In this document: positions 1-39,798 of the stretch, in pieces
Position numbering within the stretch: position 1 is the first letter of the stretch
Layout of the letters: every line of letters starts with the position of its first letter
From: Candidatus Woesearchaeota archaeon
Lineage (GTDB): Archaea; Nanobdellota; Nanobdellia; Woesearchaeales; GW2011-AR4
NCBI GenBank assembly: GCA_016185805.1
Contig: JACPMW010000003.1
Location: 1 to 39,798 of the forward strand
DNA length: 39,798 nucleotides
Reading direction: 5' to 3'
The notes under the pieces: model-generated
Database searches by the model: none
What the model was told of the DNA's origin: nothing
Seen by the model: the letters and a program-made list of their open reading frames with translations, nothing else
Position numbers and translations under genes: made by a program

Positions 1-1
1 T

Positions 2-241
2 TCTGAAATAGCCAAAATCTATTTGCAGATGAATGACAAGAACAGGGCAATAGAGTACTTCAAAAAAAGCATGAGGCAAAACCATGACAATCCTTCACCA
101 GCAAACAACTTGGCTGTTGTTTATATGTCAATAGGCAGGTTTAAACAGGCAAAAGAGCTGTTGGAAATGCAGTTAAAAAAATATCCAGAAAACAGGGCAT
201 TAAAGTACAATTATGAAGAGTGTATGAAGAATTTGAAATGA
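2..241 (+). CDS. TPR-repeat protein, C-terminal fragment (5' end outside window)
   Basis: The frame is open from base 2. The translation has TPR-like helical repeats (AIEYFKKS, NLAVVYMSIGRFKQAKELLE). Stop TGA at 239-241. Confidence 0.5.
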   Translation, partial: SEIAKIYLQMNDKNRAIEYFKKSMRQNHDNPSPANNLAVVYMSIGRFKQAKELLEMQLKKYPENRALKYNYEECMKNLK

Positions 242-721
242 CTATCTCCATTTAATCGAGCATCCTATTGCAGGCGTCAATTCCACAGCCACTTTCTGGT
301 TATGGATTAGTGCCTCTATTGCATTCCTCAAGTCTGTGGTCTGCACAGCCGCTGCATCCTTTGGGGAGTTGTCAATCCTGCCGTGATATCTCAAAGTCCT
401 GTGCCCGTCAAAGACAAAGCATTCGGGAGTGCACTGGGCCCCATAGGCATTTGCAACTTTCTGGTCTTCGTCCCTCAAATATGGGAAATTGTGCTTTTGC
501 ATCTTGCTGTATTCAACCATCTTGTCAAAGCTGTCTTCAGGATAATTAACTTCATCATTTGAATTGATTCCCACGACTTGCACGCCCTTAATTCCGTACT
601 CATCCTGTATGGCCTTTATCCTCTCAATGCTTCCCTGAACATAAGGGCAGTGGTTGCACATAAATACAAAAACAAGAATTTCAGCTTCTGGTTCTGCATG
701 TTCGTTTCCATGAAAATCACC
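242..721 (-). pseudogene. Thioredoxin-fold protein (TlpA/AhpC-like, CNHCP active site), apparently 5'-truncated
   Basis: The translation has FMCNHCPYV, GINSND, YPEDS, CTPECFVF and GCSIKW. The only start codon is the Met directly before the CxxC (661). The frame stays open 20 more codons upstream (GDFHGNEHAEPEAEILVFVF, still homologous-looking) and then hits TAA at 722-724 with no start. Confidence 0.5.
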
Positions 722-774
722 TTAACGAAATATTAATATTTTGATTTATTAAAATATTGCGGTTATAAGTATAA

Positions 775-960
775 TGCCGGTGAGGAGATTTGAACTCCCG
801 ACTTATGCCTTTCAGGATGTTGCCTTATGAGAGCATCACTCTAATTGCCACAACCTTTTGCGAAAAGCTTGACCAAAAGCGTTCCAGTGGGATATTCAGG
901 TGAAATCCCACGACATCTGTAGTCCTCTTGCAAAAGGCTACCAGGCTGAGTTACACCGGC
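775..960 (-). tRNA. tRNA(CAU) (elongator Met or Ile2) with two introns: about 97 nt in the D-loop and about 15 nt in the anticodon loop
   Basis: Minus-strand read: GCCGGTG-TA-ACTC-AGCCTGGTA-[97 nt]-GAGT-G-ATGCT-CTCATAA-[15 nt]-GGCAT-AAGTC-GGGAG-TTCAAAT-CTCCT-CACCGGC-A. It has a 7-bp acceptor and a 74-nt mature cloverleaf, with the anticodon at 829-827. Exon blocks are 960-939, 841-825 and 809-775; intron borders are good to within a few nt. Confidence 0.8.
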
Positions 961-1001
961 TTGATTCCGAGAATAAGATAATGTTTTATAAAAGTTGCTA
1001 A

Positions 1002-1409
1002 TCAAATAAACTTCCTTATCTTGTCAGCATATTCTTTCAGTTCATCATTTTCATACTTGAGATGGCTCCACTTGATTCTTAGCCTGTCTTTATGGAATCT
1101 GGGGATTACATGGATATGGGAATGGTTCACAACCTGGCCTGCCTCCTTGCCGTTGTTCATTACAATGTTAAACGCTGCTCCGAGGCTTAATGACAATGCC
1201 TTAGCCACCTTTTTGGCAGCTTTTATAATTGCAGCCAGGTCCTCGTCGCTTATCTCCGCCAGAGTTTCGGAGTGTTTTTTCGGCACGATAAGGCAGTGCC
1301 CTTTGTTGGCCGGCATTATGTCAAGAAAGCTAATCACCTTTTCGTCCTCATAGACTTTGGCAGCCGGTATCTTTCCATCAACAATCTTGCAGAATATGCA
1401 GTTTTCCAT
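1002..1409 (-). CDS. HIT-family (histidine triad) nucleotide hydrolase
   Basis: 135 aa. Starts CIFCKI and carries the HxHxHxx motif NHSHIHVIPR. Confidence 0.85.
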   Translation of the reverse strand: MENCIFCKIVDGKIPAAKVYEDEKVISFLDIMPANKGHCLIVPKKHSETLAEISDEDLAAIIKAAKKVAKALSLSLGAAFNIVMNNGKEAGQVVNHSHIHVIPRFHKDRLRIKWSHLKYENDELKEYADKIRKFI

Positions 1410-1468
1410 ATTTGCCTGTCAACCCATAGTCATATTTATTGCTTTTGATTACTGAGGAGGCTGGCTAA

Positions 1469-2308
1469 CTACATTATTTGCAGGCTGTCTATCGGGCTTT
1501 TTGTGCCAATCATTTTGGGAGATGCAATATGAAGATATACCATTGTTGTTTCTGCGCTGCTGTGCCCGAGCAATGACTGGACTTCTGCAACGCTGCTTCC
1601 GTTCTCTATAAGGTGGGTTGAAAAGCTGTGCCGCAAAGTGTGCGGATGGGCATGCTTGGATAATTTGGCATGTTTCCGTGCATTTTTTATTACGGATCTT
1701 ACGGACGCTGTTGTAAGGTGGCCATTAAATCCCCTGAAAATATAAGAATCAGGTGACGTGCATTCTTTTGAAATGTATGAAGCTAGCTCTTCCTTGATGC
1801 TCTCTGCTATGACAAACATCCTGTCCTTGTTGCCCTTGCCGTGCCTCACCCACCCATAGCCATTTTTGATGTCAAGATTTTCCGGCTTAAGGTGAACAAG
1901 CTCGCTTACCCTTAGCCCGGCAGAATACATCAGCTTTGCCATAAGCTTGTGCTTAGGATTGCTTATTGAATTTATCAGCCTTGCAATTTCTTCTTTGGTT
2001 AAAACTATTGGCAGTGATTTAGGGGTTTTTGAGTATCTTATATTGACCATTAACCGCCGGTTTAAGACACTGCCATAAAAAAACTTCAATGCGTTTAAGT
2101 TCACATTAATTGTGTTGCCGCATGTGCCTTTCCCAATCATGATGTCAAGGTAGGACTTGACATCGGCTTTCTTGATTTCATTTGGCTCTTTTTTGCACCA
2201 ATTGAAGAATTTTCTGACGCAATACCTGTAAGTCCTTATTGTTTTGTGGCTTAATCCCCTTCTGAGCCCTTCTTTCCTTATTAATTCCGGAATGTCCATT
2301 TTAATCAC
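1469..2308 (-). CDS. xerA: Xer-type tyrosine site-specific recombinase
   Basis: 279 aa with the full R-K-H-R-H-Y catalytic set (GLRVSE, HGKGNKDR, HTLRHSF, LGHSS, MVYLH). There are 59 residues between KDR and HTLRH. The start is GTG 2308 or ATG 2299. Confidence 0.8.
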   Translation of the reverse strand: MIKMDIPELIRKEGLRRGLSHKTIRTYRYCVRKFFNWCKKEPNEIKKADVKSYLDIMIGKGTCGNTINVNLNALKFFYGSVLNRRLMVNIRYSKTPKSLPIVLTKEEIARLINSISNPKHKLMAKLMYSAGLRVSELVHLKPENLDIKNGYGWVRHGKGNKDRMFVIAESIKEELASYISKECTSPDSYIFRGFNGHLTTASVRSVIKNARKHAKLSKHAHPHTLRHSFSTHLIENGSSVAEVQSLLGHSSAETTMVYLHIASPKMIGTKSPIDSLQIM

Positions 2309-2330
2309 ATTAATCCATGATGCATCTAAG

Positions 2331-2369
2331 GTTTAAATAATTCACGCGAAGATGTCCAGTGTCCAGTGG
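2331..2369 (-). promoter_or_regulatory. Promoter-proximal element copy A: two CTGGACA units plus a TATA-like box, upstream of the recombinase gene
   Basis: The reverse complement reads CCACTGGACACTGGACATCTTCGCGTGAATTATTTAAAC. The TATA-like box (2340-2331) lies 23-32 nt from the recombinase start codons. Two similar copies sit at 14759-14797 and 23010-23041. Confidence 0.45.
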
Positions 2370-2471
2370 TTATTTACGATATTGAAAAGAATTGATATCA
2401 GCCAATTTCCCAACTCCGCAATGAATACAGAAAAACAGGTTATGGCCAATCAAATCCAAGGCATTTAAGCC

Positions 2472-2506
2472 CTATAACCCTAAAATCTAAAGACTTTAGG
2501 TTATAT
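2472..2506. repeat. Imperfect inverted repeat CTATAACC(C)TAAA / TTTAGGTTATAT with one extrahelical C
   Basis: Read directly: 2472-2484 pairs with 2495-2506. It is followed by a second GTTATAAG unit at 2510-2517. Confidence 0.5.
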
Positions 2507-2810
2507 ACCGTTATAAGCCACCTTATCATCGATAACCTCCTCAAAATTTCTCGATGAAAATTCTAAAAACCATCAAAGCTTTTTAGAACTAAAGATTTTT
2601 TCAGGCAAAAAAATCGCATAAAATTATCAACAGTTATGATTATCTTAGAAAATATTAAATAGTTCTAATGTTTTTATTATAATTTATGTGGAGATTAGGC
2701 TTATAGCCCTTATAGCTTGCCTTACTCCATTGGTTCTCCATAAGTTCTTTGAATTTATGGTGAACATGAAAATGGAAACAAAAATCATTACAGCTGGAGT
2801 GACCCTGGCC

Positions 2811-2898
2811 GTGGAGACTCTGATGTAGTGAGGCAGCAATAATCTATAAGTTGAAATTCACGGTCAAGGGTTTGGGGGTTCAAATCCCCCTCTCCACT
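2811..2898 (+). tRNA. tRNA-like gene or pseudo-tRNA, class-II-like, best fold gives anticodon CUA
   Basis: Perfect 7-bp acceptor (GTGGAGA / TCTCCAC) and a canonical T-arm (GGGGG-TTCAAAT-CCCCC). The long variable region can form a 6-bp stem (AAATTC / GGGTTT). The anticodon stem CAATA/AGTTG has one A-A mismatch, its loop is ATCTATA, there is no nt 26 and the D-stem is weak. Confidence 0.35.
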
Positions 2899-2984
2899 CT
2901 TTGTAGAATGTAAATTGTTGATAATTTTCTGTTTTCTTCGAGAAATCAAGGGATAAATCCGAAAATGCTAATTGTTACTGCCTT

Positions 2985-3051
2985 CGTTTAACGCCATAAA
3001 GAAAAACTAAAGACGACAAAATTGAAAACTTTGTCTAACAAGCGTTAAACG
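2985..3051 (+). repeat. Junction J0: 10-bp inverted repeat enclosing a bulged hairpin and core site TGTCTAA|CAAGCG|TTAAACG (3032-3051)
   Basis: CGTTTAACGC (2985-2994) pairs with GCGTTAAACG (3042-3051). The inner stem is AGAC(GAC)AAA / TTTGTCT. The core matches the J1-J5 pattern. Confidence 0.55.
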
Positions 3052-3143
3052 GTTCGCTTACGCTCTCCCAAATTTTTGATTACTTTGAACGGGGGGGTTT
3101 CTAGAAAACTTTATAATCTTGCTTATAAGCACTATAGGTCAAT

Positions 3144-4718
3144 ATGGTAAATTGTGCAAAATGTGGAGAGAAAATAGGATTATTTCAAAAAAAATATGAT
3201 TATGAGAATAAGCACGGAAATACTATAAAGTATTGCTCAAAATGTAATGAAGAATATAAAAAACAAGAAGCTGAAACGAAACGAAAGAAAATCGAAAAAC
3301 AAAAATTAGAAGAGCAAAAAGCACAGGAAAAATATTCACAGGAAATTTCTGAGATTTGTAAAAAATATTTAACAACTAAAGATTATGATTTCAGAGGAAT
3401 AATCTCGGGAATATACAAAAATAAAGAATTATATGGGCTAGTTGAGAAGGAAGATATAGATTTCTTAAAACAACAGTTTATAAAATTGTATCAAAAAACT
3501 CAAGAAAGTTCTCCTTCAAGTTCTAAGGAATATGACGAAGTGATGTCTTTAGAGAACACCTATAATAATGCCTTGCAATTTATTCAGGACTTAGAAAAGG
3601 TTAAGAAAATATCAGAAAAAAAAGGAATTAAATCAGACTATATCAAAATAATCAAACTCATGGCAGATATTGTGAATGAAGATGAGAAAAAAAGGAGGGA
3701 AAAAATTGCAGTTGCTGCGTACCAACGGATTTCTAAAATTACGAGTGATAAAAAACAAATAATTAAGGAATTTCTCAAAATCCTCCAACCGGAAGATGAA
3801 ATGACTATTGAATTTTTATTTGATAAATTTGGGCTTTCTTACACTCATGAGGAAGTAACGAAACTACTAACAGAATGTATTGAAGACGCAGAAATTGAAG
3901 ATTTTGAAGAAAATATTGGTACAACACAAAAAAAACAAATAGGGGATTTTGAAAATCTTAGTGGACATCAATTTGAAAATTACCTAAAAGAAATTTTCTC
4001 TATTTTTGGCTATCAGGTTATTAGAACAAAACTAAGTGGCGACCAAGGGGCAGATTTAATTATAAAGAAGAACAACGAAAAAACCGTTGTTCAAGCAAAA
4101 AAGTATTCTGGTGATGTAACTAATAAAGCCGTCCAAGAAGTTGTTGCATCAAAAGAGCATTATGGTGCAAATAAAGCAATGGTTGTAACTACTGGAAATT
4201 TTACTAAAAGTGCCATTGAATTAGCAAGAAGCAATAAGGTTGAGCTTTGGGATAAAAATAAACTTAAGAATGTAGTATCGGAAATTAATAGTTCTTTGGG
4301 CACGAAGAAGGGATCACATACTCAAACCATGAGTTTAGACAGGGATTTTTTAGACAAGGATTCATTCCCAATAGTTTGTCCCTTATGCAGTTCAGAAATT
4401 GGAGATTCTTTAGATGGTTGCCCTAGAAAAAATGAAGTTCAAGAACTGTGTTGTCTTAAATGTACGGGTAGACTGACAATAAGTCTACCAGAAGAAGCTT
4501 ATTCTTGTCTAGGTTGCAAGCAAACATTTGACACAGTTAAAGAAAGGATTGAGCACTCAAAGTCATGCAAAAAACTGAAAGAAAGAGAGTTTAAATGCAA
4601 GTCCTGCCAAAAAGAATTTACTTTGGATGACTCGGAGTTTACTGAACTAAAAATAAAAGGAAAAATAAATATTGAATGCCCAAAATGTAAAAAAGACAAC
4701 TCTGTAGGTATTAAGTAA
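3144..4718 (+). CDS. Multidomain protein: N-terminal zinc ribbon, coiled coil, Mrr-like restriction-endonuclease catalytic domain, C-terminal cluster of zinc ribbons and C2H2-like fingers
   Basis: N-terminus has CAKCG...CSKCN. The Mrr-cat-like block reads GHQFENYLKEIFSIFGYQV...GDQGADLII...VVQAKKY...AMVVTTGNFTKSA. The C-terminus has CPLCS, CLKC, CLGCKQTFDTVKERIEHSKSC, CKSC and CPKC. Confidence 0.6.
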   Translation: MVNCAKCGEKIGLFQKKYDYENKHGNTIKYCSKCNEEYKKQEAETKRKKIEKQKLEEQKAQEKYSQEISEICKKYLTTKDYDFRGIISGIYKNKELYGLVEKEDIDFLKQQFIKLYQKTQESSPSSSKEYDEVMSLENTYNNALQFIQDLEKVKKISEKKGIKSDYIKIIKLMADIVNEDEKKRREKIAVAAYQRISKITSDKKQIIKEFLKILQPEDEMTIEFLFDKFGLSYTHEEVTKLLTECIEDAEIEDFEENIGTTQKKQIGDFENLSGHQFENYLKEIFSIFGYQVIRTKLSGDQGADLIIKKNNEKTVVQAKKYSGDVTNKAVQEVVASKEHYGANKAMVVTTGNFTKSAIELARSNKVELWDKNKLKNVVSEINSSLGTKKGSHTQTMSLDRDFLDKDSFPIVCPLCSSEIGDSLDGCPRKNEVQELCCLKCTGRLTISLPEEAYSCLGCKQTFDTVKERIEHSKSCKKLKEREFKCKSCQKEFTLDDSEFTELKIKGKINIECPKCKKDNSVGIK

Positions 4719-4736
4719 ATATGAAACTTATTAAAC

Positions 4737-5216
4737 ATGGACGAAAATCAAGAAAAAGCAAATAAAATTTTATGGGAATACCTACATCAAAATAAAAAAC
4801 CTATCAAATTAGATAGTAATGCAATGAAAATATTGGATATTGCTGAGAGTAATCATGAATATTATGAGTATATTCCTGATAAACTTTTTAGTTTATTACT
4901 TGAAAAAGATATAAAAATTGAAAAATTAGATTCGGAATTTAAACACTTATTCGAAAAAGAGCGAAAGTCAAATTATATTTCTGGATGGAAATCTATCTTA
5001 ATTCAAAAAGAAGTACATGCTAAGTTTCTAATAGCTCAATTTATCCATGAATACGCGCATCATAAATTTAAGATTGGTGAATGGAATAAAGATAATTATA
5101 AGCATCCTAAAACTCCTGGTGAGAGTAAAGAAGAGGATACTTGTAACATATTGAGTTGTGAATACGCTGAAATGAATGGATTTGGTAAGGAATATTCTAA
5201 ATTGATAGGACTTTAG
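4737..5216 (+). CDS. Hypothetical protein with HExxH motif (possible ImmA/IrrE-like zinc peptidase)
   Basis: 159 aa. FIHEYAHHKF contains HEYAH. It starts 19 nt after the Mrr-like gene on the same strand. Confidence 0.3.
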   Translation: MDENQEKANKILWEYLHQNKKPIKLDSNAMKILDIAESNHEYYEYIPDKLFSLLLEKDIKIEKLDSEFKHLFEKERKSNYISGWKSILIQKEVHAKFLIAQFIHEYAHHKFKIGEWNKDNYKHPKTPGESKEEDTCNILSCEYAEMNGFGKEYSKLIGL

Positions 5217-5394
5217 AGATAACTTATTTTTCTTAATGTAATGCTTCGCTCATTTGATAAAATGGAACTCCCCCAGTCCTGCGGACATATACTCTGCTTA
5301 CGCAGAAATCTATTATAACTAAAGTAATCAAAAACTACGGCAGTAACGCATTTTCGGTGGCTTAAAAACACCGCTCGGCATCAAAGCCTCGCTA

Positions 5395-5414
5395 CGTATA
5401 ACAAGAATTAAAAT
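5395..5414 (+). repeat. Junction core J1: CGTATAA|CAAGAA|TTAAAAT
   Basis: Read directly. It is preceded by stems CTGCG/CGCAG (5279-5305) and CGGTG/CACCG (5355-5373). Confidence 0.55.
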
Positions 5415-5444
5415 CAATTGAGAAAAATCCCCCTATTGCCCACA

Positions 5445-6020
5445 CTACTTAATACTTCTTAAGATATTTAATAGAATTTCTCCAACCTTAACATAATCAA
5501 TCATTCCACTTCTTGACATCTTTACACCGTGTACTGCTTTATTTCGAACTTTAGAGAGATAATCACTCATAGCTCTAATACTAATTAGTTTTTCACCATC
5601 CACCTTTTTCTTTTTCAATAATCTCTGTAATTCATTCTCAATCAAGAATGATAATTTAATTATGGAGTAATTGTAATCTTTAAAATTCAATTGATTATCT
5701 AATTCTTTCTTTATCTTTTCTTCATTAATTTTAAGTTTTTTTACTTTTGATTTATATTTAGATAATTGGTTCTTTAGTTCTTCTATTTCTTTTCTCCTTC
5801 TTTTCATTGCCCTACCATATAAAGAGAATTGCATGGCAAGAATTAATCCTAACATAACGGGGATAATTATCTCAAAAATTGACGTTGCTGGCATTACAAA
5901 CTCAATCTTTTTATCAAAAAGAAAAACAAAAATTAAAATGGAGTAAATTATTATAGTTATAGGTAGTACTATGATTAAAAATTCTTTCTTTTTCATTATA
6001 AATCTTGGGAAGGAAATCAT
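5445..6020 (-). CDS. Membrane-anchored coiled-coil protein with a C-terminal region resembling DUF4145 (RNKAVHG)
   Basis: 191 aa with two or three N-terminal hydrophobic helices and a K/E-rich coiled coil. The C-terminus reads LSKVRNKAVHG. Confidence 0.35.
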   Translation of the reverse strand: MISFPRFIMKKKEFLIIVLPITIIIYSILIFVFLFDKKIEFVMPATSIFEIIIPVMLGLILAMQFSLYGRAMKRRRKEIEELKNQLSKYKSKVKKLKINEEKIKKELDNQLNFKDYNYSIIKLSFLIENELQRLLKKKKVDGEKLISIRAMSDYLSKVRNKAVHGVKMSRSGMIDYVKVGEILLNILRSIK

Positions 6021-6223
6021 TGTTCTCCTCCCCCTTCAAATTGTTCCATTTTTTTGCCTGCTTCAATCCCTCCTAATCCAATAATTGTTGAATAGATTAT
6101 GAAATAAAACATTTCTGGTAAGGTTTCATGCATTACAAGAGCGACAGCTTGAAGTATAACGAAACAGACAACGGTGATTCCAATAATCCATGCTGAGGCT
6201 GATGAACTTATGTATGGTGCCAT
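6017..6223 (-). CDS. Small two-TM membrane protein, translationally coupled to the downstream gene
   Basis: 68 aa and hydrophobic. Its stop overlaps the next start (ATGA at 6017-6020 on the minus strand). Confidence 0.4.
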   Translation of the reverse strand: MAPYISSSASAWIIGITVVCFVILQAVALVMHETLPEMFYFIIYSTIIGLGGIEAGKKMEQFEGGGEQ

Positions 6224-6295
6224 TTATAAACTAAATATTTAATGTTCTATATAAATATGTTGGATGTGGGCTTATGTAGGGGATTTTTCTCAACT

Positions 6296-6354
6296 CTGCG
6301 GACGCAGGTTTCCAGAACTTTGTAACTGGAAACGATTTTAACAAGGGTTATACG
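6296..6354 (+). repeat. Junction J2: palindrome, 8-bp hairpin and core ATTTTAA|CAAGGG|TTATACG (6335-6354)
   Basis: Palindrome CTGCG-GA-CGCAG at 6296-6307. Hairpin GTTTCCAG-AACTTTGTAA-CTGGAAAC at 6308-6333. Confidence 0.6.
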
Positions 6355-6415
6355 CAATTTTTGCGAACGCCTAAACGAGATAGGGCTTTGGCATTAGCGA
6401 TTAAGAATATAGAAG

Positions 6416-6802
6416 TCAGTGAACTCTCTCTTCTAATAAACGTTGAGATATTTCTCCTGGTGCTTGGTAATAAAGAGTCACTTGAGTACTCACAAAAACG
6501 TCTGTCCTCTTTATGCGAACACCATTATCAAATTCTGTTGTGGTATCCTTAACTGGAATAGGGAAACCTTGACTGGGAGTTGGTTGTCGTTTTGTGTATC
6601 CTGTGATTCTACAACCAATTGGGTAAATAGTATAATCACCTTCTCCACCATGTATAAACAATTTCGCTTTGTCTGGCACTATACCAGTTAGTTCTATACC
6701 TTCTATAAGCTCTGTAATCTCCTTGAACTCACGCATAGATTGTCCTACATCAACTACCCTCCTTACAAAAGGGACGCTTTCAGTTACTCTAATGGTATTC
6801 AT
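6416..6802 (-). CDS. Hypothetical protein (cassette 3 cargo)
   Basis: 128-aa ORF with no recognisable motif. It is flanked by two perfect 14-bp inverted repeat pairs. Confidence 0.4.
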   Translation of the reverse strand: MNTIRVTESVPFVRRVVDVGQSMREFKEITELIEGIELTGIVPDKAKLFIHGGEGDYTIYPIGCRITGYTKRQPTPSQGFPIPVKDTTTEFDNGVRIKRTDVFVSTQVTLYYQAPGEISQRLLEERVH

Positions 6803-6952
6803 TTGTTGTTCAAGATATAGAACAAAGAAGTGTTTATAAAATTATGCCAAAGCCCTAGAATATTGTCTTGATGTATCGCTTCGCTCTTTTGATAGACGGC
6901 GTTCGCAAAAACTTTGCTTTGCAACCCCATTGCATTCTCCTTTCAGTCGGGG

Positions 6953-6972
6953 CGTATAACAGGAATTAAATG
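6953..6972 (+). repeat. Junction core J3: CGTATAA|CAGGAA|TTAAATG
   Basis: Read directly. It is preceded by small stems TTGC/GCAA and CCCC/GGGG (6925-6952). Confidence 0.55.
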
Positions 6973-7034
6973 CAATTAAATTTAAGTTTCCAATGATAGG
7001 GGAATTCTCTCTGATTTGTAAATAGCTAACAAAA

Positions 7035-7592
7035 ATGGAAAGAGTTATTAATAAAGAAATTAATATTAAGGAATTAATGAATAAAATTAAAAACAATTTA
7101 ATGTATTTAGGCTTTGCTTTTTTTGTTAGTTATGCTGCTGCATCCCCACAATTGGTGTATCCGGGTGGTGAAATCATAAGCAATTTTTATTTTGTTTTTG
7201 TTATAATATTTATTTTTTCTTTTTTAGCTATAAGATTTATTATTTTAAATAAAGACCTACCAATAGGACAAAATAAAATCTTAAAAATTACTTCTGCCAC
7301 ATCTTTTGTTTTTACATTATTTTTTATTTATCTCACTTATACTGAAAATACAAGCATACACATCCTAATAGGAACAAAAAATTTAGGCAACATAAATGGA
7401 TTTTACATATTAGCAACATTCATTTTAATTATAATGATTCATATTATCTTAAATTTACAAAAACACATCAAATTATCCAAAATTTTACCGTGTCTATACC
7501 CTTACTTCAAAATGTTTGGTTTGTCTATCATATTACTATTTATTAATATAATAGTATACACAATACTATCGTTTAGTATTTATTGTTGTTAA
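7035..7592 (+). CDS. Polytopic membrane protein (cassette 4 cargo)
   Basis: 185 aa, very AT-rich, with about five hydrophobic helices. Confidence 0.45.
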   Translation: MERVINKEINIKELMNKIKNNLMYLGFAFFVSYAAASPQLVYPGGEIISNFYFVFVIIFIFSFLAIRFIILNKDLPIGQNKILKITSATSFVFTLFFIYLTYTENTSIHILIGTKNLGNINGFYILATFILIIMIHIILNLQKHIKLSKILPCLYPYFKMFGLSIILLFINIIVYTILSFSIYCC

Positions 7593-7676
7593 TACTCCTA
7601 GATTAACTATCTAAAATATCACAAGAATTTTATAAACAGCAAAATTTATAAACTAGCACCCCCATAATCCAATATT

Positions 7677-7826
7677 ATGAAAACAGTAACCATATCAGAA
7701 TTAGAATACAAAACCCTGAAAAAGAAAGCTGAGTTGGATGAAGACTTATTAATGAAACTAATAAGGGGTCTGGAAGATATAAAAGCAGGAAGAATAAAGC
7801 CTTGGAAAAGCAAGTTTACCGATTAA
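7677..7826 (+). CDS. Small ORF (49 aa), possible antitoxin partner of the RelE-like gene
   Basis: Translation: MKTVTISELEYKTLKKKAELDEDLLMKLIRGLEDIKAGRIKPWKSKFTD. It is not in the ORF track (under 60 aa). It converges on the toxin gene with an 11-nt 3' overlap. Confidence 0.35.
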   Translation: MKTVTISELEYKTLKKKAELDEDLLMKLIRGLEDIKAGRIKPWKSKFTD

Positions 7827-8127
7827 GTTTTTTTCTTATTTCTTCCTTGTAATAAGGCATTAAGAGCTTTATTTTGTCAATTGCTTTCTGCTGGTCTTTT
7901 TTGCCGCTTATTGCAACAACAAACACAACTACATATTCATCATAAATCAAATAATAAAAGCGGTAATTTCTTACTTTCTTCTCCCTCAAAAATTTATAGC
8001 CTAGTGGCTTGCCAACATGAGGATTTGATTCTAACTGCTTAATTTCATTGTCAATCATTCTTTGAATAGAAGTGTCTAACTTTTCAAAATCTTTATCAAA
8101 TTCCTCAGTTGTAAATATCCTAAACAT
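7816..8127 (-). CDS. RelE/ParE-family toxin
   Basis: The pattern FRIFTTEEFDKDFEKL...IKQLESNPHVGKPLGYKFLREKKVRNYRFYYLIYDEYVVVFVVAISGKKD is typical of RelE/ParE. The ATG at 8127 is preferred over the track's TTG at 8145. Confidence 0.7.
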   Translation of the reverse strand: MFRIFTTEEFDKDFEKLDTSIQRMIDNEIKQLESNPHVGKPLGYKFLREKKVRNYRFYYLIYDEYVVVFVVAISGKKDQQKAIDKIKLLMPYYKEEIRKKLNR

Positions 8128-8249
8128 AAAAACAATAACAACCAATGCCTATTTAAACATTTGTTTTGAATTATATAATTGACTAAGAGAGAATTCCCTA
8201 AACTATAGTCTCGCTACGCTCGAATTTATTGGGAAACTTAAATTTAACT

Positions 8250-8309
8250 TTGCGGAACGCAACTTTTGAGAACTTCGTAGCTCAAAAGGCATTTAACAAG
8301 GGTTAAACT
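8250..8309 (+). repeat. Junction J4: palindrome, 8-bp hairpin and core CATTTAA|CAAGGG|TTAAACT (8290-8309)
   Basis: Palindrome TTGCG-GAA-CGCAA at 8250-8262. Hairpin CTTTTGAG-AACTTCGTAG-CTCAAAAG at 8263-8288. Confidence 0.6.
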
Positions 8310-8451
8310 CAATAATTTTTAGTGGCTAAACATAGATAGGGGGACATTTCTAACGACTAAAAAGAACTGTGGGTTTGAAATGAAAGTGAAAAACATCTGA
8401 TTGAAAACTAGAAAAATATTTAAAGTTGTTAAATCTAATAATAGCGAGATT

Positions 8452-9762
8452 ATGAAAAAAGAGGCATTAATCACTTTAATAATATTTTTTGCTATTTTCA
8501 TTTCTGGCTGCGGCTCTGGGCCGGGTGCCTTGCCTGCAGCACTGTCAGGGAAGGATTATTCTTATGATATACCTGCTCCATCTGGAGGCAAAGGGCCATT
8601 CAGTTGTGTTGCAACGCCTGATTCAGTGATTCCAACAGGCCTTAGTTTCAATGGATGCACTTTAACTGGAACTGCTCCAACACTTTTAGGAGTATCTGAG
8701 AAAGTATTTTCCTTTAAGTTCTCTATTACGGGTGCTGATGGAAAGTCCTATGGGCCTTTTGATGCTACACTGCCGGTTAGTGTAGGCCCTCCTGAATTTT
8801 TACCACCAGAATTGCCAGAAGCTGGTGTTGGCCAGGCGTATTCATTCAGTTTCTGCGATAATCCTACCGCATTAGATTGTGTAAGCAGTTCTTCAATTTC
8901 AGGCGGCGCTGGCGCTCCTTATACTTTCTCTGCTACTGGCCTGCCGCTGGGGATTTTCCTCAGCCCTAATGGGGAGTTAAGCGGAAAGATACCAGAAGAG
9001 GCGCAAGAAGGAGACAAAACATTCAATGTATGTGTGATAGACTCGGCACGTGTTGAAGACTGCAAGGATGTTAAGCTTAACATGAAGAAAAATGTTGCAC
9101 TGGGATACAAATTAAGCCTGAAATCAAGATTAGACTATAGTGGCGAAGTGGTTAACTTTAATTTTTGCGGCGGGTCTGCTAGGGAAAAGGGATCACTAAC
9201 GTGGGAAATCGATAATGTTGTAACACTTACACAGCCATATGCAGGAGGCTATTTCACTTCAGATGAATATGATGCAAAGGTAGATGAGTACGGCTACACC
9301 AGTGCAGATAATTTTAGGCATTTGCAAGTGCCTGTGAAAGCATCTGGCAGCGCTTCAACTTCACATGATTTCTGCGGTCGCAGCCAAATTGAATGCAAGG
9401 CAGATTCTTTCAGCGCTAGTTATGACCTTAAAATCCCAATAGAACTTAAATTAGACGAGTCGGGGCTTAGTGTATATATTGACTATGCGTATATCAAAGA
9501 TAATCCTGATCTTGAAGCAGGAGATATATCCAAACTGAATTGCGATAGTCCAGGTGCTTCAGAGTACATCCTTAAAAAAATGGCAATAGGATCACCTTTT
9601 GTCCGCGAGGGCGGTTATAGAAAGGCAGTTTTCGATACCAATGGTGGCACACTGACAGGGCAATACGAAGATAACAACCCTTACACTTATGCTTTTGGCG
9701 CAGCTCCAGGAAGAACATCAAGGCAACTGGCATGGTCGCTAACCGTGGAGCGGGTTAAGTAA
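8452..9762 (+). CDS. Secreted lipoprotein with putative Ig-like repeats (cassette 5 cargo)
   Basis: The ATG at 8452 gives MKKEALITLIIFFAIFISGCGSG, a signal peptide with a lipobox Cys. Repeated motifs PTGLSFNGCTLTGTAP and GLPLGIFLSPNGELSGKIP follow. The track start at 8401 is a TTG. Confidence 0.6.
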   Translation: MKKEALITLIIFFAIFISGCGSGPGALPAALSGKDYSYDIPAPSGGKGPFSCVATPDSVIPTGLSFNGCTLTGTAPTLLGVSEKVFSFKFSITGADGKSYGPFDATLPVSVGPPEFLPPELPEAGVGQAYSFSFCDNPTALDCVSSSSISGGAGAPYTFSATGLPLGIFLSPNGELSGKIPEEAQEGDKTFNVCVIDSARVEDCKDVKLNMKKNVALGYKLSLKSRLDYSGEVVNFNFCGGSAREKGSLTWEIDNVVTLTQPYAGGYFTSDEYDAKVDEYGYTSADNFRHLQVPVKASGSASTSHDFCGRSQIECKADSFSASYDLKIPIELKLDESGLSVYIDYAYIKDNPDLEAGDISKLNCDSPGASEYILKKMAIGSPFVREGGYRKAVFDTNGGTLTGQYEDNNPYTYAFGAAPGRTSRQLAWSLTVERVK

Positions 9763-9991
9763 GCACTGGCAGATTTTTAATTCTCAACATAATGTTTATA
9801 TAAACACCTTTTTTCTCTTTCTATATTTACAACAGAAGCTCGCCAGGAATTGAAAAAGCAGGGATAGCAAATGGACAAACACCCGCCCCCTACAACTAAC
9901 TAACGACTAAATTACGAAATGTTCCCCTTGATACTTGTTCTTTATTGCTCACCTTGTTCGCCTGATTGAACACGAGCCACTAAAAATTACT

Positions 9992-10050
9992 TTGCGGACG
10001 CAATTTTCCCACACTTGCGTATGGGAAAAGGATTTAACAGGAATTAAAAT
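9992..10050 (+). repeat. Junction J5: palindrome, 8-bp hairpin and core GATTTAA|CAGGAA|TTAAAAT (10031-10050)
   Basis: Palindrome TTGCG-GA-CGCAA at 9992-10003. Hairpin TTTTCCCA-CACTTGCGTA-TGGGAAAA at 10004-10029. The right side AATTAAAATCAATT is identical to J1. Confidence 0.6.
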
Positions 10051-10061
10051 CAATTTTCTAC

Positions 10062-10475
10062 TTATTGCTTCGGAGGCTCAATACCGAGCTGTTTCCACAA
10101 GCTTAAATTGTCCTCAATGCCCCAGCGCTCGATTATTTTGTTGTTTTTAATGCGTATGATGTCCATCACTGACATGGAAATCTTTTTCCCCGTTGGACTA
10201 ATTCCCATAAATTCCCCTTTCTGCGTGCCGCTAAACACGAATCTGGTTGCGACCTTGTCATTTTCGGCAATCATGTCCTCGATTTTTATCCTGGCATCCG
10301 GGAATGTTTTTCGTAATTCTTTAAAAGAATTCCTTATTTCATCAATTCCTGCCTCTTTTCCGTAAAAGCTGCGGTCGACAAAGTTTTCATCAAAAATTTC
10401 ATCTATAGCGGACAAATTGCCCTTGTTAAATACCTCCTCATAAAAGCGATGCATCAGTTCCTTATTCTTTTCCAT
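10062..10475 (-). CDS. SnoaL-like (ester/polyketide cyclase fold) protein
   Basis: 137 aa. N-terminus reads NKELMHRFYEEVFNKGNLSAIDEIFDENFVD and the C-terminus reads IIERWGIEDNLSLWKQLG. Confidence 0.65.
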   Translation of the reverse strand: MEKNKELMHRFYEEVFNKGNLSAIDEIFDENFVDRSFYGKEAGIDEIRNSFKELRKTFPDARIKIEDMIAENDKVATRFVFSGTQKGEFMGISPTGKKISMSVMDIIRIKNNKIIERWGIEDNLSLWKQLGIEPPKQ

Positions 10476-10476
10476 T

Positions 10477-11282
10477 TTAAACCTCGAAATATTTTATATC
10501 TAAATTTTCAACATCAATAATGGCACAATTCACTTTGTCTTCGGGATAGCTGCTTCCAACATTGATGCATATCGTATTTCCAATCTTGTCTTTCCATGAG
10601 CCGCTCATCTGCGGGCTTTCATGTATGTGCCCGTGCAGCGTTAAAAATGGCTGCTCTTTCTCTATGAAATTTTCACTGACTTGCTTCCGACATGGTTGTT
10701 TTTTAATGTTATATCCAGATTCGTGTTATAAGGTGGTGCATGAATCACATAAATTGTCTTTTTTGGATTGCTTAATTTTTTCAGATTATTCAAATCCTCC
10801 TCAATTGTTCCGCTCTCTTTTTCAGCGCTTCTTATCTCTTCACTAAACAATTGCAGCGGCCCTTTATCATTTTCAAAATCGGGCTTTTCCCAGTCTTTCA
10901 GCCTGAATGGGGTTGGATTGACAAAACTATATCCTGCAATGTTGATATTTTTATTGAATTTCATTGATTTATTATGTATTGATTTCAAGATTCTTGAATC
11001 CTCCAGCACATTGAGGTTTGCCTTGAAATCATCATTGCCCATTATTGCATAGATTTCAGTGTTTTTATTCTTTTCCTTGAACTTCTTGAACAATGGTAGC
11101 ATGATGTTTTCAATGAACTTTTTTTGGATTTTGACTCTTTCTTCAACAGAATTTCCTCCTTTCGGGCATAAGTCACCGCCAATGACAACAGCGCTGCATT
11201 TTTCATCCTCAGCTTTCTTCAACAATCTTCTGTAGAATTCCTCGTTTCCATGAAGGTCTGCTGAGTAGATTAGCTTGAACAT
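10477..11282 (-). pseudogene. Metallophosphoesterase interrupted by a 1-nt frameshift in a homopolymer
   Basis: The N-terminal part carries YSADLHGN, VIGGDL and GNDD and ends at TAG 10662-10664. The C-terminal part (ENFIEKEQPFLTLHGHIHE...DIKYFEV, stop 10477-10479) continues in another frame. One extra A in the A4 run (plus-strand T run 10670-10673) restores the frame. Confidence 0.7.
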
Positions 11283-11284
11283 TT

Positions 11285-11881
11285 TTAAAATTTAATAAAC
11301 TTTTTAAAATCAGATTTTAATTGCTTACTGTTTTTGAAGACAATTCCTGCCATGCCGACTGATTTAGCTACATCAACAAAGTCTTTTACATCATCAATAA
11401 AAATGCATTCTTTTGGCTTGACTTTAAGTTTTTTTGCAGCAAGAAAGAAGATTTTTTTATTGTTCTTAGTCAGACCTACTTTATGCGATAAAATTACTGC
11501 ATCAAAAAGATTGTAGGTGCCTCTTTTTTTGTTAATTTTTTCATGATATGCTATCGAGTTAGATACGATTCCTATTTTATATTTCTTTTTTAATTTTTGA
11601 GCTATAGCAAGAACATCATGCTTTACCTTCGTCAAATTCTCATAACCCAGTCTCCATAGATTTTTGGGGATTTTTTTAATATCTTTTTTATTTAATTTTG
11701 CTATTCTCTTCCAAAAAACTTTTTCAGAGATTAAGTTTTTGCACAAAGGAATTGCTTCTATATTTATTTCACGCCAAAATTTCTTCTTATTTTTGGGCCT
11801 GAATATTTTATTCAATCTTTCAAACCAAAGCCTCTGGTCAACAATAACACCGCCGCTGTCAAATAGAATTGCTTTTATCAT
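11285..11881 (-). CDS. HAD-superfamily hydrolase
   Basis: The start at ATG 11881 gives MIKAILFDSGGVIV. A later block reads FIDDVKDFVDVAKSVGMAGIVF. The longer track ORF runs into the tRNA-Ala gene. Confidence 0.6.
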   Translation of the reverse strand: MIKAILFDSGGVIVDQRLWFERLNKIFRPKNKKKFWREINIEAIPLCKNLISEKVFWKRIAKLNKKDIKKIPKNLWRLGYENLTKVKHDVLAIAQKLKKKYKIGIVSNSIAYHEKINKKRGTYNLFDAVILSHKVGLTKNNKKIFFLAAKKLKVKPKECIFIDDVKDFVDVAKSVGMAGIVFKNSKQLKSDFKKFIKF

Positions 11882-11895
11882 TTTTAATAAAAAAA

Positions 11896-12002
11896 TGGAC
11901 CGGCCGAGACTTGCAATGCGAAGCGCTGCCCGCTTTCCGCAATTTGAACTCGGAGCCTCACCCATGCCATGGGCGCATTATGCCAGGTTTAACTACCGGC
12001 CC
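11896..12002 (-). tRNA. tRNA-Ala(GGC) with a 33-nt intron at the T-loop/T-stem boundary
   Basis: Minus-strand read: GGGCCGG-TA-GTTA-AACCTGGCA-TAAT-G-CGCCC-ATGGCAT-GGGTG-AGGCT-CCGAG-TTCAAAT-[33 nt]-CTCGG-CCGGTCC-A. The G3:U70 pair is present. The intron is about 11941-11909. Confidence 0.85.
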
Positions 12003-12082
12003 ATTAATTTGCAAGAAATCATGATGGTTTAAAAGATTTTCTTAAAAAACATCAAAACAGCTTAAGATTAAAAAATTTCAAT

Positions 12083-12300
12083 CCCGAGAGCGACTTCTGA
12101 AAGTATTGGAGTTTGAAGTGAACCGCTTTTGATTTCATTATTAAATAAATAGGCGAGGCCCGACATGCGAGTGAGCTTCGTTTCACTCGCTCATATTCCA
12201 CTCGATTTGGCAATAGGGGCAGTGGCATAAGCGAGCGAAAGGCGAGCTTTCGCATCTCACTCGAGCACAAATTATTGTGAGTGAAGAACAGATTGAAGAA
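12083..12300 (+). ncRNA. Structured intergenic element, copy 1 of 3 (candidate ncRNA)
   Basis: The 5' hairpin is GAGAGCG-ACTTC...GAAGT-GAAC-CGCTTTT followed by a T-run. GC-rich hairpins follow: GCGAGTGA/TCACTCGC (12167-12190) and GCGAAAG/CTTTCGC (12235-12253). It shares sequence blocks with 28187-28358. Confidence 0.5.
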
Positions 12301-12320
12301 TGAGATTTAACAAAAAAATC

Positions 12321-12536
12321 TTAATTCTTTGCAGCGAGCTTTACATCCCCCTCATGTATCGTCTTTCTTCCTGCGTGCTTTGATATATCTGCCGCTTTCT
12401 TGGAGATCTTTAATGCAATGTCTGTCAATACTTCGGCAAAAGCATCAACTCCATCCTGTGAAACTCTTTTAGCCCCTGCCTTGACAAGGATTCTTGCGAC
12501 AGATGCCTTGGGTATTGTAGAAGTTTTTCTTCCCAT
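12321..12536 (-). CDS. Archaeal histone (HMf-like histone fold)
   Basis: 71 aa. Blocks PKASVARILVKAGAKRVSQDGVDAFAEVL and HAGRKTIHEGDVKLA. Confidence 0.85.
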   Translation of the reverse strand: MGRKTSTIPKASVARILVKAGAKRVSQDGVDAFAEVLTDIALKISKKAADISKHAGRKTIHEGDVKLAAKN

Positions 12537-12579
12537 CGAAAATCACGATTTTCGGGGTTTCGGAAATCTTTGATTTCCG
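12537..12579. promoter_or_regulatory. Two related 8-bp-arm palindromes immediately upstream of the histone start codon
   Basis: CGAAAATC-AC-GATTTTCG at 12537-12554 and CGGAAATC-TTT-GATTTCCG at 12561-12579. Confidence 0.4.
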
Positions 12580-12701
12580 CAACCATAAATCCCCATTAAT
12601 TAAGATATAAGGGAGAAAATTCAAGAAGAACCCCTTAGTCTTTGTGTATCCCTGAAACCTAACATAAGTTATTTAAATAACTTTCGATTTTAGGAATTTT
12701 C

Positions 12702-14387
12702 ATGGATGAGCTTCTCAAAACCGCTATAAAGAAGTATGCCCTGCAGAATGCTGTAAGATACAAGGGCAAGGCCAATCCTGGCGCGGTCATAGGCAAGGTA
12801 CTGGCTGAGAACCCTAGATTGAGGGAAAATGCAAAGGAGATAAGCAGTGAAGCCTTAAAGGTGGTGAAAGAAATCAACAAGCTGCCTTTGGAGAAGCAGG
12901 AGAAAAAGCTTCAGGAATTGGCTCCAGAACTGCTGGAAAAGAAGGAAAAGGCAGAAAAAGACATCTTTGAGTTCCTTAACATAAGGGAAGGGCAAAAAGT
13001 CATAACAGCATTTCCACCAGAGCCGAGCAAATATCCCCACATTGGGCATGCAAAAGCAATTATTGTTAACTATGAGCTTGCAAAGCGCCATAACGGCACA
13101 TTCTATCTTAGATTTGAAGACACAAACCCGGAGCTGGCTGATGATGAATTCTATAGGATTCATCTTGACAACTACAAATGGCTGGGGATAGTTCCGGATA
13201 AGATTGACTATGCATCGGACTTCATGGAAGAGTTCTACAGATACGCTGAGAAGATTATCAATGAAAACCACGCTTATGTGTGCAGCTGCAAGCAGGAAAC
13301 TATCAAGGAAAACAGGAAAAATGGCACAGAATGCGAGCACAGGTACAGGCAGCCTGATAAAAATCTTGAGCTTTGGCAGCAGATGCCCAAGGCAAAAGCC
13401 GGAAAATATGTATTGAGGCTGAAGGGCCATATGCAAAGCCCCAACTCCACATTAAGGGACCCTGTCATCTTCAGGGTTGTTGATGAAAGCCACCCCAGAA
13501 AAAAGAAAAAGTACAGGCTCTGGCCAAATTATGACTTTGAAAGCGCGATAATGGATGGGATTGAGGGCATAACTCACAGATTGAGAAGCAAGGAATTCGA
13601 GCTTAGAAATGAGCTGCAGAGGCTCATACAAACGATGGCTGGATTTCCTGAAACCAATATTTACGAGTTTGCAAGGTTCAATCTTGAAGGCGTTGAAAGC
13701 TCTGGAAGGGTTATAAGGGAAAAAATGCAAAAAAAACAATTAATTGGGTGGGATGACCCATCATTGACGACAATAGTTGCGCTAAGAAGAAGGGGTTTTT
13801 TACCACAGGCAATAAAGGAATTCGTGCTTTCAACAGGATTGACAAAAACAGAGTCTGTATTGACTTGGGATGACTTGATAGTACACAATAGAAGGTTATT
13901 GGATGCAAAATGCAACAGGTATTTTTTTGTTGAAAATCCAAAGGAAATAAAGATAGAAAATGCGCCTGAACAATCTTGTGAATTGAAATTGCATCCTGAG
14001 TTCAAAGACAGGGGGGCAAGAAAATTCAAGACAAAAGACAGGTTCTATGTAGCTGAAAAGGATTTAAAGGAATTCAAGGAAGGCAAATTAATTAGATTGA
14101 TGGACTGCCTGAATTTTGCCAGGAAAAAAGGCAAGTTTGTTTTTGACTCTTTAGAATACGACAAATACAAAAAGCATGGCGACAAGATAATACATTGGCT
14201 GCCTGTGCAGAAAGGTTTAGTTAAAGTAGAAGTTTTGATGCCAGACAAGAAGACTGCAAAAGGATTGGCTGAGCCATTAGTGAAAAACTTGAAAGTTGGT
14301 GATATTGTCCAGTTCACAAGGTTTGGTTTTTGCAAACTGGACAGCAAAAAAGTTGATAAGCTGGTGTTTTGGTACACGCATGGTTAA
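12702..14387 (+). CDS. gltX: Glutamyl-tRNA synthetase, archaeal/eukaryal type
   Basis: 561 aa. The N-terminus KYALQNAVRYKGKANPGAVIGKVL is typical of archaeal GluRS. It has the HIGH motif PHIGHAKA, FYLRFEDTNP and LRSKEF. Confidence 0.9.
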   Translation: MDELLKTAIKKYALQNAVRYKGKANPGAVIGKVLAENPRLRENAKEISSEALKVVKEINKLPLEKQEKKLQELAPELLEKKEKAEKDIFEFLNIREGQKVITAFPPEPSKYPHIGHAKAIIVNYELAKRHNGTFYLRFEDTNPELADDEFYRIHLDNYKWLGIVPDKIDYASDFMEEFYRYAEKIINENHAYVCSCKQETIKENRKNGTECEHRYRQPDKNLELWQQMPKAKAGKYVLRLKGHMQSPNSTLRDPVIFRVVDESHPRKKKKYRLWPNYDFESAIMDGIEGITHRLRSKEFELRNELQRLIQTMAGFPETNIYEFARFNLEGVESSGRVIREKMQKKQLIGWDDPSLTTIVALRRRGFLPQAIKEFVLSTGLTKTESVLTWDDLIVHNRRLLDAKCNRYFFVENPKEIKIENAPEQSCELKLHPEFKDRGARKFKTKDRFYVAEKDLKEFKEGKLIRLMDCLNFARKKGKFVFDSLEYDKYKKHGDKIIHWLPVQKGLVKVEVLMPDKKTAKGLAEPLVKNLKVGDIVQFTRFGFCKLDSKKVDKLVFWYTHG

Positions 14388-14532
14388 TCAAAAAATTTGT
14401 CCAAAGTGCAAAAGCAAAAATATTGAAGCAGATTTTTCAGCCCATTCTTTCGCTCAAGGCTCAGTTTTCAACAAATATAAGTGCAATAAATGCGGCTATT
14501 CAGGAATGTTTTTTCCTGAAGTTAAAGAATAA
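14380..14532 (+). CDS. Small zinc-ribbon protein (50 aa)
   Basis: Translation begins MVNQKICPKCKSKN and continues to YKCNKCGYSG. Its ATG overlaps the gltX stop (ATGGTTAA). Confidence 0.5.
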   Translation: MVNQKICPKCKSKNIEADFSAHSFAQGSVFNKYKCNKCGYSGMFFPEVKE

Positions 14533-14537
14533 TAATG

Positions 14538-14653
14538 CGCCGCGGCTGGGAGTCTCACCCAGAAAAGGCGTCCTTTTATAGGATTTGAACCCAGATGCTG
14601 TTTCCAGCAGAAGGGTCTGAACCTTCCGCCCCACCAAGTTGGGCGACCGCGGC
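14538..14653 (-). tRNA. tRNA-Leu(CAG) with a 32-nt intron at the T-loop/T-stem boundary
   Basis: Minus-strand read: GCCGCGG-TC-GCCC-AACTTGGTG-GGGC-G-GAAGG-TTCAGAC-CCTTC-TGCTGGAAACAGCAT-CTGGG-TTCAAAT-[32 nt]-CCCAG-CCGCGGC-G. The intron is about 14582-14551 and contains the hairpin AAAAGG-ACG-CCTTTT. Confidence 0.85.
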
Positions 14654-14690
14654 ATGAAAAGATTTATATATATGTTTCCCAATACTATGA

Positions 14691-14730
14691 TTGAAGGGTC
14701 TGAAGCTTCTGTTCCGCCAGATTGGGCGGC
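14691..14730 (-). pseudogene. Degenerate copy of the tRNA-Leu D-arm and anticodon arm, 37 nt upstream of the intact gene
   Basis: The reverse complement GCCGCCCAATCTGGCGGAACAGAAGCTTCAGACCCTTCAA aligns with tRNA-Leu GCCCAACTTGG...GCGGAAGGTTCAGACCCTTC. Twelve nt (TTCAGACCCTTC) are identical. Confidence 0.5.
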
Positions 14731-14758
14731 TTTTTATTTTTAATGTGAATATTTTATT

Positions 14759-14797
14759 CTTTATAAATCTCACATGAGAATGTCCAGTGTCCATTGC
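14759..14797 (-). promoter_or_regulatory. Promoter-proximal element copy C (CTGGACA units plus TATA-like box) facing the tRNA-Leu locus
   Basis: The reverse complement reads GCAATGGACACTGGACATTCTCATGTGAGATTTATAAAG. The TATA-like box lies about 28 nt from the tRNA-Leu fragment start at 14730. Confidence 0.4.
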
Positions 14798-14865
14798 TAC
14801 TCTAAAATATATGTTAGAGAATAAAAAATCAGAAAGTATTTAAGCATAATAAAAAAAATTAGGAT

Positions 14866-15048
14866 ATGACAAAATCCGTTATTGTAAAATCCCAAGTGAA
14901 AGATTTGGCAAAACTTGATGGAAAGGAATTGAGCGTTGCAGAAGAGTTCTACAAGGCATTGGAGGAAAAAGTCAGGAAAGACATTGAAAATGCGTGCAAG
15001 AGGGCAAAGCAGAATTCCAGAAACACAATAATGGCAAGGGACTTATGA
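14866..15048 (+). CDS. Small histone-fold-like protein (DUF1931-like)
   Basis: 60 aa. VKSQVKDLAK...ELSVAEEFYKALEEKVRKDIENACKRAKQNSRNTIMARDL. Confidence 0.45.
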   Translation: MTKSVIVKSQVKDLAKLDGKELSVAEEFYKALEEKVRKDIENACKRAKQNSRNTIMARDL

Positions 15049-15531
15049 CCTGTAATACCTGTGCAAATCAACCTTCTCGTTTATTTTTTTCTCCAATGCA
15101 TTAAGCCTGTGCTGCCTTTTTGCCTTTTCCATGTGCAAATGCCTAGCTTGGTTCTTGACGCTTTCCAACGAGCTTGTCAGCTGCGCCATTCTTTCATTGT
15201 TCTCGCTGATTATGCTTAATTTCTCCTCTTTTTCATTGCTTAATTCCTTCTCAAGCGCTGCAATCTGGCTCTCCAGTTCTTCCGTTTCGCTGTCAGCGGG
15301 CTTGAAGAATTTCGCATATTTCCTTTCCCAATCAGTCAAATTTTCAATTTTTTCCTTCAGCCTGTCTATGTCATTGTAGCTAAGGCTCATTCGGATGATG
15401 GCTTTTCTCATCTTATGTAGATGCTCGCCAACATCCTCCTTTGATTTTTTTCTTCCTGCGTATACATTGCTGACAAGAAAGAGGTGCCTTGCAAAATGCC
15501 TTAAAGATTGTGTGTTTTGGGTTTGAAGCAT
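15043..15531 (-). CDS. Coiled-coil protein, unknown function
   Basis: Heptad-rich, E/K-rich sequence. The ATG at 15531 is preferred over the track's TTG at 15570. Confidence 0.4.
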   Translation of the reverse strand: MLQTQNTQSLRHFARHLFLVSNVYAGRKKSKEDVGEHLHKMRKAIIRMSLSYNDIDRLKEKIENLTDWERKYAKFFKPADSETEELESQIAALEKELSNEKEEKLSIISENNERMAQLTSSLESVKNQARHLHMEKAKRQHRLNALEKKINEKVDLHRYYRS

Positions 15532-15649
15532 TTTTCTGTTAATAGTCTTGCTATGTTTTTCTATAAGCAAGCGAAATGTTTTATTTTATTGTTTTCCATT
15601 CCTCTTGGCGCATTACTTAATAAATTAAAAAAATCTCAAAAATTAAAAA

Positions 15650-16222
15650 TCACTTTTTGAACATTCCAAACAAGCCTTTTTTCTTCGGCTCTTCCTCCCC
15701 CAAGTCCAGCTCTGGAAAATCCAAGTCAGTTGGCTGCATAGGGGGCATTCCCATTTCTGGCGGTGTTGCTTGGATTGGGGGAGTTAATTGCATTGGAGAA
15801 GCTTGTGGCTGCGGCGCAAACATTGGCCTTTGCTCCGGCTTTGGCTGCCATTCTGGCTGCCTGAACAACGGCCTTGGCTCAGGCCTTCTCATCTCTTCTT
15901 TGGCAGGAGCTATCATCTTTTCCTTTACCATGTCAACAATTGCAACCATTCCCTCTGCAATGGTCTTGTTCTGGTCGATTATTTTGTCCAGCTTGGATAC
16001 TATCATCTCATGCTTTTTTGCGCTTGCCTCGTAGCTCTGCTCCTCCAGCTTCATCTGCTGGGCTGCTGCCCCGAACACCTCAAGCATGTCTGTTATTGTT
16101 GTGTTGAGCTTCTGCACCGCATCATACAATTCTTTTGAGGAAATATCCTTCCTCCCCTTCATAGCGTCCAATCCTTTCCTAATGTCAGAAATATCCTTGT
16201 ACAGTTCCTCTTCCATTTCCAC
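15650..16222 (-). CDS. Coiled-coil protein with a Pro/Gln-rich linker and a C-terminal amphipathic basic tail
   Basis: 190 aa. The N-terminal part is helical. The linker reads RPEPRPLFRQPEWQPKPEQRPMFAPQPQ...PPMQP. The tail reads KKKGLFGMFKK. Confidence 0.45.
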   Translation of the reverse strand: MEMEEELYKDISDIRKGLDAMKGRKDISSKELYDAVQKLNTTITDMLEVFGAAAQQMKLEEQSYEASAKKHEMIVSKLDKIIDQNKTIAEGMVAIVDMVKEKMIAPAKEEMRRPEPRPLFRQPEWQPKPEQRPMFAPQPQASPMQLTPPIQATPPEMGMPPMQPTDLDFPELDLGEEEPKKKGLFGMFKK

Positions 16223-16379
16223 CAGCCTCTTTTTTACGAATAAACTAATCTATTTTTTAAACAGCTTATTTCAAATAGAAAAATAGAAGTATATAAAGAT
16301 TTTGATTTGAAAAATTTATTTCTCCTTGAAATCTTCCATTACATCATTCAGGTTTATTGTTTGGAATTTTGGTAACATT

Positions 16380-16691
16380 TTATTTAATAAATTCAGGATC
16401 GCCTAAAATAGCTGTCAAGCCTCTCCCATCATCAACATAATCAAGTTGTGGAAATGTCATGAAAACAGCGTTGTCAATTTTATATCCATCTGGCTGAACT
16501 GTACTATCTAATTTTATACGGGCTGGGTGACAAAGATCTACAGGTTTCCAGCTGGCAGCGCCGCGAACACTAAAGGGAATACATACTCCAAGAGGATCCC
16601 TATAAAGTATCTCTTCTCTCGGAAAGCCATTTGGTGCTTCTCCAGCTGTTTTTTCCAAAGACTGTCTTACTGTCGTTATTTTTCCTGTCAT
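16380..16691 (-). CDS. Hypothetical protein
   Basis: 103-aa ORF with normal codon composition and no motif recognised. Confidence 0.35.
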   Translation of the reverse strand: MTGKITTVRQSLEKTAGEAPNGFPREEILYRDPLGVCIPFSVRGAASWKPVDLCHPARIKLDSTVQPDGYKIDNAVFMTFPQLDYVDDGRGLTAILGDPEFIK

Positions 16692-16823
16692 TTTTTAACC
16701 TTCATTCATATTTTGTAGTTTTTATCTCTTGCTTTTAGATTCAAAAGCCAGAAAAAATCGGCCTTTTAGGGATAATGATTAGTGAAAAGATAAACGATTT
16801 CGAGATTCTGATTTTGTTTAGTA

Positions 16824-17237
16824 TCATTTTATGACATAAAGATTTTTAGCTTTTTCTTTAAGCCTGTATAGTATGTTATACAAGCGGCTTTTTGAGGTAA
16901 CATGAAATTTTGGAACTTCATTTATTTTAGGTCCTTCATATAAAAGTGCAGACAATGGTTTGTCTCCCTTTTCTATCAGCTTTGCATACAATGTATTGCC
17001 TTCACTAGGAGCAGGCAGTCCTACTCTTGAAAAGTTATAGCCAAATCTTGTTTCTGTTACAGCCTCAGTTGGTATATTTATAAAACCTATAAATCTTAAA
17101 TCTCTAGAAACTTCTGTTTCAAGCCTACCAGGAAGATGTCCGTTACCATGTCCATTATGCACTAGTACTAAAACTTTCTCATTTGTATATCCTTGGCCTG
17201 TTTGCTGACCAGTTGCATAGCCTGTTGTAGCAGTCAT
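16824..17237 (-). CDS. Hypothetical protein
   Basis: 137-aa ORF with no motif recognised. Confidence 0.35.
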   Translation of the reverse strand: MTATTGYATGQQTGQGYTNEKVLVLVHNGHGNGHLPGRLETEVSRDLRFIGFINIPTEAVTETRFGYNFSRVGLPAPSEGNTLYAKLIEKGDKPLSALLYEGPKINEVPKFHVTSKSRLYNILYRLKEKAKNLYVIK

Positions 17238-17479
17238 TTTTTGTCACCTTCAATCATTTTATAGAATTTTATAAAAATCAAAGGTGGGCTTTACAGCACC
17301 ACGATAATCAGCACTAGCATAATCAGAGAAATTATTGAACTTATTTTATTGCCTTGCGCCATTCTTAATGCTATAAAATCAAGGATGTATATTTAAATCT
17401 TTTGGTTATAAATTCTGTTATCACTATATAAAGGTAAAAAATAGAAAGGTTTAAAAATTAGAAAAGTTACTGATGTACT

Positions 17480-18211
17480 ATGAGTTTTATGCAATCTAGG
17501 ATTTATAATGGATTGTCTGCCGTAGTTGACAGGCTATTCCCAAAGACTCAAACTTATCAGTATGGCGACTGCGTGAGGATTGTAAGAAGAAAGCCTCTTA
17601 TGGACCCTTATGACTTTTCAGGGTTTGAGCATGAAAGGACAATTTTGAGAAAACTTGAAGATGTTAAAGGGGTGCCTAAACTTTTTTTAGGCGGGGCATC
17701 ATACGGCTTTGAATACACTTCTAGCAAGCCGTTAGCTAAAGCGGAGATTTTATCACAATCATATTTCGAAGATTTGAGAGGGCTTGTGGCTACCATCCAT
17801 GGCAAAGGCATTGCCAAGCTAAACTATGACAATCCAAAATCGGTGCTTATAGATGCCAATGGAAATCCTGTCGTAACTGATTTCTCAAAAGCAGTTACAT
17901 ATGAAAATGGAGGAATTGCAGCCTATCCAAAAATGTGGCCTATATTCCTTCAGCATTTTGAAGGTCTTGTTGATAGGAAAGCAAGACCGCCAAATACATT
18001 GCGGCAAGACTTACAACTTTCCAAAAGGATAAGAGCCTATTCAAAAAGAGTAATCAAAAACAGAAAACAAAAGAGATTTGAACAAGCCAAGAAATTGGAT
18101 AGGGGATTTATCTTATCAGAAGAAATGGCGCATCAACAAAGGGAACTAACAGATGACGAAGTACAAGATTTGGGTTATTTCTTGGAATCTCAAAGAGCGT
18201 TTCAGCGTTAA
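17480..18211 (+). CDS. Hypothetical protein, possibly a small atypical kinase-like fold
   Basis: 243 aa. NYDNPKSVLIDANGNPVVTDFSKA resembles the catalytic-loop and DF region of RIO/Bud32-like kinases. This match is weak. Confidence 0.3.
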   Translation: MSFMQSRIYNGLSAVVDRLFPKTQTYQYGDCVRIVRRKPLMDPYDFSGFEHERTILRKLEDVKGVPKLFLGGASYGFEYTSSKPLAKAEILSQSYFEDLRGLVATIHGKGIAKLNYDNPKSVLIDANGNPVVTDFSKAVTYENGGIAAYPKMWPIFLQHFEGLVDRKARPPNTLRQDLQLSKRIRAYSKRVIKNRKQKRFEQAKKLDRGFILSEEMAHQQRELTDDEVQDLGYFLESQRAFQR

Positions 18212-18212
18212 T

Positions 18213-19048
18213 TCAAAACTCCCTCAAAAACTTCACAAGTTCGTTAGCCTTGTCAAAGTCCATGAATTCTTTCTTTGTCATTGAGGGCATGTTTTTCGGC
18301 TTTTTCTTGTGGAATATGACAAGATTATCAGCCTCAAGCAGTTTTGAAAGCGACTGCATCTGCGGGTTTACCTTGTCGCTCACTTCACAATTATATCGAA
18401 AGGGGTCTTCCTTGTTTCCATCGCTTCAAACCCAAGCTCCACATATTTTTTTGAAACCTCTGTCTCAAATTTGCTCCTGAGCTGCATGGAATTCATGAAA
18501 ACATTGACCTCGTTGAAAACGTCATGGCCGAGCAGGTCGTAAAGCTTCATAGCCCTGTTTATCGTTATCTCGGAGTTCTCATTCTCATATTTTATTATCA
18601 TCCTGCTCGTAACTCCAATCTTTTTTGACAGTGCATTGAGTGAAAACCCAAGCTCCTCCCTTTTTTCCCTCAGCTTTTTCCCGCTGACAGAGGCTGTCAA
18701 TCCTGCTTTGCTTCTTTTTATGAAAGGAAACTTGTTATGGATTGAGTTTGTAAAAGTGGCAAGGTTTAGCGTGTATATGCCAAACCTTGAATATACGATG
18801 TTGTCCTCAAGCTTGCTGCCTGCCTTTTCCGATATTATCAATGGTGAGGCGCTTATGTAAGAGGCGACTGCAACCATCTCTTCTGTGTATTCCCTGCCTA
18901 TGGAATTTGCATCCTCGAGAACCTTGACGAGAAGAATCTGCTCGTTTCTCCTTGCAAGAATGTCAAAGCATGTTCTAGTCAGGTTTTTCAGGGTAAACCC
19001 CTTTCTTAACAAAAAGATGCTTACCTTGTCAAGCAAAGTCTGTTTCAT
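18213..19048 (-). pseudogene. HTH (XRE-type) putative transcriptional regulator of the archaeal COG1395 type, split by a frame change at about 18380
   Basis: The 222-aa ORF contains LREKREELGFSLNALSKKIGVTSRMIIKYENENSEITINRAMKL and ends ...PFDIIVK then TGA. Coding-looking sequence continues in another frame (SDKVNPQMQSLSKLLEADNLVIFHKKKPK...LVKFLREF) to a stop at 18213-18215. Confidence 0.5.
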
Positions 19049-19209
19049 TAGGAAAAAAGAAGGGATTATTGTTTAAAAATCTTTTTAAAATTTGAAGAAA
19101 AATTTAAATTCAAAAATTTATAAATTATATAAAGATTCAATTGGAAAACAAGGTTTTTGGCTTAGGTTTAAAACTAAATATTTTTATATACGCCAGTAAA
19201 CCAGCTTTC

Positions 19210-19755
19210 ATGCGAATAACGATATCCGGGAAGGCAGGCTCCGGAAAAAGCACCGTTGCAAAGCTGCTGTCCGAAAAGCTCAGGCTCAGGCATTACTCCA
19301 TAGGCGACCTGATGCGCTCGATGGCCTCTGAAAAAAAGATGACATTGCTGCAGCTGAACAGATTGGCCGAGAAAGACAAATCCATAGACTTCGAGCTTGA
19401 CAATAAGCTGAAGGAGCTCGGCAAAAAAAAGGACAATTTTATTGTTGACGGCAGGCTTGCCTCTTATTTCATCCCAAATGCAGATGCAAGGGTTTTTCTC
19501 AAAACAAACGACAAAATAAGGGCTCAGAGGATAATGAAAGCCGGAAGGCATCAGGAAAAGGGGGATTTGAAAGAGGTTCTAAAGAGTATAAGGGCAAGGG
19601 AGGAAAGCGAAAAAAGAAGGTACAAAAAATATTACGGCATTGACTACTCGGATAAAAGCCTGTACAACCTTATGATTGACACCACAAGGCTTACTCCAAG
19701 CGAGGTTGTTGAAAAGATAATGAGGTTTGTAAAAGCAAAGCAGAAATCTTTATAA
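19210..19755 (+). CDS. cmk: Cytidylate kinase, archaeal type
   Basis: The start MRITISGKAGSGKSTVAKLLSEKL carries the P-loop. Also IVDGRLA and RRYKKYYGIDYSD. The track's TTG start at 19141 is unlikely. Confidence 0.8.
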   Translation: MRITISGKAGSGKSTVAKLLSEKLRLRHYSIGDLMRSMASEKKMTLLQLNRLAEKDKSIDFELDNKLKELGKKKDNFIVDGRLASYFIPNADARVFLKTNDKIRAQRIMKAGRHQEKGDLKEVLKSIRAREESEKRRYKKYYGIDYSDKSLYNLMIDTTRLTPSEVVEKIMRFVKAKQKSL

Positions 19756-19783
19756 ATTACCCGATTGTCCAAAATTTAATTCT

Positions 19784-20449
19784 ATGCCAATTATAAAAAA
19801 GCGCGATTTTGTGGAAATGGATTACACTGGCAGGCTCAAGGAAGATGGCGCTGTGTTCGACACTACTGAAGAAAAGGTTGCAAAAGAAAGTGGCGTTTAC
19901 GACCAGAATATGCACTATCATCCTGCGGTTGTGTGCATAGGCGAGAACAACATTCTCAAGGAGCTTGAAGACCGGCTTATAGGAAAGGAGACCGGCAGGG
20001 AATACAGTTTTGAGATGGAAAGCGGCAAGGCATTTGGAAGAAAAGACGCAAAGCTGATACAGATGATTCCATTAAGCAAGTTCAAGCACCAAAAAATCCA
20101 GCCGATGCCCGGCTTGCAGCTAAACATTGACGGCGTTTTTGGGATTGTAAAGACAGTCAGCGGAGGAAGGGTTTTGGTTGACTTCAACCATCCGCTTGCA
20201 GGCAAGGACATTGTTTACGATGTCAAGATAAAAAGGATTATTGAGGATGATGCCGAAAAGGTCAAGGCATTGCTGCACACGGCCTTTCACATGCACGATG
20301 CAGAAGTTGAGGCAAAAGATGGCTCTTTGACCATTAAGGTGAAGGATGAAATCCCAAGTGAAGCCCAGGAGGAGTTCAGGAAAATTGCTGAAAGGGCTAT
20401 CGGCGCAAAAAGCGTGGCTTTTAAGGCTGCTGAAGAAAAAAATAAATAG
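19784..20449 (+). CDS. FKBP-type peptidyl-prolyl cis-trans isomerase (SlyD-like, long archaeal form)
   Basis: 221 aa. Blocks DFVEMDYTGRL, the insert-in-flap region and VDFNHPLAGKDIVYDVKI. Confidence 0.8.
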   Translation: MPIIKKRDFVEMDYTGRLKEDGAVFDTTEEKVAKESGVYDQNMHYHPAVVCIGENNILKELEDRLIGKETGREYSFEMESGKAFGRKDAKLIQMIPLSKFKHQKIQPMPGLQLNIDGVFGIVKTVSGGRVLVDFNHPLAGKDIVYDVKIKRIIEDDAEKVKALLHTAFHMHDAEVEAKDGSLTIKVKDEIPSEAQEEFRKIAERAIGAKSVAFKAAEEKNK

Positions 20450-20494
20450 CTTTAAATATTATAACCATTCTAGAATGGCAAAACAGGTGATGTC

Positions 20495-21643
20495 GTGGTA
20501 ACAACTATTATCGAGCAGGCGATGGAGGCGGCTGCTAATGACAATCCCAAGCTTCTTTCTATAGACAGGAAACAGGTGCATCAAGACAGGGATGTTGCAA
20601 GCATAGACGCAGAGCTGGAGCAGCTTTTGTCCAGACAAAGGGCCACTATAAAGGTTGTAGGCTGTGGCGGCGGGGGAAACAACACCATCAACAGGATGAG
20701 CGAAGTGGGCATCGTGGGCGTTGAGACAATTGCTGTCAATACAGATGCACAGGATTTGCTGTATACAACAGCCAATAAAAAGATACTCATTGGAAGGGAG
20801 CTTACAAAGGGGCTTGGAGCAGGCTCCGAGCCAAGGCTGGGAGAGGAAGCAGCTAGAGAAAATGAATCTGAAATAAAAAAAGCCCTTCAAAACTGTGACA
20901 TGATTTTTGTCACTTGCGGGCTTGGAGGAGGGACAGGAACTGGCTCTGCTCCTGTTGTAGCTGAAGTAGCAAAAAAACTGGGAGCTTTGACTGTGGGAGT
21001 TGTCACAATGCCGTTCGCAATGGAAGGCCATCGAAGGTATGAAAATGCGGTTGTTGGCTTGGAGAAAATGGAGCAGGTTGTTGATACCTTGATAGTCATC
21101 CCAAATGACAAGCTGCTTGAATTGGCTCCTGAGCTGCCGTTGCATACAGCTTTCAAGGTCGCAGATGAAATATTGACAAATGCTGTAAAAGGCATTGCAG
21201 AGCTAGTCACAAAAGCAGGCCTTGTTAATCTCGACTTTGCTGATATAAGAGCTGTCATGAAAGGAGGAGGGGTTGCCTTGATTGGCGTTGGAGAATCTGA
21301 TACTGAAAACAGGGCAGTTGAGGCTGTTGAGAAAGCAATAAACAATCCCTTGCTTGATGTTGACATTTCAGGGGCAAATGGCGCCTTGATCAATGTTATT
21401 GGCGGGGAAGACATGACTCTGGATGAAGCAAGAAAAGTCGTTGAAACCATAACAGAGAAGCTTGACGAGGACGCAAGAGTGATATGGGGCGCTCAAATCT
21501 ACAAGGACATGGAAAAGACGATAAGGACAATGCTCATAGTGACTGGAGTAAAATCATCGCAGATATTCGGCTCGGGCAAGAAAACAGCCGAGAAGAAAAA
21601 GAAGGAAATCGAGCAGCATTTGGGAATTGAATTTTTGGATTAG
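20495..21643 (+). CDS. ftsZ: Cell division GTPase FtsZ
   Basis: Blocks [41 protein letters not shown] and [11 protein letters not shown]. The start is GTG 20495 or ATG 20522. Confidence 0.95.
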
Positions 21644-21690
21644 ATAAATTTTTTAATTATTTTTTAATCTTTGTAAGCAAAATATTAAAA

Positions 21691-21888
21691 ATGGAAGAAG
21701 AGAACACATCTTCGTGGAAATATAAAATAAAATCTTTTATCGGTGAATGTTTAAGAGTCCTGAAAGTCACAAAAAAGCCCGATGCATTTGAGTTCAAGAC
21801 AATAGTCAAGGTAAGCGGACTGGGAATTTTAATTATTGGGTTGATTGGATTTATAGTGCAGATGGTTAAATTGCTGTTTTTCAGGTGA
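21691..21888 (+). CDS. secE: Protein translocase subunit SecE/Sec61-gamma
   Basis: 65 aa. ECLRVLKVTKKPDAFEF followed by a single C-terminal TM helix. It sits in the position before spt5. Confidence 0.8.
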   Translation: MEEENTSSWKYKIKSFIGECLRVLKVTKKPDAFEFKTIVKVSGLGILIIGLIGFIVQMVKLLFFR

Positions 21889-21981
21889 AGGCATCGCAAT
21901 CTTTATAAAGGGGCACATTTACCCAATACTCCAAATTCTGGTTTCTTTTCGTGGAAAAGGGGCTAGTTCGTGAACTTAAAA

Positions 21982-22083
21982 ATGACAAGGGGAGATGAGA
22001 CAATGTGTTGCCAACCTTTTAGAAAAAGCTTGGCTAAAACTGTGGGTTTCACTTCGTTCAAGCCCACCGAGGGAAATTTATGA
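21982..22083 (+). other. 33-codon upstream ORF whose first 7 codons duplicate the spt5 start and whose stop overlaps the spt5 ATG
   Basis: ATGACAAGGGGAGATGAGACAATG at 21982 compares with ATGACAAGGGAAGATGAGACAATT at 22080. The junction is TTATGA at 22078-22083. Confidence 0.35.
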
Positions 22084-22592
22084 CAAGGGAAGATGAGACA
22101 ATTTGGGCGTTGAGGACAACTGCCAACAGGGAAGATCAAGTTATGGACTTTGTTGCAAGCAATGCCACCAAGAAAAAGCTTGAGGTTTATTCTGTGGTAA
22201 GGCCGCACGGCATGCGCGGCTATATCTTCATTGAAGCTGCAACAAAAACAGACGCAGAGCAGGCTGCCTTTAATATCCCTTATGCAAGGGGAATTTTGCC
22301 CCAGCCTGTAAAATACTCGGAGATAGAGCACATGCTTGAGCAGGTCAAGCACGAAATGAATATCCAAAAAAACGATATCGTCGAAATAATAAGCGGCCCG
22401 TTCAAGAGGGAAAATGCAAAAGTCACGAGAATAGACAAGACCAAAGAGGAGGTTGTTGTTGAATTGCTCGAAGCTGCAGTCCCAATTCCAATAACTGTCA
22501 AGATGGATGCTGTAAAGGTTATAAGAAGGGAGACAGAAACAGCTGCAAAAGAAGAGGAAGAGACAGGCGAAGACACATATAAAGGTTTTTAA
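22080..22592 (+). CDS. spt5: Transcription elongation factor Spt5 (archaeal NusG)
   Basis: 170 aa. The NGN domain has WALRTTANREDQV...GYIFIEA. The KOW motif reads DIVEIISGPFKRENAKVTRIDKTKEEVVVELL. Confidence 0.9.
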   Translation: MTREDETIWALRTTANREDQVMDFVASNATKKKLEVYSVVRPHGMRGYIFIEAATKTDAEQAAFNIPYARGILPQPVKYSEIEHMLEQVKHEMNIQKNDIVEIISGPFKRENAKVTRIDKTKEEVVVELLEAAVPIPITVKMDAVKVIRRETETAAKEEEETGEDTYKGF

Positions 22593-22612
22593 AGCAAAAT
22601 TATAACAATTCA

Positions 22613-22972
22613 ATGAAAATAGACATACTTAATTTTAAGTCAAAAAAAACTAAATGGATGGTCTATTCAATAATAGTTATTCTCGTTATTTTTATTATTG
22701 GTAAGTTTGCCATGGAAATAATAGCTATTATAAGTGGGATTATTGTATTAATCTTTCTCTTTTTCCTATTCAAGCTTTTTGGTTCTATAGGTAAGTTAGA
22801 ACCAAAAGAACTAAAATTTCACTCTTTAGAGGAAAAAGCAGCTTACCATAGAAAAATCGGGGAAATGCGTGCGATAAAAGACTACAAAGAGACCGAAAAA
22901 AGAAAAAAAGAAACAACCGACGCAATATTTAATTTTCTTGGTGGTTATGAAAAGAAAAAGAGAAAATATTGA
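22613..22972 (+). CDS. Small membrane protein (two TM helices plus a basic tail), part of the AT-rich insertion
   Basis: 119 aa with hydrophobic stretches VYSIIVILVIFIIG and IIAIISGIIVLIFLFFLF. Confidence 0.4.
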   Translation: MKIDILNFKSKKTKWMVYSIIVILVIFIIGKFAMEIIAIISGIIVLIFLFFLFKLFGSIGKLEPKELKFHSLEEKAAYHRKIGEMRAIKDYKETEKRKKETTDAIFNFLGGYEKKKRKY

Positions 22973-23009
22973 TTGGGTTAATTTATACTACAAACTATAT
23001 GTTCTAGTA

Positions 23010-23041
23010 CCACTGGACATCTTCACGCATAATATTTAAAC
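23010..23041 (+). promoter_or_regulatory. Promoter-proximal element copy B (CTGGACA unit plus TATA-like box) facing the LAGLIDADG/HTH gene
   Basis: The sequence reads CCACTGGACATCTTCACGCATAATATTTAAAC and lies 136 nt upstream of the ATG at 23177. Confidence 0.4.
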
Positions 23042-23176
23042 TAATTCTACTCATTTTTTGGGATTTTAATATTTTAAATCACCTTAAGCAATGTTCAACT
23101 GCCAAATTATAATTTTTTGGTTTTCAACACAAAAATCAATTATTCAGTCTCAACTAAGATAACTCGGTGATTTAAA

Positions 23177-24346
23177 ATGCATAATCAAAAAATGGAAAAT
23201 AGAGAATTGTTAAATAAATACAATGTGAAGTTTGATGCCCAAGAATGGACTTTAATAGTTTTAGGTATAAGGAAAACCTTGAATTTGAGCCAAATACAAT
23301 TAAGCAAGAAACTAGGAATTTGCAGACAATCAATTAGCAGATTTGAGGCAAAACAAAGAGTTCCAAATGATGAGTCTATTAGTAAGATTCTCGCTTTTAT
23401 AAAAGAAAATAACTTTAATGTTGAAGAATTAATAAAAATTGGAAACAATTATGTTGATGAATATTTAAGCAGAGAAAAATTCAATAAATTAAATTTAGAA
23501 AAAAGTGAAGAAAATTTATTAGCAAGCAATATTGGGTTTGAAAGCTACAAGAGATTCTCATTCTATAATATAGCTTTCGTAAGATATTTGGAACAAGACT
23601 GTGGAATAAAATGTGGAAGCAAATCTAAGAGCAATATTGGAATCCCTAAATGGTGTTTAGAAAGAAAAGAATTTGCTAGTGCAGTATTGAGAGGCTTGTT
23701 TGATACAGACGGATATTTTGCATATTGCGGTGGCTCGTTAGAAATTATGTATGGCAGATTTTCTGATAAGTGTACACAGTTAGTTTATGACATTAAAACA
23801 GCATTAAATTTTCTGGAAATTAATCATGTAATCAAACATACTAAAGATGGAAGATATAGGATAAGAATTCTTAATAAGAAAGAAGTATTGAGATTCTTTT
23901 CCATTGTTGGAACTTCAAATATAAAACATATTATTAGGTTCTTATTGTGGAGAATATCTAGGTACGAGGCAAAGATCGAGAAAGAAGGATTAATCCCTTT
24001 AATGAAAACCTTAAATGAAATGATTAAAATGGACATCAGTAACGTAAAGTTACCATTCCATTGGGGTATAGAAAATTATGATTTTTCACACCATATTAAC
24101 ATCGATAATTACTTGCTTAAAGGATTAGAACTTCGAAACCTATTTAAATGGAACATATTTACTAAAGACCTATCAGCCAAAATCGGCGACGAACAAATAG
24201 CTAATTGCTTAGGAATTAATACTAGAAGCGTTAGAAAATACAAAGATGGTACGAGAATACCATCAGCTATGCTTGTTCACAAGTTAATTAATCTAGCTAA
24301 GAATAATAATATACAAATACAAATTTCAAACTATAAGCGTGATTAA
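23177..24346 (+). CDS. HTH (XRE-like) and LAGLIDADG homing-endonuclease-like protein
   Basis: N-terminal HTH: LNLSQIQLSKKLGICRQSISRFEAKQRVP. LAGLIDADG-type motif: FASAVLRGLFDTDGYFAY. Second HTH-like region: IANCLGINTRSVRKYKDGTRIP. The gene is very AT-rich. Confidence 0.55.
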   Translation: MHNQKMENRELLNKYNVKFDAQEWTLIVLGIRKTLNLSQIQLSKKLGICRQSISRFEAKQRVPNDESISKILAFIKENNFNVEELIKIGNNYVDEYLSREKFNKLNLEKSEENLLASNIGFESYKRFSFYNIAFVRYLEQDCGIKCGSKSKSNIGIPKWCLERKEFASAVLRGLFDTDGYFAYCGGSLEIMYGRFSDKCTQLVYDIKTALNFLEINHVIKHTKDGRYRIRILNKKEVLRFFSIVGTSNIKHIIRFLLWRISRYEAKIEKEGLIPLMKTLNEMIKMDISNVKLPFHWGIENYDFSHHINIDNYLLKGLELRNLFKWNIFTKDLSAKIGDEQIANCLGINTRSVRKYKDGTRIPSAMLVHKLINLAKNNNIQIQISNYKRD

Positions 24347-25133
24347 ATTGTCAAAAACTACTGTTGCAGTTTTAGTGGAAGGTGGTAAGGCGACAGCCGC
24401 CCCTCCAGTGGGAAGTTCCCTAGGGCCATTAGGAGTGAATATAGGTCAAGTAGTTAGTGAAATAAATAAAAAAACAGCTTCCTTTTCAGGCATGCAAGTA
24501 CCTATAAAAATAAAAGTGGATTCAGATACAAAAGCATTCGAAATTTTCATTGGAACCCCTCCAACATCTGGTCTTGTGAAAAAAGAGGCTAATCTGGAGA
24601 AGGCATCAGGCAAGGCAAAGCATGAAATGGTCGCAGACATTCTAATTGAGCAGATTATCAAAATAGCAAAGATGAAAGAGACTGCCATGCTTGGAAAGAC
24701 ACTCAAGGAAAGGGTGAAGGAAGTTGTTGGCACATGCCAGTCAATGGGAATTCTTGTGGAAGGGAAGCCTGCAAAGGAGACGATGAGGGATATTGAGGCA
24801 GGCATGTTTGACGAGGAAATAAGGCTTGAAAAGACAGAGTTGTCTGCTGAGGAGCTTGCAAGGCTTGAAGAGGAGAAAAAGAAATTGGCAGAAGAGCTTG
24901 CAAAGAGAAAGGCAGAGTTTGAAAAGATTGCCAAAGAGATAATAGCGCAGATGGTCGGCAAGGCAAGGGGAGAGATAAAGGCAAAGTTAACCCAGGCAGG
25001 CATCCCAGATGAAATGATAAAGGAATTATTGCCGGTTGAAGGCGTTGCAGCCGCACCAGGAGCAGCCCCAGCGCCAGGCGCGGCACCAGCCGCAGCCCCT
25101 GCAGCTGAAGCAAAGAAAGAATCCCGTTTTTGA
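24339..25133 (+). CDS. rpl11: 50S ribosomal protein L11 with a roughly 100-aa C-terminal extension
   Basis: GTG start. The L11 core runs from VLVEGGKATAAPPVGSSLGPLGVNIGQVV to GTCQSMGILVEGK. It is followed by a K/E coiled coil, an Ala/Pro-rich hinge (AAAPGAAPAPGAAPAAAPAAE) and an acidic-basic tail. Confidence 0.85.
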   Translation: MIKLSKTTVAVLVEGGKATAAPPVGSSLGPLGVNIGQVVSEINKKTASFSGMQVPIKIKVDSDTKAFEIFIGTPPTSGLVKKEANLEKASGKAKHEMVADILIEQIIKIAKMKETAMLGKTLKERVKEVVGTCQSMGILVEGKPAKETMRDIEAGMFDEEIRLEKTELSAEELARLEEEKKKLAEELAKRKAEFEKIAKEIIAQMVGKARGEIKAKLTQAGIPDEMIKELLPVEGVAAAPGAAPAPGAAPAAAPAAEAKKESRF

Positions 25134-25249
25134 GCATGCTCGGAATTTCGCAATGTATTTGCCAGAGTATTCTGCCACTAGTTATAAACTAGTGGAAAAT
25201 TCCGACATTTTAAAAAAGTATTTATAGTTGGATTTTAAAGAATTAGTTA

Positions 25250-27001
25250 ATGGCATTTCATGAAGGTATATCAAGTTTTTTTGGCTCTGCAAGCAGCGTC
25301 TTTAGTTCTGTAAATTTTGGATATGTTGGAATAGGGTTGGTTGTTATAGCGCTTATTGTAATAATATGGATTGCTTCAAGAAGCAGCAATACTCCACCAT
25401 GGAGAGAAATGTGGCCTTTAAGAAACATGGGAAATTTTGGTGCTGGAGGCCATTTAGTGAGCGGCAGGCAAATGGCCAAGAGGCTGCGGGCAGGGGCAAA
25501 AATGTCTTTTGCGCTGGCAGGGCAAGCTGGAATAGCGGTGTCAAAAACTAAGCTTGGAAAGCTTGTCGGCAATACTGTCAAAGACCTGTTCAGGGAAGAG
25601 GGATTTGCCATTTCCGAAGAGGCTCGCTTGATGAATGAAGCAGCTGCCTCATGGAATGCTGCAAAGCTCGTGGAAAAACTTACTAATGGGGAAATAAAGG
25701 ATCATGAATACAGGATAGCTCTTGATGCAAGAATAAAGCAGTATATAATCGAACTGTATTCAATGGCAGAAAATGTCGGGGTGAATGGACTGAGTGAGCA
25801 AACAAAAAAGTTTGTTCTAGAGATTGGAGAGCAATTGACGACTGCGCTTGTACAGCTTGCAAACAGCGAGAAATTTGAAGTTCAGATAAGAAGGCAGGCT
25901 TTTGACGCAACAAGGAAATGGCTCGATATTTGCGAAACCTCATCCAAAAGGGCTGCTACTGTCGAGGCAAGGGCAAGGCGATGGGAAAAGAGGCTGACAA
26001 GGCTTTTTAGGCGACAGATTAGGGCATTGGCAAAAGCGTTGAAACAGAAATTGAAAGATTCAGAGAGGCGAGCCAGCGAATTGGAAGCCACTTTAAGAAA
26101 AGGGGCTGGTACAAGATTTAGTATGCGGCAAGCAATTGCCAAATATGAAATGACAAAGTCAAATGTAACGATGCTAACAGGCTTTCTCGAGCAGCTGGGA
26201 CAGCAAAGCTCAAGAATGGTCCGCACCTTCAATAGGGTAATAACTGATTTAGGACAAGCGCAGCAGCTATTTAGCGCTGCCCACAAGCTTTCAAACCAAA
26301 TGGAGAAGCTTGAGAGAGAAGTTGACGATGAAGGAGAAAAACTTAAGAAATACGCATCAACCATCCAATTGCGCTTCCCCACAATGCATGACAGGCCAGT
26401 AGATGATATTGTTCTTCAATTGACTGCAGATTGTGCTGCAGTATTTGAGTCAATAATCAAGATGTTGAACAAGATTTCCAGCATAGACGGCAATATACTC
26501 TTGAGCGAAGTCGGAACAGTGCAAAATGCAGTGGAAGTTTCCTTCAAGGCGGAAGAAGCAACAAGAATAGCAGAGGCTTACTTCCAAAGAATGATAGAAT
26601 CATATGGCAGCCTGCAGAAGCTGGTCAAAAGCTCTGATCTGGCAGAGCAAATATCAGCAGAATCTCTTCAATACGAAATCAACCTTGATGAAATGGAAGA
26701 AAAAATAGCAAGAGGCGAAGAAACTTTAGCGGAAGATGTCAAGGGATTTTTCATAAAAACACGTAATACGTTGCAGGATTCAAAAACTGCGATTGAGAGG
26801 CACATTGAGATTCTCGCCACTCTTATTGAATTGACAACAGGCACAAAAAAATTCATACTTGACTCCCTTGAAAGGATAATAACAAACCTCAATCAGGTGA
26901 AAATAGCCATGAATCAGGAGTTCCAGCAGGCTGCTGCCGCATTCCAGGAGAAATTTGCACAGGCAAGGAGTGCGCAGACATTAGAAAGGATAGCAGCCTA
27001 A
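25250..27001 (+). CDS. Large membrane-anchored coiled-coil protein, unknown function
   Basis: 583 aa with one N-terminal TM helix (VGIGLVVIALIVIIWIA), then long helical and coiled-coil sequence. Confidence 0.45.
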   Translation: MAFHEGISSFFGSASSVFSSVNFGYVGIGLVVIALIVIIWIASRSSNTPPWREMWPLRNMGNFGAGGHLVSGRQMAKRLRAGAKMSFALAGQAGIAVSKTKLGKLVGNTVKDLFREEGFAISEEARLMNEAAASWNAAKLVEKLTNGEIKDHEYRIALDARIKQYIIELYSMAENVGVNGLSEQTKKFVLEIGEQLTTALVQLANSEKFEVQIRRQAFDATRKWLDICETSSKRAATVEARARRWEKRLTRLFRRQIRALAKALKQKLKDSERRASELEATLRKGAGTRFSMRQAIAKYEMTKSNVTMLTGFLEQLGQQSSRMVRTFNRVITDLGQAQQLFSAAHKLSNQMEKLEREVDDEGEKLKKYASTIQLRFPTMHDRPVDDIVLQLTADCAAVFESIIKMLNKISSIDGNILLSEVGTVQNAVEVSFKAEEATRIAEAYFQRMIESYGSLQKLVKSSDLAEQISAESLQYEINLDEMEEKIARGEETLAEDVKGFFIKTRNTLQDSKTAIERHIEILATLIELTTGTKKFILDSLERIITNLNQVKIAMNQEFQQAAAAFQEKFAQARSAQTLERIAA

Positions 27002-27825
27002 ATTATCTGATCTGTTCTTTTGAATTCCAAGTTCAAGCCTTTCAATAGCTCCACAATTCTCTGCTTTTCTGTTCCAAGCCCTTTCCAGTCCAATACAACA
27101 AAATCAATTTTTTCTATTGTTTTTTCAACTGACTGCACCAATAAATTTTCATCCAGCTTGTCCAAGTGGTATTTCGGGCAGAAATGCGAAAAAGCAATAT
27201 CTGTCCTTAATGCAACCTTGTTGAAATTGCTGCAGTAATGGGGTCCGCCGATGCCGATGGCAATTTCATAATTTTTATTTTCATTCCTTAACCCTTGGAT
27301 TATTGCCTTTGCCATCAATTCGCCGTTACCTTTGTCATTCCATTCCTCTTCTGTGCTTCCAATCTCGCAGAAAACAGCTGGCTTTTCGACATAAGGCCCA
27401 TGATGTGTTGCTTCCATTGTAAGCTCATAGCCGGAGGTTTCGGCAATGTTATTCAGCTCAATAAATAGGTTCTTTAATAAGACTGCAGAGCTTGGGCAAA
27501 ATTTCCCCTCTTGCCCTCCGAATTCAGCCTTGCCCCAGTTCCCGATTGCATGGACTGCAAATGATTTTGTGTTTTCTTTTGAGCGGTGCTTAGATGCAAA
27601 GATAAGAATGTCTGCATTAATTTTTTTATCAATGTTTTCAGAGAAAATCAAGTCATCTTCAATTAAGTATGATTTTATTATTTTATTTGGAATTTCGGAG
27701 TATTCAAATATATCATTGTTATCAAATTTTTCCTTAATTTTCACAAAGTCAAATAATTCTATTAAGTTGTTTCTTATGTTGATTCCTGCAAGGTCTTTGG
27801 AGGATGAAATTATTGCAATGTCCAT
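26998..27825 (-). CDS. dtdA: D-aminoacyl-tRNA deacylase, archaeal type (DtdA)
   Basis: The start at ATG 27825 gives MDIAIISSSKDLAGINI. Blocks MEATHHGPYVEKPAVFCEIGSTEEEW and IGIGGPHYC. The track's N-terminal extension covers repeat DNA. Confidence 0.75.
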   Translation of the reverse strand: MDIAIISSSKDLAGINIRNNLIELFDFVKIKEKFDNNDIFEYSEIPNKIIKSYLIEDDLIFSENIDKKINADILIFASKHRSKENTKSFAVHAIGNWGKAEFGGQEGKFCPSSAVLLKNLFIELNNIAETSGYELTMEATHHGPYVEKPAVFCEIGSTEEEWNDKGNGELMAKAIIQGLRNENKNYEIAIGIGGPHYCSNFNKVALRTDIAFSHFCPKYHLDKLDENLLVQSVEKTIEKIDFVVLDWKGLGTEKQRIVELLKGLNLEFKRTDQII

Positions 27826-27851
27826 AAATGGAAAAAAGAATTGTAATATAA

Positions 27852-27968
27852 ATAAGTTTAGATAAGTATTTAAATAAGTAATAAAATAAGTATAGTCTGA
27901 AAGCAGAATCAAAATTCTAAATAGCAAATATTTATAAATAAGTAACTTAATAAGTAAAAAAATAAGTA
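27852..27968 (+). repeat. Seven direct ATAAGT(A/T) repeats phased at 10-12 bp in two clusters around a small palindrome
   Basis: Copies start at 27852, 27862, 27874, 27886, 27938, 27950 and 27962. The palindrome AGAAT-CAAA-ATTCT at 27905-27918 lies between the clusters. The last copy ends 3 nt before the ATG at 27971. Confidence 0.6.
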
Positions 27969-27970
27969 AA

Positions 27971-28162
27971 ATGGTTGAGTTTAAAAGAAAACTTTACAAG
28001 AGAGGCTCAAGCTTTGAAACAACAATCCCTATGCCAATCCTGATGCTTCTTGACAAGAACAAGAAGTACAATGTGGTTTTTGCCTATGATGAGGATTCAA
28101 ACAGATGGTACATCAAGTTTGAGGAAAGAGGTGATAAAAAAGGGCTGGACAAAAGACTGTAA
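27971..28162 (+). CDS. Small AbrB/SpoVT-like (swapped-hairpin) DNA-binding protein candidate
   Basis: 63 aa. RKLYKRGSSFETTIPMPIL resembles the AbrB-type beta-hairpin motif. Confidence 0.35.
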   Translation: MVEFKRKLYKRGSSFETTIPMPILMLLDKNKKYNVVFAYDEDSNRWYIKFEERGDKKGLDKRL

Positions 28163-28186
28163 AATTCAAATTTAAAAATAATCAAA

Positions 28187-28358
28187 CCCGAGAGCGACTT
28201 TTGGCTACAAAAGGAGTTGAAAGTGAACCGCTTTTTATGGAGTATTGAATGTATAGGCGAGACCGAGCGTGTGAGTTGAACGCGAGCGTGCGAGCGTTCT
28301 CGCACGCATCTCAAACAAGCGAGGGCGAGCACAAATTTGGCCGAAGGCAGATTGAAAA
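28187..28358 (+). ncRNA. Structured intergenic element, copy 2 of 3 (candidate ncRNA)
   Basis: The 5' hairpin is GAGAGCG-ACTTT...AAAGT-GAAC-CGCTTTT followed by a T-run. A 9-bp hairpin GCGTGCGAG-CGTT-CTCGCACGC sits at 28286-28307. It shares the blocks ATAGGCGAG, GAGCACAAAT and CAGATTGAA with copy 1. Confidence 0.5.
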
Positions 28359-28409
28359 TTAAAATTGATAAATTTAAACAAATAAAAAACTTGAAAACGA
28401 GGTGGGCTT

Positions 28410-28745
28410 ATGAGCAGGCGCTTTGAAGAGGTAATGGACATACTGGATTACAATGAGCTGATGCGCTTTAAAAACGATTTGGACAGCGGCGCACTGACTA
28501 TTAAAAGGCTGCTTGAGGAGAGGATAAAGAAAAAGCTGAAAGAGCATGAAAAAATTTGTGCAACGTGCTCGAGCAATCTGAATTTTTACAGGACAAGCAA
28601 CTACACCTTGGTTTTTGGGCCTGATGACTTCAAGAAAAAGGCAAGCTTCTGCGGCCTTGACTGTTTGGAATACTTTATAATCAAGATGAAGGAGATGAAA
28701 AGGCCAAAAGAGGACAATGTGAGCAATGCGGGCAGTTTTCTCTAA
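28410..28745 (+). CDS. Hypothetical Cys-containing protein
   Basis: 111-aa ORF with CATC...CGLDC and no family recognised. Confidence 0.35.
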   Translation: MSRRFEEVMDILDYNELMRFKNDLDSGALTIKRLLEERIKKKLKEHEKICATCSSNLNFYRTSNYTLVFGPDDFKKKASFCGLDCLEYFIIKMKEMKRPKEDNVSNAGSFL

Positions 28746-28747
28746 AA

Positions 28748-31381
28748 ATGCATTCAAAATCAGCAGCCCAGGTTCTCAAAGAATTAAATGCATCAGCAGA
28801 CGGCTTGAGCGAGAAAGAAGCGGAGTCAAGACTTAAGCAATACGGCCTGAACGAGATAAAAGAGTCAAAAAAGATTCCGCCTTGGAAGATTTTTCTGGAA
28901 CAGTTTAAGAGCGTTGTGCTGTGGATTCTGATTGCAGCCACGCTGATTTCAGCTTTTCTGAAGGAATACATAGACACCATAGTCATTCTGGTCATTATCA
29001 TCCTCATTGCTGTTCTTGGGTTCATCCTTGAGTACAGGGCGGAAAAGGCAATTGAGGCGTTGAAAAAATTGTCATCGTTGAAGGCAACAGTCATAAGAAA
29101 CAGTCAAAAAAAGGAGATTGATGCAAAGCATCTCGTGCCTGGCGACATAATATCCATAGAAACAGGCAACAAAATCCCTGCAGATGCAAGATTATTGGAA
29201 ATTTTTAATTTGCAGGCGCAGGAAGCAGCCTTGACAGGCGAATCGCAGCCTGTCAAGAAAAACACGGATGTTTTGCCTGAAAAAACGCAGGTGGCAGACA
29301 TGAAAAATATGGTATTCTCTGGCACTATTGTCACAAGCGGAAGGGCGAAGGCAATCGTGACCGGAACAGGCATGCATACAGAAATAGGCAAGATAGCCAC
29401 CATGATAGAGGAAGTAAAGCCCGAGCCGACACCATTGCAGAAAAAGATGGACGGCCTTGGAAAATTCCTTGGAAAAATTGTCATAGCAATTGCAGTTTTG
29501 ATTTTCGCGGTTGGAATGCTCTTCCGTGAAAAGCCGCTGCTTGACATGCTGATTTTTGCGGTTGCGGTTGCGGTTGCTGCAATTCCCGAGGCATTGCTCG
29601 CAATAGTCACAATGTCATTGGCGCTTGGAACTCAAAGAATGCTGAAAAGAAATGCCTTGATAAGAAGGCTCCCCAGCGTTGAAACGCTTGGCTCGACAAC
29701 CGTGATTTGCACCGACAAGACAGGCACATTGACAATGAACCAGATGACAGTGAGGAAAATCTTTGCGAACGGCAAAATAATTGATGTTTCCGGCTCGGGA
29801 TATGAGACAAAAGGCCAGTTCTTATATAAAGGAAAGCCCGTCAGGATTGATGAAATCGAGCAGCTTCTTCTCATAGGATCATTAAACAACAATTCCGAGC
29901 TGAAAGAAGGCAATGTCATAGGCGACCCCACTGAAGGCTCTTTGATAGTGAGCGCTGAAAAAGCCGGCCTTGGCAAAAAAGATTTGGACGTAGAATATCC
30001 GAGAACTGACGAGATAGAGTTCACAAGCGAAAGGAAAATGATGACCACTTTGCATAATCGCCATGGCGAAAAGCTTGCCTTTGTGAAAGGCGCCCCTGAA
30101 GTGATCCTGAAATTATGCAGTTACATCCTTATAAATGGCAAGGCCAAAAAACTGACAGAGGACATGAAAAAAGAAATTCTTGAGATAAACAAGGAACTTG
30201 CAAATGACGCATTGAGAGTTCTTGGGTTTGCGTACAAGACCATTGTGACTGAAAAAGACCCTGAAAAAAATCTTATTTTTGCAGGTCTGCAGGGAATGAT
30301 TGACCCGGCAAGGCCCGAAGTCAAAATAGCGGTTGAAAAATGCAATAACGCAGGCATAAAGGTTGTCATGATCACAGGCGACCATGAAATAACTGCAAAA
30401 GCTGTTGCAAAAGAGATTGGGCTGGCAGGCAAAGTAGTTACAGGCCAGCAGCTTGATGAAATCAAGAATCTTGAAGACTGGGTTGATGACATTGCAATTT
30501 TTGCGAGGGTCAATCCCGAGCACAAGATAAAGATTGTAGATGCATTGAAGAAAAAAGGCCATATTGTTGCAATGACCGGTGATGGGGTTAATGACGCTCC
30601 TGCGCTTAAAAAAGCCGACATAGGAATCGCAATGGGCATCACAGGGACTGATGTTGCAAAGGAAGCATCATCAATGATATTGCTCGATGACAATTTCGCA
30701 TCCATAGTCAATGCAGTCGAGGAAGGCAGGGGAGTCTATGACAATATAAGAAAATACATCGGATTTTTGCTCTCGGGCAATATTGGGGAAGTGCTGATAA
30801 TTTTTCTTGGCATAATATCAGGATTGCCATTGGTTTTGACAGCAACCCAAATTCTGCTCATCAACCTTGTTACAGACGGATTGCCGGCGCTTGCATTAAG
30901 CGCAGACCCATTTGAGCCGAATGCAATGTCAAGGAAGCCAAGAAAGCAAAATGAGTCGCTGTTCAAGGGATTGAATCCATTTCTCATATATTATCCAATT
31001 GCGCAGGTTGCAGTCGCGCTTTCAATGTTCACTTACATATTTTTCACAGAAGGCAATTTAGCTAAAGCCCAGACAGCCGCATTTTTGACAATCGGCATGT
31101 TTGAATTATACCAGTCAATTGCGTCAAGGTCAACGATGTATCCTGTGCTTAAAGTTGGAGTATTCAAAAATAAATTTTTGATTTTTGCTTTCGTAAGCTC
31201 TTTCATCGTCATGGCAGCCTCGATTTTTATTCCGTCATTGGGAAAGTACCTGGACATGCATCCAATCCAATTGCCGATGTTTTTATTTATAGTTGCTGTC
31301 TCTAGCCTTGGGGCTGTAATAATAGAGCTGTGCAAGCATTACAAGACAAGGAATGAAGTGATTGAAATAAATAATGCTTAA
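28748..31381 (+). CDS. P-type cation-transporting ATPase (type II, Ca2+/Mg2+-like)
   Basis: 877 aa. Blocks TGES, ICTDKTGTLT, KGAPE, MITGDH and MTGDGVNDAPALKKADIGIAMG. Confidence 0.9.
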   Translation: MHSKSAAQVLKELNASADGLSEKEAESRLKQYGLNEIKESKKIPPWKIFLEQFKSVVLWILIAATLISAFLKEYIDTIVILVIIILIAVLGFILEYRAEKAIEALKKLSSLKATVIRNSQKKEIDAKHLVPGDIISIETGNKIPADARLLEIFNLQAQEAALTGESQPVKKNTDVLPEKTQVADMKNMVFSGTIVTSGRAKAIVTGTGMHTEIGKIATMIEEVKPEPTPLQKKMDGLGKFLGKIVIAIAVLIFAVGMLFREKPLLDMLIFAVAVAVAAIPEALLAIVTMSLALGTQRMLKRNALIRRLPSVETLGSTTVICTDKTGTLTMNQMTVRKIFANGKIIDVSGSGYETKGQFLYKGKPVRIDEIEQLLLIGSLNNNSELKEGNVIGDPTEGSLIVSAEKAGLGKKDLDVEYPRTDEIEFTSERKMMTTLHNRHGEKLAFVKGAPEVILKLCSYILINGKAKKLTEDMKKEILEINKELANDALRVLGFAYKTIVTEKDPEKNLIFAGLQGMIDPARPEVKIAVEKCNNAGIKVVMITGDHEITAKAVAKEIGLAGKVVTGQQLDEIKNLEDWVDDIAIFARVNPEHKIKIVDALKKKGHIVAMTGDGVNDAPALKKADIGIAMGITGTDVAKEASSMILLDDNFASIVNAVEEGRGVYDNIRKYIGFLLSGNIGEVLIIFLGIISGLPLVLTATQILLINLVTDGLPALALSADPFEPNAMSRKPRKQNESLFKGLNPFLIYYPIAQVAVALSMFTYIFFTEGNLAKAQTAAFLTIGMFELYQSIASRSTMYPVLKVGVFKNKFLIFAFVSSFIVMAASIFIPSLGKYLDMHPIQLPMFLFIVAVSSLGAVIIELCKHYKTRNEVIEINNA

Positions 31382-31413
31382 GGTTTAAATATGGCGCTTT
31401 ACTTCTAAGGTAT

Positions 31414-33369
31414 ATGAATGGCTTCGAGCAGGCGTGCATTGAAATAGCTGAAGAGATTAAAAAATATAATCCAAAAACGCAGCATGAATTGAATCAGCTA
31501 AAATTAAGGGTTTTGAATAAATACAAATCGGATGGATTAAAACAAATCCCGAAAAACGCGGACATTTTTTTTGCAGCATCTGAAAGTGAAAGGGAAAAAT
31601 TCAGGGAGCTGCTTTCTTTAAAGCCAGTCAGGACAATAAGCGGCGTTTCCCCGATTGCGCTGATGTCAGAGCCGTATCCATGCCCCCACACAATGAAAGG
31701 CATCGGCCCTTGTACATATTGTCCCGGTGGGCCTGGAAGCCCTTTTGGCAATGTTCCCCAAAGCTATACAGGCAAAGAGCCTTCAACAAGAAGAAGCATA
31801 AGGAACAATTATGATCCTTATCTCATTGTATTCAACAGGCTCGAGCATTATGTCGCAATGGGCAAAATTCCTGACAAGGCCGAGCTCATTATACAGGGTG
31901 GCACATTCACTTTCTTTCCGAAAGCCTATCAGGAATATTTTGTAAAATACGCCTTGAAAGCGATGAACGACTTCTCAAGATTGTTTTTTGACAGTCATGG
32001 GGCATTGGATATTTTGAAGTTTAAGAAATTCTTTGAGCTGCCAAGGCTGGTTTTAGGAGAGGATGAGAGAACGCAAAAAGTGCATAAAAAATTGACTCAT
32101 ATAAAAAATCTTGACTTGGATGATTTAAAAGCTAAGAAAAATATTGAAGAGTTGTTTTTTAATGGGTTTTTTGATTTTGAAAAAAATAAAAATAATGCGC
32201 TAGGAAAGCAAGAAAATAATCAGCAAAATGAAACAATTGCGTCAGAACAAAATGGATTGCTAACTAGTATTGAATATGCAAATATTCTGGCAATAAAAAA
32301 TCTACAAAACAAGCTAAAAACAGAAAACAATTCAAACTTAACATTAAAGCAAATACAAAAAGGGAATGAAACCGCTTTAATCAGATGCGTCGGCCTTACG
32401 ATAGAGACAAAGAGTGATTTCGGCAAGCTTTACCATGGCAATTTGATGCTGGAATTGGGATGCACGAGGGTTGAGATTGGGATACAGTCAATTTATGACG
32501 AAGTGCTTGAAGCAACAAGCAGGGGCAACACAGTTGCTGACAACATTGAATCAATCAGAATTTTGAAGGACTTGGGATTCAAGATAAATGCGCACTACAT
32601 GCCGGGCTTGCCTTTGACAACAAAGGAGATGGATTTGATTGGATTAAAAACTTTGTTTGAAAATCCGGATTACAAGCCGGATATGCTGAAGCTCTATCCA
32701 TGCATGGTCATGGAAGGCACGAAGCTTTATGATGACTGGAAAAATGGCAAATTCAATCCATTGACAACAAAAGAAGCTGCTGAGATGATATCAGAAGCAA
32801 AGAAATTTGTGCCAAAATGGGTTAGGGTTATGCGAGTACAACGCGATATACCTAGTTATATAACATCAGCAGGTGTTGACCGAACAAACCTAAGGCAGTA
32901 TGTTGAAAAAATCTGCAGGGAAAAAGGAATTAAATGCAGATGCATAAGGTGCAGGGAAGCTGGATTCCATTCAATGGCAAATTTCAACAATATCCAAACA
33001 ACAATAACAGAATATGAAGCTTCTGGCGGAAAAGAATTCTTCATAGCTGCAGAGGATTTGAAAAATGATGTTTTATTCGGCTTTTGCAGATTGAGGTTTC
33101 CATCGCAATTTTTAAGGCCCGAAATAACCGAAAATTCTGCCTTGATTAGGGAATTGCATGTTTTTTCAGCTGCAGCACAGATTGGCAAAAGATCAGATGA
33201 CAGCTTCCAGCACAGAGGCATTGGAAAAAATCTTTTGCTGAAAGCAGAGGAAACTGCAAAACAAAATGGAAAAGACAAAATGGTCATAATTTCAGGAATT
33301 GGAGCAAGGGAATATTTCAGAAAGCTTGGTTATGTACTTGAAGGGCCGTATATGGTTAAGAGGATTTGA
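31414..33369 (+). CDS. elp3: Elp3-type radical-SAM/GNAT tRNA-modification enzyme with a roughly 125-aa low-complexity insertion
   Basis: Blocks RTISGVSPIALM, CPH...CTYCPGG, GCTRVEIGIQS, PDMLKLYPC, QHRGIGKNLL. The insert spans about residues 188-312. Confidence 0.85.
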   Translation: MNGFEQACIEIAEEIKKYNPKTQHELNQLKLRVLNKYKSDGLKQIPKNADIFFAASESEREKFRELLSLKPVRTISGVSPIALMSEPYPCPHTMKGIGPCTYCPGGPGSPFGNVPQSYTGKEPSTRRSIRNNYDPYLIVFNRLEHYVAMGKIPDKAELIIQGGTFTFFPKAYQEYFVKYALKAMNDFSRLFFDSHGALDILKFKKFFELPRLVLGEDERTQKVHKKLTHIKNLDLDDLKAKKNIEELFFNGFFDFEKNKNNALGKQENNQQNETIASEQNGLLTSIEYANILAIKNLQNKLKTENNSNLTLKQIQKGNETALIRCVGLTIETKSDFGKLYHGNLMLELGCTRVEIGIQSIYDEVLEATSRGNTVADNIESIRILKDLGFKINAHYMPGLPLTTKEMDLIGLKTLFENPDYKPDMLKLYPCMVMEGTKLYDDWKNGKFNPLTTKEAAEMISEAKKFVPKWVRVMRVQRDIPSYITSAGVDRTNLRQYVEKICREKGIKCRCIRCREAGFHSMANFNNIQTTITEYEASGGKEFFIAAEDLKNDVLFGFCRLRFPSQFLRPEITENSALIRELHVFSAAAQIGKRSDDSFQHRGIGKNLLLKAEETAKQNGKDKMVIISGIGAREYFRKLGYVLEGPYMVKRI

Positions 33370-34323
33370 ATGGAATCAACCACAGAAAGCGGCAAACAGG
33401 TTTTCTTCAAGCCAAAATTCTTTGAAAGATACTCAAAATTAACAAATTGGCAAGAATTCCAGAAAAGCTCTTTGTCTTTCTTAAGGCGCTCAATAAGAGT
33501 AAATACCTTAAAAATTTCAGTAAAAGAGCTGAAGGAAAGGCTGGAAAAAAACTGGAATCTTGAGGAAATACAGTGGTGCAAAGAAGGATTTTGGATTGAG
33601 CACATAAAAAAGGAAAGAAGGGATATTGGAAACTTGATTGAGCATTCTTTGGGATATTTTTACATACAGGAAGCAGCCTCCATGATTCCACCATTAATCC
33701 TTGAGCCAAAGCCTGATGAAATAGTGCTTGACATTGCAGCATCCCCAGGCTCAAAAACAACTCAAATTGCGCAGTACATGCAAAACCAAGGAATTTTGAT
33801 AGCAAATGACTACACCTATGAAAGGATGAAGCCTCTATCAATCAACCTGCAGAGGTGTGGAGTGGCAAATGCGATAATAACATTGATGGAAGGCCAGTGG
33901 TTCAAAAAGTCCGGGATTGAGTTTGACAGGATTCTAGTCGATGCTCCGTGCTCTGGAACAGGCACGATAAGAAAAAGCCTGAAGACAATAGGAATCTGGA
34001 ATCCCGACATGGTAAGAAGGCTTTCAATAACTCAAAAGCAGCTGATTGAGGCAGGATTTAACTTATTAAAAGAAAACGGCACTTTGGTCTATTCAACATG
34101 CTCTCTTGAGCCCGAGGAAAATGAGGAAGTTGTTGACTTTTTAATCAATAAATACGATAATGCAAAGATTGAAGAAATCAAATTAAGCATCAAAAAAAGC
34201 CCCGCAATCCTGGAGTTTGAAAATAAGAAATATTCGGATGAGATTAAAAAATGTCTCAGAATCTGGCCGCAGGATAATGACACAGAGGGATTCTTTGTTG
34301 CGAAAATTAGACGAAACAGTTAA
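33370..34323 (+). CDS. NOL1/NOP2/Sun-family RNA cytosine-C5 methyltransferase
   Basis: 317 aa. Blocks YIQEAASMIP, LDIAASPGSKT, VDAPCSGTG and YSTCS. Confidence 0.85.
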   Translation: MESTTESGKQVFFKPKFFERYSKLTNWQEFQKSSLSFLRRSIRVNTLKISVKELKERLEKNWNLEEIQWCKEGFWIEHIKKERRDIGNLIEHSLGYFYIQEAASMIPPLILEPKPDEIVLDIAASPGSKTTQIAQYMQNQGILIANDYTYERMKPLSINLQRCGVANAIITLMEGQWFKKSGIEFDRILVDAPCSGTGTIRKSLKTIGIWNPDMVRRLSITQKQLIEAGFNLLKENGTLVYSTCSLEPEENEEVVDFLINKYDNAKIEEIKLSIKKSPAILEFENKKYSDEIKKCLRIWPQDNDTEGFFVAKIRRNS

Positions 34324-34324
34324 G

Positions 34325-34675
34325 TTAGTTTTTATCCAGACTTAATGTGTCATCTTGTATGGATTTATCTTTAGAAACGGCAACAGTTCCAATAGGAAAA
34401 TTGTCATGGCCAAAAATTTCAAGCTCTTCAATATTTGGCCTTAACTTTTTAATTCCTCTTGAAGGTTCTTCACGAAGGCATTTGCCAATCAGAGAGCTTT
34501 GAATGTCCGCACCAGGAACAAAATAAAATCCATCCGGCCTTCTTTGTATTAACCCTATCAAGAAGTTGTTGGTTGATCCATGATTTATCGGGTATATTTC
34601 ACCTGTGTTTTGCAAAACACAGCTTTCTGATAATCCAAACTGGTCTGGAAGCTTGCTTGTATAATTTACTCTCAT
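34325..34675 (-). CDS. Hypothetical protein
   Basis: 116-aa ORF with no motif recognised. Confidence 0.35.
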   Translation of the reverse strand: MRVNYTSKLPDQFGLSESCVLQNTGEIYPINHGSTNNFLIGLIQRRPDGFYFVPGADIQSSLIGKCLREEPSRGIKKLRPNIEELEIFGHDNFPIGTVAVSKDKSIQDDTLSLDKN

Positions 34676-34687
34676 AGAAAATCTTGT

Positions 34688-35218
34688 CTAAGCCTTTCCG
34701 CTTGCCCCGTTCCTCAATCCATTCATCTGGAGCTCCTTGATCTTGCTTCTCAGGAATTCAATTGTTTTGGTATTATCCTGATGGTTCAGTATGTTCCCGC
34801 ACTCCGGGCACCTGTACTCAAGGTCAACAGCCTTCTCAAATCCGACCCTTACGCATGCATTCGGGCACAGGTAAAAGTTGCCTAGGTTTGCTTCCTCTTC
34901 CTTGAGCCTGTAGGTATACTTTGACAGCTTTTCCCTGTTTGTCTTGTCAAGCAGTTCCTTTACTTTCCTCTTGTTGAAAGTCCAGTAGCTGATGTACCAT
35001 CCCTTCTGCCTATCCTTTTTCCTGTAATAGCTCACAAGGTTAAAGTTGTAAAGCCTGTAAAGAATGTTCCTCACATCATGGATGTCCCTGTCAACCTTCT
35101 CTGCTATCTTGAAATCAGAAATGTTTTTCTTGTCTTTGAGGTACTCAATTATTTCCAAAGAATCTTCCCCGATTACTTCTTCTACACTTCCTATGCCTTT
35201 CCACCCCATTTTCTCCAA
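34688..35218 (-). CDS. tfe: Transcription factor E (TFIIE-alpha homologue)
   Basis: The winged helix reads DFKIAEKVDRDIHDVRNILYRLYNFNLVSYYRKKDRQKGWYISYWTF. The zinc ribbon has CPNAC...YRCPECG. Confidence 0.85.
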   Translation of the reverse strand: MEKMGWKGIGSVEEVIGEDSLEIIEYLKDKKNISDFKIAEKVDRDIHDVRNILYRLYNFNLVSYYRKKDRQKGWYISYWTFNKRKVKELLDKTNREKLSKYTYRLKEEEANLGNFYLCPNACVRVGFEKAVDLEYRCPECGNILNHQDNTKTIEFLRSKIKELQMNGLRNGASGKA

Positions 35219-35405
35219 TATATTGGAGACTGATAAACATGAATTGCAATAGATTAGAAATACTATTGCATATGGAATGAGTACTTGTTATATATAAAGT
35301 TTATTATTGTATAATATATATATTTTAAAATAGAGAATATATAGTATAGCCAGTATTTAAAGGTTTCTGTCAAGTTTTTAATATGAGTCCAGATTTCAAT
35401 GAGTA

Positions 35406-35825
35406 ATGCCAAAAGAAAAGAGCTGCGGTGCTGTAGTGTTTAAAAGATACAAGGACGGCATCAAGTACCTTCTTCTGCATTATGAATCAGGCCACTGGGA
35501 TTTTCCAAAAGGCAACCAGGAGAAGAATGAAAAGGAGGAGCAGACAGCCTTAAGGGAAATAAAGGAGGAAACGGGCCTGGAGAATGTTGAATTTGTTGAT
35601 GGCTTTAGGGAAACAGTGACATATTATTATAAAAGAGACAATGAAACCATATTCAAGGAGGTTGCCTTCTTTCTTGCACAGTCAGCAACTGATGAAGTGA
35701 CAATCTCAAAAGAGCATATCGGTTATGCATGGCTCAATTACGGGCATGCTTTGAAAAAGCTGACTTTCAGCAATGCAAAGGAATTGCTGAAAAAAGCCGA
35801 TAATTTTCTGCATAAAGCACAATAA
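35406..35825 (+). CDS. Nudix hydrolase
   Basis: 139 aa with the Nudix box GHWDFPKGNQEKNEKEEQTALREIKEETG. Confidence 0.85.
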   Translation: MPKEKSCGAVVFKRYKDGIKYLLLHYESGHWDFPKGNQEKNEKEEQTALREIKEETGLENVEFVDGFRETVTYYYKRDNETIFKEVAFFLAQSATDEVTISKEHIGYAWLNYGHALKKLTFSNAKELLKKADNFLHKAQ

Positions 35826-35852
35826 AAAGTCAAATAAATATATAATTTAAAA

Positions 35853-35971
35853 CCCGAAAACGACCTCTGGAACCAAAAGCGTTGGAGGTGACCCGTTTTT
35901 TATGCAAAAAGCAAAACTATGAGGGGCACCCATTATGATATACTTTGCATGGGTCTCTTTCGGGATTGAAA
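35853..35971 (+). ncRNA. Structured intergenic element, copy 3 of 3 (shorter candidate ncRNA)
   Basis: The 5' hairpin is GAAAACG-ACCTC...GAGGT-GACC-CGTTTTT followed by a T-run. Long-range pairing is possible between CCCGAAA (35853-35859) and TTTCGGG (35958-35964). It ends in GATTGAAA like the other copies. Confidence 0.45.
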
Positions 35972-36055
35972 TTTTTTATTCACAATATAGATTTTTCTGA
36001 ATACTTTAAAACTCATACCAAAATTTTAAATAGGATTTAAAAAACATTTATTTTG

Positions 36056-37774
36056 ATGAAAAACCTTGAAGTGGCAGAGCTCCTCAACGAGATAGCAGAC
36101 TACCTTGAATTCAGCACAGATGCAAAAGACAGGTTTAAGGTAAGGGCTTACAGGAAAGCAGCTTTGGTTATTGAGGGGCTTTCTGAGGACATTGAGCAGG
36201 TTTGGAAAGAAAGCAGATTGGAAGAGCTGCCAAGCATTGGGGAAGGAATAGCGAAGAAAATTGACGATTTCCTCAAAAACAATAAGTCAAAATATCTTGA
36301 GGAATTGAAGGAAAGAATCCCTGTTGACATGGAAGGCCTTGGAAGAGTTGGAGGTTTAGGCCCGAAGACAATTCTAAAGCTCTATAAACAGCTAAAAATC
36401 AAGACAGTTGATGAATTGGAAAAGGCTGCTAAGCAAGGCAAGATACAAAAGATACAAAGGCTTGGCCCTGTTGTTGAGAAGAACATATTGAAAAGCATAG
36501 AATTCTCAAGAAAATCCATAAGAATTCCTATAGGCTTCGCGCTTGCAAGCGCTGAAGAAATCATAAGGGAGATGAAAAGCTGCAGGGAAGTGCAGAGAGT
36601 GAGCATTGCAGGCTCTACAAGAAGAATGAAGGAGACAATTGGGGACATAGACATACTTGCAACTTCAAAAGCCCCTGAAAAGGTTGTTGAATTTTTTTCA
36701 AAGATGCCGAATGTGGCTGATATACTTGCTAAAGGCCCTACAAAATCCTCTGTAAGGCTGAAGGAAGGAATTCAGGCTGACTTGAGAGTGCTTGACGACA
36801 AGATTTTCGGGGCTGCCTTATTATATTTCACAGGCAACAAGGAGCACAACATTATGCTGAGAAGGATTGCAATTGAAAAAGGCTTCAAGCTCAGCGAATA
36901 TGGGCTTTTTGACAAGAGAACTGGCAAATTAATTTCTGGCGTGACAGAAGAAGGCATATACAAAAAGCTGGGCATGGACTACATTGAGCCGGAAATGAGG
37001 GAGGATGAAGGCGAGATTGAAATGGCGCAGCACCACATGCTGCCAAAATTGCTCAGTTACAATGACATAAAAGGGGATTTGCAGATGCACACCAAATGGA
37101 GCGATGGAAACAGCACAATAGAAGAGATGGCGATTGCTGCAAAGAAACTGGGGCATGAGTACATTTGCATAACAGACCATACAGGAGCTCTTGCAATAGC
37201 AAGGGCATTGGATGAAAAAAGAATTGTTGAGCAGAGAAAAGAAATTGAGAAAATCAATAAAAAAATAAGCGGAATCACCATATTACAGGGTGCTGAGGTC
37301 AATATCAAGGATGACGGCAGCCTTGACACGCCTAACGGTATGTTGAAGGAGCTTGACATTGTTGTTGCAGCAATTCATTCCGGCTTCAAGAACCCAAAGG
37401 AAAAAATAACAGCTCGCATGGTTAAGGCAATGGAAAATGAGCATGTTGACATCATTGCACATCCAACCGGCAGGCTCCTGACAAAAAGGGAAGGCTATGA
37501 AATTGACTTGGACAAAGTCTTTGAGGCAGCAAAAAAAACAAGAACAATAATGGAGATAAACGCCTATCCTGAAAGGATTGACTTGAGGGATGCTGATGCA
37601 AGGGCTGCTGTAAAGGCAGGCGTAAAATTAGCAATAAGCACAGATGCCCACAGCACAGGCCAGCTTCATTTCATGAAGATTGGAATCGGGACAGCAAGAA
37701 GGGCATGGGCAGCAAAAAGCGACATCATCAACACAAGAAGCTTGAAGGATATGATGAGGATGCTGAAGCGCTGA
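36056..37774 (+). CDS. polX: Family X DNA polymerase with C-terminal PHP domain
   Basis: Blocks RFKVRAYRKAA, GIGEGIAKKI, AGSTRRMKETIGDIDILA and the PHP motif GDLQMHTKWSDG...ITDH. Confidence 0.9.
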   Translation: MKNLEVAELLNEIADYLEFSTDAKDRFKVRAYRKAALVIEGLSEDIEQVWKESRLEELPSIGEGIAKKIDDFLKNNKSKYLEELKERIPVDMEGLGRVGGLGPKTILKLYKQLKIKTVDELEKAAKQGKIQKIQRLGPVVEKNILKSIEFSRKSIRIPIGFALASAEEIIREMKSCREVQRVSIAGSTRRMKETIGDIDILATSKAPEKVVEFFSKMPNVADILAKGPTKSSVRLKEGIQADLRVLDDKIFGAALLYFTGNKEHNIMLRRIAIEKGFKLSEYGLFDKRTGKLISGVTEEGIYKKLGMDYIEPEMREDEGEIEMAQHHMLPKLLSYNDIKGDLQMHTKWSDGNSTIEEMAIAAKKLGHEYICITDHTGALAIARALDEKRIVEQRKEIEKINKKISGITILQGAEVNIKDDGSLDTPNGMLKELDIVVAAIHSGFKNPKEKITARMVKAMENEHVDIIAHPTGRLLTKREGYEIDLDKVFEAAKKTRTIMEINAYPERIDLRDADARAAVKAGVKLAISTDAHSTGQLHFMKIGIGTARRAWAAKSDIINTRSLKDMMRMLKR

Positions 37775-37814
37775 CCCACAATCTTTTTATATTACTTAAG
37801 TCTTTTTTGATTTT

Positions 37815-38807
37815 ATGATTAATGTCGCAATCAACGGTTTCGGTAGGATTGGTCGCTTAGTTCTTAGAGCAGGAATAAAAGACAAAAGGATAAGATGGGT
37901 TTGCGTCAATGACGTGACAGACGCGAAAACTCTTGCTCACTTATTCAAGTACGATTCTGTGCATGGGAAGTATGACGGCAAAGTTGAGCATACAGACAAT
38001 TCTTTAGTTATTGACGGAAAAAAAATAAAAGTGCTTTCCATTTTGGATCCCAAGCAGCTTCCTTGGAAAAGCATGAAGATTGATGTTGTTGTTGAGAGCA
38101 CAGGAAAATTTACCGACAGAGAAGGAGCACAACAGCACCTGAATGCGGGCGCAAAAAAGGTTTTGATTTCAGCACCTGCAAAAAATCCCGACATCACGAT
38201 TGTCATGGGCGTGAATGACAAAATGTATAATAAAAAAAAGCATCATATTGTAAGCAATGCCTCCTGCACGACAAACTGCCTTGCGCCTGTTGTCAAAATC
38301 CTGCATGATACTTTTGGCGTGAAAAGAGGCTTCATGACAACAATCCATGCCTACACAGCAGACCAAAGACTGGTGGATGCTCCCCACAAGGATTTGAGGA
38401 GGGGAAGGCATGCCGCTTTGTCAATAATCCCGACAACAACAGGCGCTGCAAAGACTGTTGCTGAAGTTATTCCGGAGCTGAAAGGAAAATTGGATGGCCT
38501 GGCATTCAGAGTTCCAGTTGCAACAGGCTCTGTGACAGACTTTGTATGCGAGCTTGAAAAGAAAGCAACAAAAGATGCTGTAAACAATGCGTTCAGGAAA
38601 GCTGCAGGCAAATTAAAGGGCATTTTGGAGTATTCAGTTGAATCTATTGTATCAGCTGACATAAGGACAAACCCGAATTCCTCGATTTTTGATTCTGAAC
38701 TGACAAATATGGTTGAAGGCAATTTTGTAAAAGTCATCGCATGGTACGACAATGAATGGGGATTCAGCAAAAGGATGGTTGATGTGATTAAGCTGATTGG
38801 GAAATAA
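37815..38807 (+). CDS. gap: Glyceraldehyde-3-phosphate dehydrogenase, class I (bacterial/eukaryal type)
   Basis: Blocks [21 protein letters not shown] and WYDNEWGFS. Confidence 0.9.
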
Positions 38808-38808
38808 T

Positions 38809-39351
38809 TCAGGCCTTTCTGTAATGCTGGATTGCAAACATCTGTATGTGGCCTGCCCAATACTCCCTTGAGCCATAAGCCAAATATTTCAAGCCTGACG
38901 CCAAGCTTCCTGCAATGCTTCCGGCAGCAAAGCCCACTAAAGCACCCTCTCCAGCCCTAAGAAAAGTCCTTCTGTCGATTGCTCTTCTGTTTGTGTCATG
39001 CACTATCACAGCAAGGGGAACAAAGGCCATTTCTGCAACACCGTATGACAATGCGTTATTAATTGAAGTCTCATGATCCTCTGTAAATAACGGGCCCAAA
39101 AGCCTTTCGAGGTCAGGAAGCTTTTCTCTTAATTGTGGATCAACTGTATGGGGGACAAAAGATTTTGATTTAAGCTCCCTAAGAGTTTGCATATAATTGG
39201 TTAGACTGTCTTCACCTTTCACTACTTTTCTAAGCAGGGAGGTTGCCCTGAGATACCTTTCAAACACTTCCTTCTTTCTTGCAATTTCACGGGCAGGCTC
39301 TAAATTAAGCTCCTCAATATCCCTGAATTCCTTGGCCAAATATCGTATCAT
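38809..39351 (-). CDS. Hypothetical protein with a C-terminal Gly/Ala-rich hydrophobic segment
   Basis: 180-aa ORF containing GALVGFAAGSIAGSLASG. No family recognised. Confidence 0.35.
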   Translation of the reverse strand: MIRYLAKEFRDIEELNLEPAREIARKKEVFERYLRATSLLRKVVKGEDSLTNYMQTLRELKSKSFVPHTVDPQLREKLPDLERLLGPLFTEDHETSINNALSYGVAEMAFVPLAVIVHDTNRRAIDRRTFLRAGEGALVGFAAGSIAGSLASGLKYLAYGSREYWAGHIQMFAIQHYRKA

Positions 39352-39465
39352 ATTGCCTTGGTTATTGTACTCCCATTTATAAAGTTTTCAGGATGCCGGC
39401 TCTAGTAAAGAAACAAAAAAATTACATAGCAAAGATATATATCTTATTCCAAATTTGTTCATTTC

Positions 39466-39798
39466 ATGTACAAAATCAAGCAGCTTCCGGAAGATTTCAT
39501 AGTAAAGGAAATAAGTAATGTAAAGATGGATAATGGTCAATACGCTTATTTCATTCTCAAAAAAACTGGCTACACGACCATAGGATCTTTACAAATCATG
39601 TCAAAAAAATTTAAAATTCCACTAAAAAGCTTTGGCTTTGCAGGCAACAAGGACAAAAATGCAGTTACAGGGCAGAAAATATCAATATTCCGAGGAAGCA
39701 GGCATTTCGAGAATATGGAATTTAAAGGCATTGGATTGGAATATCTCGGCAACGGAAAAGAGCCGATTTCTTTAGGTGATTTGGATGGCAATGAGTTT
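39466..39798 (+). CDS. truD: tRNA pseudouridine synthase TruD/Pus7 family, N-terminal fragment (3' end outside window)
   Basis: ATG at 39466. The translation reads MYKIKQLPEDFIVKEI...FGFAGNKDKNAVTGQ. The frame is open to the window end, so it is absent from the ORF track. Confidence 0.7.
   Translation, partial: MYKIKQLPEDFIVKEISNVKMDNGQYAYFILKKTGYTTIGSLQIMSKKFKIPLKSFGFAGNKDKNAVTGQKISIFRGSRHFENMEFKGIGLEYLGNGKEPISLGDLDGNEF

Follow-up and report, generated by a model that had tools for sequence, protein, structure and literature searches.

The recombinase gene and the site-bounded gene blocks beside it in this archaeal DNA are best explained as a chromosomal cassette platform that operates like an integron with a different subtype of enzyme and a different site design, a reading to which we assign a probability of roughly 80%. 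This integron analogue made of other parts is real and apparently undescribed; literature searches agreed with the initial annotation, which had proposed an integron-like layout not described for an archaeal Xer-type enzyme. The sites, their orientation, the complementarity of the cassette ends, the covariation in the side hairpin hp2, the crossover position, the cassette-level polymorphism and the class of the recombinase were observed directly. The window is the whole stretch of DNA analysed (39,798 nucleotides, or 39.8 kb), and its features are collected in Table 1.

The catalytic residues of the recombinase (R133, K160, H223, R226, H249 and Y258) are all present, and the spacing of 59 residues between GKGNKDR and HTLRHS proved correct. 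The protein scored 218.8 bits against NCBIfam XerA_Arch (equivalog cut-off 220), and its best PDB matches, the XerA proteins 5hxy and 4a8e, align with it end to end. With TIGR02249, an integron integrase model, it reached 189 bits (cut-off 265), split over two stretches, and it remained below the cut-offs of both integron-integrase models. In the alignment with IntI4 (2a3v), residues 17-179 match 16-181 and residues 185-274 match 231-318; since the aligned blocks leave a gap between them, about 49 IntI4 residues have no counterpart in the recombinase. The suggested comparison of XerA with integron-integrase profiles hence returned a XerA-like protein lacking the IntI insert. Its C-terminal G-x-K-SPID tail aligns with that of IntI4. 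Homologues of about 276 aa in Woesearchaeota form a continuum of identity from 93 down to 55%. No second recombinase was found within the 39.8-kb window, a statement that does not extend to the genome. The host of the recombinase and the cassette array is a small groundwater archaeon (Woesearchaeota).

The six 20-nt core sites J0 to J5 were confirmed in place by direct reading. J1 to J5 are exact matches to the 16-nt pattern TWTAACARGNRTTAWA, each on the plus strand; 100 dinucleotide shuffles predict 0.01 such matches where five were found. The rest of the 39.8-kb window has no match, and the minus strand has none at all. J0, with a TCTAA arm, misses the strict pattern and is picked up weakly by the site HMM (E = 0.19). 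It is a weaker yet real copy of the site and acts like a junction, because a segment just downstream of it pairs with one close to the other end of cassette 1 (3073-3086 with 5321-5334). Across the window, the site HMM gave matches at these six places alone. The dif-like core consists of a 7-nt arm, a 6-nt spacer and the 11-nt arm TTAWANNCAAT, which is the reverse complement of the arm ATTGNNTWTAA of the Pyrococcus abyssi dif, ATTGGATATAA TCGGCC TTATATCTAAA (PMC2958812). The crossover maps to the boundary of spacer and right arm (...N/TTAWANNCAAT, the slash marking the crossover), comparable to G/TT in integrons.

Table 1. Features of the recombinase locus and cassette array (window coordinates; hp1 and hp2, side hairpins)
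Feature	Position	Strand	Basis or content
XerA-family tyrosine recombinase, 279 aa	1469-2308	-	Pfam Phage_integrase (1.1e-39) and SAM_4
Leader with recombinase upstream region	2309-2510		Upstream-region alignment, blastn
attI-like insertion site	2473-2521	+	Crossover between 2510 and 2511
Unit 0, without genes	2511-3044	+	No notable ORF
J0 core TGTCTAA-CAAGCG-TTAAACG	3032-3051	+	Read directly, HMM; followed by GTTC-type left-end module
Cassette 1	3045-5407	+	Mrr-like nuclease with zinc ribbons (3144-4718); HExxH protein (4737-5216)
Cassette 1 end stems	3073-3086/5321-5334
J1 core CGTATAA-CAAGAA-TTAAAAT	5395-5414	+	Strict pattern
Cassette 2	5408-6347	+	Two small membrane proteins, minus strand
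Cassette 2 paired ends	5408-5415/6334-6341, 5418-5432/6279-6293, 5438-5444/6265-6271
Cassette 2 side hairpins	hp1 6296-6307, hp2 6308-6333
J2 core ATTTTAA-CAAGGG-TTATACG	6335-6354	+	Strict pattern
Cassette 3	6348-6965	+	Orphan 128-aa ORF, minus strand
Cassette 3 paired ends	6348-6355/6952-6959, 6358-6371/6898-6911, 6381-6394/6844-6857
J3 core CGTATAA-CAGGAA-TTAAATG	6953-6972	+	Strict pattern
Cassette 4	6966-8302	+	Membrane protein, 49-aa ORF, ParE/RelE toxin (4.4e-07)
Cassette 4 paired ends	6966-6973/8289-8296, 6976-6991/8232-8247, 7000-7012/8186-8198
Cassette 4 side hairpins	hp1 8250-8262, hp2 8263-8288
J4 core CATTTAA-CAAGGG-TTAAACT	8290-8309	+	Strict pattern
Cassette 5	8303-10043	+	Ig-like lipoprotein, He_PIG (9.4e-15)
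Cassette 5 paired ends and side hairpins	8313-8327/9975-9989; hp1 9992-10003, hp2 10004-10029
J5 core GATTTAA-CAGGAA-TTAAAAT	10031-10050	+	Strict pattern, HMM; last recognisable site

The array does not start at J0, as had been supposed, but at an attI-like site (about 2473-2521) within a conserved leader; this seventh, recombinase-proximal site adds the gene-less unit 0. The leader of about 200 bp is kept upstream of the recombinase gene in all related loci and contains the direct repeat TGTCCAGTGTCCAGTGG at 2353-2369. Its conservation ends at the crossover, blastn similarity to relatives running from 2309 to 2513-2518, and its motif and layout recur in lineages of 61-63% identity. Within the attI-like site, TATAACC (2473-2479) and GGTTATA (2499-2505) are inverted around a small palindrome, and the right arm TTATAAG (2511-2517) is followed by CCAC in the window and by CAAT in relatives. 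In two related loci (L003 and L007), the attI right arm and the 13 nt after it show complementarity to the right end of the first cassette.

The five gene blocks had been described as AT-richer, which holds for cassettes 1 to 4 (GC 0.22-0.38) and fails for cassette 5 (GC 0.40-0.47). Regarding their cargo, the Mrr-like nuclease (Mrr_cat, 1.3e-30), the RelE toxin and the Ig-like protein were recovered by family searches, as was the SnoaL-like gene on the far flank, while no family match was obtained for the membrane proteins of the array or for the HExxH protein. The 49-aa ORF of cassette 4, likewise without family match, is a possible antitoxin. Unit 0 is probably decayed; no clear mutual complementarity was found between its ends.

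Complementarity links the two ends of one cassette and does not extend to the ends of its neighbours. Mean duplex energy was -22.0 kcal/mol for ends of the same cassette, as against -13.9 for ends meeting at a junction and -14.3 for pairs drawn at random, and 23 of 63 cassette pairs but only 2 of 63 junction pairs lay beyond the 1st percentile of random pairs (Wilcoxon p = 3e-6). At least 13 of 16 positions were complementary in 22 of 58 cognate pairs, in none of the 58 junction pairs and in 0.4% of non-cognate pairs; the 22 end stems are 22 distinct sequences, nearly all Watson-Crick. At the four outer positions, the left arm of J(n) corresponds to the right arm of J(n-1) in 19 of 65 cases, compared with 2 of 65 within a junction. 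In about 60% of the pairs of consecutive sites detected, end complementarity was not found at the fixed offset; these may reflect sites missed in between and GTTC-type ends whose stems are displaced, an explanation that is unverified.

Folded in silico as single-stranded DNA, the joined ends of cassette 3 gave -38.1 kcal/mol (z = -6.96, against z = +0.17 for the contiguous genomic junction) and those of cassette 4 gave -42.4 kcal/mol (z = -10.5), the product being a long, branched hairpin centred on the dif-like core. The core is the centre of a cassette-specific imperfect palindrome of about 170-240 nt with conserved side hairpins on one arm, and since this palindrome is centred on the crossover, it is divided between the two ends of an integrated cassette. 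The sites are thus, as initially stated, no classical attC hairpins, but neither are they bare 20-bp cores. Among 47 distinct sites, all eight pairs of hp2 were changed on both sides and 97.9% of cells were paired, a covariation score reached by none of 500 shuffles. G-U wobbles amount to about 2 of 376 cells in hp2 and to 2 of 352 positions in the plus-strand end stems; such near-perfect Watson-Crick stems could stem from a copying process instead of selection for folding.

Relatives with 84-94% identical recombinases carry the sites on the same side and strand. What they have in common with positions 2309-10100 of the window is limited to the leader (2309-2515) and the site modules, and none of the window's cargo occurs in their arrays. 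The proposed comparison of related loci for presence or absence of cassettes was informative: two population pairs, each with the same recombinase, differ by whole cassettes, and in both the differences are cut exactly at the spacer/TTA boundary. Between L003/L006 and L004/L005, identical in recombinase protein, one 346-bp cassette was gained or lost at attI (junctions tatactg/TTAAATGCAATTG and AACAGCGA/TTAAATGCAATTG). L207 and L208 are 100% identical across 11,026 bp and 1,772 bp, whereas the distance from attI to the downstream core is 645 bp in L208 and 8,028 bp in L207; the divergence falls exactly at /TTA here as well as in L206/L209, and the recombinase-distal cassettes are common to L207 and L208. 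Protein comparison and comparative loci agree with the claim of a Xer-length recombinase without IntI insert beside mobile cassettes between direct dif-like cores. Sites were present on at least 120 metagenome contigs, and among the matches listed all 36 multi-site contigs are co-oriented. Wherever both were recovered in relatives, the array starts at the conserved site adjoining the recombinase gene. The location of the platform varies: it is flanked by the HIT gene and tRNA-Met in the window and L007, by FtsZ and SecE in L003, and adjoins the SecY operon in L002. The same cargo in two array contexts was not found in the small sample examined. The end modules of cassette 5 flank other cargo in L001 and L014, and two L007 cassettes have 103 bp in common; identical end modules with different cargo are unexplained by a simple history of one cassette, one site.

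We infer that the XerA-family recombinase would act on two kinds of sites, the attI-like site where its own leader ends (crossover 2510/2511) and the dif-like core closing each cassette. Exchange occurs at the boundary of spacer and right arm, so that a cassette comprises TTAWANNCAAT-left end, cargo and right end-hp1-hp2-left arm-spacer. Incoming cassettes would be inserted beside the recombinase gene and may exit as circles. Excision would join the cassette ends into the imperfect palindrome, predicted to contain the paired core arms, a 13-16-bp stem of different sequence in each cassette, a distal GATAGGGG/CCCCTATC stem and conserved side hairpins, two or three in number, that are confined to one arm. 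Intrastrand pairing, as folded single strand or cruciform, would unite the half-sites flanking one cassette and may also mark one strand, comparable to the role of the attC hairpin in integrons. The catalysis by this particular recombinase, the formation of circles and folded DNA as the substrate are inferences; it is adjacency in several lineages, without binding data, that connects the recombinase with the sites, and circles and empty junctions have no read-level or experimental data behind them. Equally inferred are the form of DNA recombined and any role in chromosome dimer resolution. In the folded strand the core arms pair mutually and provide a single duplex arm, which leaves the assembly of a recombinase dimer or tetramer unexplained.

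Similar to integrons, including sedentary chromosomal ones, a conserved insertion site adjoins a tyrosine recombinase gene, a divergently placed array holds co-oriented sites between accessory genes, and cargo turnover among close relatives is complete, with recombinase-distal cassettes in common (L207/L208). Site structure is kept more than site sequence, the core conforms to RYYYAAC-N4-GTTRRRY with the crossover just 5' of TT, and a putative toxin-antitoxin cassette is present. These features, along with the TIGR02249 score and the IntI4-like tail, would suit a canonical integron (IntI, attI, attC) in an archaeon, of the kind reported by Ghaly et al. 2022, which we nevertheless hold to be extremely improbable. 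The membership tests contradict it (integron-integrase scores below cut-off, insert absent), the palindrome is crossover-centred and divided over the cassette ends instead of lying wholly 3', and the archaeal integrons of PMC9668308 are described with an IntI that has the additional domain and with standard attC folds. In the part of the supplementary text of PMC9668308 available to us, neither related MAGs nor the site motifs were found. Also unlike integrons, folding yields a branched element of 170-240 nt (with hp1, hp2 and one more hairpin), the host is a DPANN archaeon, and a cassette carries one to four genes in either orientation, which makes a single Pc-driven operon unlikely. A housekeeping XerA/dif system with piggy-backing elements, i.e. 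an IMEX-type array, is possible though we doubt it. The recombinase would be the sole chromosome-dimer resolvase, the attI-like site the chromosomal dif beside the gene as in XerS/difSL, and the cassettes small non-autonomous elements serially integrated at dif by the host enzyme. Consistent with this are the XerA score and structures, the homologue continuum across Woesearchaeota, such as a core gene passed on vertically would show, the archaeal dif arm in the core, the single partner-free XerA of most archaea (PMC2958812) and the lack of a second recombinase in the window. As in Pyrococcus abyssi and Thermoplasma acidophilum, the closest sequence and structure matches are XerA, the spacer has 6 nt, and one recombinase works without partner, its activity at the array sites being inferred. 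However, the block of recombinase, attI and array occupies differing places among close relatives, odd for a terminus-bound dif, there would be at least seven directly repeated active dif sites, and Xer/dif does not require elaborate cassette-specific palindromes and side hairpins. In contrast to the one site of archaeal XerA/dif, the array has many direct-repeat sites, which are conserved over the inner 5-7 nt only of the left arm, bound mobile cargo and adjoin the recombinase gene; dif is not adjacent to xerA in Thermococcales, while the XerS/difSL site adjoins its own recombinase gene (PMC2958812). The IMEX-type reading overlaps with the cassette platform that we prefer, the two differing in the primary job of the enzyme and in whether the platform is a dedicated one. 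In IMEX (CTX-phi, TLC-phi, VGJ-phi, gonococcal genetic island), too, mobile DNA bearing a dif-like site enters a Xer site, and arrays are built by serial insertion there as in XerS/difSL and XerH/difH modules; the substrate of CTX-phi is a folded single strand. Unlike IMEX, the units of this archaeal array are gene cassettes of 0.35-3.6 kb without phage or replication functions, each with a standardised structured end pair. Acinetobacter pdif modules, shuffled between replicons, likewise have Xer-type 11-6-11 sites bounding accessory genes including toxin-antitoxin pairs. They are located on plasmids, between XerC/D and XerD/C sites of opposite orientation, whereas the array sites are all direct and chromosomal, with a single recombinase and an attI-like entry point.

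Each unit ends in imperfect inverted repeats of about 45-50 bp, which might also indicate tandem non-autonomous MITE-like transposons, with a transposase elsewhere and the recombinase as bystander. This is very unlikely: the repeats differ in each unit beyond the 7-11-nt core, so no single transposase could recognise all of them, target-site duplications are absent, insertion at attI is conservative, all units keep a single orientation, which spacer asymmetry and side hairpins define, and the arrays begin at the recombinase-adjoining site in relatives with both recovered. Somewhat less improbable, yet still unlikely, is that the hairpins and long-range pairings act as RNA and not as DNA structures, e.g. 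by helping to process or stabilise cassette transcripts, or as structured RNA assisting recombination. A read-through transcript would form the same pairings, loops of the C(TTCG)G type are seen repeatedly in the side modules, and the hp2 covariation is clean. Against a function as RNA, G-U wobbles are nearly missing from hp2 and the end stems, an unusual feature in RNA helices under selection, the cargo is encoded on both strands, no RNA is needed to account for the DNA polymorphism at the sites, and there was no Rfam family match apart from a partial T-arm match (E = 0.011). The latter concerns a tRNA T-arm-like hairpin of unit 0 (2874-2890), a unit in which CGTTTAACGC (2986-2995) is inverted relative to GCGTTAAACG (3043-3052).

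The tyrosine recombinase encoded beside the array matches the Pfam families Phage_integrase and SAM_4. The archaeal XerA equivalog NF040815 ranks first among the NCBIfam models, although its 218.8 bits fall just short of the cut-off (220), and models of integron integrases align in two pieces and well under their cut-offs (TIGR02249, 189 bits against 265; PRK15417, 135 against 435). The best PDB matches are the XerA proteins of Thermoplasma (5hxy) and Pyrococcus (4a8e), both in end-to-end alignment. Vibrio IntI4 (2a3v) aligns over query residues 17-179 (16-181) and 185-274 (231-318), so that about 49 of its residues (182-230) have no counterpart; by sequence alignment, these are taken to be the integron-specific insert. 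The enzyme fails the test for the IntI clade, an additional domain around patch III. The unmatched segment and the low scores of both integron models agree with the initial annotation, which had described an Xer-length enzyme without the integron-integrase segment and had suggested the comparison of XerA and integron-integrase profiles given here. Where a source is named for the close homologues, it is Woesearchaeota or Nanoarchaeota. No exact database record was found for the 279-aa or the 276-aa version of the protein, and tblastn detected no second recombinase in the window.

Features of the array and its surroundings in the window (the tRNA-like and family resemblances are observations only)
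Feature	Position	Strand	Remarks
tRNA-like element	~780-960	minus	begins GCCGGTGTAACTCAGCC..., ends ...GGGAGTTCAAATCTCCTCACCGGC; resembles a tRNA that a long insertion (or intron) interrupts; ARAGORN and Rfam made no call
Tyrosine recombinase ORF	1469-2308	minus	catalytic R133, K160, H223, R226, H249, Y258
Direct repeat TGTCCAGTGTCCAGTGG	2353-2369		just upstream of the recombinase start
attI-like site	~2473-2521		crossover 2510|2511
Unit 0	2511-3044		gene-less
T-arm-like hairpin GGGGGTTCAAATCCCCC	2874-2890		in unit 0; Rfam partial match, E = 0.011
Inverted repeat CGTTTAACGC / GCGTTAAACG	2986-2995 with 3043-3052		10 bp; spans J0
Left end with inserted module	3052-3072		GCTTACGCTC...TCCCAAAT
J5-to-tRNA interval	10044-11890		SnoaL-like, metallophosphoesterase-like and HAD-like genes
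Metallophosphoesterase-like gene	10477-10608 and 10662-11282		looks split into two ORFs; no family search
tRNA-Met-like element (CAT)	11896-12003	minus	108 nt, identical in L007; T-loop insertion; missed by both ARAGORN and Rfam
FtsZ gene	20495-21643		
SecE gene	from 21693		adjacent to FtsZ

Direct reading located all six 20-mers (J0-J5, the dif-like cores) where the initial annotation had placed them. The identical design ascribed to them extends to J1-J5, which are the only five matches to the pattern TWTAACARGNRTTAWA in the 39,798-bp window (0.01 expected from shuffles), all on the plus strand and inside 5.4-10.05 kb. The left arm of J0 deviates (TCTAA), and a profile built from related sites recovered J0 weakly and no other site elsewhere in the window. 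Left arms are conserved only over their inner 5-7 nt. Similarly, among the five blocks reported as AT-richer, cassettes 1-4 are AT-rich and cassette 5 is not. The cargo calls Mrr_cat, ParE/RelE and He_PIG and the SnoaL-like flank were supported; the cargo ORFs run in both directions. ARAGORN predicted no tRNA and Rfam at gathering thresholds no family, and a permissive Rfam scan of 1-13000 returned only the T-arm-like hairpin and a chance snoRNA match. Hence the site belongs to none of the known RNA families.

All relatives conserve the 200 bp lying upstream of the recombinase gene, and this conservation stops abruptly at ...GGTTATATAC(T/C)G|TTAxxxxCAAT, a leader end (...G|TTAxxxxCAAT) seen in five lineages. 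In two related loci, L003 and L007, the first cassette ends on its right side in sequence complementary to the arm past the crossover and to the next 13 nt. Therefore, the array begins at the crossover of the attI-like site, and the stretch from there to J0 is an extra gene-less unit; the array of five cassettes proposed earlier retains its cassettes, and its start had been missed. The conserved leader end and the polymorphism located there meet the test for attI, an insertion site beside the integrase gene, although the site is analogous and not homologous to known attI sites. The direct repeat TGTCCAGTGTCCAGTGG is kept down to 61 % protein identity (L206-L209), with small changes in a lineage at 63 %, and may be an operator or a recombinase-binding element.

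Junction sequences were compared by anchored extraction around the sites. The loci L003/L006 and L004/L005, from four samples, encode the same recombinase protein and differ by one 346-bp cassette exactly at attI, which carries a gene for a 69-aa zinc-ribbon protein. Its junctions read tatactg|TTAAATGCAATTG and ...GGGGCATTTAACAGCGA|TTAAATGCAATTG, and no duplication was found at the insertion beyond sequence common to both partners. The marine loci L207 and L208, with recombinases 61 % identical to that of the window, share flanks of 11,026 bp and 1,772 bp, one on either side, at 100 % identity. The stretch from attI to a downstream core measures 645 bp (one cassette) in L208 and 8,028 bp in L207; the recombinase-proximal cassettes are replaced and the distal ones (HicAB and others) are common to both. 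Cassette presence and absence, which the initial annotation had proposed to look for in sibling genomes, is thus found in one set of relatives, and cassette replacement in another. The spacers remain with the left side in both products, and therefore the exchange takes place at the boundary of spacer and right arm or within the shared right arm; under the conventional tyrosine-recombinase scheme, it is inferred that the monomer bound to the well-conserved right arm cleaves the bottom strand.

Comparison of 2309-10100 with the relatives yielded only the leader and the site modules as common parts; cargo was not shared even where the recombinases are 94 % identical. When all cassette interiors were compared with one another, only same-population copies emerged, with no cargo recurring in different arrays. 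At least 120 metagenome contigs match a search pattern composed of hp1, one of the side hairpins near the right end of a cassette, and the core; among the matches listed, all 36 contigs with two or more sites have them co-oriented.

The left arm of each J(n) complements the right arm of J(n-1) and not that of J(n), perfectly (7/7) for J2, J3 and J4, and just inside the left end of a cassette there are longer blocks that pair with others lying 45-190 nt short of its right end. When the two ends are joined in silico, the core arms pair and are closed by the spacer, a 13-16-bp stem unique to each cassette is formed, and the distal stem consists of variable sequence and GATAGGGG/CCCCTATC. The hairpins hp1 (TTGCG-GA-CGCAA or variants) and hp2 (8 bp), and an additional one upstream, lie on one arm only. 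Apart from the inserted hairpin modules, the right end of a cassette resembles the reverse complement of its left end. Folded as single-stranded DNA, the joined ends reach z = -6.96 for cassette 3 and z = -10.5 for cassette 4; J3, as it stands contiguously in the genome, does not fold (z = +0.17). The test for attC, with R''-L''...L'-R' wholly at the 3' end, is not met: the crossover lies at the centre of the palindrome, whose two halves are at opposite ends of the cassette. Together with the unfolded genomic junction, and without an attC-model score, this bears out the earlier statement that the sites are not attC hairpins.

Over non-redundant consecutive sites, the mean duplex energy was -22.0 kcal/mol for the ends of the same cassette, -13.9 kcal/mol across a junction (Wilcoxon p = 3e-6) and -14.3 kcal/mol for random or non-cognate pairs. 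The first percentile of random pairs (1 % by definition) was passed by 23/63 same-cassette pairs and 2/63 pairs across junctions, and at least 13 of 16 positions were complementary in 22/58 and 0/58, respectively, compared with 0.4 % of random or non-cognate pairs. The 22 stems from 22 cassettes are all different and nearly all Watson-Crick, with hardly any wobble pairs. This scarcity favours DNA over RNA helices, and would fit upkeep of the stems by copying as well. In hp2, left unconstrained by the search pattern, both sides change at 8/8 pairs among 47 distinct sites, 97.9 % of cells are paired, and the covariation score was reached by 0/500 shuffles. Left ends in the window and in metagenome loci fall into two main classes, one with CAAT directly after the right arm, the other with GTTC and an inserted module that displaces the stem by about 20 nt; the hp1/hp2 region occurs in at least three types.

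Observed are thus a conserved entry site, co-oriented cores, the crossover position, cassette-level polymorphism, cassette-specific end complementarity and covarying hairpins. We put the probability slightly below even, at roughly 0.45, that a second kind of integron, built independently, exists in Woesearchaeota and probably in other DPANN archaea. In it, a XerA-derived recombinase captures and releases cassettes, the site is a 'split attC', i.e. a cassette-specific branched palindrome, and pairing of the ends as single-stranded or extruded DNA selects the half-sites to be synapsed, so that the DNA itself addresses excision. By inference, the adjacent recombinase would catalyze attI x cassette and cassette x cassette exchange with release of circles. 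The half-sites of a cassette could be brought together if its two ends pair within one strand, either in single-stranded DNA at replication or uptake or in a cruciform, and the one-sided hairpins might mark the strand. Neither the assembly of a recombinase dimer or tetramer, given that the core arms pair with each other, nor identical end modules with different cargo are explained by this model.

The locus is rated as a tyrosine-recombinase-driven cassette platform that works like an integron without being a member of the integron family. A single integrase clade and a single site design define integrons. The exchange point corresponds to the G|TT position of integrons, the J core reads the same as their core-site consensus RYYYAAC-N4-GTTRRRY, and the sites are co-oriented with variable cargo. 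The ORFs of integron arrays are mostly promoterless, co-oriented and expressed from Pc; those found here run both ways. A canonical integron fails on two defining tests, since the recombinase is without the IntI-specific domain and the palindrome does not lie wholly at the cassette 3' end. The enzyme is about equally similar to IntI4 and XerA in the PDB, and the system may therefore show the origin of IntI from Xer. A transposon with terminal inverted repeats or a MITE fails as well: the inverted repeats are unique to each cassette and not family-wide, and the junctions are conservative, without target-site duplication. That hairpins and pairings act at the RNA level is unlikely with wobble pairs nearly absent and cargo on both strands. 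A telomere resolvase was rejected on the small size and Xer-like character of the protein, a shufflon or invertase on the direct orientation of the sites.

One rival is integration at a dif site. The dif site of Pyrococcus abyssi is ATTGGATATAA TCGGCC TTATATCTAAA (PMC2958812). The right arm TTAWANNCAAT found here is the reverse complement of ATTGNNTWTAA and the spacer likewise has 6 nt; the left arm, which hp2 directly adjoins, is for that reason reduced to the inner TWTAA(C). The arrangement of XerA/dif, one 28-bp dif (11-6-11) per chromosome at the terminus, is not met by seven sites within 7.6 kb (counting the attI-like site), and the position of the platform varies between relatives. Acinetobacter pdif modules have inversely oriented Xer sites, whereas all are direct in the window and in the multi-site contigs listed. 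IMEX elements, which integrate at the host dif via the housekeeping Xer of the host, are not excluded and partly overlap with our main reading. The recombinase has a borderline XerA score, and the cell may have no other Xer. Against an IMEX origin, close relatives carry the block of recombinase, attI and array at three different places in the chromosome: between the HIT gene and tRNA-Met (window and L007), between FtsZ and SecE (L003-L006 and L001) and beside the SecY ribosomal operon (L002). No site remnant was found at the FtsZ-SecE junction of the window, the platform position in L003; either the platform itself moved or the genome was rearranged around it. The 3' end of the tRNA-Met-like element faces the variable region, which in this lineage places the block between the HIT gene and the tRNA 3' end. 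At the position of the J5-to-tRNA interval, where the metallophosphoesterase-like and HAD-like genes were named by eye, the genes of L007 are unrelated (one ORF has 233 aa, two others about 185 aa each); this interval is therefore variable too, though without a recognisable site.

To our knowledge, integrons have so far been the only dedicated cassette-capture platforms. If the platform described here is a working analogue, the cassette strategy evolved more than once, or integrases descend from such a system. It would provide small-genome symbiotic archaea with a mechanism of rapid gene turnover, the cargo seen including nucleases, toxin-antitoxin pairs, methyltransferases and surface proteins, and would explain assembly breaks, as many site-bearing contigs, some of them from several related genomes, end at or near a site. 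A compact 279-aa recombinase with sequence-programmable end pairing could also be a useful tool. Since the recombinase lacks the IntI domain required by IntegronFinder, current pipelines would not call these loci complete integrons, with the reservation that the attC model was not scored. The archaeal integrons of Ghaly et al. (2022) are described as combining an IntI that has the additional domain with standard folds of attC (PMC9668308); the related MAGs and the site motifs are absent from the supplementary text of that paper, as far as that text was accessible. The open-access full texts searched contained no description of Xer-linked cassette arrays in archaea, in line with the impression recorded in the initial annotation that such an array was undescribed.

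Several minor observations concern the sites and their modules. The inverted pair spanning J0 resembles the R''/R' pair of integrons, and a similar pair downstream of a site in the metagenome contig L093 may enclose an empty mini-cassette some 80 nt long. Terminal repeats in L191 (107 nt) and L093 (125 nt) were considered as signs of circles and rejected, since the flanks of the sites themselves are not complementary; shared site modules at both contig ends are more likely. In L007 (14882-14984 and 17208-17309, reverse-complemented), the same 103 bp (99 % identical) come after each of two successive sites, with unrelated cargo beyond them. The end modules of cassette 5 flank other cargo in the related loci L001 (3.6 kb, including a Dam methylase) and L014, and end modules seem exchangeable relative to cargo. 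Lastly, the metagenome contig L087 (Ga0209211_10097757, reverse-complemented) carries an unsplit site at about 1458, between genes for a 173-aa protein and a DNA methyltransferase; a UvrD-like fragment lies upstream. The two flanks of the site complement each other (duplex -37 kcal/mol; whole junction -77 kcal/mol, RNA parameters), a configuration that a circular or donor form, or else a tandem duplicate, would be expected to show.

Follow-up and report, generated by a model that had tools for sequence, protein, structure and literature searches.

In integrons, a tyrosine recombinase gene lies divergent from a tandem cassette array, and cassettes enter at an adjoining primary site. Under the classical boundary rule, a cassette begins with bases that pair with R'' of its own site, and R' is a hybrid. 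Recombinase-less elements (IMEX) integrate in tandem at bacterial dif; TLC, CTX and RS1 accumulate in this way at Vibrio dif, and the CTX phage integrates as a folded single strand. In Acinetobacter, small gene modules are bounded by Xer-type pdif sites that alternate in orientation and keep conserved XerC and XerD arms. Characterised archaea have a single dif, which does not adjoin xerA (Cortez et al. 2010; review PMC8371274). Archaeal integrons are described, as are attC clusters of Nanoarchaeota, for which the published archaeal survey found no integrase; bacterial IntI1 is able to use archaeal attCs (Ghaly et al. 2022, PMC9668308).

The chromosome of a woesearchaeote (DPANN) probably carries an integron-like gene-cassette array between 2.5 and 10.05 kb of the window (the whole analysed stretch, 39,798 nucleotides), with a XerA-family recombinase gene and an attI-like site adjoining it (Table 1). 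Six junctions of the form N5TAA-CARSNN-TTAN5 delimit the units, and the exact motif TAAC-ARG-NR-TTA occurs six times in the window, on the plus strand only (3036, 5399, 6339, 6957, 8294, 10035). J5 is the last recognisable junction because its right flank has no cognate partner in 10101-16000. An initial interpretation from the letters alone (the sequence-only reading) saw a mosaic in J5; its 14 nt at 10042-10055 are indeed identical to 5406-5419, but merely represent arm families like TTAAAATCAAT that recur in other arrays.

Table 1. Features of the array. IR2, second inverted repeat; arms, match between the 8-nt half-sites of one cassette.
Feature	Position	Strand	Description
Recombinase gene	1469-2308	-	XerA-family tyrosine recombinase, 279 aa; divergent from array; candidate cassette integrase
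attI-like primary site	2494-2519	+	CTTTAGGTTATATACCG / TTATAAGCC; crossover between 2510 and 2511
Segment attI to J0	2511-3044	+	Gene-less (no ORF of at least 60 aa), apparently decayed; start TTATAAGC and end TTGTCTAA match 5/8 only; tRNA-like piece ~2808-2897 (no tRNA call, no Rfam call)
J0	3031-3052	+	TTGTCTAA-CAAGCG-TTAAACGG; crossover between 3044 and 3045
Cassette 1	3045-5407	+	Mrr_cat restriction-endonuclease/zinc-ribbon protein (3144-4718); 159-aa ORF
Cassette 1 IR2	3073-3086, 5321-5334		Arms 6/8
J1	5394-5415	+	ACGTATAA-CAAGAA-TTAAAATC
Cassette 2	5408-6347	+	Two minus-strand ORFs: 191 aa (HEPN_MAE_28990 match below threshold) and 68 aa
Cassette 2 IR2	5418-5432, 6279-6293		Hairpin A 6296-6307, hairpin B 6308-6333; arms 8/8
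J2	6334-6355	+	GATTTTAA-CAAGGG-TTATACGC
Cassette 3	6348-6965	+	Single 128-aa ORF, minus strand
Cassette 3 IR2	6358-6371, 6898-6911		Arms 8/8
Cassette 3 third inverted repeat	6381-6393, 6845-6857
J3	6952-6973	+	GCGTATAA-CAGGAA-TTAAATGC
Cassette 4	6966-8302	+	ParE-family toxin gene (7816-8145, minus strand); 185-aa ORF (no Pfam match)
Cassette 4 IR2	6976-6989, 8234-8247		Hairpin A 8250-8262, hairpin B 8263-8288; arms 8/8
J4	8289-8310	+	GCATTTAA-CAAGGG-TTAAACTC
Cassette 5	8303-10043	+	He_PIG (Ig-like) protein, 453 aa
Cassette 5 IR2	8313-8327, 9975-9989		Hairpin A 9992-10003, hairpin B 10004-10029; arms 6/8
J5	10030-10054	+	GGATTTAA-CAGGAA-TTAAAATCAAT; last recognisable junction

In each cassette the 8 nt preceding the last 6 nt are the reverse complement of the first 8 nt (6/8 in two cassettes), and the two arms of one junction match at only 4-6 of 8 positions. 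Both patterns had been described in the sequence-only reading, whose half-site coordinates and 8-mers are all correct. Every arm shares TTA/TAA, so the background match is already 4-7/8. Permuting the cassettes, as that reading proposed, nevertheless singles out the real order, whose 36/40 matches are the unique maximum of 120 (mean 30); at least three perfect pairs arise in 2 of the 120 orders. When junctions were called by motif alone in 83 related loci and the window, at least 4/5 outer bases were complementary in 24 of 36 consecutive pairs (67%) and all were in 16, compared with 7.8% and 2.4% of random right/left pairs. An exact reverse-complement 8-mer stands at the start of 34 of 46 metagenome cassettes, and most of the others match at 7/8. 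The complementarity extends beyond these 8-mers: all five window cassettes have another inverted repeat, perfect over 14-15 nt (local-alignment scores of 28-34 for cognate pairs versus at most 25 for non-cognate ones), which differs between cassettes around a constant TAA-N6-TTA core. The half-site complementarity is genuine and shows where the mobile gene cassettes of this integron-like array begin and end.

The position of the crossover can be read from relatives. The contigs L002 and L003 are identical apart from one 346-bp cassette, which is inserted at attI and begins and ends where predicted. A 13-nt repeat (TTAAATGCAATTG) accompanies the insertion, attI keeps its spacer unaltered and the cassette spacer lies at the cassette 3' end; the crossover therefore falls between spacer and TTA. 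The left half of attI is also kept in relatives, which diverge exactly after G/TTA into different first cassettes (L002, L006, L007, L008; the slash marks the crossover). Strand exchange had been placed inside the 6-nt spacer, but it occurs instead at the 3' edge (N/TTA), and the upstream cassette or attI retains the spacer. This is the bottom-strand ATT-N5-TAA/ position at which dif-type sites are cleaved. Such a crossover makes the left arm of a junction the inverse core R'' (~RYYYAAC) of the upstream cassette and the right arm the core R' (~G/TTRRRY) of the downstream one. A cassette unit then reads TTA-N5-(AAT)...N5-TAA-CARSNN, and its ends pair with each other and not with those of its neighbours, which accounts for the half-site pattern. 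The array thereby follows the boundary rule of classical integrons.

Cassette ends also recur next to other partners. L116 and L125 share an identical 756-bp cassette end with its CAGGAA but have different neighbours after it, and one att module type is present in more than 120 metagenome contigs with many different right-hand neighbours. In the metagenome set, spacer sequence correlates more with the right-hand than with the left-hand neighbour, which we provisionally attribute to long attC-type units. No excised cassette circles were found, and no circular form was observed directly. Together with the adjoining tyrosine recombinase gene and the conserved primary site upstream of it, the L002/L003 difference and the exchanged neighbours support the core of the sequence-only reading, namely circular cassettes, site-specific recombination and junctions that are chimeras of two cassettes' sites.

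The array is tied to its recombinase gene. It starts 203 nt upstream of the recombinase start, and about 45 of 83 loci have the attI consensus (A)CTTCG(Y)ATATAAAGnG/TTA-N5-AAT upstream of the gene, at a distance of roughly 130-630 nt and mostly of 130-300 nt. New cassettes enter at this site, as the L002/L003 insertion shows. On the array strand upstream of the gene, junction motifs have a density of 1.58 per 10 kb, compared with 0.03-0.16 per 10 kb elsewhere. Among the 47 loci that include 2 kb or more of this upstream sequence, 20 contain one junction or more. The layout of gene, site and array recurs in Woesearchaeota and other DPANN genomes.

The recombinase itself has a Pfam Phage_integrase domain (1.1e-39) and SAM-like N-terminal domains. 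Its top NCBIfam match is archaeal XerA NF040815 (218.8 bits, cut-off 220), while integron-integrase TIGR02249 matches in two stretches (189 bits, cut-off 265). It aligns continuously with the XerA structures 5HXY and 4A8E, whereas in place of the IntI-specific domain of VchIntIA (2A3V; residues 182-230, about 49 in all) it has about 5 residues. Judged by these alignments, it is an ordinary Xer-type enzyme without the IntI-specific domain and not an integron integrase. The window encodes no other integrase, and we infer that this Xer-type protein catalyses cassette recombination.

The window sites resemble dif in that R'' and R' are 6 nt apart, and no L''/L' boxes or bulged bases are present at the window junctions; they are dif-like simple sites that have no L''/L' hairpin. 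The symmetric 8-6-8 site proposed from the sequence holds as the core, but the second inverted repeat belongs to the full site too, as do hairpins A and B, just upstream of R'', in cassettes 2, 4 and 5. These hairpins are 95.4% paired, hairpin B has changes on both sides at 8/8 pairs, and compensatory cells number 81 versus 29 expected; the observed value is reached in 0/500 shuffles. After excision, the joint of the circle is predicted to adopt a compact four-way fold. Predicted cognate circular joints of cassettes 2-5 fold at -24 to -37 kcal/mol and all other joints at -6 to -19, because of the second inverted repeats and covarying hairpins (cassette 2, -37.2 versus -12.8 to -18.1 for the rest of its row; cassette 3, -24.6 versus -10.4 to -14.6; cassette 4, -31.2 versus -14.0 to -18.6; cassette 5, -24.0 versus -12.9 to -17.1). 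The joint of cassette 1 (-15.1 kcal/mol) is not distinct from non-cognate joints.

The recognised form is presumably a folded single strand or a cruciform; the non-Watson-Crick pairs (14 G.T versus 11 A.C) do not assign the folded strand. A single-stranded substrate would be unorthodox because the crossover in the predicted fold sits at the tip of the R-box hairpin, whereas in attC it lies between two duplex arms. A plain double-stranded dif-like reaction would fit the crossover geometry of the fold better, but it would leave the private inverted repeats and hairpins without explanation. Because the AAAGAG-type spacer of attI shows no homology to the CAGGAA-type spacer of the cassettes, only one strand pair would be exchanged; by analogy with IMEX and CTX, whose inverted repeats could likewise fold to build a site, this suggests resolution by replication, a parallel drawn in Escudero et al. 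2016.

The similarity to integrons extends beyond the divergent gene and its primary site. The crossover immediately precedes the TT of a core resembling GTTRRRY, each cassette begins with bases complementary to an RYYYAAC-like inverse core at its own 3' end, and the sites vary in sequence but keep their structure. The cargo includes toxin-antitoxin and defence genes, as in integrons; the Mrr-type nuclease and ParE toxin are typical of cassettes, and PF04471 is enriched among Nanoarchaeota cassettes (Ghaly 2022, PMC9668308). Related arrays also hold longer junctions of full attC architecture (R''-5nt-L''-variable-L'-5nt+bulge-R', with a covarying spacer stem), whose boxes have almost the same sequence as those of a published Nanoarchaeota attC, ACATAAC-AAATC-ATTCAACCGG...CCGGTTAATT-CATG-GTTATGG (PMC9668308). 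The window departs from integrons in its recombinase and 6-nt R''-R' gap, in the private inverted repeat that flanks the R box, in the two conserved hairpins of three cassettes, and in cassette ORFs that run in both orientations, unlike those of promoterless integron cassettes.

A different, less probable reading is that a housekeeping Xer is exploited as by IMEX. The recombinase would be the dimer resolvase XerA and the "attI" the chromosomal dif, at which recombinase-less cassettes pile up in tandem, with no dedicated cassette platform. The near-cut-off XerA score, sites with archaeal dif geometry (~11-nt inverted arms ending in TAA/TTA, a 6-nt spacer and a crossover at the spacer edge) and cassettes that encode no recombinase all favour it. 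The family is 55-93% identical across Woesearchaeota, as expected of a housekeeping Xer, so the cassettes might merely exploit it. However, characterised archaeal dif is neither multicopy nor close to xerA, whereas here many direct-repeat sites with cassette-specific central arm bases start beside the gene, always ~130-630 nt upstream and in fixed orientation. Gene, site and array relocate together between chromosomal contexts in close relatives, and related arrays have full attC-type hairpins with bulged bases, an integron hallmark. The units are small gene cassettes and not phages or islands as in IMEX; unlike pdif, the sites are all direct repeats that share a single arm type and differ in their centres. 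The sole difference from the integron-like reading is whether the enzyme also or primarily serves dimer resolution.

It is quite improbable that the array is an ordinary CALIN served in trans by a canonical IntI elsewhere, with the Xer-like gene incidental. The attC-like long junctions of relatives, the reported Nanoarchaeota attC clusters without IntI and the use of archaeal attCs by IntI1 (Ghaly et al. 2022, PMC9668308) would allow this, but arrays show a 10- to 50-fold enrichment immediately upstream of the gene, on one strand and from a conserved starting site. The window has no second integrase, the published survey found no IntI in any Nanoarchaeota genome, and IntI requires L boxes and bulged bases, which the window junctions lack. 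Independent transposons or MITEs inserted side by side are very improbable: each unit does have terminal inverted repeats of 8 nt and 14-15 nt, but there is no transposase or target-site duplication, the repeats differ between units around a constant core, and the same oriented 6-nt spacer recurs in one orientation from a conserved start beside a tyrosine recombinase. Chance resemblance of AT-rich, TTAA-containing half-sites, which could draw on the shared TTA/TAA and its high background, is refuted by the permutation, related-loci and second-inverted-repeat tests.

The array works like an integron, and what sets it outside that class is its integrase and, in this window, the structure of its attC sites. 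We found no published description of the link to a Xer-type integrase or of the short sites. A Xer-type enzyme beside an integron-like array bears on how integrons arose.

The motif TAAC-ARG-NR-TTA occurs exactly six times in the 39.8-kb window, always on the + strand and only at the six junctions (J0-J5; left arm, 6-nt spacer, right arm) located by the sequence-only reading. All are of the short form R''-6 nt-R' (inverse core and core), and no L'-spacer-R' pattern (L' being an inner attC box) is present anywhere in the window. Their spacers read CARSNN on the + strand and so have direct orientation throughout, which differs from pdif modules, where flanking Xer sites alternate in inverted orientation. 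The earlier reading had claimed that the two arms of one cassette (cognate arms, from the upstream and downstream junctions) are reverse complements. All of its tabulated 8-mers are correct on rechecking, with 6, 8, 8, 8 and 6 of 8 positions matching for cassettes 1 to 5, and the arms within a single junction match at only 4-6 of 8. The permutation of cassette order that it called for leaves the true order (36 of 40) as the sole best among 120 permutations (mean 30), and the identity that it noted between the right sides of J5 and J1 is exact. For the flank to the right of J5, a search gave no cognate partner. An assignment in which L' is the left arm, L'' is the beginning of the cassette and R'' belongs to the preceding junction was rejected; it suits J1/J2 alone (7/8, a coincidence), and the rest are at the 6/8 background. 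The arm pattern is the cassette-boundary rule of integrons, in which the crossover precedes the TT of the core and the first bases of a cassette pair with the inverse core of its own site.

An attI-like primary site is found in about 45 loci, mostly 130-300 nt upstream of the recombinase gene and up to ~630 nt upstream in L001 and L006. Its consensus is (A)CTTCG(Y)ATATAAAGnG/TTA-N5-AAT, where the slash marks the edge before TTA. With the window copy of this site included, the array starts at 2511 and not at 3036, and seven direct-repeat sites (attI and J0-J5) begin 203 nt from the recombinase gene. Close relatives share the left half of the site and then split exactly after G/TTA into different first cassettes (TTAAATGC in L002, TTAAAATC in L006, TTATACTC in L007 and TTAGTTTC in L008). 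As in integrons, attI lies upstream of a divergent integrase gene and cassettes enter there. In L001 and L006 a 62-aa minus-strand ORF is inserted between gene and site, which are 510-630 nt apart instead of ~200 nt. Two tRNA-like sequences occur in the window, and the att module of L088, a comparison locus, contains a T-arm-like GGGTTCGAATCCC; Rfam and ARAGORN give no matches in the array region.

Features of the window (+ or - strand; the slash marks the edge before TTA)
Feature	Position	Strand	Sequence or content
tRNA-like sequence	~775-960	-	acceptor GCCGGTG, T arm, long insert; no ARAGORN or Rfam call
Tyrosine recombinase	1469-2308	-	279 aa; Phage_integrase 1e-39
attI-like site	2494-2519		CTTTAGGTTATATACCG/TTATAAGCC
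attI-J0 segment	2511-3044		gene-less, decayed in appearance
tRNA-like sequence within attI-J0 segment	~2808-2897	+	GTGGAGA...GGGGGTTCAAATCCCCCTCTCCAC; no ARAGORN or Rfam call
J0 motif	3036	+	
J1 motif	5399	+	
J2 motif	6339	+	
J3 motif	6957	+	
J4 motif	8294	+	
J5 motif	10035	+	
Right side of J5, identical to 5406-5419 (J1)	10042-10055		AATTAAAATCAATT
SnoaL-like, metallophosphoesterase and HAD genes	10062-12270	-	between J5 and the histone-GluRS block
Recombinase-attI-array side of conserved block	1469-12000		
Histone-GluRS...CMK-FKBP-ftsZ block	12321-21643		
ORF with HTH and LAGLIDADG domains	23177-24346		end falls inside the start of the L11 gene
Ribosomal protein L11 gene	24339-25133		

Two loci from different samples, L002 and L003, record the movement of a cassette. 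They encode the same integrase protein and are identical over more than 1.5 kb save for one feature, a 346-bp cassette at the primary site of L003 that has a 69-aa zinc-ribbon ORF, its own arms and its own second inverted repeat (IR2). The 13-nt repeat TTAAATGCAATTG occurs on both flanks of this insertion. Because the attI-side spacer ATACTG is unaltered and the incoming cassette carries a CAGCGA spacer at its 3' end, the crossover is placed at or just right of the spacer/TTA edge, and the cognate-arm rule excludes positions further right. The proposal that junctions are chimeras thus stands in that the core at each is a hybrid of its neighbours, but the exchange falls at this edge and not inside the spacer. 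A 756-bp cassette end plus CAGGAA is likewise identical in L116 and L125, with divergence afterwards, and L137 and L206 behave in the same way across 1066 bp. A cassette therefore reads TTA-N5...N5-TAA-spacer. The bottom strand may be cut at ATT-N5-TAA/, which matches the archaeal dif geometry described as an 11-nt arm followed by the spacer (review PMC8371274).

Two other crossover positions were rejected. One after the right arm or in the internal loop of the fold (attC/CTX-type geometry) is incompatible with the non-cognate arms at every junction, and one at the left spacer edge (TAA/C) is contradicted by L002/L003 and by attI retaining its own spacer in all relatives. The mutual information of the spacer with its neighbours favours the right-hand one, a signal confounded by long units of the attC type, in which the initial 6 nt base-pair with the end of the same unit; for spacer ownership, only alignments across whole cassette ends are informative.

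We fetched 86 loci around recombinase homologues. The motif TAAC-N5-TT[AC]-N5-AAT is concentrated upstream of the gene, where the strand equivalent to window + has 1.58 per 10 kb, compared with 0.03-0.16 per 10 kb elsewhere. Of the 47 loci with 2 kb or more of upstream sequence, 20 contain at least one junction. Contig ends lie within 600 nt upstream of the recombinase start, about at attI, in 21 of 83 loci (among L007-L086), which suggests that assemblies break at a hypervariable, population-variable array. Consecutive motif-defined junction pairs have at least 4/5 complementary outer bases in 24 of 36 cases (random pairs, 7.8%), and all six pairs of L069 match at 7-8 of 8 positions. Close relatives differ in where the recombinase gene, attI and array are placed: next to ftsZ in L001-L005, next to EMC3/secY and ribosomal genes in L006 and, in the window, flanking the same histone-GluRS...CMK-FKBP-ftsZ block on its histone/GluRS side. 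From gene order, this module appears to have relocated as a whole. Recombinase homologues number in the thousands and, where named, are labelled Woesearchaeota or Nanoarchaeota. A DPANN-type recombinase with attI is also found in L041, L085, L008 and other 'Methanosarcinales' TPA assemblies; such contigs, labelled Aminicenantes bacterium, Methanoperedens or Methanosarcinales, are probably mis-binned.

Each window cassette contains IR2 as a perfect 14-15-nt inverted repeat, with one copy 2-20 nt in from the cassette start and the other ~40-60 nt in from the cassette end. In alignments of each cassette's first 120 nt with the reverse-complemented final 120 nt of all cassettes, the cognate pair has the top score in every row (28-34, compared with at most 25 for others). 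Two hairpins, A (YTGC-GGAC-GCAR) and B (an 8-bp stem with loop AACTTYGTAR), separate IR2 from the left arm in cassettes 2, 4 and 5. Folding 95 nt before a crossover with 45 nt after a crossover, in each of the 36 combinations, gives energies of -37.2, -24.6, -31.2 and -24.0 kcal/mol for the predicted circular joints of cassettes 2-5, and array and non-cognate joints all range from -5.9 to -18.6 kcal/mol. Cassette 1 is exceptional, with a circular joint (-15.1 kcal/mol) within the range of its own non-cognate combinations. The circular-joint fold is predicted to be a tight four-way junction formed by the IR2 stem, hairpins A and B, and the arm hairpin. Circle joints, each with matching cassette ends, would read GATTTTAA-CAAGGG-TTAAAATC, GCGTATAA-CAGGAA-TTATACGC, GCATTTAA-CAAGGG-TTAAATGC and GGATTTAA-CAGGAA-TTAAACTC. 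A search for circular or permuted cassettes gave no genuine case; its sole cognate-looking joint, in L088, was dismissed as two different cassettes with the same 30-nt start.

A pattern that fixes hairpin A, ACTT and TAAC and leaves the hairpin B stem free matches more than 120 metagenome contigs, and this hairpin-type (type-I) att module is absent from IMG/VR viral contigs. Among 45 distinct sequences, 95.4% of hairpin cells are paired and 8/8 pairs of hairpin B vary on both sides. There are 81 compensatory cells where 29 are expected (a value attained by 0 of 500 shuffles), and slid registers pair only 34-52%. This covariation indicates that the hairpins are under selection; wobble-pair counts give no indication of which strand folds. 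An exact reverse-complement 8-mer of the left arm directly precedes the IR2 partner in 34 of the 46 metagenome cassettes where that partner is locatable upstream. Metagenome cassettes span 146 to 4769 bp, and the integrase is present on only 3 of 120 contigs, which are mostly array interiors. Some hairpin B stems (L122, L139, L147, L152, L185 and others) combine the 5' half of one variant with the 3' half of another, as in GTTTCCAG...CCGAAAAC, and the loop AACTTCGTAA resembles both the N5TAA/C arm and the left arm of attI. These hybrid stems and the arm-like loop hint at occasional crossovers inside the loop.

Many junctions in relatives are long, with the form N5TAAC-AGGAA-(TTTAACGG...40-150 nt...CCGTTAAA)-TTCC-GA-T-G/TTA-N5-AAT. 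Covariation links the 6 nt that follow TAA to the bases preceding the crossover, with a 2-nt bulge left over (CAGGGC with GCCC-ga-TG, CAGCAC with GTGC-ga-TG, CACGAA with TTCG-ga-CG). The layout is R''-L''-variable-L'-R', as in the attC sites of integrons. Integrase-linked loci have 8 such sites and metagenome loci 58, and arrays beside the Xer-type gene contain both short and long junctions; the window itself lacks attC architecture with bulged bases. The box sequence is close to that of the Nanoarchaeota attC tested by Ghaly et al. 2022 (PMC9668308), ACATAAC-AAATC-ATTCAACCGG...CCGGTTAATT-CATG-GTTATGG. That study reported attC clusters in Nanoarchaeota with no integrase for them, and archaeal IntIs with the additional domain; none of our loci shares a contig accession prefix with the contigs it lists. 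In L116 and L125 one cassette occurs with and without the L''...L' unit behind the same CAGGAA, which suggests that the L''-side simple site can perhaps also act as a crossover site. Composite junctions N5TAA-CAGGAA-TTCCGATG/TTA (in L148, L161, L167, L184, L204 and others) equal a long attC-type site minus exactly the L''...L' core, at an AATT microhomology, and could derive from recombination or hairpin deletion.

The best NCBIfam model for the recombinase is archaeal XerA (NF040815; 218.8 bits, just below the cut-off of 220), and the integron-integrase model TIGR02249 matches only as two pieces (189 bits, cut-off 265). XerA proteins are the closest solved structures (4e-39 and 3e-37), with IntI4 nearly as close (1.5e-36). 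Recombinase residues 17-179 and 185-274 align with residues 16-181 and 231-318 of VchIntIA (2A3V), so ~49 IntI residues (182-230, the IntI-specific domain) are without a counterpart; alignments with the XerA structures 5HXY and 4A8E are unbroken. The window enzyme accordingly lacks the additional IntI domain around patch III. The cargo includes an Mrr-type nuclease, a ParE toxin, an Ig-like secreted protein, a 191-aa ORF with a sub-threshold HEPN match and several unknowns. Integron cassettes are mostly promoterless and share the orientation of a platform promoter (Pc), and here ORFs lie on both strands (+ in cassettes 1 and 5, - in 2 and 3, both in 4). SnoaL is a known cassette cargo, and the three genes right of J5 may therefore be decayed cassettes; no junction motifs are left among them.

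The system works like an integron: a divergent recombinase gene accompanies a primary site where cassettes insert, and the cassette recombination sites keep structure while varying in sequence. It differs in that the window integrase is Xer-type without the IntI domain and the window sites lack L boxes, being of the simple, dif-like kind. The Xer-type protein is the candidate catalyst of cassette recombination. Exchange of one strand pair only is suggested by the non-homology of the attI and cassette spacers. A folded strand or cruciform is a putative substrate, though a geometrically odd one because the arm hairpin would have the crossover at its tip. The geometry is more easily reconciled with an ordinary double-stranded reaction of the dif type, under which IR2 and the hairpins would lack an explanation.

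The main alternative, which we consider rather unlikely, is that the enzyme is a housekeeping XerA exploited by cassettes as it is by IMEX elements. The cassettes do encode no recombinase and occupy dif-like sites. However, the linkage of gene, site and array is constant and extends to an apparent joint relocation between genomes, which argues for a unit, and seven sites in direct repeat lie beside the gene, whereas archaeal dif is published as one site per chromosome, unlinked to xerA (review PMC8371274). Action in trans by a canonical IntI is poorly supported, and no second integrase exists elsewhere in the 39.8-kb window. Equally poorly supported are TIR transposons or MITEs, given that domain searches of the window found no transposase and that the units, for all their terminal repeats, abut via a constant oriented spacer with no duplications. 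The same holds for chance as the source of the arm matches.

The boldest reading, to which we give slightly less than even odds, would be a natural 'proto-integron', in which an Xer-type recombinase that lacks the IntI domain drives an entire cassette-capture platform throughout DPANN archaea, with simple sites resembling dif and, for some of the cassettes, complete attC hairpins. The origin of integrons from Xer-like recombinases is an open problem, on which a widespread natural system bears directly. Escudero et al. 2016 described a 'chicken-egg paradox', in which the IntI-specific domain and folded attC sites each presuppose the other; they held integrons to be workable in theory on double-stranded recombination alone and proposed Xer-exploiting elements as possible cassette ancestors. 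The window locus looks like such an Xer-run system. If the proto-integron reading is true, it would be a living intermediate of the kind they postulated between Xer/dif-exploiting elements and integrons, and a testable one, with an Xer-type enzyme beside both simple sites and attC-type hairpins. It would also explain archaeal attC clusters seen without integron integrases, for which this enzyme is a candidate recombinase. The private inverted repeats with their predicted four-way fold are a new structural element. In the literature searched, coverage of which is incomplete, we found neither the short sites nor the association of an Xer-type integrase with cassette arrays of archaea described. 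Because short junctions lack attC structure, tools based on attC models would probably miss most such arrays, and estimates of gene flow by cassettes among DPANN archaea would then be too low.

Follow-up and report, generated by a model that had tools for sequence, protein, structure and literature searches.

Locus and recombinase gene

The window, a stretch of 39,798 nucleotides, carries an integron-like cassette array that begins upstream of a XerA-like gene of a Woesearchaeota-like archaeon. This gene (positions 1469–2308, minus strand, 279 aa) encodes a tyrosine recombinase and is divergent from the array. Its product matched Pfam Phage_integrase (1e-39) together with a SAM-like N-terminal domain, and scored 218.8 bits against the NCBIfam archaeal XerA model (cutoff 220) and 189 against the integron-integrase model (cutoff 265). 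The best solved relatives were XerA 5hxy and 4a8e, and 49 residues of VchIntIA (2a3v, residues 181–231) had no counterpart in the recombinase. The protein resembles a conserved housekeeping recombinase, with ftsZ, ribosomal or secY genes as neighbours. Conserved adjacency suggests that XerA is the catalyst for the array, and could merely reflect the position of the array at a xerA/dif module. No transposase gene is present.

Primary site, cores and cassettes

The primary site J0 (attI/dif-like, 2470–2519, plus strand) consists of a hairpin, TATAACCCTAAA (2473–2484) / TTTAGGTTATA (2495–2505), followed after 4 nt by the first right half-core, GTTATAAGC (2510–2518). Conservation with relatives stops at J0, where the alignment to L001 diverges directly after GTTATA, and the hairpin with RTTA-N5-AAT was found in 14 relatives. 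J0 is also the insertion or replacement breakpoint between L080 and L081 and between L088 and L089.

Six cores of the form TAAC-N4-RTTA (TAACARGVRTTA at 3036, 5399, 6339, 6957, 8294 and 10035), all on the plus strand, lie between the cassettes: TAAC-AAGC-GTTA (3036–3047), the right arm of which, GTTAAACGG (3044–3052), opens cassette 1; TAAC-AAGA-ATTA (5399–5410); TAAC-AAGG-GTTA (6339–6350); TAAC-AGGA-ATTA (6957–6968); TAAC-AAGG-GTTA (8294–8305); and TAAC-AGGA-ATTA (10035–10046), the last recognisable one. No partner repeat was found for the sequence to the right of the last core, from the SnoaL gene onward. Between J0 and the first core lies an atypical plus-strand unit (2519–3044) of uncertain cassette status, which ends at a core without side hairpins and contains an intron-containing tRNA-Ser(UGA) gene call (2688–2899) and a 13-nt inverted repeat (2620–2632/2916–2928). 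This unit and cassette 1 fit the general scheme poorly.

All five cassettes are assigned to the plus strand. Cassette 1 (3045–5407) carries a Mrr-type restriction endonuclease and a 159-aa ORF; its stem is formed by 3073–3086/5321–5334, its core arms (3044–3052/5394–5402) pair at 7/9 positions and its side hairpins (5355–5373 and 5377–5388) are atypical. Cassette 2 (5408–6347), with two minus-strand ORFs, one weakly HEPN-like, has a stem at 5418–5432/6279–6293, core arms pairing at 8/9 (5407–5415/6334–6342), hairpin 1 at 6294–6307 and hairpin 2 at 6308–6333. In cassette 3 (6348–6965; a 128-aa minus-strand ORF) an outer stem (6358–6371/6898–6911) and an inner stem (6381–6394/6844–6857) accompany core arms that pair at 9/9 (6347–6355/6952–6960) and hairpins at 6914–6924 and 6925–6952. 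Cassette 4 (6966–8302) encodes a membrane ORF and a ParE-type toxin with a small ORF upstream, and has outer and inner stems at 6976–6991/8232–8247 and 6997–7012/8186–8200, core arms pairing at 8/9 (6965–6973/8289–8297) and hairpins at 8250–8262 and 8263–8288. Cassette 5 (8303–10043), which encodes a He_PIG Ig-domain protein, has outer and inner stems at 8313–8327/9975–9989 and 8338–8350/9916–9928, core arms pairing at 7/9 (8302–8310/10030–10038) and hairpins at 9992–10003 and 10004–10029. Across this and related arrays the cargo is of the usual accessory kind, with toxin systems (ParE, HicAB), methyltransferases, a glyoxalase and a restriction enzyme.

Inverted repeats at the cassette ends

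A preliminary description of this DNA had listed eight repeat pairs flanking the cassettes, and all were present where it placed them. Five are perfect, namely those of cassette 1, both of cassette 3, the outer one of cassette 4 and 8315–8327/9975–9987 of cassette 5, and each of the other three has one indel or mismatch, as described. In cassettes 2 and 5 the perfect match is longer than had been noted, reaching 15 nt in both at the stem coordinates given above. Of perfect inverted repeats with arms of at least 14 nt and no more than 3 kb apart, the 7.0-kb array contained 6 and the remaining 29.3 kb of the window 0. No similar pair accompanies the housekeeping genes there, a result that speaks for the preliminary interpretation. 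First-order Markov simulations of the array (300 runs) gave a mean of 0.29 such repeats and a maximum of 3, and a chance origin of the pairs is excluded.

The proposed constant geometry held approximately, the left arm starting 7–9 nt past the 12-nt core (25 nt in cassette 1) and the right arm ending 45–47 nt short of the next core (64 nt in cassette 1). The complementarity of the cassette ends does not begin just inside the cores, as had been thought; it takes in the 9-nt core arms themselves and continues through the outer stems of 13–16 nt and often an inner stem. The pairs are private to their cassette within one array, as claimed, but not unique, since the end type of cassette 5 recurs with unrelated cargo in other genomes. 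A TAGGG(G) element, attributed to all inner repeats, is present in the inner stems of cassettes 3–5, whereas in cassette 2 it belongs to the sole stem and has opposite polarity; a G-run/C-run stem of this kind occurs in only about 13–15 of the 46 cassettes of the comparative set described below. The recurrence of a TCGCTWCGCTC-type word was confirmed (3056, 5243, 5296, 5389, 6876 and 8211), and across arrays this word is strand-specific: its density in the 3′ modules is 6.2 per kb on the plus strand and 0 on the minus strand, whereas cassette bodies have 0.28 per kb.

Folding and pairing of joined ends

The circular-form joint of each cassette was folded as single-stranded DNA. Joined cassette ends were predicted to adopt a four-way, cloverleaf-like fold, and in cassettes 2–5 the outer stem encloses a core hairpin together with hairpins 1 and 2, in support of the earlier suggestion that in a circular cassette the pair clamps an attC-sized region with the hairpins and the core. 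Predicted energies for these joints were −21 to −30 kcal/mol with z-scores of −5.1 to −9.2 (cassette 2, −30.5 kcal/mol, z −8.1; cassette 3, z −5.1; cassette 4, −29.6 kcal/mol, z −9.2; cassette 5, z −6.2), and 0/200 shuffles were as good. The joint of cassette 1 folded weakly (z −1.4). Integrated array junctions had z-scores of +0.8 to −3.2 and were without the four-way fold.

For comparison, 46 non-redundant cassettes were collected from 16 arrays located beside XerA homologues of 46–94% identity. The longest perfect inverted repeat had a median length of 13.5 nt between cognate ends and 7 nt between non-cognate ends, and it reached 11 nt or more in 34/46 cognate and 37/2070 non-cognate pairs. 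No perfect repeat of this length was present in 12 of the 46 predicted cassettes, perhaps because some junctions had been missed. Over their distal 5 nt, core arms were fully complementary in 27/46 cognate and 54/2070 non-cognate pairs, and joints folded at −39.0 kcal/mol when cognate and −25.9 kcal/mol as non-cognate chimeras (p = 1e-17). In the core hairpin, 86% of cells were paired (68% in shuffles), 57 cells were changed on both sides (23 in shuffles) and the covariation score was 0.47 (0.14 in shuffles), with 0/500 shuffles reaching the observed pairing, double-change or covariation value. As judged from this comparison, the cassette ends are under a pairing constraint, and the core arms carry compensatory changes across cassettes. 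Spacers of both 3 and 4 nt occur within a single array, a difference that a hairpin loop could readily accommodate but that would be hard to reconcile with a fixed duplex site. The apparent preference for the bottom strand rests almost wholly on one position (R = A).

Variation between genomes

Genomes with identical XerA differed by whole cassettes, exactly at the cores, and their comparison documents cassette gain, loss and replacement with crossover in the core. At J0, L081 and L082 contain one 346-bp cassette that L080 lacks; the flanks are 99.98–100% identical and overlap by a 13-bp duplicated half-core. The flanks of L088 and L089 are 100% identical, and the interval from J0 to an internal core measures 8.0 kb in one and 0.65 kb in the other, with different cassettes. 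The end modules of cassette 5 belong to a family present in more than 36 metagenome contigs, which occurs with unrelated cargo of 1.2–3.6 kb in at least 10 contexts, and the core arms of which change in concert (GAACT, TCATT, GAAAC, GGACT). A search of metagenome contigs for the unsplit cassette-5 module, as expected at a circular joint, gave no match. Partners in recombination have non-homologous spacers, such as TACT and AGCG, and the side on which the spacer is exchanged varies: the spacer goes with the upstream cassette in L080/L081 and the cassette-5 family, and with the downstream cassette in L094/L096.

Proposed mechanism and alternatives

Each cassette probably has a palindromic recombination site of its own, which crossover at the centre has split into two halves, and the repeats would be these halves. 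The locus would be a gene-cassette array produced by site-specific recombination at J0, just upstream of the XerA-like gene. In a free circular cassette the site would be a single, uninterrupted imperfect palindrome of about 100–230 nt, with a dif-like or ‘simple-site’-like core at its centre (9-nt arm ...TWTAAC, 3–4-nt spacer, arm RTTAWA...), followed outward by two small hairpins on the 3′ side only, the 13–16-bp outer stem and often an inner stem past a bulge bearing the strand-specific GCTWCGC word. Recombination with J0 or any array junction would take place in the core spacer, and since this is the tip of the palindrome, its halves would come to lie at opposite ends of the cassette, the left half at the 3′ end and the right half at the 5′ end, each array junction being a hybrid of two cassettes. 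Stem sequences may then vary among cassettes as long as the halves remain complementary, which would mean recognition of an intra-strand fold and not of sequence, and points to a single strand or an extruded cruciform as the recognised form. We infer that the substrate is a folded single strand and that cassette circles exist. No prior description of such a split-palindrome cassette design was found in the literature searched.

It is possible, but unlikely, that the array consists instead of double-stranded Xer-exploiting (IMEX-like) elements stacked at a chromosomal dif beside xerA, for which only the 22-bp core matters and the palindromes serve accessory-factor binding, pausing or cassette insulation, or are tolerated by-products. 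The recombinase is Xer-like, the core is laid out like dif, its inverted arms being separated by about 6 bp when C and R are counted as spacer, and a purely double-stranded Xer reaction could do without long stems. The literature records xerA/dif modules as well as archaeal dif sites flanked by inverted repeats (PMC5357621, PMC2958812), and tandem IMEX arrays at dif in bacteria (PMC5357621). Against this, the stems are without conserved sequence yet complementary with compensatory changes, a signature of pairing and not of protein recognition of duplex sequence, the spacer length varies within a single array, and the non-homologous partner spacers argue against standard two-strand exchange with branch migration. 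We consider it very doubtful that the repeats act while integrated, each cassette folding back in single-stranded array DNA. One helix would then consist of the cassette's own core arms and another of the conserved half-cores of its neighbours, with two unpaired spacers between them. In the manner of a hairpin-telomere resolvase, a XerA dimer would cut both spacer strands, swap them and release a single-stranded circle. To our knowledge, such a two-subunit strand swap has no precedent among Xer proteins, and the scheme is wholly inferential; folding back over up to 4.5 kb of single strand would also be a demanding step. It would reproduce the attC layout of R box, unpaired spacer and L box with the cargo as terminal loop, coreL(N-1)-spacer-coreR(N)...coreL(N)-spacer-coreR(N+1) mirroring R''-spacer-L''...L'-spacer-R' (PMC8946536). 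Each of the two putative bottom-strand cleavage points would lie 3′ of an arm, the usual position for a tyrosine recombinase, and the predicted departure of the spacer with the upstream cassette matches L080/L081 and the cassette-5 family but is broken by L094/L096.

Two further readings, RNA processing stems and invertible segments, had been offered in the preliminary description. Gene-flanking inverted repeats form processing stems in archaeal rRNA operons, and the stems here closely flank ORFs; pairing of the transcript ends of each cassette for processing, stability or circularisation is nevertheless highly improbable, as it would leave unexplained why complementarity begins exactly at, and co-varies with, the DNA crossover point, core arms included. 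Moreover, both strands carry ORFs (17 vs 23), the structure persists in ORF-less cassettes of 97–132 bp, and the placement of side hairpins and motifs follows the array and not the gene. The inverted repeats that bound each unit would suit invertible segments, and also transposons of the MITE type with terminal inverted repeats, but either reading can be given almost no credence: cores have a single orientation, hairpins 1 and 2 occur on the 3′ side in every case, and genomes with identical XerA showed no inversions, their differences being insertions or replacements in co-linear order. Target sites are not duplicated, as the two spacers bounding a cassette agree in only 7/46 cases, the repeats of neighbouring units differ and would be unreadable by any single transposase, and a transposase gene is lacking.

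Comparison with known systems

Integron/IMEX-like cassettes are the best reading of the array. Integrons comprise an IntI integrase, attI and attC, and archaeal integrons have been described (Ghaly et al. 2022, PMC9668308). As in integrons, a tyrosine recombinase gene is divergent from an array of small accessory-gene cassettes, toxin-antitoxin and defence genes are among the cargo, unrelated genes share site types and the newest variation is at the recombinase-proximal site. The site is likewise set by an imperfect palindrome and structure instead of sequence, with conserved words similar to RYYYAAC/GTTRRRY and crossover at or beside R|TTA (cf. G|TT). The locus is, however, not a canonical integron: the recombinase scores as XerA and has no counterpart of the IntI-specific insertion of roughly 45 residues, and ORFs lie in either direction, which implies no common promoter logic. 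Furthermore, the R''-like and R'-like words are 3–4 nt apart at the tip of the fold, not at its base, crossover is at the palindrome centre or tip and not at one end as in attC, the palindrome is split on integration so that its halves flank the cargo, and the site is larger (100–230 nt) and four-way branched.

Among Xer/dif systems, IMEX (CTX-phi, VGJ-phi, TLC-phi, GGI), the single-recombinase modules xerS/difSL and xerH/difH and archaeal XerA/dif were considered. Shared features are a Xer-family recombinase, a core with inverted arms around a short spacer, a site adjoining the recombinase gene (an arrangement also found in difSL/xerS and in part of the archaeal xerA/dif modules), tandem stacking of elements at the site and non-homologous partner spacers, which imply one-strand exchange; CTX-phi, moreover, recombines at a single-strand site that is folded and unpaired in its central region. 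Unlike IMEX, the units are mostly sub-kb to a few kb, carry cargo only or no ORF and are without phage or plasmid functions, each has its own long palindrome, and the arrays contain many different units. No IMEX-like element of this kind was reported from archaea in the literature searched. Acinetobacter pdif modules are similarly small accessory-gene modules bounded by Xer sites and shuffled among replicons, but their bounding sites are inverted, whereas the cores here are all direct and the inverted repeats are non-conserved flanks. In mycoplasma Xer-like phase-variation loci and in shufflons, a recombinase gene (Xer-like in mycoplasmas) also lies beside genes that each have a short site, and expression is switched by inversion of the DNA between inverted sites; in the array described here the sites are direct and variation consists of the gain, loss and replacement of cassettes.

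Inverted repeats in the cassette array

Five cassettes lie between same-strand cores in an array upstream of an xerA-like gene, and cores matching TAACARGVRTTA were found at six positions, all on the + strand (3036, 5399, 6339, 6957, 8294 and 10035). The preliminary description had proposed that each cassette carries its own private pair of inverted repeats between positions 3073 and 9987. A generic inverted-repeat tool was swamped by AT-rich pairs of low identity, and an exact-match scan was therefore used. All of the proposed pairs were present in an exact comparison over 2800–10400: five are perfect (14, 14, 14, 16 and 13 nt), three have the single indel or mismatch originally given for each, and two lengthen to 15 perfect nt.

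Six perfect inverted repeats of 14 nt or more, with at most 3 kb between the arms, were counted in the 7-kb array, and none in the other 29.3 kb of the window. Markov simulations (300 runs) gave a chance mean of 0.29 and a maximum of 3. The repeats are therefore real and local, not a generic property of terminators or promoters, which the preliminary description had named as the finding that would refute it. Their sequences differ from one neighbouring unit to the next. Rfam at the gathering threshold and ARAGORN with default settings returned no match anywhere in the window. Inverted copies of two junction words were also seen 30 nt apart inside a SnoaL gene (10377–10389 and 10420–10431); these are the 13 nt just left of the core at 3036 and the 12 nt of core J4, and both are coding (DENFV, FNKG). 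Two such words within 55 nt of sequence are probably chance, though unexpected.

Structure of the split site

Alignment of the junctions, with each cassette 3' end joined to its own 5' end, placed the repeats in one larger palindrome. Its centre consists of two 9-nt core arms, one from each end of a cassette and complementary to each other (GCGTATAAC / GTTATACGC in cassette 3). The core words TWTAAC / RTTAWA are conserved, and the spacer of 3–4 nt (5–6 nt if C and R are counted) varies in length within single arrays. Outward of the core arms, on the 3' side only, are two side hairpins, one of the TTGCGGACGCAA type and then a variable 8-bp hairpin. The 13–16-bp outer stem noticed originally lies beyond them, and some cassettes have an inner stem past a bulge carrying the strand-specific word GCTWCGC.

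The predicted circle joint of cassette 3 runs from ...CAGTCGGGGCGTATAACAGGA at the 3' end directly into TTATACGCAATTTTTGCGAACGCC. Folding such joints, 92–99 nt in length, as single-stranded DNA, a check put forward in the preliminary description, gave four-way structures for cassettes 2–5 (−21 to −30 kcal/mol, z −5.1 to −9.2), and 0 of 200 shuffles folded as well; the joint of cassette 1 folds more weakly (z −1.4). Junctions as they stand in the array had z values of +0.8 to −3.2 and formed no fold beyond the two side hairpins.

C/T-rich words containing CG (GCTTCGC, TCGCTACG, CACTTCGT) were found on the + strand of the array only, in the 150 nt before each core, with examples at 5243, 5296, 5389, 6876 and 8211 and at many other loci. 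Their density in the 3' modules was 6.2 per kb on the + strand and zero on the − strand, and cassette bodies had 0.28 per kb, a distribution that suggests a strand- or direction-specific accessory signal. An apparent preference for the bottom strand (better fold in 39/46 cassettes of the comparison set) was not relied on, as it is owed almost wholly to R = A; at the other positions, C.A/A.C mismatches (7) are balanced by G.T/T.G mismatches (6).

Pairing between cognate ends in related loci

The arrangement was the same in every fetched locus that encodes a relative of the recombinase and has at least about 1 kb of upstream sequence. A conserved hairpin followed by a half-core, the primary site J0, lies about 200 nt upstream of xerA (farther in some loci, e.g. 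L003–L005 and L007), and an array of cores with side hairpins follows. In the window, J0 is at 2470–2519 (+), 200 nt upstream of the recombinase gene.

For comparative analysis, 46 non-redundant cassettes were taken from 16 arrays, all from metagenome assemblies, with XerA proteins 46–94% identical to that of the window. Junctions were found by regular expressions that missed some sites, e.g. in L088, so that the cognate signal is diluted. The longest perfect repeat had a median of 13.5 nt between cognate ends (the two ends of one cassette) and 7 nt between non-cognate ends. The distal five core-arm positions were fully complementary in 27/46 cognate pairs versus 54/2070 non-cognate pairs. Cognate joints folded at −39.0 kcal/mol with 29 long-range pairs, compared with −25.9 kcal/mol and 8 pairs in chimeras (p = 1e-17 for the energies). 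When core hairpins formed from opposite cassette ends were aligned, 86% of cells paired versus 68% in shuffles, five pairs had compensatory changes on both sides, and the covariation score was 0.47 versus 0.14 (0/500 shuffles as high). As far as sequence comparison can speak for it, and as an evolutionary constraint only, the site appears to be recognised by its structure, with pairing kept while the sequence is free.

Mobility and position of the crossover

Cassettes are gained, lost and replaced at population level, and the insertion and replacement polymorphisms begin exactly at J0. Two loci, L081 and L082, have one extra 346-bp cassette at J0 relative to L080, which encodes an identical XerA protein; the flanks of the three are 99.98–100% identical, and the overlap is a duplicated TTAAATGCAATT half-core. 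Between loci L088 and L089, identity is 100% as far as J0 and once more past an internal core, with different cassettes over 8.0 kb and 0.65 kb, respectively, between these breakpoints. The populations behind L080/L081 and L088/L089 are Woesearchaeota of groundwater and marine habitats. Loci L094 and L096 diverge at a core.

Judged from these breakpoints, the crossover takes place within TAAC-spacer-RTTA. Between L080 and L081, the purine preceding TTA travels with the upstream side. In the family of cassettes with ends like those of cassette 5, the downstream spacer AAGG-A is kept with four different right-hand neighbours (L113, L117, L136 and L008), and the upstream spacers are very diverse. 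Both observations indicate R|TTA as the exchange point, comparable to G|TT of integrons. Because L094 and L096 point the opposite way, the claim is limited to the core spacer region. The spacers of recombining partners are non-homologous (TACT versus AGCG). An unsplit (circular or attP-like) cassette-5 module gave 0 matches in metagenome contigs, and no circular joint was recovered there; six matches of a 17-nt module word in viral contigs were rejected as chance, all being inside unrelated sequence with no core beside them. One junction of L088 (upstream positions ~8210–8240) has a 12-nt spacer, TAAC-AGCGACCGCGAT-GTTA, instead of the usual 3–4 nt. It is the exact distal breakpoint of the L088/L089 replacement, and the long spacer may be the scar of an imprecise event.

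Cargo and end modules

The cassette genes are typical accessory cargo (Mrr-type nuclease, weakly HEPN-like protein, ParE toxin, Ig-domain protein), and the longest ORF is directed away from xerA in 17 cassettes, toward it in 23. A protein search of the window's cassette ORFs against other arrays gave no match, and the end modules, rather than the genes, were therefore recognised as the common element. Those of cassette 5, about 60 nt long on the 5' side and about 110 nt on the 3' side, recur in L003, L008, L094, L096 and 36 metagenome contigs. The cargo that they enclose varies in size, genes and orientation, with no similarity at the protein level. Members of the family have an invariant outer stem and one of four core-arm variants, with the two ends of each cassette in agreement. 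The repeat pairs are thus private in that they differ between neighbouring units, but not in a wider sense, since the cassette-5 end type recurs elsewhere with unrelated cargo.

Units of 97–132 bp without an ORF, consisting only of a foldback site between two cores, were found in L003 (4849–4950), L008 (150–251 and 547–653) and L094 (1241–1338 and 1346–1478; all in reverse-complemented upstream coordinates). They are candidates for "empty" cassettes and perhaps the starting material onto which cargo is joined. Given the same ends with unrelated cargo and these ORF-less units, the repeats define types of site, as attC families do, and not genes.

The recombinase gene

The tyrosine recombinase (279 aa; 1469–2308, − strand) is encoded divergently from the array. 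It has only the SAM-like core-binding and catalytic domains and lacks an arm-binding domain, as is the case in the Xer family. It scored 218.8 bits with the NCBIfam archaeal XerA model, 1.2 bits short of the cutoff of 220, and 189 bits, in two pieces, with the integron-integrase model TIGR02249 (cutoff 265); its best solved relatives are XerA structures. The additional IntI-specific domain around patch III is absent in alignment with VchIntIA: residues 181–231 of VchIntIA face a 5-residue stretch (179–185) of the window protein, and 49 Vibrio IntIA residues, including the IntI-specific insertion, have no counterpart.

Homologues are abundant in Woesearchaeota/Nanoarchaeota, and their genes are conserved and placed among core genes (ftsZ, ribosomal protein genes, secY). 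A tandem octamer followed by a half-core-like word (GTCCAGTGTCCAGTGGTTATTTAC, 2354–2377) lies 50–70 nt upstream of the xerA start and is kept in the distant relatives L001, L080 and L088; in the recombinase promoter it could serve regulation or XerA binding. In L080, xerA is beside ftsZ, and genes for a histone and a class-I aminoacyl-tRNA synthetase (Pfam tRNA-synt_1c) are 7–9 kb downstream of it. Two ORFs equal in size to this pair (71 and 561 aa; 12321–14387) lie in the window beyond the array, upstream of xerA. If these are the same genes, the lineages would differ by a rearrangement or inversion of the block of xerA and array with respect to its neighbours.

Comparison with known systems

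The locus resembles an integron in its cassette array beside an integrase gene, in the primary insertion site at the integrase-proximal end (J0), in the conservation of pairing while site sequence is free, and in a crossover at or near R|TTA, with core words similar to RYYYAAC / GTTRRRY. In integrons, however, attC is a self-contained imperfect palindrome (R''-L''...L'-R') at the cassette 3' end, crossed at its 3' edge (G|TT), whereas here the palindrome halves are at opposite cassette ends. Integron ORFs are mostly co-oriented with a common promoter, unlike the mixed orientations seen here, and the recombinase lacks the IntI-specific domain. Published archaeal integrons are described as canonical, with an IntI that has the extra domain and attC sites that fold as in bacteria (PMC9668308).

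The Xer-family recombinase without an arm-binding domain is shared with Xer/dif and IMEX-like systems. In a dif core, inverted arms of about 11 bp each surround a 6-bp centre; here the paired arms are 9 nt and the spacer is 3–4 nt, or 5–6 nt with C and R counted. Unlike pdif modules, with their inverted Xer sites, all six window cores are on the + strand; every junction identified in relatives is also on one strand, the search having covered one orientation for most arrays. In its workings the system resembles both integrons and Xer-exploiting elements, yet it lacks defining features of the former and is only a putative case of the latter. The literature covered, which leaves out most subscription journals, yielded no account of archaeal cassette arrays linked to Xer, or of split palindromic sites in such arrays. 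Integron searches built on the IntI-specific domain and a self-contained attC would probably miss these sites, as both features are absent.

Mechanism and alternatives

The best-supported reading is a cassette platform whose palindromic recombination site undergoes crossover in the middle, so that integration separates the two halves. Since the stems are kept complementary while free in sequence, an intra-strand fold is argued as substrate or intermediate. XerA would be the enzyme, the substrate a single strand or a cruciform, and the intermediates circular. Folded intra-strand sites have precedents in integron attC (PMC8946536) and the CTX-phi attachment site (PMC5357621), and archaeal XerA is reported to bind unrelated att sites in stem-loop form, with lower affinity than it has for dif (PMC8371274).

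Several other explanations were weighed. A purely double-stranded, IMEX-like pile-up at an xerA/dif module appears unlikely and leaves the co-varying stems unexplained. Invertible segments and RNA stems, both raised in the preliminary description, are disfavoured: the former by the single polarity, with all cores on the + strand, and by only same-strand matches, without inversion, between near-identical arrays (a small sample), the latter by polarity and the ORF-less units. MITE-like transposons with terminal inverted repeats are likewise disfavoured, as the repeats are unlike between neighbouring units with no family-wide terminal sequence, no target-site duplication is present (flanking spacers agree in only 7/46 cassettes), and no transposase was found in the window.

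The palindromic site crossed at its centre may, tentatively and with considerable doubt, be taken further, to an undescribed DPANN gene-capture platform run by a housekeeping XerA, an "inside-out integron" whose cassettes are folded single strands exchanged at the hairpin tip. The cargo would then lie within the palindromic site, where the integron attC has its variable terminal structure. A more speculative variant starts from the linear layout that a cassette with its two flanking half-cores shares with attC, cargo replacing the variable terminal structure; array DNA in single-stranded form would then snap back on itself and so complete a pseudo-dif site.

These sites bear on the origin of integrons from Xer-like recombinases and on how genes acquire attC sites. 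One locus combines a Xer-type enzyme, a dif-like core, an attC-like structural constraint, and families of site modules with unrelated cargo and ORF-less, site-only units, and is therefore a candidate natural intermediate that can be tested at the bench. If the "inside-out integron" reading is true, the system stands between Xer/dif and integrons and could show the ancestor of attC sites. For DPANN archaea, with their very small genomes, the system would further be a means of gaining and losing genes. Genomes with 100% identical flanks have different arrays, and the cassettes carry defence and toxin genes.

Predicted tRNA genes and flanking sequence

With introns allowed, ARAGORN called a tRNA-Ser(UGA) with a 121-nt intron at 2688–2899 (+), which the default run had missed. 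The called gene belongs to the unit that extends from J0 to the first hairpin-less core, and a 13-nt perfect inverted repeat (2620–2632 / 2916–2928) flanks it; a tRNA gene within a cassette-like unit would be unusual. At a lowered threshold, a tRNA-Phe with a 114-nt intron was called at 775–960 (−). GC skew and gene orientation, considered as a clue to an origin or terminus, reflected only coding-strand bias around the array. The segment at 11882–12000 is 98% identical to L001 and is where, in either genome, the variable region meets conserved sequence on its distal side; the segment is tRNA-like in appearance, although no tool called a tRNA there.

What the first reader, a model, noticed from the sequence alone, without database searches (positions are those of the whole stretch)
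6296..6333. Conserved palindrome-plus-hairpin module before the junction cores, with compensatory stem changes
The same architecture occurs immediately left of J2, J4 and J5, with different sequence each time.

Part 1 is a palindrome with a 5-bp stem:
- CTGCG-GA-CGCAG (6296-6307)
- TTGCG-GAA-CGCAA (8250-8262)
- TTGCG-GA-CGCAA (9992-10003)

Part 2 is a perfect 8-bp stem with a 10-nt loop:
- GTTTCCAG-AACTTTGTAA-CTGGAAAC (6308-6333)
- CTTTTGAG-AACTTCGTAG-CTCAAAAG (8263-8288)
- TTTTCCCA-CACTTGCGTA-TGGGAAAA (10004-10029)

Part 3 is a 1-2 nt gap and then the core.

The three 8-bp stems differ at most positions yet all stay perfectly complementary. The loop keeps a common a-CTT-n-G-TA pattern. That points to selection on structure, as folded single-stranded or cruciform DNA or as RNA, rather than on sequence. 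Integron attC sites show the same kind of behaviour.

J1 and J3 carry looser equivalents: CTGCG/CGCAG (5279-5305), CGGTG/CACCG (5355-5373) and CCCC/GGGG (6925-6952).
Basis: seen in the sequence. Interest (0 to 1): 0.75.

Follow-up and report, generated by a model that had tools for sequence, protein, structure and literature searches.

The report
Folded recombination site of archaeal gene cassettes
The palindrome-plus-hairpin is real and conserved by shape: it belongs to the recombination site of an integron-like gene-cassette array in tiny DPANN archaea, run by a Xer-type recombinase rather than a true integron integrase, and no paper in the library I searched describes such an arrangement.

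Summary
A covariance model finds exactly three strong copies in the window (62.7-73.7 bits) and one weak copy at J3. 108 distinct copies from about 150 other contigs keep the 8-bp stem paired (96.8%). All 8 pairs show two-sided changes.

The module lies in a cassette array that starts at an attI-like site (2472-2519), next to a divergent XerA-type tyrosine recombinase (1469-2308, minus strand). This recombinase lacks the IntI-specific domain. Sister contigs with an identical recombinase differ by one 345-bp cassette inserted exactly at attI.

Each cassette's two ends are complementary right up to the crossover (TAAC-N4-RTTA). The site is therefore a long palindrome that integration splits in two, unlike a classical attC. 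Rejoined, it folds into a long stem with a four-way junction. The palindrome and the 8-bp hairpin are two of its arms.

Three asymmetries point to folding of minus-strand single-stranded DNA:
- stem mismatches (A.C 18, G.T 2 on the plus strand);
- C-GNA-G loops read on the minus strand;
- GCGAAGC mini-hairpin motifs (42 on the minus strand, 0 on the plus strand).

Best reading: an attC analogue of a Xer-based, integron-like platform in Woesearchaeota and Pacearchaeota. The strand-exchange mechanism is inferred, not shown.

The parts
1469..2308 (-). XerA-type tyrosine recombinase (279 aa), divergent from the cassette array
   Evidence: Pfam Phage_integrase 1.1e-39 plus SAM-like N domain. NCBIfam recomb_XerA_Arch scores 218.8 bits against a cutoff of 220; integron-integrase TIGR02249 scores 189 against a cutoff of 265. 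The protein aligns along its length with XerA structures 5hxy and 4a8e with only small gaps. IntI4 residues 182-230, the IntI-specific domain, have no counterpart.
2472..2519 (+). attI-like insertion site: CTATAACC-N19-GGTTATATAC-C|GTTATAAGCC
   Evidence: Conserved about 200 nt upstream of the recombinase start in the window, L001, L002-L004 and L006, and in looser form in L247-L249. L003 and L004 carry an extra 345-bp cassette exactly here compared with L002.
3036..3049 (.). Junction J0 core (TAAC-AAGC-GTTAAA)
   Evidence: One-mismatch match to the core pattern. Its right flank resembles the left ends that follow many cores in other genomes.
5394..5415 (.). Junction J1 core: left arm, spacer AAGA, right arm ATTAAAATC
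   Evidence: Exact core. The right arm ATTAAAATC is the reverse complement of the J2 left arm GATTTTAAC except at its last base.
6296..6307 (-). 5-bp palindrome of the J2 module (CTGCG-GA-CGCAG), preceded by the conserved ACT at 6293-6295
   Evidence: The outer pair covaries in 108 copies: C:G 61, T:A 42, other 5.
6308..6333 (-). 8-bp hairpin of the J2 module
   Evidence: The minus-strand loop TTACAAAGTT belongs to the TAC-GNA-GT loop family.
6334..6355 (.). Junction J2 core: left arm GATTTTAAC, spacer AAGG, right arm GTTATACGC
   Evidence: The right arm is the reverse complement of the J3 left arm GCGTATAAC (5 of 5 variable positions).
6911..6973 (.). Degenerate module (ACT-TTGC-ttt-GCAA plus an imperfect stem CCCC..GGGG) and the J3 core
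   Evidence: Covariance-model match of 20.6 bits, E about 9e-4, with 4 non-standard pairs. The same site class occurs in L002, L017, L032 and L049.
8247..8310 (.). J4 module (ACT, palindrome 8250-8262, hairpin 8263-8288) and core (GCATTTAAC-AAGG-GTTAAACTC)
   Evidence: The same hairpin occurs in L002-L004 with a different neighbouring cassette.
9989..10051 (.). J5 module (ACT, palindrome 9992-10003, hairpin 10004-10029) and core (GGATTTAAC-AGGA-ATTAAAATC). This is the last junction of the array.
   Evidence: The 165-bp right end 9882-10055 is a site family shared by many loci with unrelated cargo.
5416..5444 (.). Left-end inverted repeat of cassette c2; it pairs with 6266-6295
   Evidence: Read from the sequence. 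Folds of the rejoined ends are (z -9.3 and -8.7).
6266..6295 (.). Right-end inverted repeat of cassette c2
6356..6394 (.). Left-end inverted repeat of cassette c3; it pairs with 6844-6913
6844..6913 (.). Right-end inverted repeat of cassette c3. An extra insert holds GCTTCGC at 6878-6884, which reads GCGAAGC on the minus strand.
6974..7011 (.). Left-end inverted repeat of cassette c4; it pairs with 8187-8249
   Evidence: z -7.7 and -7.0.
8187..8249 (.). Right-end inverted repeat of cassette c4
8311..8350 (.). Left-end inverted repeat of cassette c5; it pairs with 9916-9991
   Evidence: z -6.1 and -6.2.
9916..9991 (.). Right-end inverted repeat of cassette c5
5243..5249 (-). GCTTCGC, which reads GCGAAGC (mini-hairpin motif) on the minus strand, in the right end of cassette c1
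   Evidence: The strand asymmetry across loci is 42 to 0.

Best explanation
The palindrome-plus-hairpin module is the strand- and side-marking part of the cassette-borne recombination site (an attC analogue). The site belongs to an integron-like gene-cassette platform of DPANN archaea (Woesearchaeota, Pacearchaeota). The platform is served by a XerA-type tyrosine recombinase (1469-2308) and an attI next to it (2472-2519).

Shown:
- Cassettes are joined head to tail at TAAC-N4-RTTA cores.
- The right arm of one junction is complementary to the left arm of the next. This complementarity continues for another 30-45 nt.
- The complete site is therefore a 130-210 bp palindrome centred on the crossover, and integration splits it.
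- The module (ACT, 5-bp palindrome, 8-bp hairpin) occurs on one side only and butts directly against the neighbouring helices.
- New cassettes appear exactly at attI.

Inferred:
- The minus strand (the sense strand of the recombinase gene) folds as single-stranded DNA when the two halves are together. That happens in an excised circle, or when the paired ends of a cassette meet in single-stranded DNA.
- The fold is a long stem with a four-way junction. Its arms are the closing stem, the core-arm hairpin with the 4-nt spacer as loop, the GNA-capped 8-bp hairpin, and the palindrome.
- Very stable GNA/GCGAAGC mini-hairpins nucleate the fold.
- The recombinase reads the TAAC/GTTA arm duplex beside the unpaired spacer.
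- The one-sided module tells it which strand and orientation it holds, the role that extrahelical bases play in attC.
- One strand is exchanged with attI at TAA|C (G|TTA on the other strand), and replication resolves the product, as in integrons and CTX phage.
For: Structure conservation:
- 8 of 8 stem pairs have two-sided changes, and 96.8% of cells are paired across 108 copies. Slid controls give 34-50%.
- The covariance model finds the module only in the array.

Link to the recombinase:
- The array, with the same module orientation, lies upstream of the orthologous or homologous recombinase in the window, L001, L002-L004 and L248. Arrays with other hairpin types lie upstream in L247 and L249. 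The genes on the other side of the recombinase differ between these loci.

Insertion at attI:
- L003 and L004 equal L002 plus one 345-bp cassette at attI. The recombinase is identical.

Split palindrome:
- 25 of 70 candidate cassettes are 5/5 complementary at the variable arm positions, against 2.1% for mismatched partners. At least 15 different arm sequences occur.
- 33 of 128 end pairs score above the 99th percentile of controls.
- Complementarity within a single junction is low.

Fold:
- Rejoined ends of c2, c4 and c5 fold into a four-way junction with DNA parameters, z -6 to -9.

Minus-strand DNA:
- Stem mismatches are A.C 18 against G.T 2 on the plus strand.
- In the long repeats the ratio is 12 to 2.
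- 51 of 70 distinct loops read C-GNA-G or C-GNNA-G on the minus strand. GCGAAGC occurs 42 to 0 and CGAAG 149 to 7 in 27.9 kb of right ends.
- GCGNAGC and GCGNNAGC are extraordinarily stable DNA mini-hairpins (PMC13037366, PMC3201870).

Cargo:
- The cassettes carry an Mrr-type nuclease, a weak below-cutoff HEPN match, a ParE toxin and a lipoprotein. This is typical cassette cargo.
Against: - Nothing has been tested experimentally.
- Both strands fold about equally well in silico. The strand call rests on mismatch and loop asymmetries. A strand-biased C-to-T mutation pressure could also produce the mismatch asymmetry.
- The double-stranded core is already a complete two-arm site, so folding may not be needed for catalysis.
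- With the crossover at the apex of the palindrome, a folded strand offers only a half-site. I know of no precedent for a tyrosine recombinase dimer using such a substrate.
- The invariance of the palindrome comes from how I searched: the scan pattern fixed it. Many junctions in recombinase-anchored arrays use other hairpin classes.
- J1 and the segment 2510-3035 do not fit the scheme.
- Spacer length is bimodal, 4 nt and 8-13 nt, and I cannot explain this.
- The recombinase could simply be the housekeeping XerA, with attI serving as dif.
Confidence: 0.7

Rival explanations
1. Double-stranded Xer/dif-type modules (like IMEX elements or Acinetobacter pdif modules). The recombinase is the housekeeping XerA, attI is the chromosomal dif, and cassettes integrate by ordinary two-strand exchange at the double-stranded core. 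The palindrome is a binding site for an accessory protein. The hairpins never fold, or fold only as a cruciform.
For: - The core TAAC-N4-RTTA with inverted arms is a complete simple site in duplex form.
- The recombinase scores at the XerA cutoff and lies next to ftsZ in L001-L005.
- XerA acts on dif without a partner protein and accepts half-sites (PMC3646895, PMC8371274).
- The inner palindrome bases are invariant, though the search pattern fixed them.
Against: - Duplex recognition does not explain why arm, stem and flank sequences differ between cassettes yet stay complementary.
- It also fails to explain the strand asymmetries.
- All sites are in direct orientation, unlike the alternating pdif sites.
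- Archaeal dif is described as a single-copy 11-6-11 site (PMC8371274). Here there are six or more sites, with spacers of 3-13 nt.
Confidence: 0.15
2. The module is a single-strand initiation or SSB-excluding signal. On a single-stranded cassette circle or gap it recruits primase or polymerase for complementary-strand synthesis, and it does not guide the recombinase.
For: GCGAAGC-type mini-hairpins are known at single-strand replication initiation sites: the phage G4 origin, ssiA of RSF1010 and the N4 early promoters (PMC13037366). They are strongly enriched on one strand here.
Against: - The module butts against the core arms and the closing stem with zero spacing in all copies.
- It is always on the same side of the crossover.
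- No canonical module was found in viral contigs.
- This role could coexist with the main explanation rather than replace it.
Confidence: 0.07
3. It is a classical integron. The junctions are ordinary attC sites and a true IntI lies elsewhere in the genome (a cluster of attC sites lacking an integrase, or CALIN).
For: - AAC/GTT boxes lie at the crossover.
- Conservation is by structure.
- Ghaly et al. 2022 list attC clusters in a few Woesearchaeales and Pacearchaeales genomes. One is on a contig with glutamate-tRNA ligase, a gene also near these arrays.
Against: - The neighbouring recombinase lacks the IntI domain and falls below the IntI model cutoffs.
- The palindrome is split by the crossover instead of staying intact at the cassette 3' end.
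- No R''-L'' pair lies upstream of the L'-R'-like core.
- The recombinase is linked to the array in seven independent contexts.
Confidence: 0.04
4. It is an RNA element: a terminator, a processing site or a small RNA at cassette 3' ends.
For: A hairpin with covarying stems and a partly conserved loop is also typical of RNA. G.U wobble pairs would fit an RNA read from the minus strand.
Against: - No Rfam family matches.
- Orientation is fixed relative to the array, while cassette genes lie on both strands.
- The helices continue into the recombination arms and are centred on the crossover.
- GNA triloops closed by C:G are a DNA-specific stability motif (PMC3201870, PMC13037366).
Confidence: 0.03
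5. The cassettes are MITE- or IS-like transposons with terminal inverted repeats that inserted side by side.
For: Each unit has inverted repeats at its ends.
Against: - There is no transposase.
- The repeats differ between units, so no single enzyme could recognise them by sequence.
- Units abut at a shared 4-nt spacer, and I saw no target duplication at the junctions.
- Insertion is at one site next to a tyrosine recombinase.
Confidence: 0.01

Closest known systems
Integron attC sites with the IntI integrase (bacterial, and the archaeal integrons of Ghaly et al. 2022, PMC9668308)
   Same: - A divergent tyrosine recombinase gene, an adjacent attI that receives new cassettes, and a tandem array of promoter-poor cassettes.
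- Crossover at conserved AAC/GTT boxes.
- Sites conserved by folding rather than sequence. The probably active strand has the polarity of the integrase coding strand (the 'bottom' strand).
- The core resembles the right-hand simple site (L'-spacer-R') of attC. This last comparison is from memory.
   Different: - The recombinase lacks the IntI-specific domain.
- The palindrome is centred on the crossover, so it is split between the two ends of each integrated cassette. A classical attC stays intact at the 3' end.
- Strand marking is by a two-hairpin branch forming a four-way junction, not by single extrahelical bases.
- Cassette genes lie on both strands.
Elements that exploit Xer recombination (IMEX), especially the folded single-stranded attP(+) of CTX phage
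   Same: - A Xer-family recombinase.
- A folded single strand proposed as substrate.
- Tandem accumulation at one chromosomal site.
- Single-strand exchange resolved by replication. This comparison comes from established knowledge, not from a test here.
   Different: - In CTX phage the two arm-binding sites lie along the hairpin stem. Here the crossover is at the hairpin apex.
- The elements here are small cassettes of one to three genes, not phages.
- The hosts are archaeal. The review PMC8371274 does not mention IMEX elements in archaea.
pdif modules of Acinetobacter plasmids
   Same: Discrete gene modules bounded by Xer-type sites. Each module is flanked by inverted arms.
   Different: - pdif sites alternate in orientation and have sequence-conserved XerC and XerD arms.
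- Here all sites are in direct orientation, the arms vary and covary, and long structured flanks are present.
GCGAAGC / GNA mini-hairpins at single-strand DNA initiation sites (phage G4 origin, ssiA, N4 promoters; PMC13037366)
   Same: The same motif family (GCGNAGC, GCGNNAGC, C-GNA-G), enriched on one strand only.
   Different: Here the motifs are embedded in a recombination-site palindrome, not in a replication origin. No primase link is known.
Archaeal XerA and dif (P. abyssi, T. acidophilum)
   Same: The best structural relatives are 5hxy (138 bits) and 4a8e (132 bits). The protein has the same length and aligns along its length with only small gaps.
   Different: dif is described as a single 11-6-11 site per chromosome (PMC8371274). 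Here there is an array of direct sites with structured flanks.

Membership tests
Integron (IntI, attI, attC) | The integrase carries the IntI-specific additional domain around patch III | tested here: not met
   Alignment to VchIntIA (2a3v): query residues 17-179 match 16-181 and 185-274 match 231-318, so IntI residues 182-230 have no counterpart. TIGR02249 scores 189 bits against a cutoff of 265, and PRK15417 scores 135 against 435.
Integron (IntI, attI, attC) | A tyrosine recombinase gene lies next to, and divergent from, a cassette array that starts at an attI | tested here: met
   Seen in the window and in L001-L004, L006 and L247-L249. An insertion polymorphism lies at attI: L003 and L004 against L002.
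Integron (IntI, attI, attC) | attC is an imperfect palindrome R''-L''...L'-R' that stays intact at the 3' end of each cassette, with the crossover at its far end (G|TT of R') | tested here: not met
   The crossover lies between the two innermost arms of the palindrome. The right arm of junction n-1 pairs with the left arm of junction n, and the halves are 0.3-4.5 kb apart in the array.
Integron (IntI, attI, attC) | Conserved AAC / GTT triplets at the crossover | tested here: met
   TAAC and RTTA are invariant or nearly so at all junctions.
Integron (IntI, attI, attC) | Sites are recognised by folded structure of one strand, with features that mark that strand | tested here: inconclusive
   Covariation and minus-strand asymmetries fit this feature. 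Recognition itself cannot be tested in silico.
Integron (IntI, attI, attC) | The junctions are called as attC by the IntegronFinder/HattCI covariance model | not testable with these tools
   That model is not available here. Rfam gave no match.
Xer/dif chromosome-dimer resolution (archaeal XerA) | The protein belongs to the XerA equivalog | tested here: inconclusive
   NF040815 scores 218.8 bits against a cutoff of 220. The protein aligns along its length with XerA structures with only small gaps.
Xer/dif chromosome-dimer resolution (archaeal XerA) | A single dif site made of two 11-nt inverted arms and a 6-nt spacer | tested here: not met
   The window holds six direct sites. The arms are 9 nt with only TAAC/GTTA conserved, and spacers are mostly 4 nt with a second mode at 8-13 nt.
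Xer/dif chromosome-dimer resolution (archaeal XerA) | It is the only Xer recombinase in the genome and the site lies at the replication terminus | not testable with these tools
   No whole genome could be scanned. GC skew in the window is confounded by coding-strand bias.
pdif-type Xer modules | Modules are bounded by Xer sites in alternating orientation | tested here: not met
   All spacers are purine-rich on the same strand, and the module is always to the left of the core.
MITE/IS with terminal inverted repeats | A shared terminal-repeat sequence, target-site duplication, and scattered copies | tested here: not met
   The repeats differ between cassettes. The model finds copies only in the array within the window. 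No transposase was found.
Known RNA families (Rfam 15) | A match to a curated covariance model | tested here: not met
   There are no matches at gathering thresholds. At E<=1, the only match is a 17-nt T-arm-like stretch at 2874-2890.

The most novel reading that the evidence does not exclude
DPANN archaea carry a second kind of integron: a gene-capture platform built on a XerA-type recombinase without the IntI domain. Its cassette sites are split palindromes that fold, as minus-strand DNA, into four-way junctions capped by GNA mini-hairpins. This would be either an independent invention of the integron principle from Xer/dif or a surviving intermediate between Xer/dif and IntI/attC.
Probability: 0.5. 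Interest if true: 0.85.

Novelty: new variant of a known kind. Interest (0 to 1): 0.8.

Why it matters
Integrons are defined by IntI, with its extra domain, and by attC hairpins. Their origin from Xer-like recombinases is assumed but has no known intermediates.

A widespread archaeal platform does the same job with a plain Xer-type enzyme and a differently built folded site. Such a platform would matter in four ways:
- It would broaden the definition of integron-like systems.
- It would give a testable model for how structure-specific recombination evolved.
- It would explain part of the gene flux in the small, host-dependent DPANN genomes, where the cargo looks like defence and toxin genes.
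- It would offer a new structure-guided recombinase and site pair for engineering.

It also means that searches keyed on the IntI domain and the attC model probably undercount cassette platforms.

Tried and rejected
- **Known RNAs.** Rfam at gathering thresholds and at E<=1 over 2300-10200 gave nothing relevant. ARAGORN found no tRNA.
- **First genome scan too loose.** About 85 of the 120 loci were chance hits in bacteria with no stem. I tightened the pattern for the metagenome scan.
- **Classical attC reading.** I looked for R''/L'' partners upstream of the core on both strands and found none. The only AAC/GTT boxes are the adjacent core arms.
- **Crossover to the right of the right arm.** Rejected, because the arms within one junction are not complementary while the arms across a cassette are.
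- **Inversion (shufflon) model.** Rejected, because all spacers have the same orientation.
- **Viruses as carriers.** No canonical module was found in IMG/VR contigs.
- **Replication direction from GC skew.** Uninformative, because coding-strand purine bias dominates.
- **A junction or recombinase remnant after ftsZ (about 21650).** None found.
- **Folding energy to pick the strand.** Both strands fold equally well.
- **Literature.** No paper links Woesearchaeota or DPANN, a Xer-type recombinase and cassettes. The Ghaly 2022 supplements held as text contain no attC sequence with the palindrome.
- **The P. abyssi dif sequence.** It could not be retrieved from the text of PMC3646895.
Full report
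**1. The observation**

The junction core TAACARGRRTTAWA is exact at 5399, 6339, 6957, 8294 and 10035. It has one mismatch at 3036.

A covariance model built from 109 copies of the module scores J5, J2 and J4 at 73.7, 73.0 and 62.7 bits. It scores J3 at 20.6 bits (E about 9e-4), with the same layout but four broken pairs. It finds nothing else in the 39.8 kb, and it does not match J1.

**2. Is it more than chance, and is structure conserved?**

A first scan of 185,579 species genomes returned 120 loci. About 35 are real. All of these are from DPANN archaea (Woesearchaeota, Pacearchaeota, Nanoarchaeota) or from bins labelled Methanosarcinales or Halobacteriota. Each real hit has ACT, the palindrome, and an 8-bp stem directly after it. 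The bacterial hits have no stem. A tighter pattern that left the stem free filled the 120-locus limit in metagenomes.

From all sources I collected 108 distinct modules with 72 distinct hairpins. On their alignment:
- the 8-bp helix is 96.8% paired;
- all 8 pairs show changes on both sides (for example GTTTCCAG/CTGGAAAC, CTTTTGAG/CTCAAAAG, TCCGACCC/GGGTCGGA, GTCGCCAG/CTGGCGAC);
- the covariation score is 0.376 against 0.110 in shuffles (0 of 500 reach it);
- sliding the partner by 1-3 columns drops pairing to 34-50%.

In the palindrome only the outer pair varies, and it covaries: C:G 61, T:A 42, other 5. The inner palindrome bases were fixed by my search patterns, so their invariance is not evidence.

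**3. Context: a cassette array beside a Xer-type recombinase**

ORF 1469-2308 (minus strand) is a tyrosine recombinase.
- It scores 218.8 bits on the archaeal XerA model, whose cutoff is 220. It scores well below the cutoffs of the integron-integrase models.
- It aligns along its length, with only small gaps, to the XerA structures 5hxy and 4a8e.
- Against VchIntIA the alignment breaks where the IntI-specific domain lies. IntI residues 182-230 have no counterpart.

Its close homologues are all from Woesearchaeota or Nanoarchaeota.

In contigs carrying orthologues (L001, L002-L005, L006) and more distant homologues at 58-63% identity (L247-L249), arrays of the same kind of junction lie upstream of the gene in the same relative orientation. 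The genes on the other side differ: ftsZ, the SecY operon, PIN/NUDIX, ParA.

The window's cassettes carry an Mrr-type nuclease with zinc ribbons, a membrane protein with a weak below-cutoff HEPN match, a ParE toxin, a He_PIG lipoprotein, and small unknown proteins. The genes lie on both strands.

**4. attI and direct evidence of insertion**

A conserved site, TTATAACC-N19-GGTTATATAC(T/C)|GTTA, lies about 200 nt upstream of the recombinase start. It occurs in the window (2472-2519), L001, L002-L004 and L006, and in looser form in L247-L249.

L002, L003 and L004 come from different samples and encode the identical recombinase. L003 and L004 differ from L002 by a 345-bp insertion exactly at this site. 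The insertion holds a 69-aa zinc-ribbon ORF, and it is bounded by the repeated TTAAATGCAATTG. New cassettes therefore enter at the position nearest the recombinase, as in integrons.

The window's array thus begins near 2510, not at J1. The segment 2510-3035 does not look like a normal cassette.

**5. The module is an insertion in a split palindrome**

The right arm of each junction is the reverse complement of the left arm of the next junction:
- J1 ATTAAAATC pairs with J2 GATTTTAAC (all but the last base);
- J2 GTTATACGC pairs with J3 GCGTATAAC;
- J3 ATTAAATGC pairs with J4 GCATTTAAC (all but the last base).

The complementarity continues outward for another 30-45 nt.

Across all loci, 25 of 70 candidate cassettes are perfect at the five variable arm positions, against 2.1% for mismatched partners. 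At least 15 different arm sequences occur. The arms within a single junction are rarely complementary. Also, 33 of 128 end pairs exceed the 99th percentile of controls for the longer repeats.

The crossover therefore lies between TAAC and RTTA. The full site exists only when a cassette's ends are joined. The module (ACT, palindrome, hairpin) is present on the right-end half only.

Site sequences fall into families shared by cassettes with unrelated cargo. For example, the 165-bp right end at 9882-10055 recurs in many loci. Other junctions use other hairpin classes, for example stems closing a TTGCA loop.

**6. The fold**

Rejoined ends of c2, c4 and c5 fold, with RNA or DNA parameters, into a long stem that opens into a four-way junction. 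One arm is the core-arm hairpin of 9 bp, with the 4-nt spacer as its loop. The other two branches are the 8-bp hairpin and the palindrome. The helices butt directly against each other (z -6 to -9). Cassette c3, with its degenerate module, folds more weakly (z about -4).

**7. Which strand, DNA or RNA?**

Energy does not discriminate between the strands. Three asymmetries do.
- Imperfect hairpin stems carry A.C 18 times and G.T twice on the plus strand. These are therefore G.T wobbles on the minus strand. The long repeats give 12 to 2. The conserved ACT/AAT contact beside the junction is likewise C.A on the plus strand and G.T on the minus strand.
- Read on the minus strand, 51 of 70 distinct loops are TAC-GNA-GT or TAC-GNNA-GT, with all four bases seen at N.
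- GCGAAGC occurs 42 times on the minus strand and never on the plus strand in 27.9 kb of right ends. CGAAG occurs 149 times against 7. In the window the motif is at 5243 and 6878.

GCGNAGC and GCGNNAGC, and C:G-closed GNA loops, are extraordinarily stable DNA mini-hairpins. GCGAAGC melts at 76.5 C (PMC13037366, PMC3201870).

These results point to minus-strand single-stranded DNA. This is the sense strand of the recombinase gene, which is the 'bottom' strand in integron terms. A strand-biased C-to-T mutation pressure could add to the mismatch asymmetry. That pressure would still imply that the minus strand is often single-stranded.

**8. Mechanism**

Shown:
- the cassette boundaries;
- the split palindrome;
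- the one-sided module;
- insertion at attI;
- the linkage to the recombinase.

Inferred:
- The folded minus strand is the substrate.
- The mini-hairpins nucleate the fold and protect it.
- The recombinase binds the TAAC/GTTA arm duplex beside the unpaired spacer.
- The two-hairpin branch supplies strand and orientation information, as extrahelical bases do in attC.
- One strand is exchanged with attI at TAA|C, and replication completes the event.

One point is open. A hairpin with the crossover at its apex offers only a half-site. XerA does process half-sites in vitro (PMC3646895). Also, in a single-stranded array the paired ends of neighbouring cassettes would place two arm duplexes on either side of each unpaired spacer, making a full pseudo-site. 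This is speculation.

**9. Comparison with what is known**

The system works like an integron but fails two defining tests: the IntI domain and the intact 3' attC.

It resembles Xer-exploiting elements and pdif modules in its enzyme family. It differs from them in site orientation, in arm variability and in its structured flanks.

The archaeal integrons of Ghaly et al. 2022 have IntI with the extra domain and classical attC sites. Their supplement lists small attC clusters in a few Woesearchaeales and Pacearchaeales genomes. One is on a contig with glutamate-tRNA ligase, a gene that also lies near these arrays. Some of these loci may therefore already have been seen as integrase-less clusters. 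I could not verify this.

No paper in the searchable library links these archaea, a Xer-type recombinase and cassettes.

**10. Verdict**

It is best filed as a new variant of the integron principle. The mechanism is inferred but testable.

Noticed in passing
window 2874-2890 (inside 2510-3035): GGGGGTTCAAATCCCCC followed by TCTCCAC looks like the T-arm and 3' acceptor of a tRNA or tmRNA (Rfam tmRNA partial match, 15 bits, E 0.007). ARAGORN finds no gene. The surrounding 0.5-kb segment between attI and J0 has no ORF of 60 aa or more and no complementary ends. It may be a decayed cassette or a remnant of another integration.
   Followed up: partly
window 2354-2369: A tandem GTCCAGT-GTCCAGTGG lies about 45 nt upstream of the recombinase start codon. 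It is conserved in L001-L004, L247 and L248. It could be an operator or promoter element of the recombinase gene.
   Followed up: no
window 12702-21643 compared with L001-L005: The block from GluRS through the HTH protein and two ORFs at the positions of the cytidylate kinase and FKBP genes of L001-L005 (not scanned here) to ftsZ lies downstream of the array in the window. In L001-L005 it lies on the other side of the recombinase. The recombinase-attI-array unit and this 9-kb block have therefore changed places. No junction-like site was found after ftsZ (21650-22100).
   Followed up: partly
L086, L112, L113, L155, L211, L248 and others (for example L086 minus strand, coordinates 615 and 1388): The spacer between TAAC and RTTA is bimodal: 4 nt in 40 of 75 sites and 8-13 nt in 30 of 75. 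The long spacers end in (C)GAT|GTTA and look like a 4-nt spacer followed by an extra degenerate arm.
   Followed up: partly
L012, L017, L026, L030, L039, L047: Canonical modules occur on contigs binned as Methanosarcinales and in a single-cell assembly labelled Halobacteriota. The cause could be mis-binning, an attached DPANN cell, or real spread beyond DPANN.
   Followed up: no
L112 minus strand, about coordinate 285: One module carries GCTTCGC (GCGAAGC on the minus strand) inserted inside the loop of the 8-bp hairpin, and a variant palindrome CTGC-TA-CGCAG.
   Followed up: no
window 23177-24346: An ORF with an HTH_3 domain plus a LAGLIDADG_3 domain (a homing-endonuclease-like protein) lies in the chromosomal backbone downstream of ftsZ.
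   Followed up: no
window 10478-11282: The metallophosphoesterase gene just beyond the last junction is read as a 206-aa ORF (10662-11282). Further same-direction coding-like sequence lies between it and the SnoaL gene. It may be truncated or frameshifted.
   Followed up: no
window 7678-8145 (cassette c4): The ParE-like toxin (7816-8145, minus strand) is convergent with a 49-aa antitoxin-like ORF on the plus strand (7678-7827) rather than co-oriented with it. This is unusual for a toxin-antitoxin pair.
   Followed up: no
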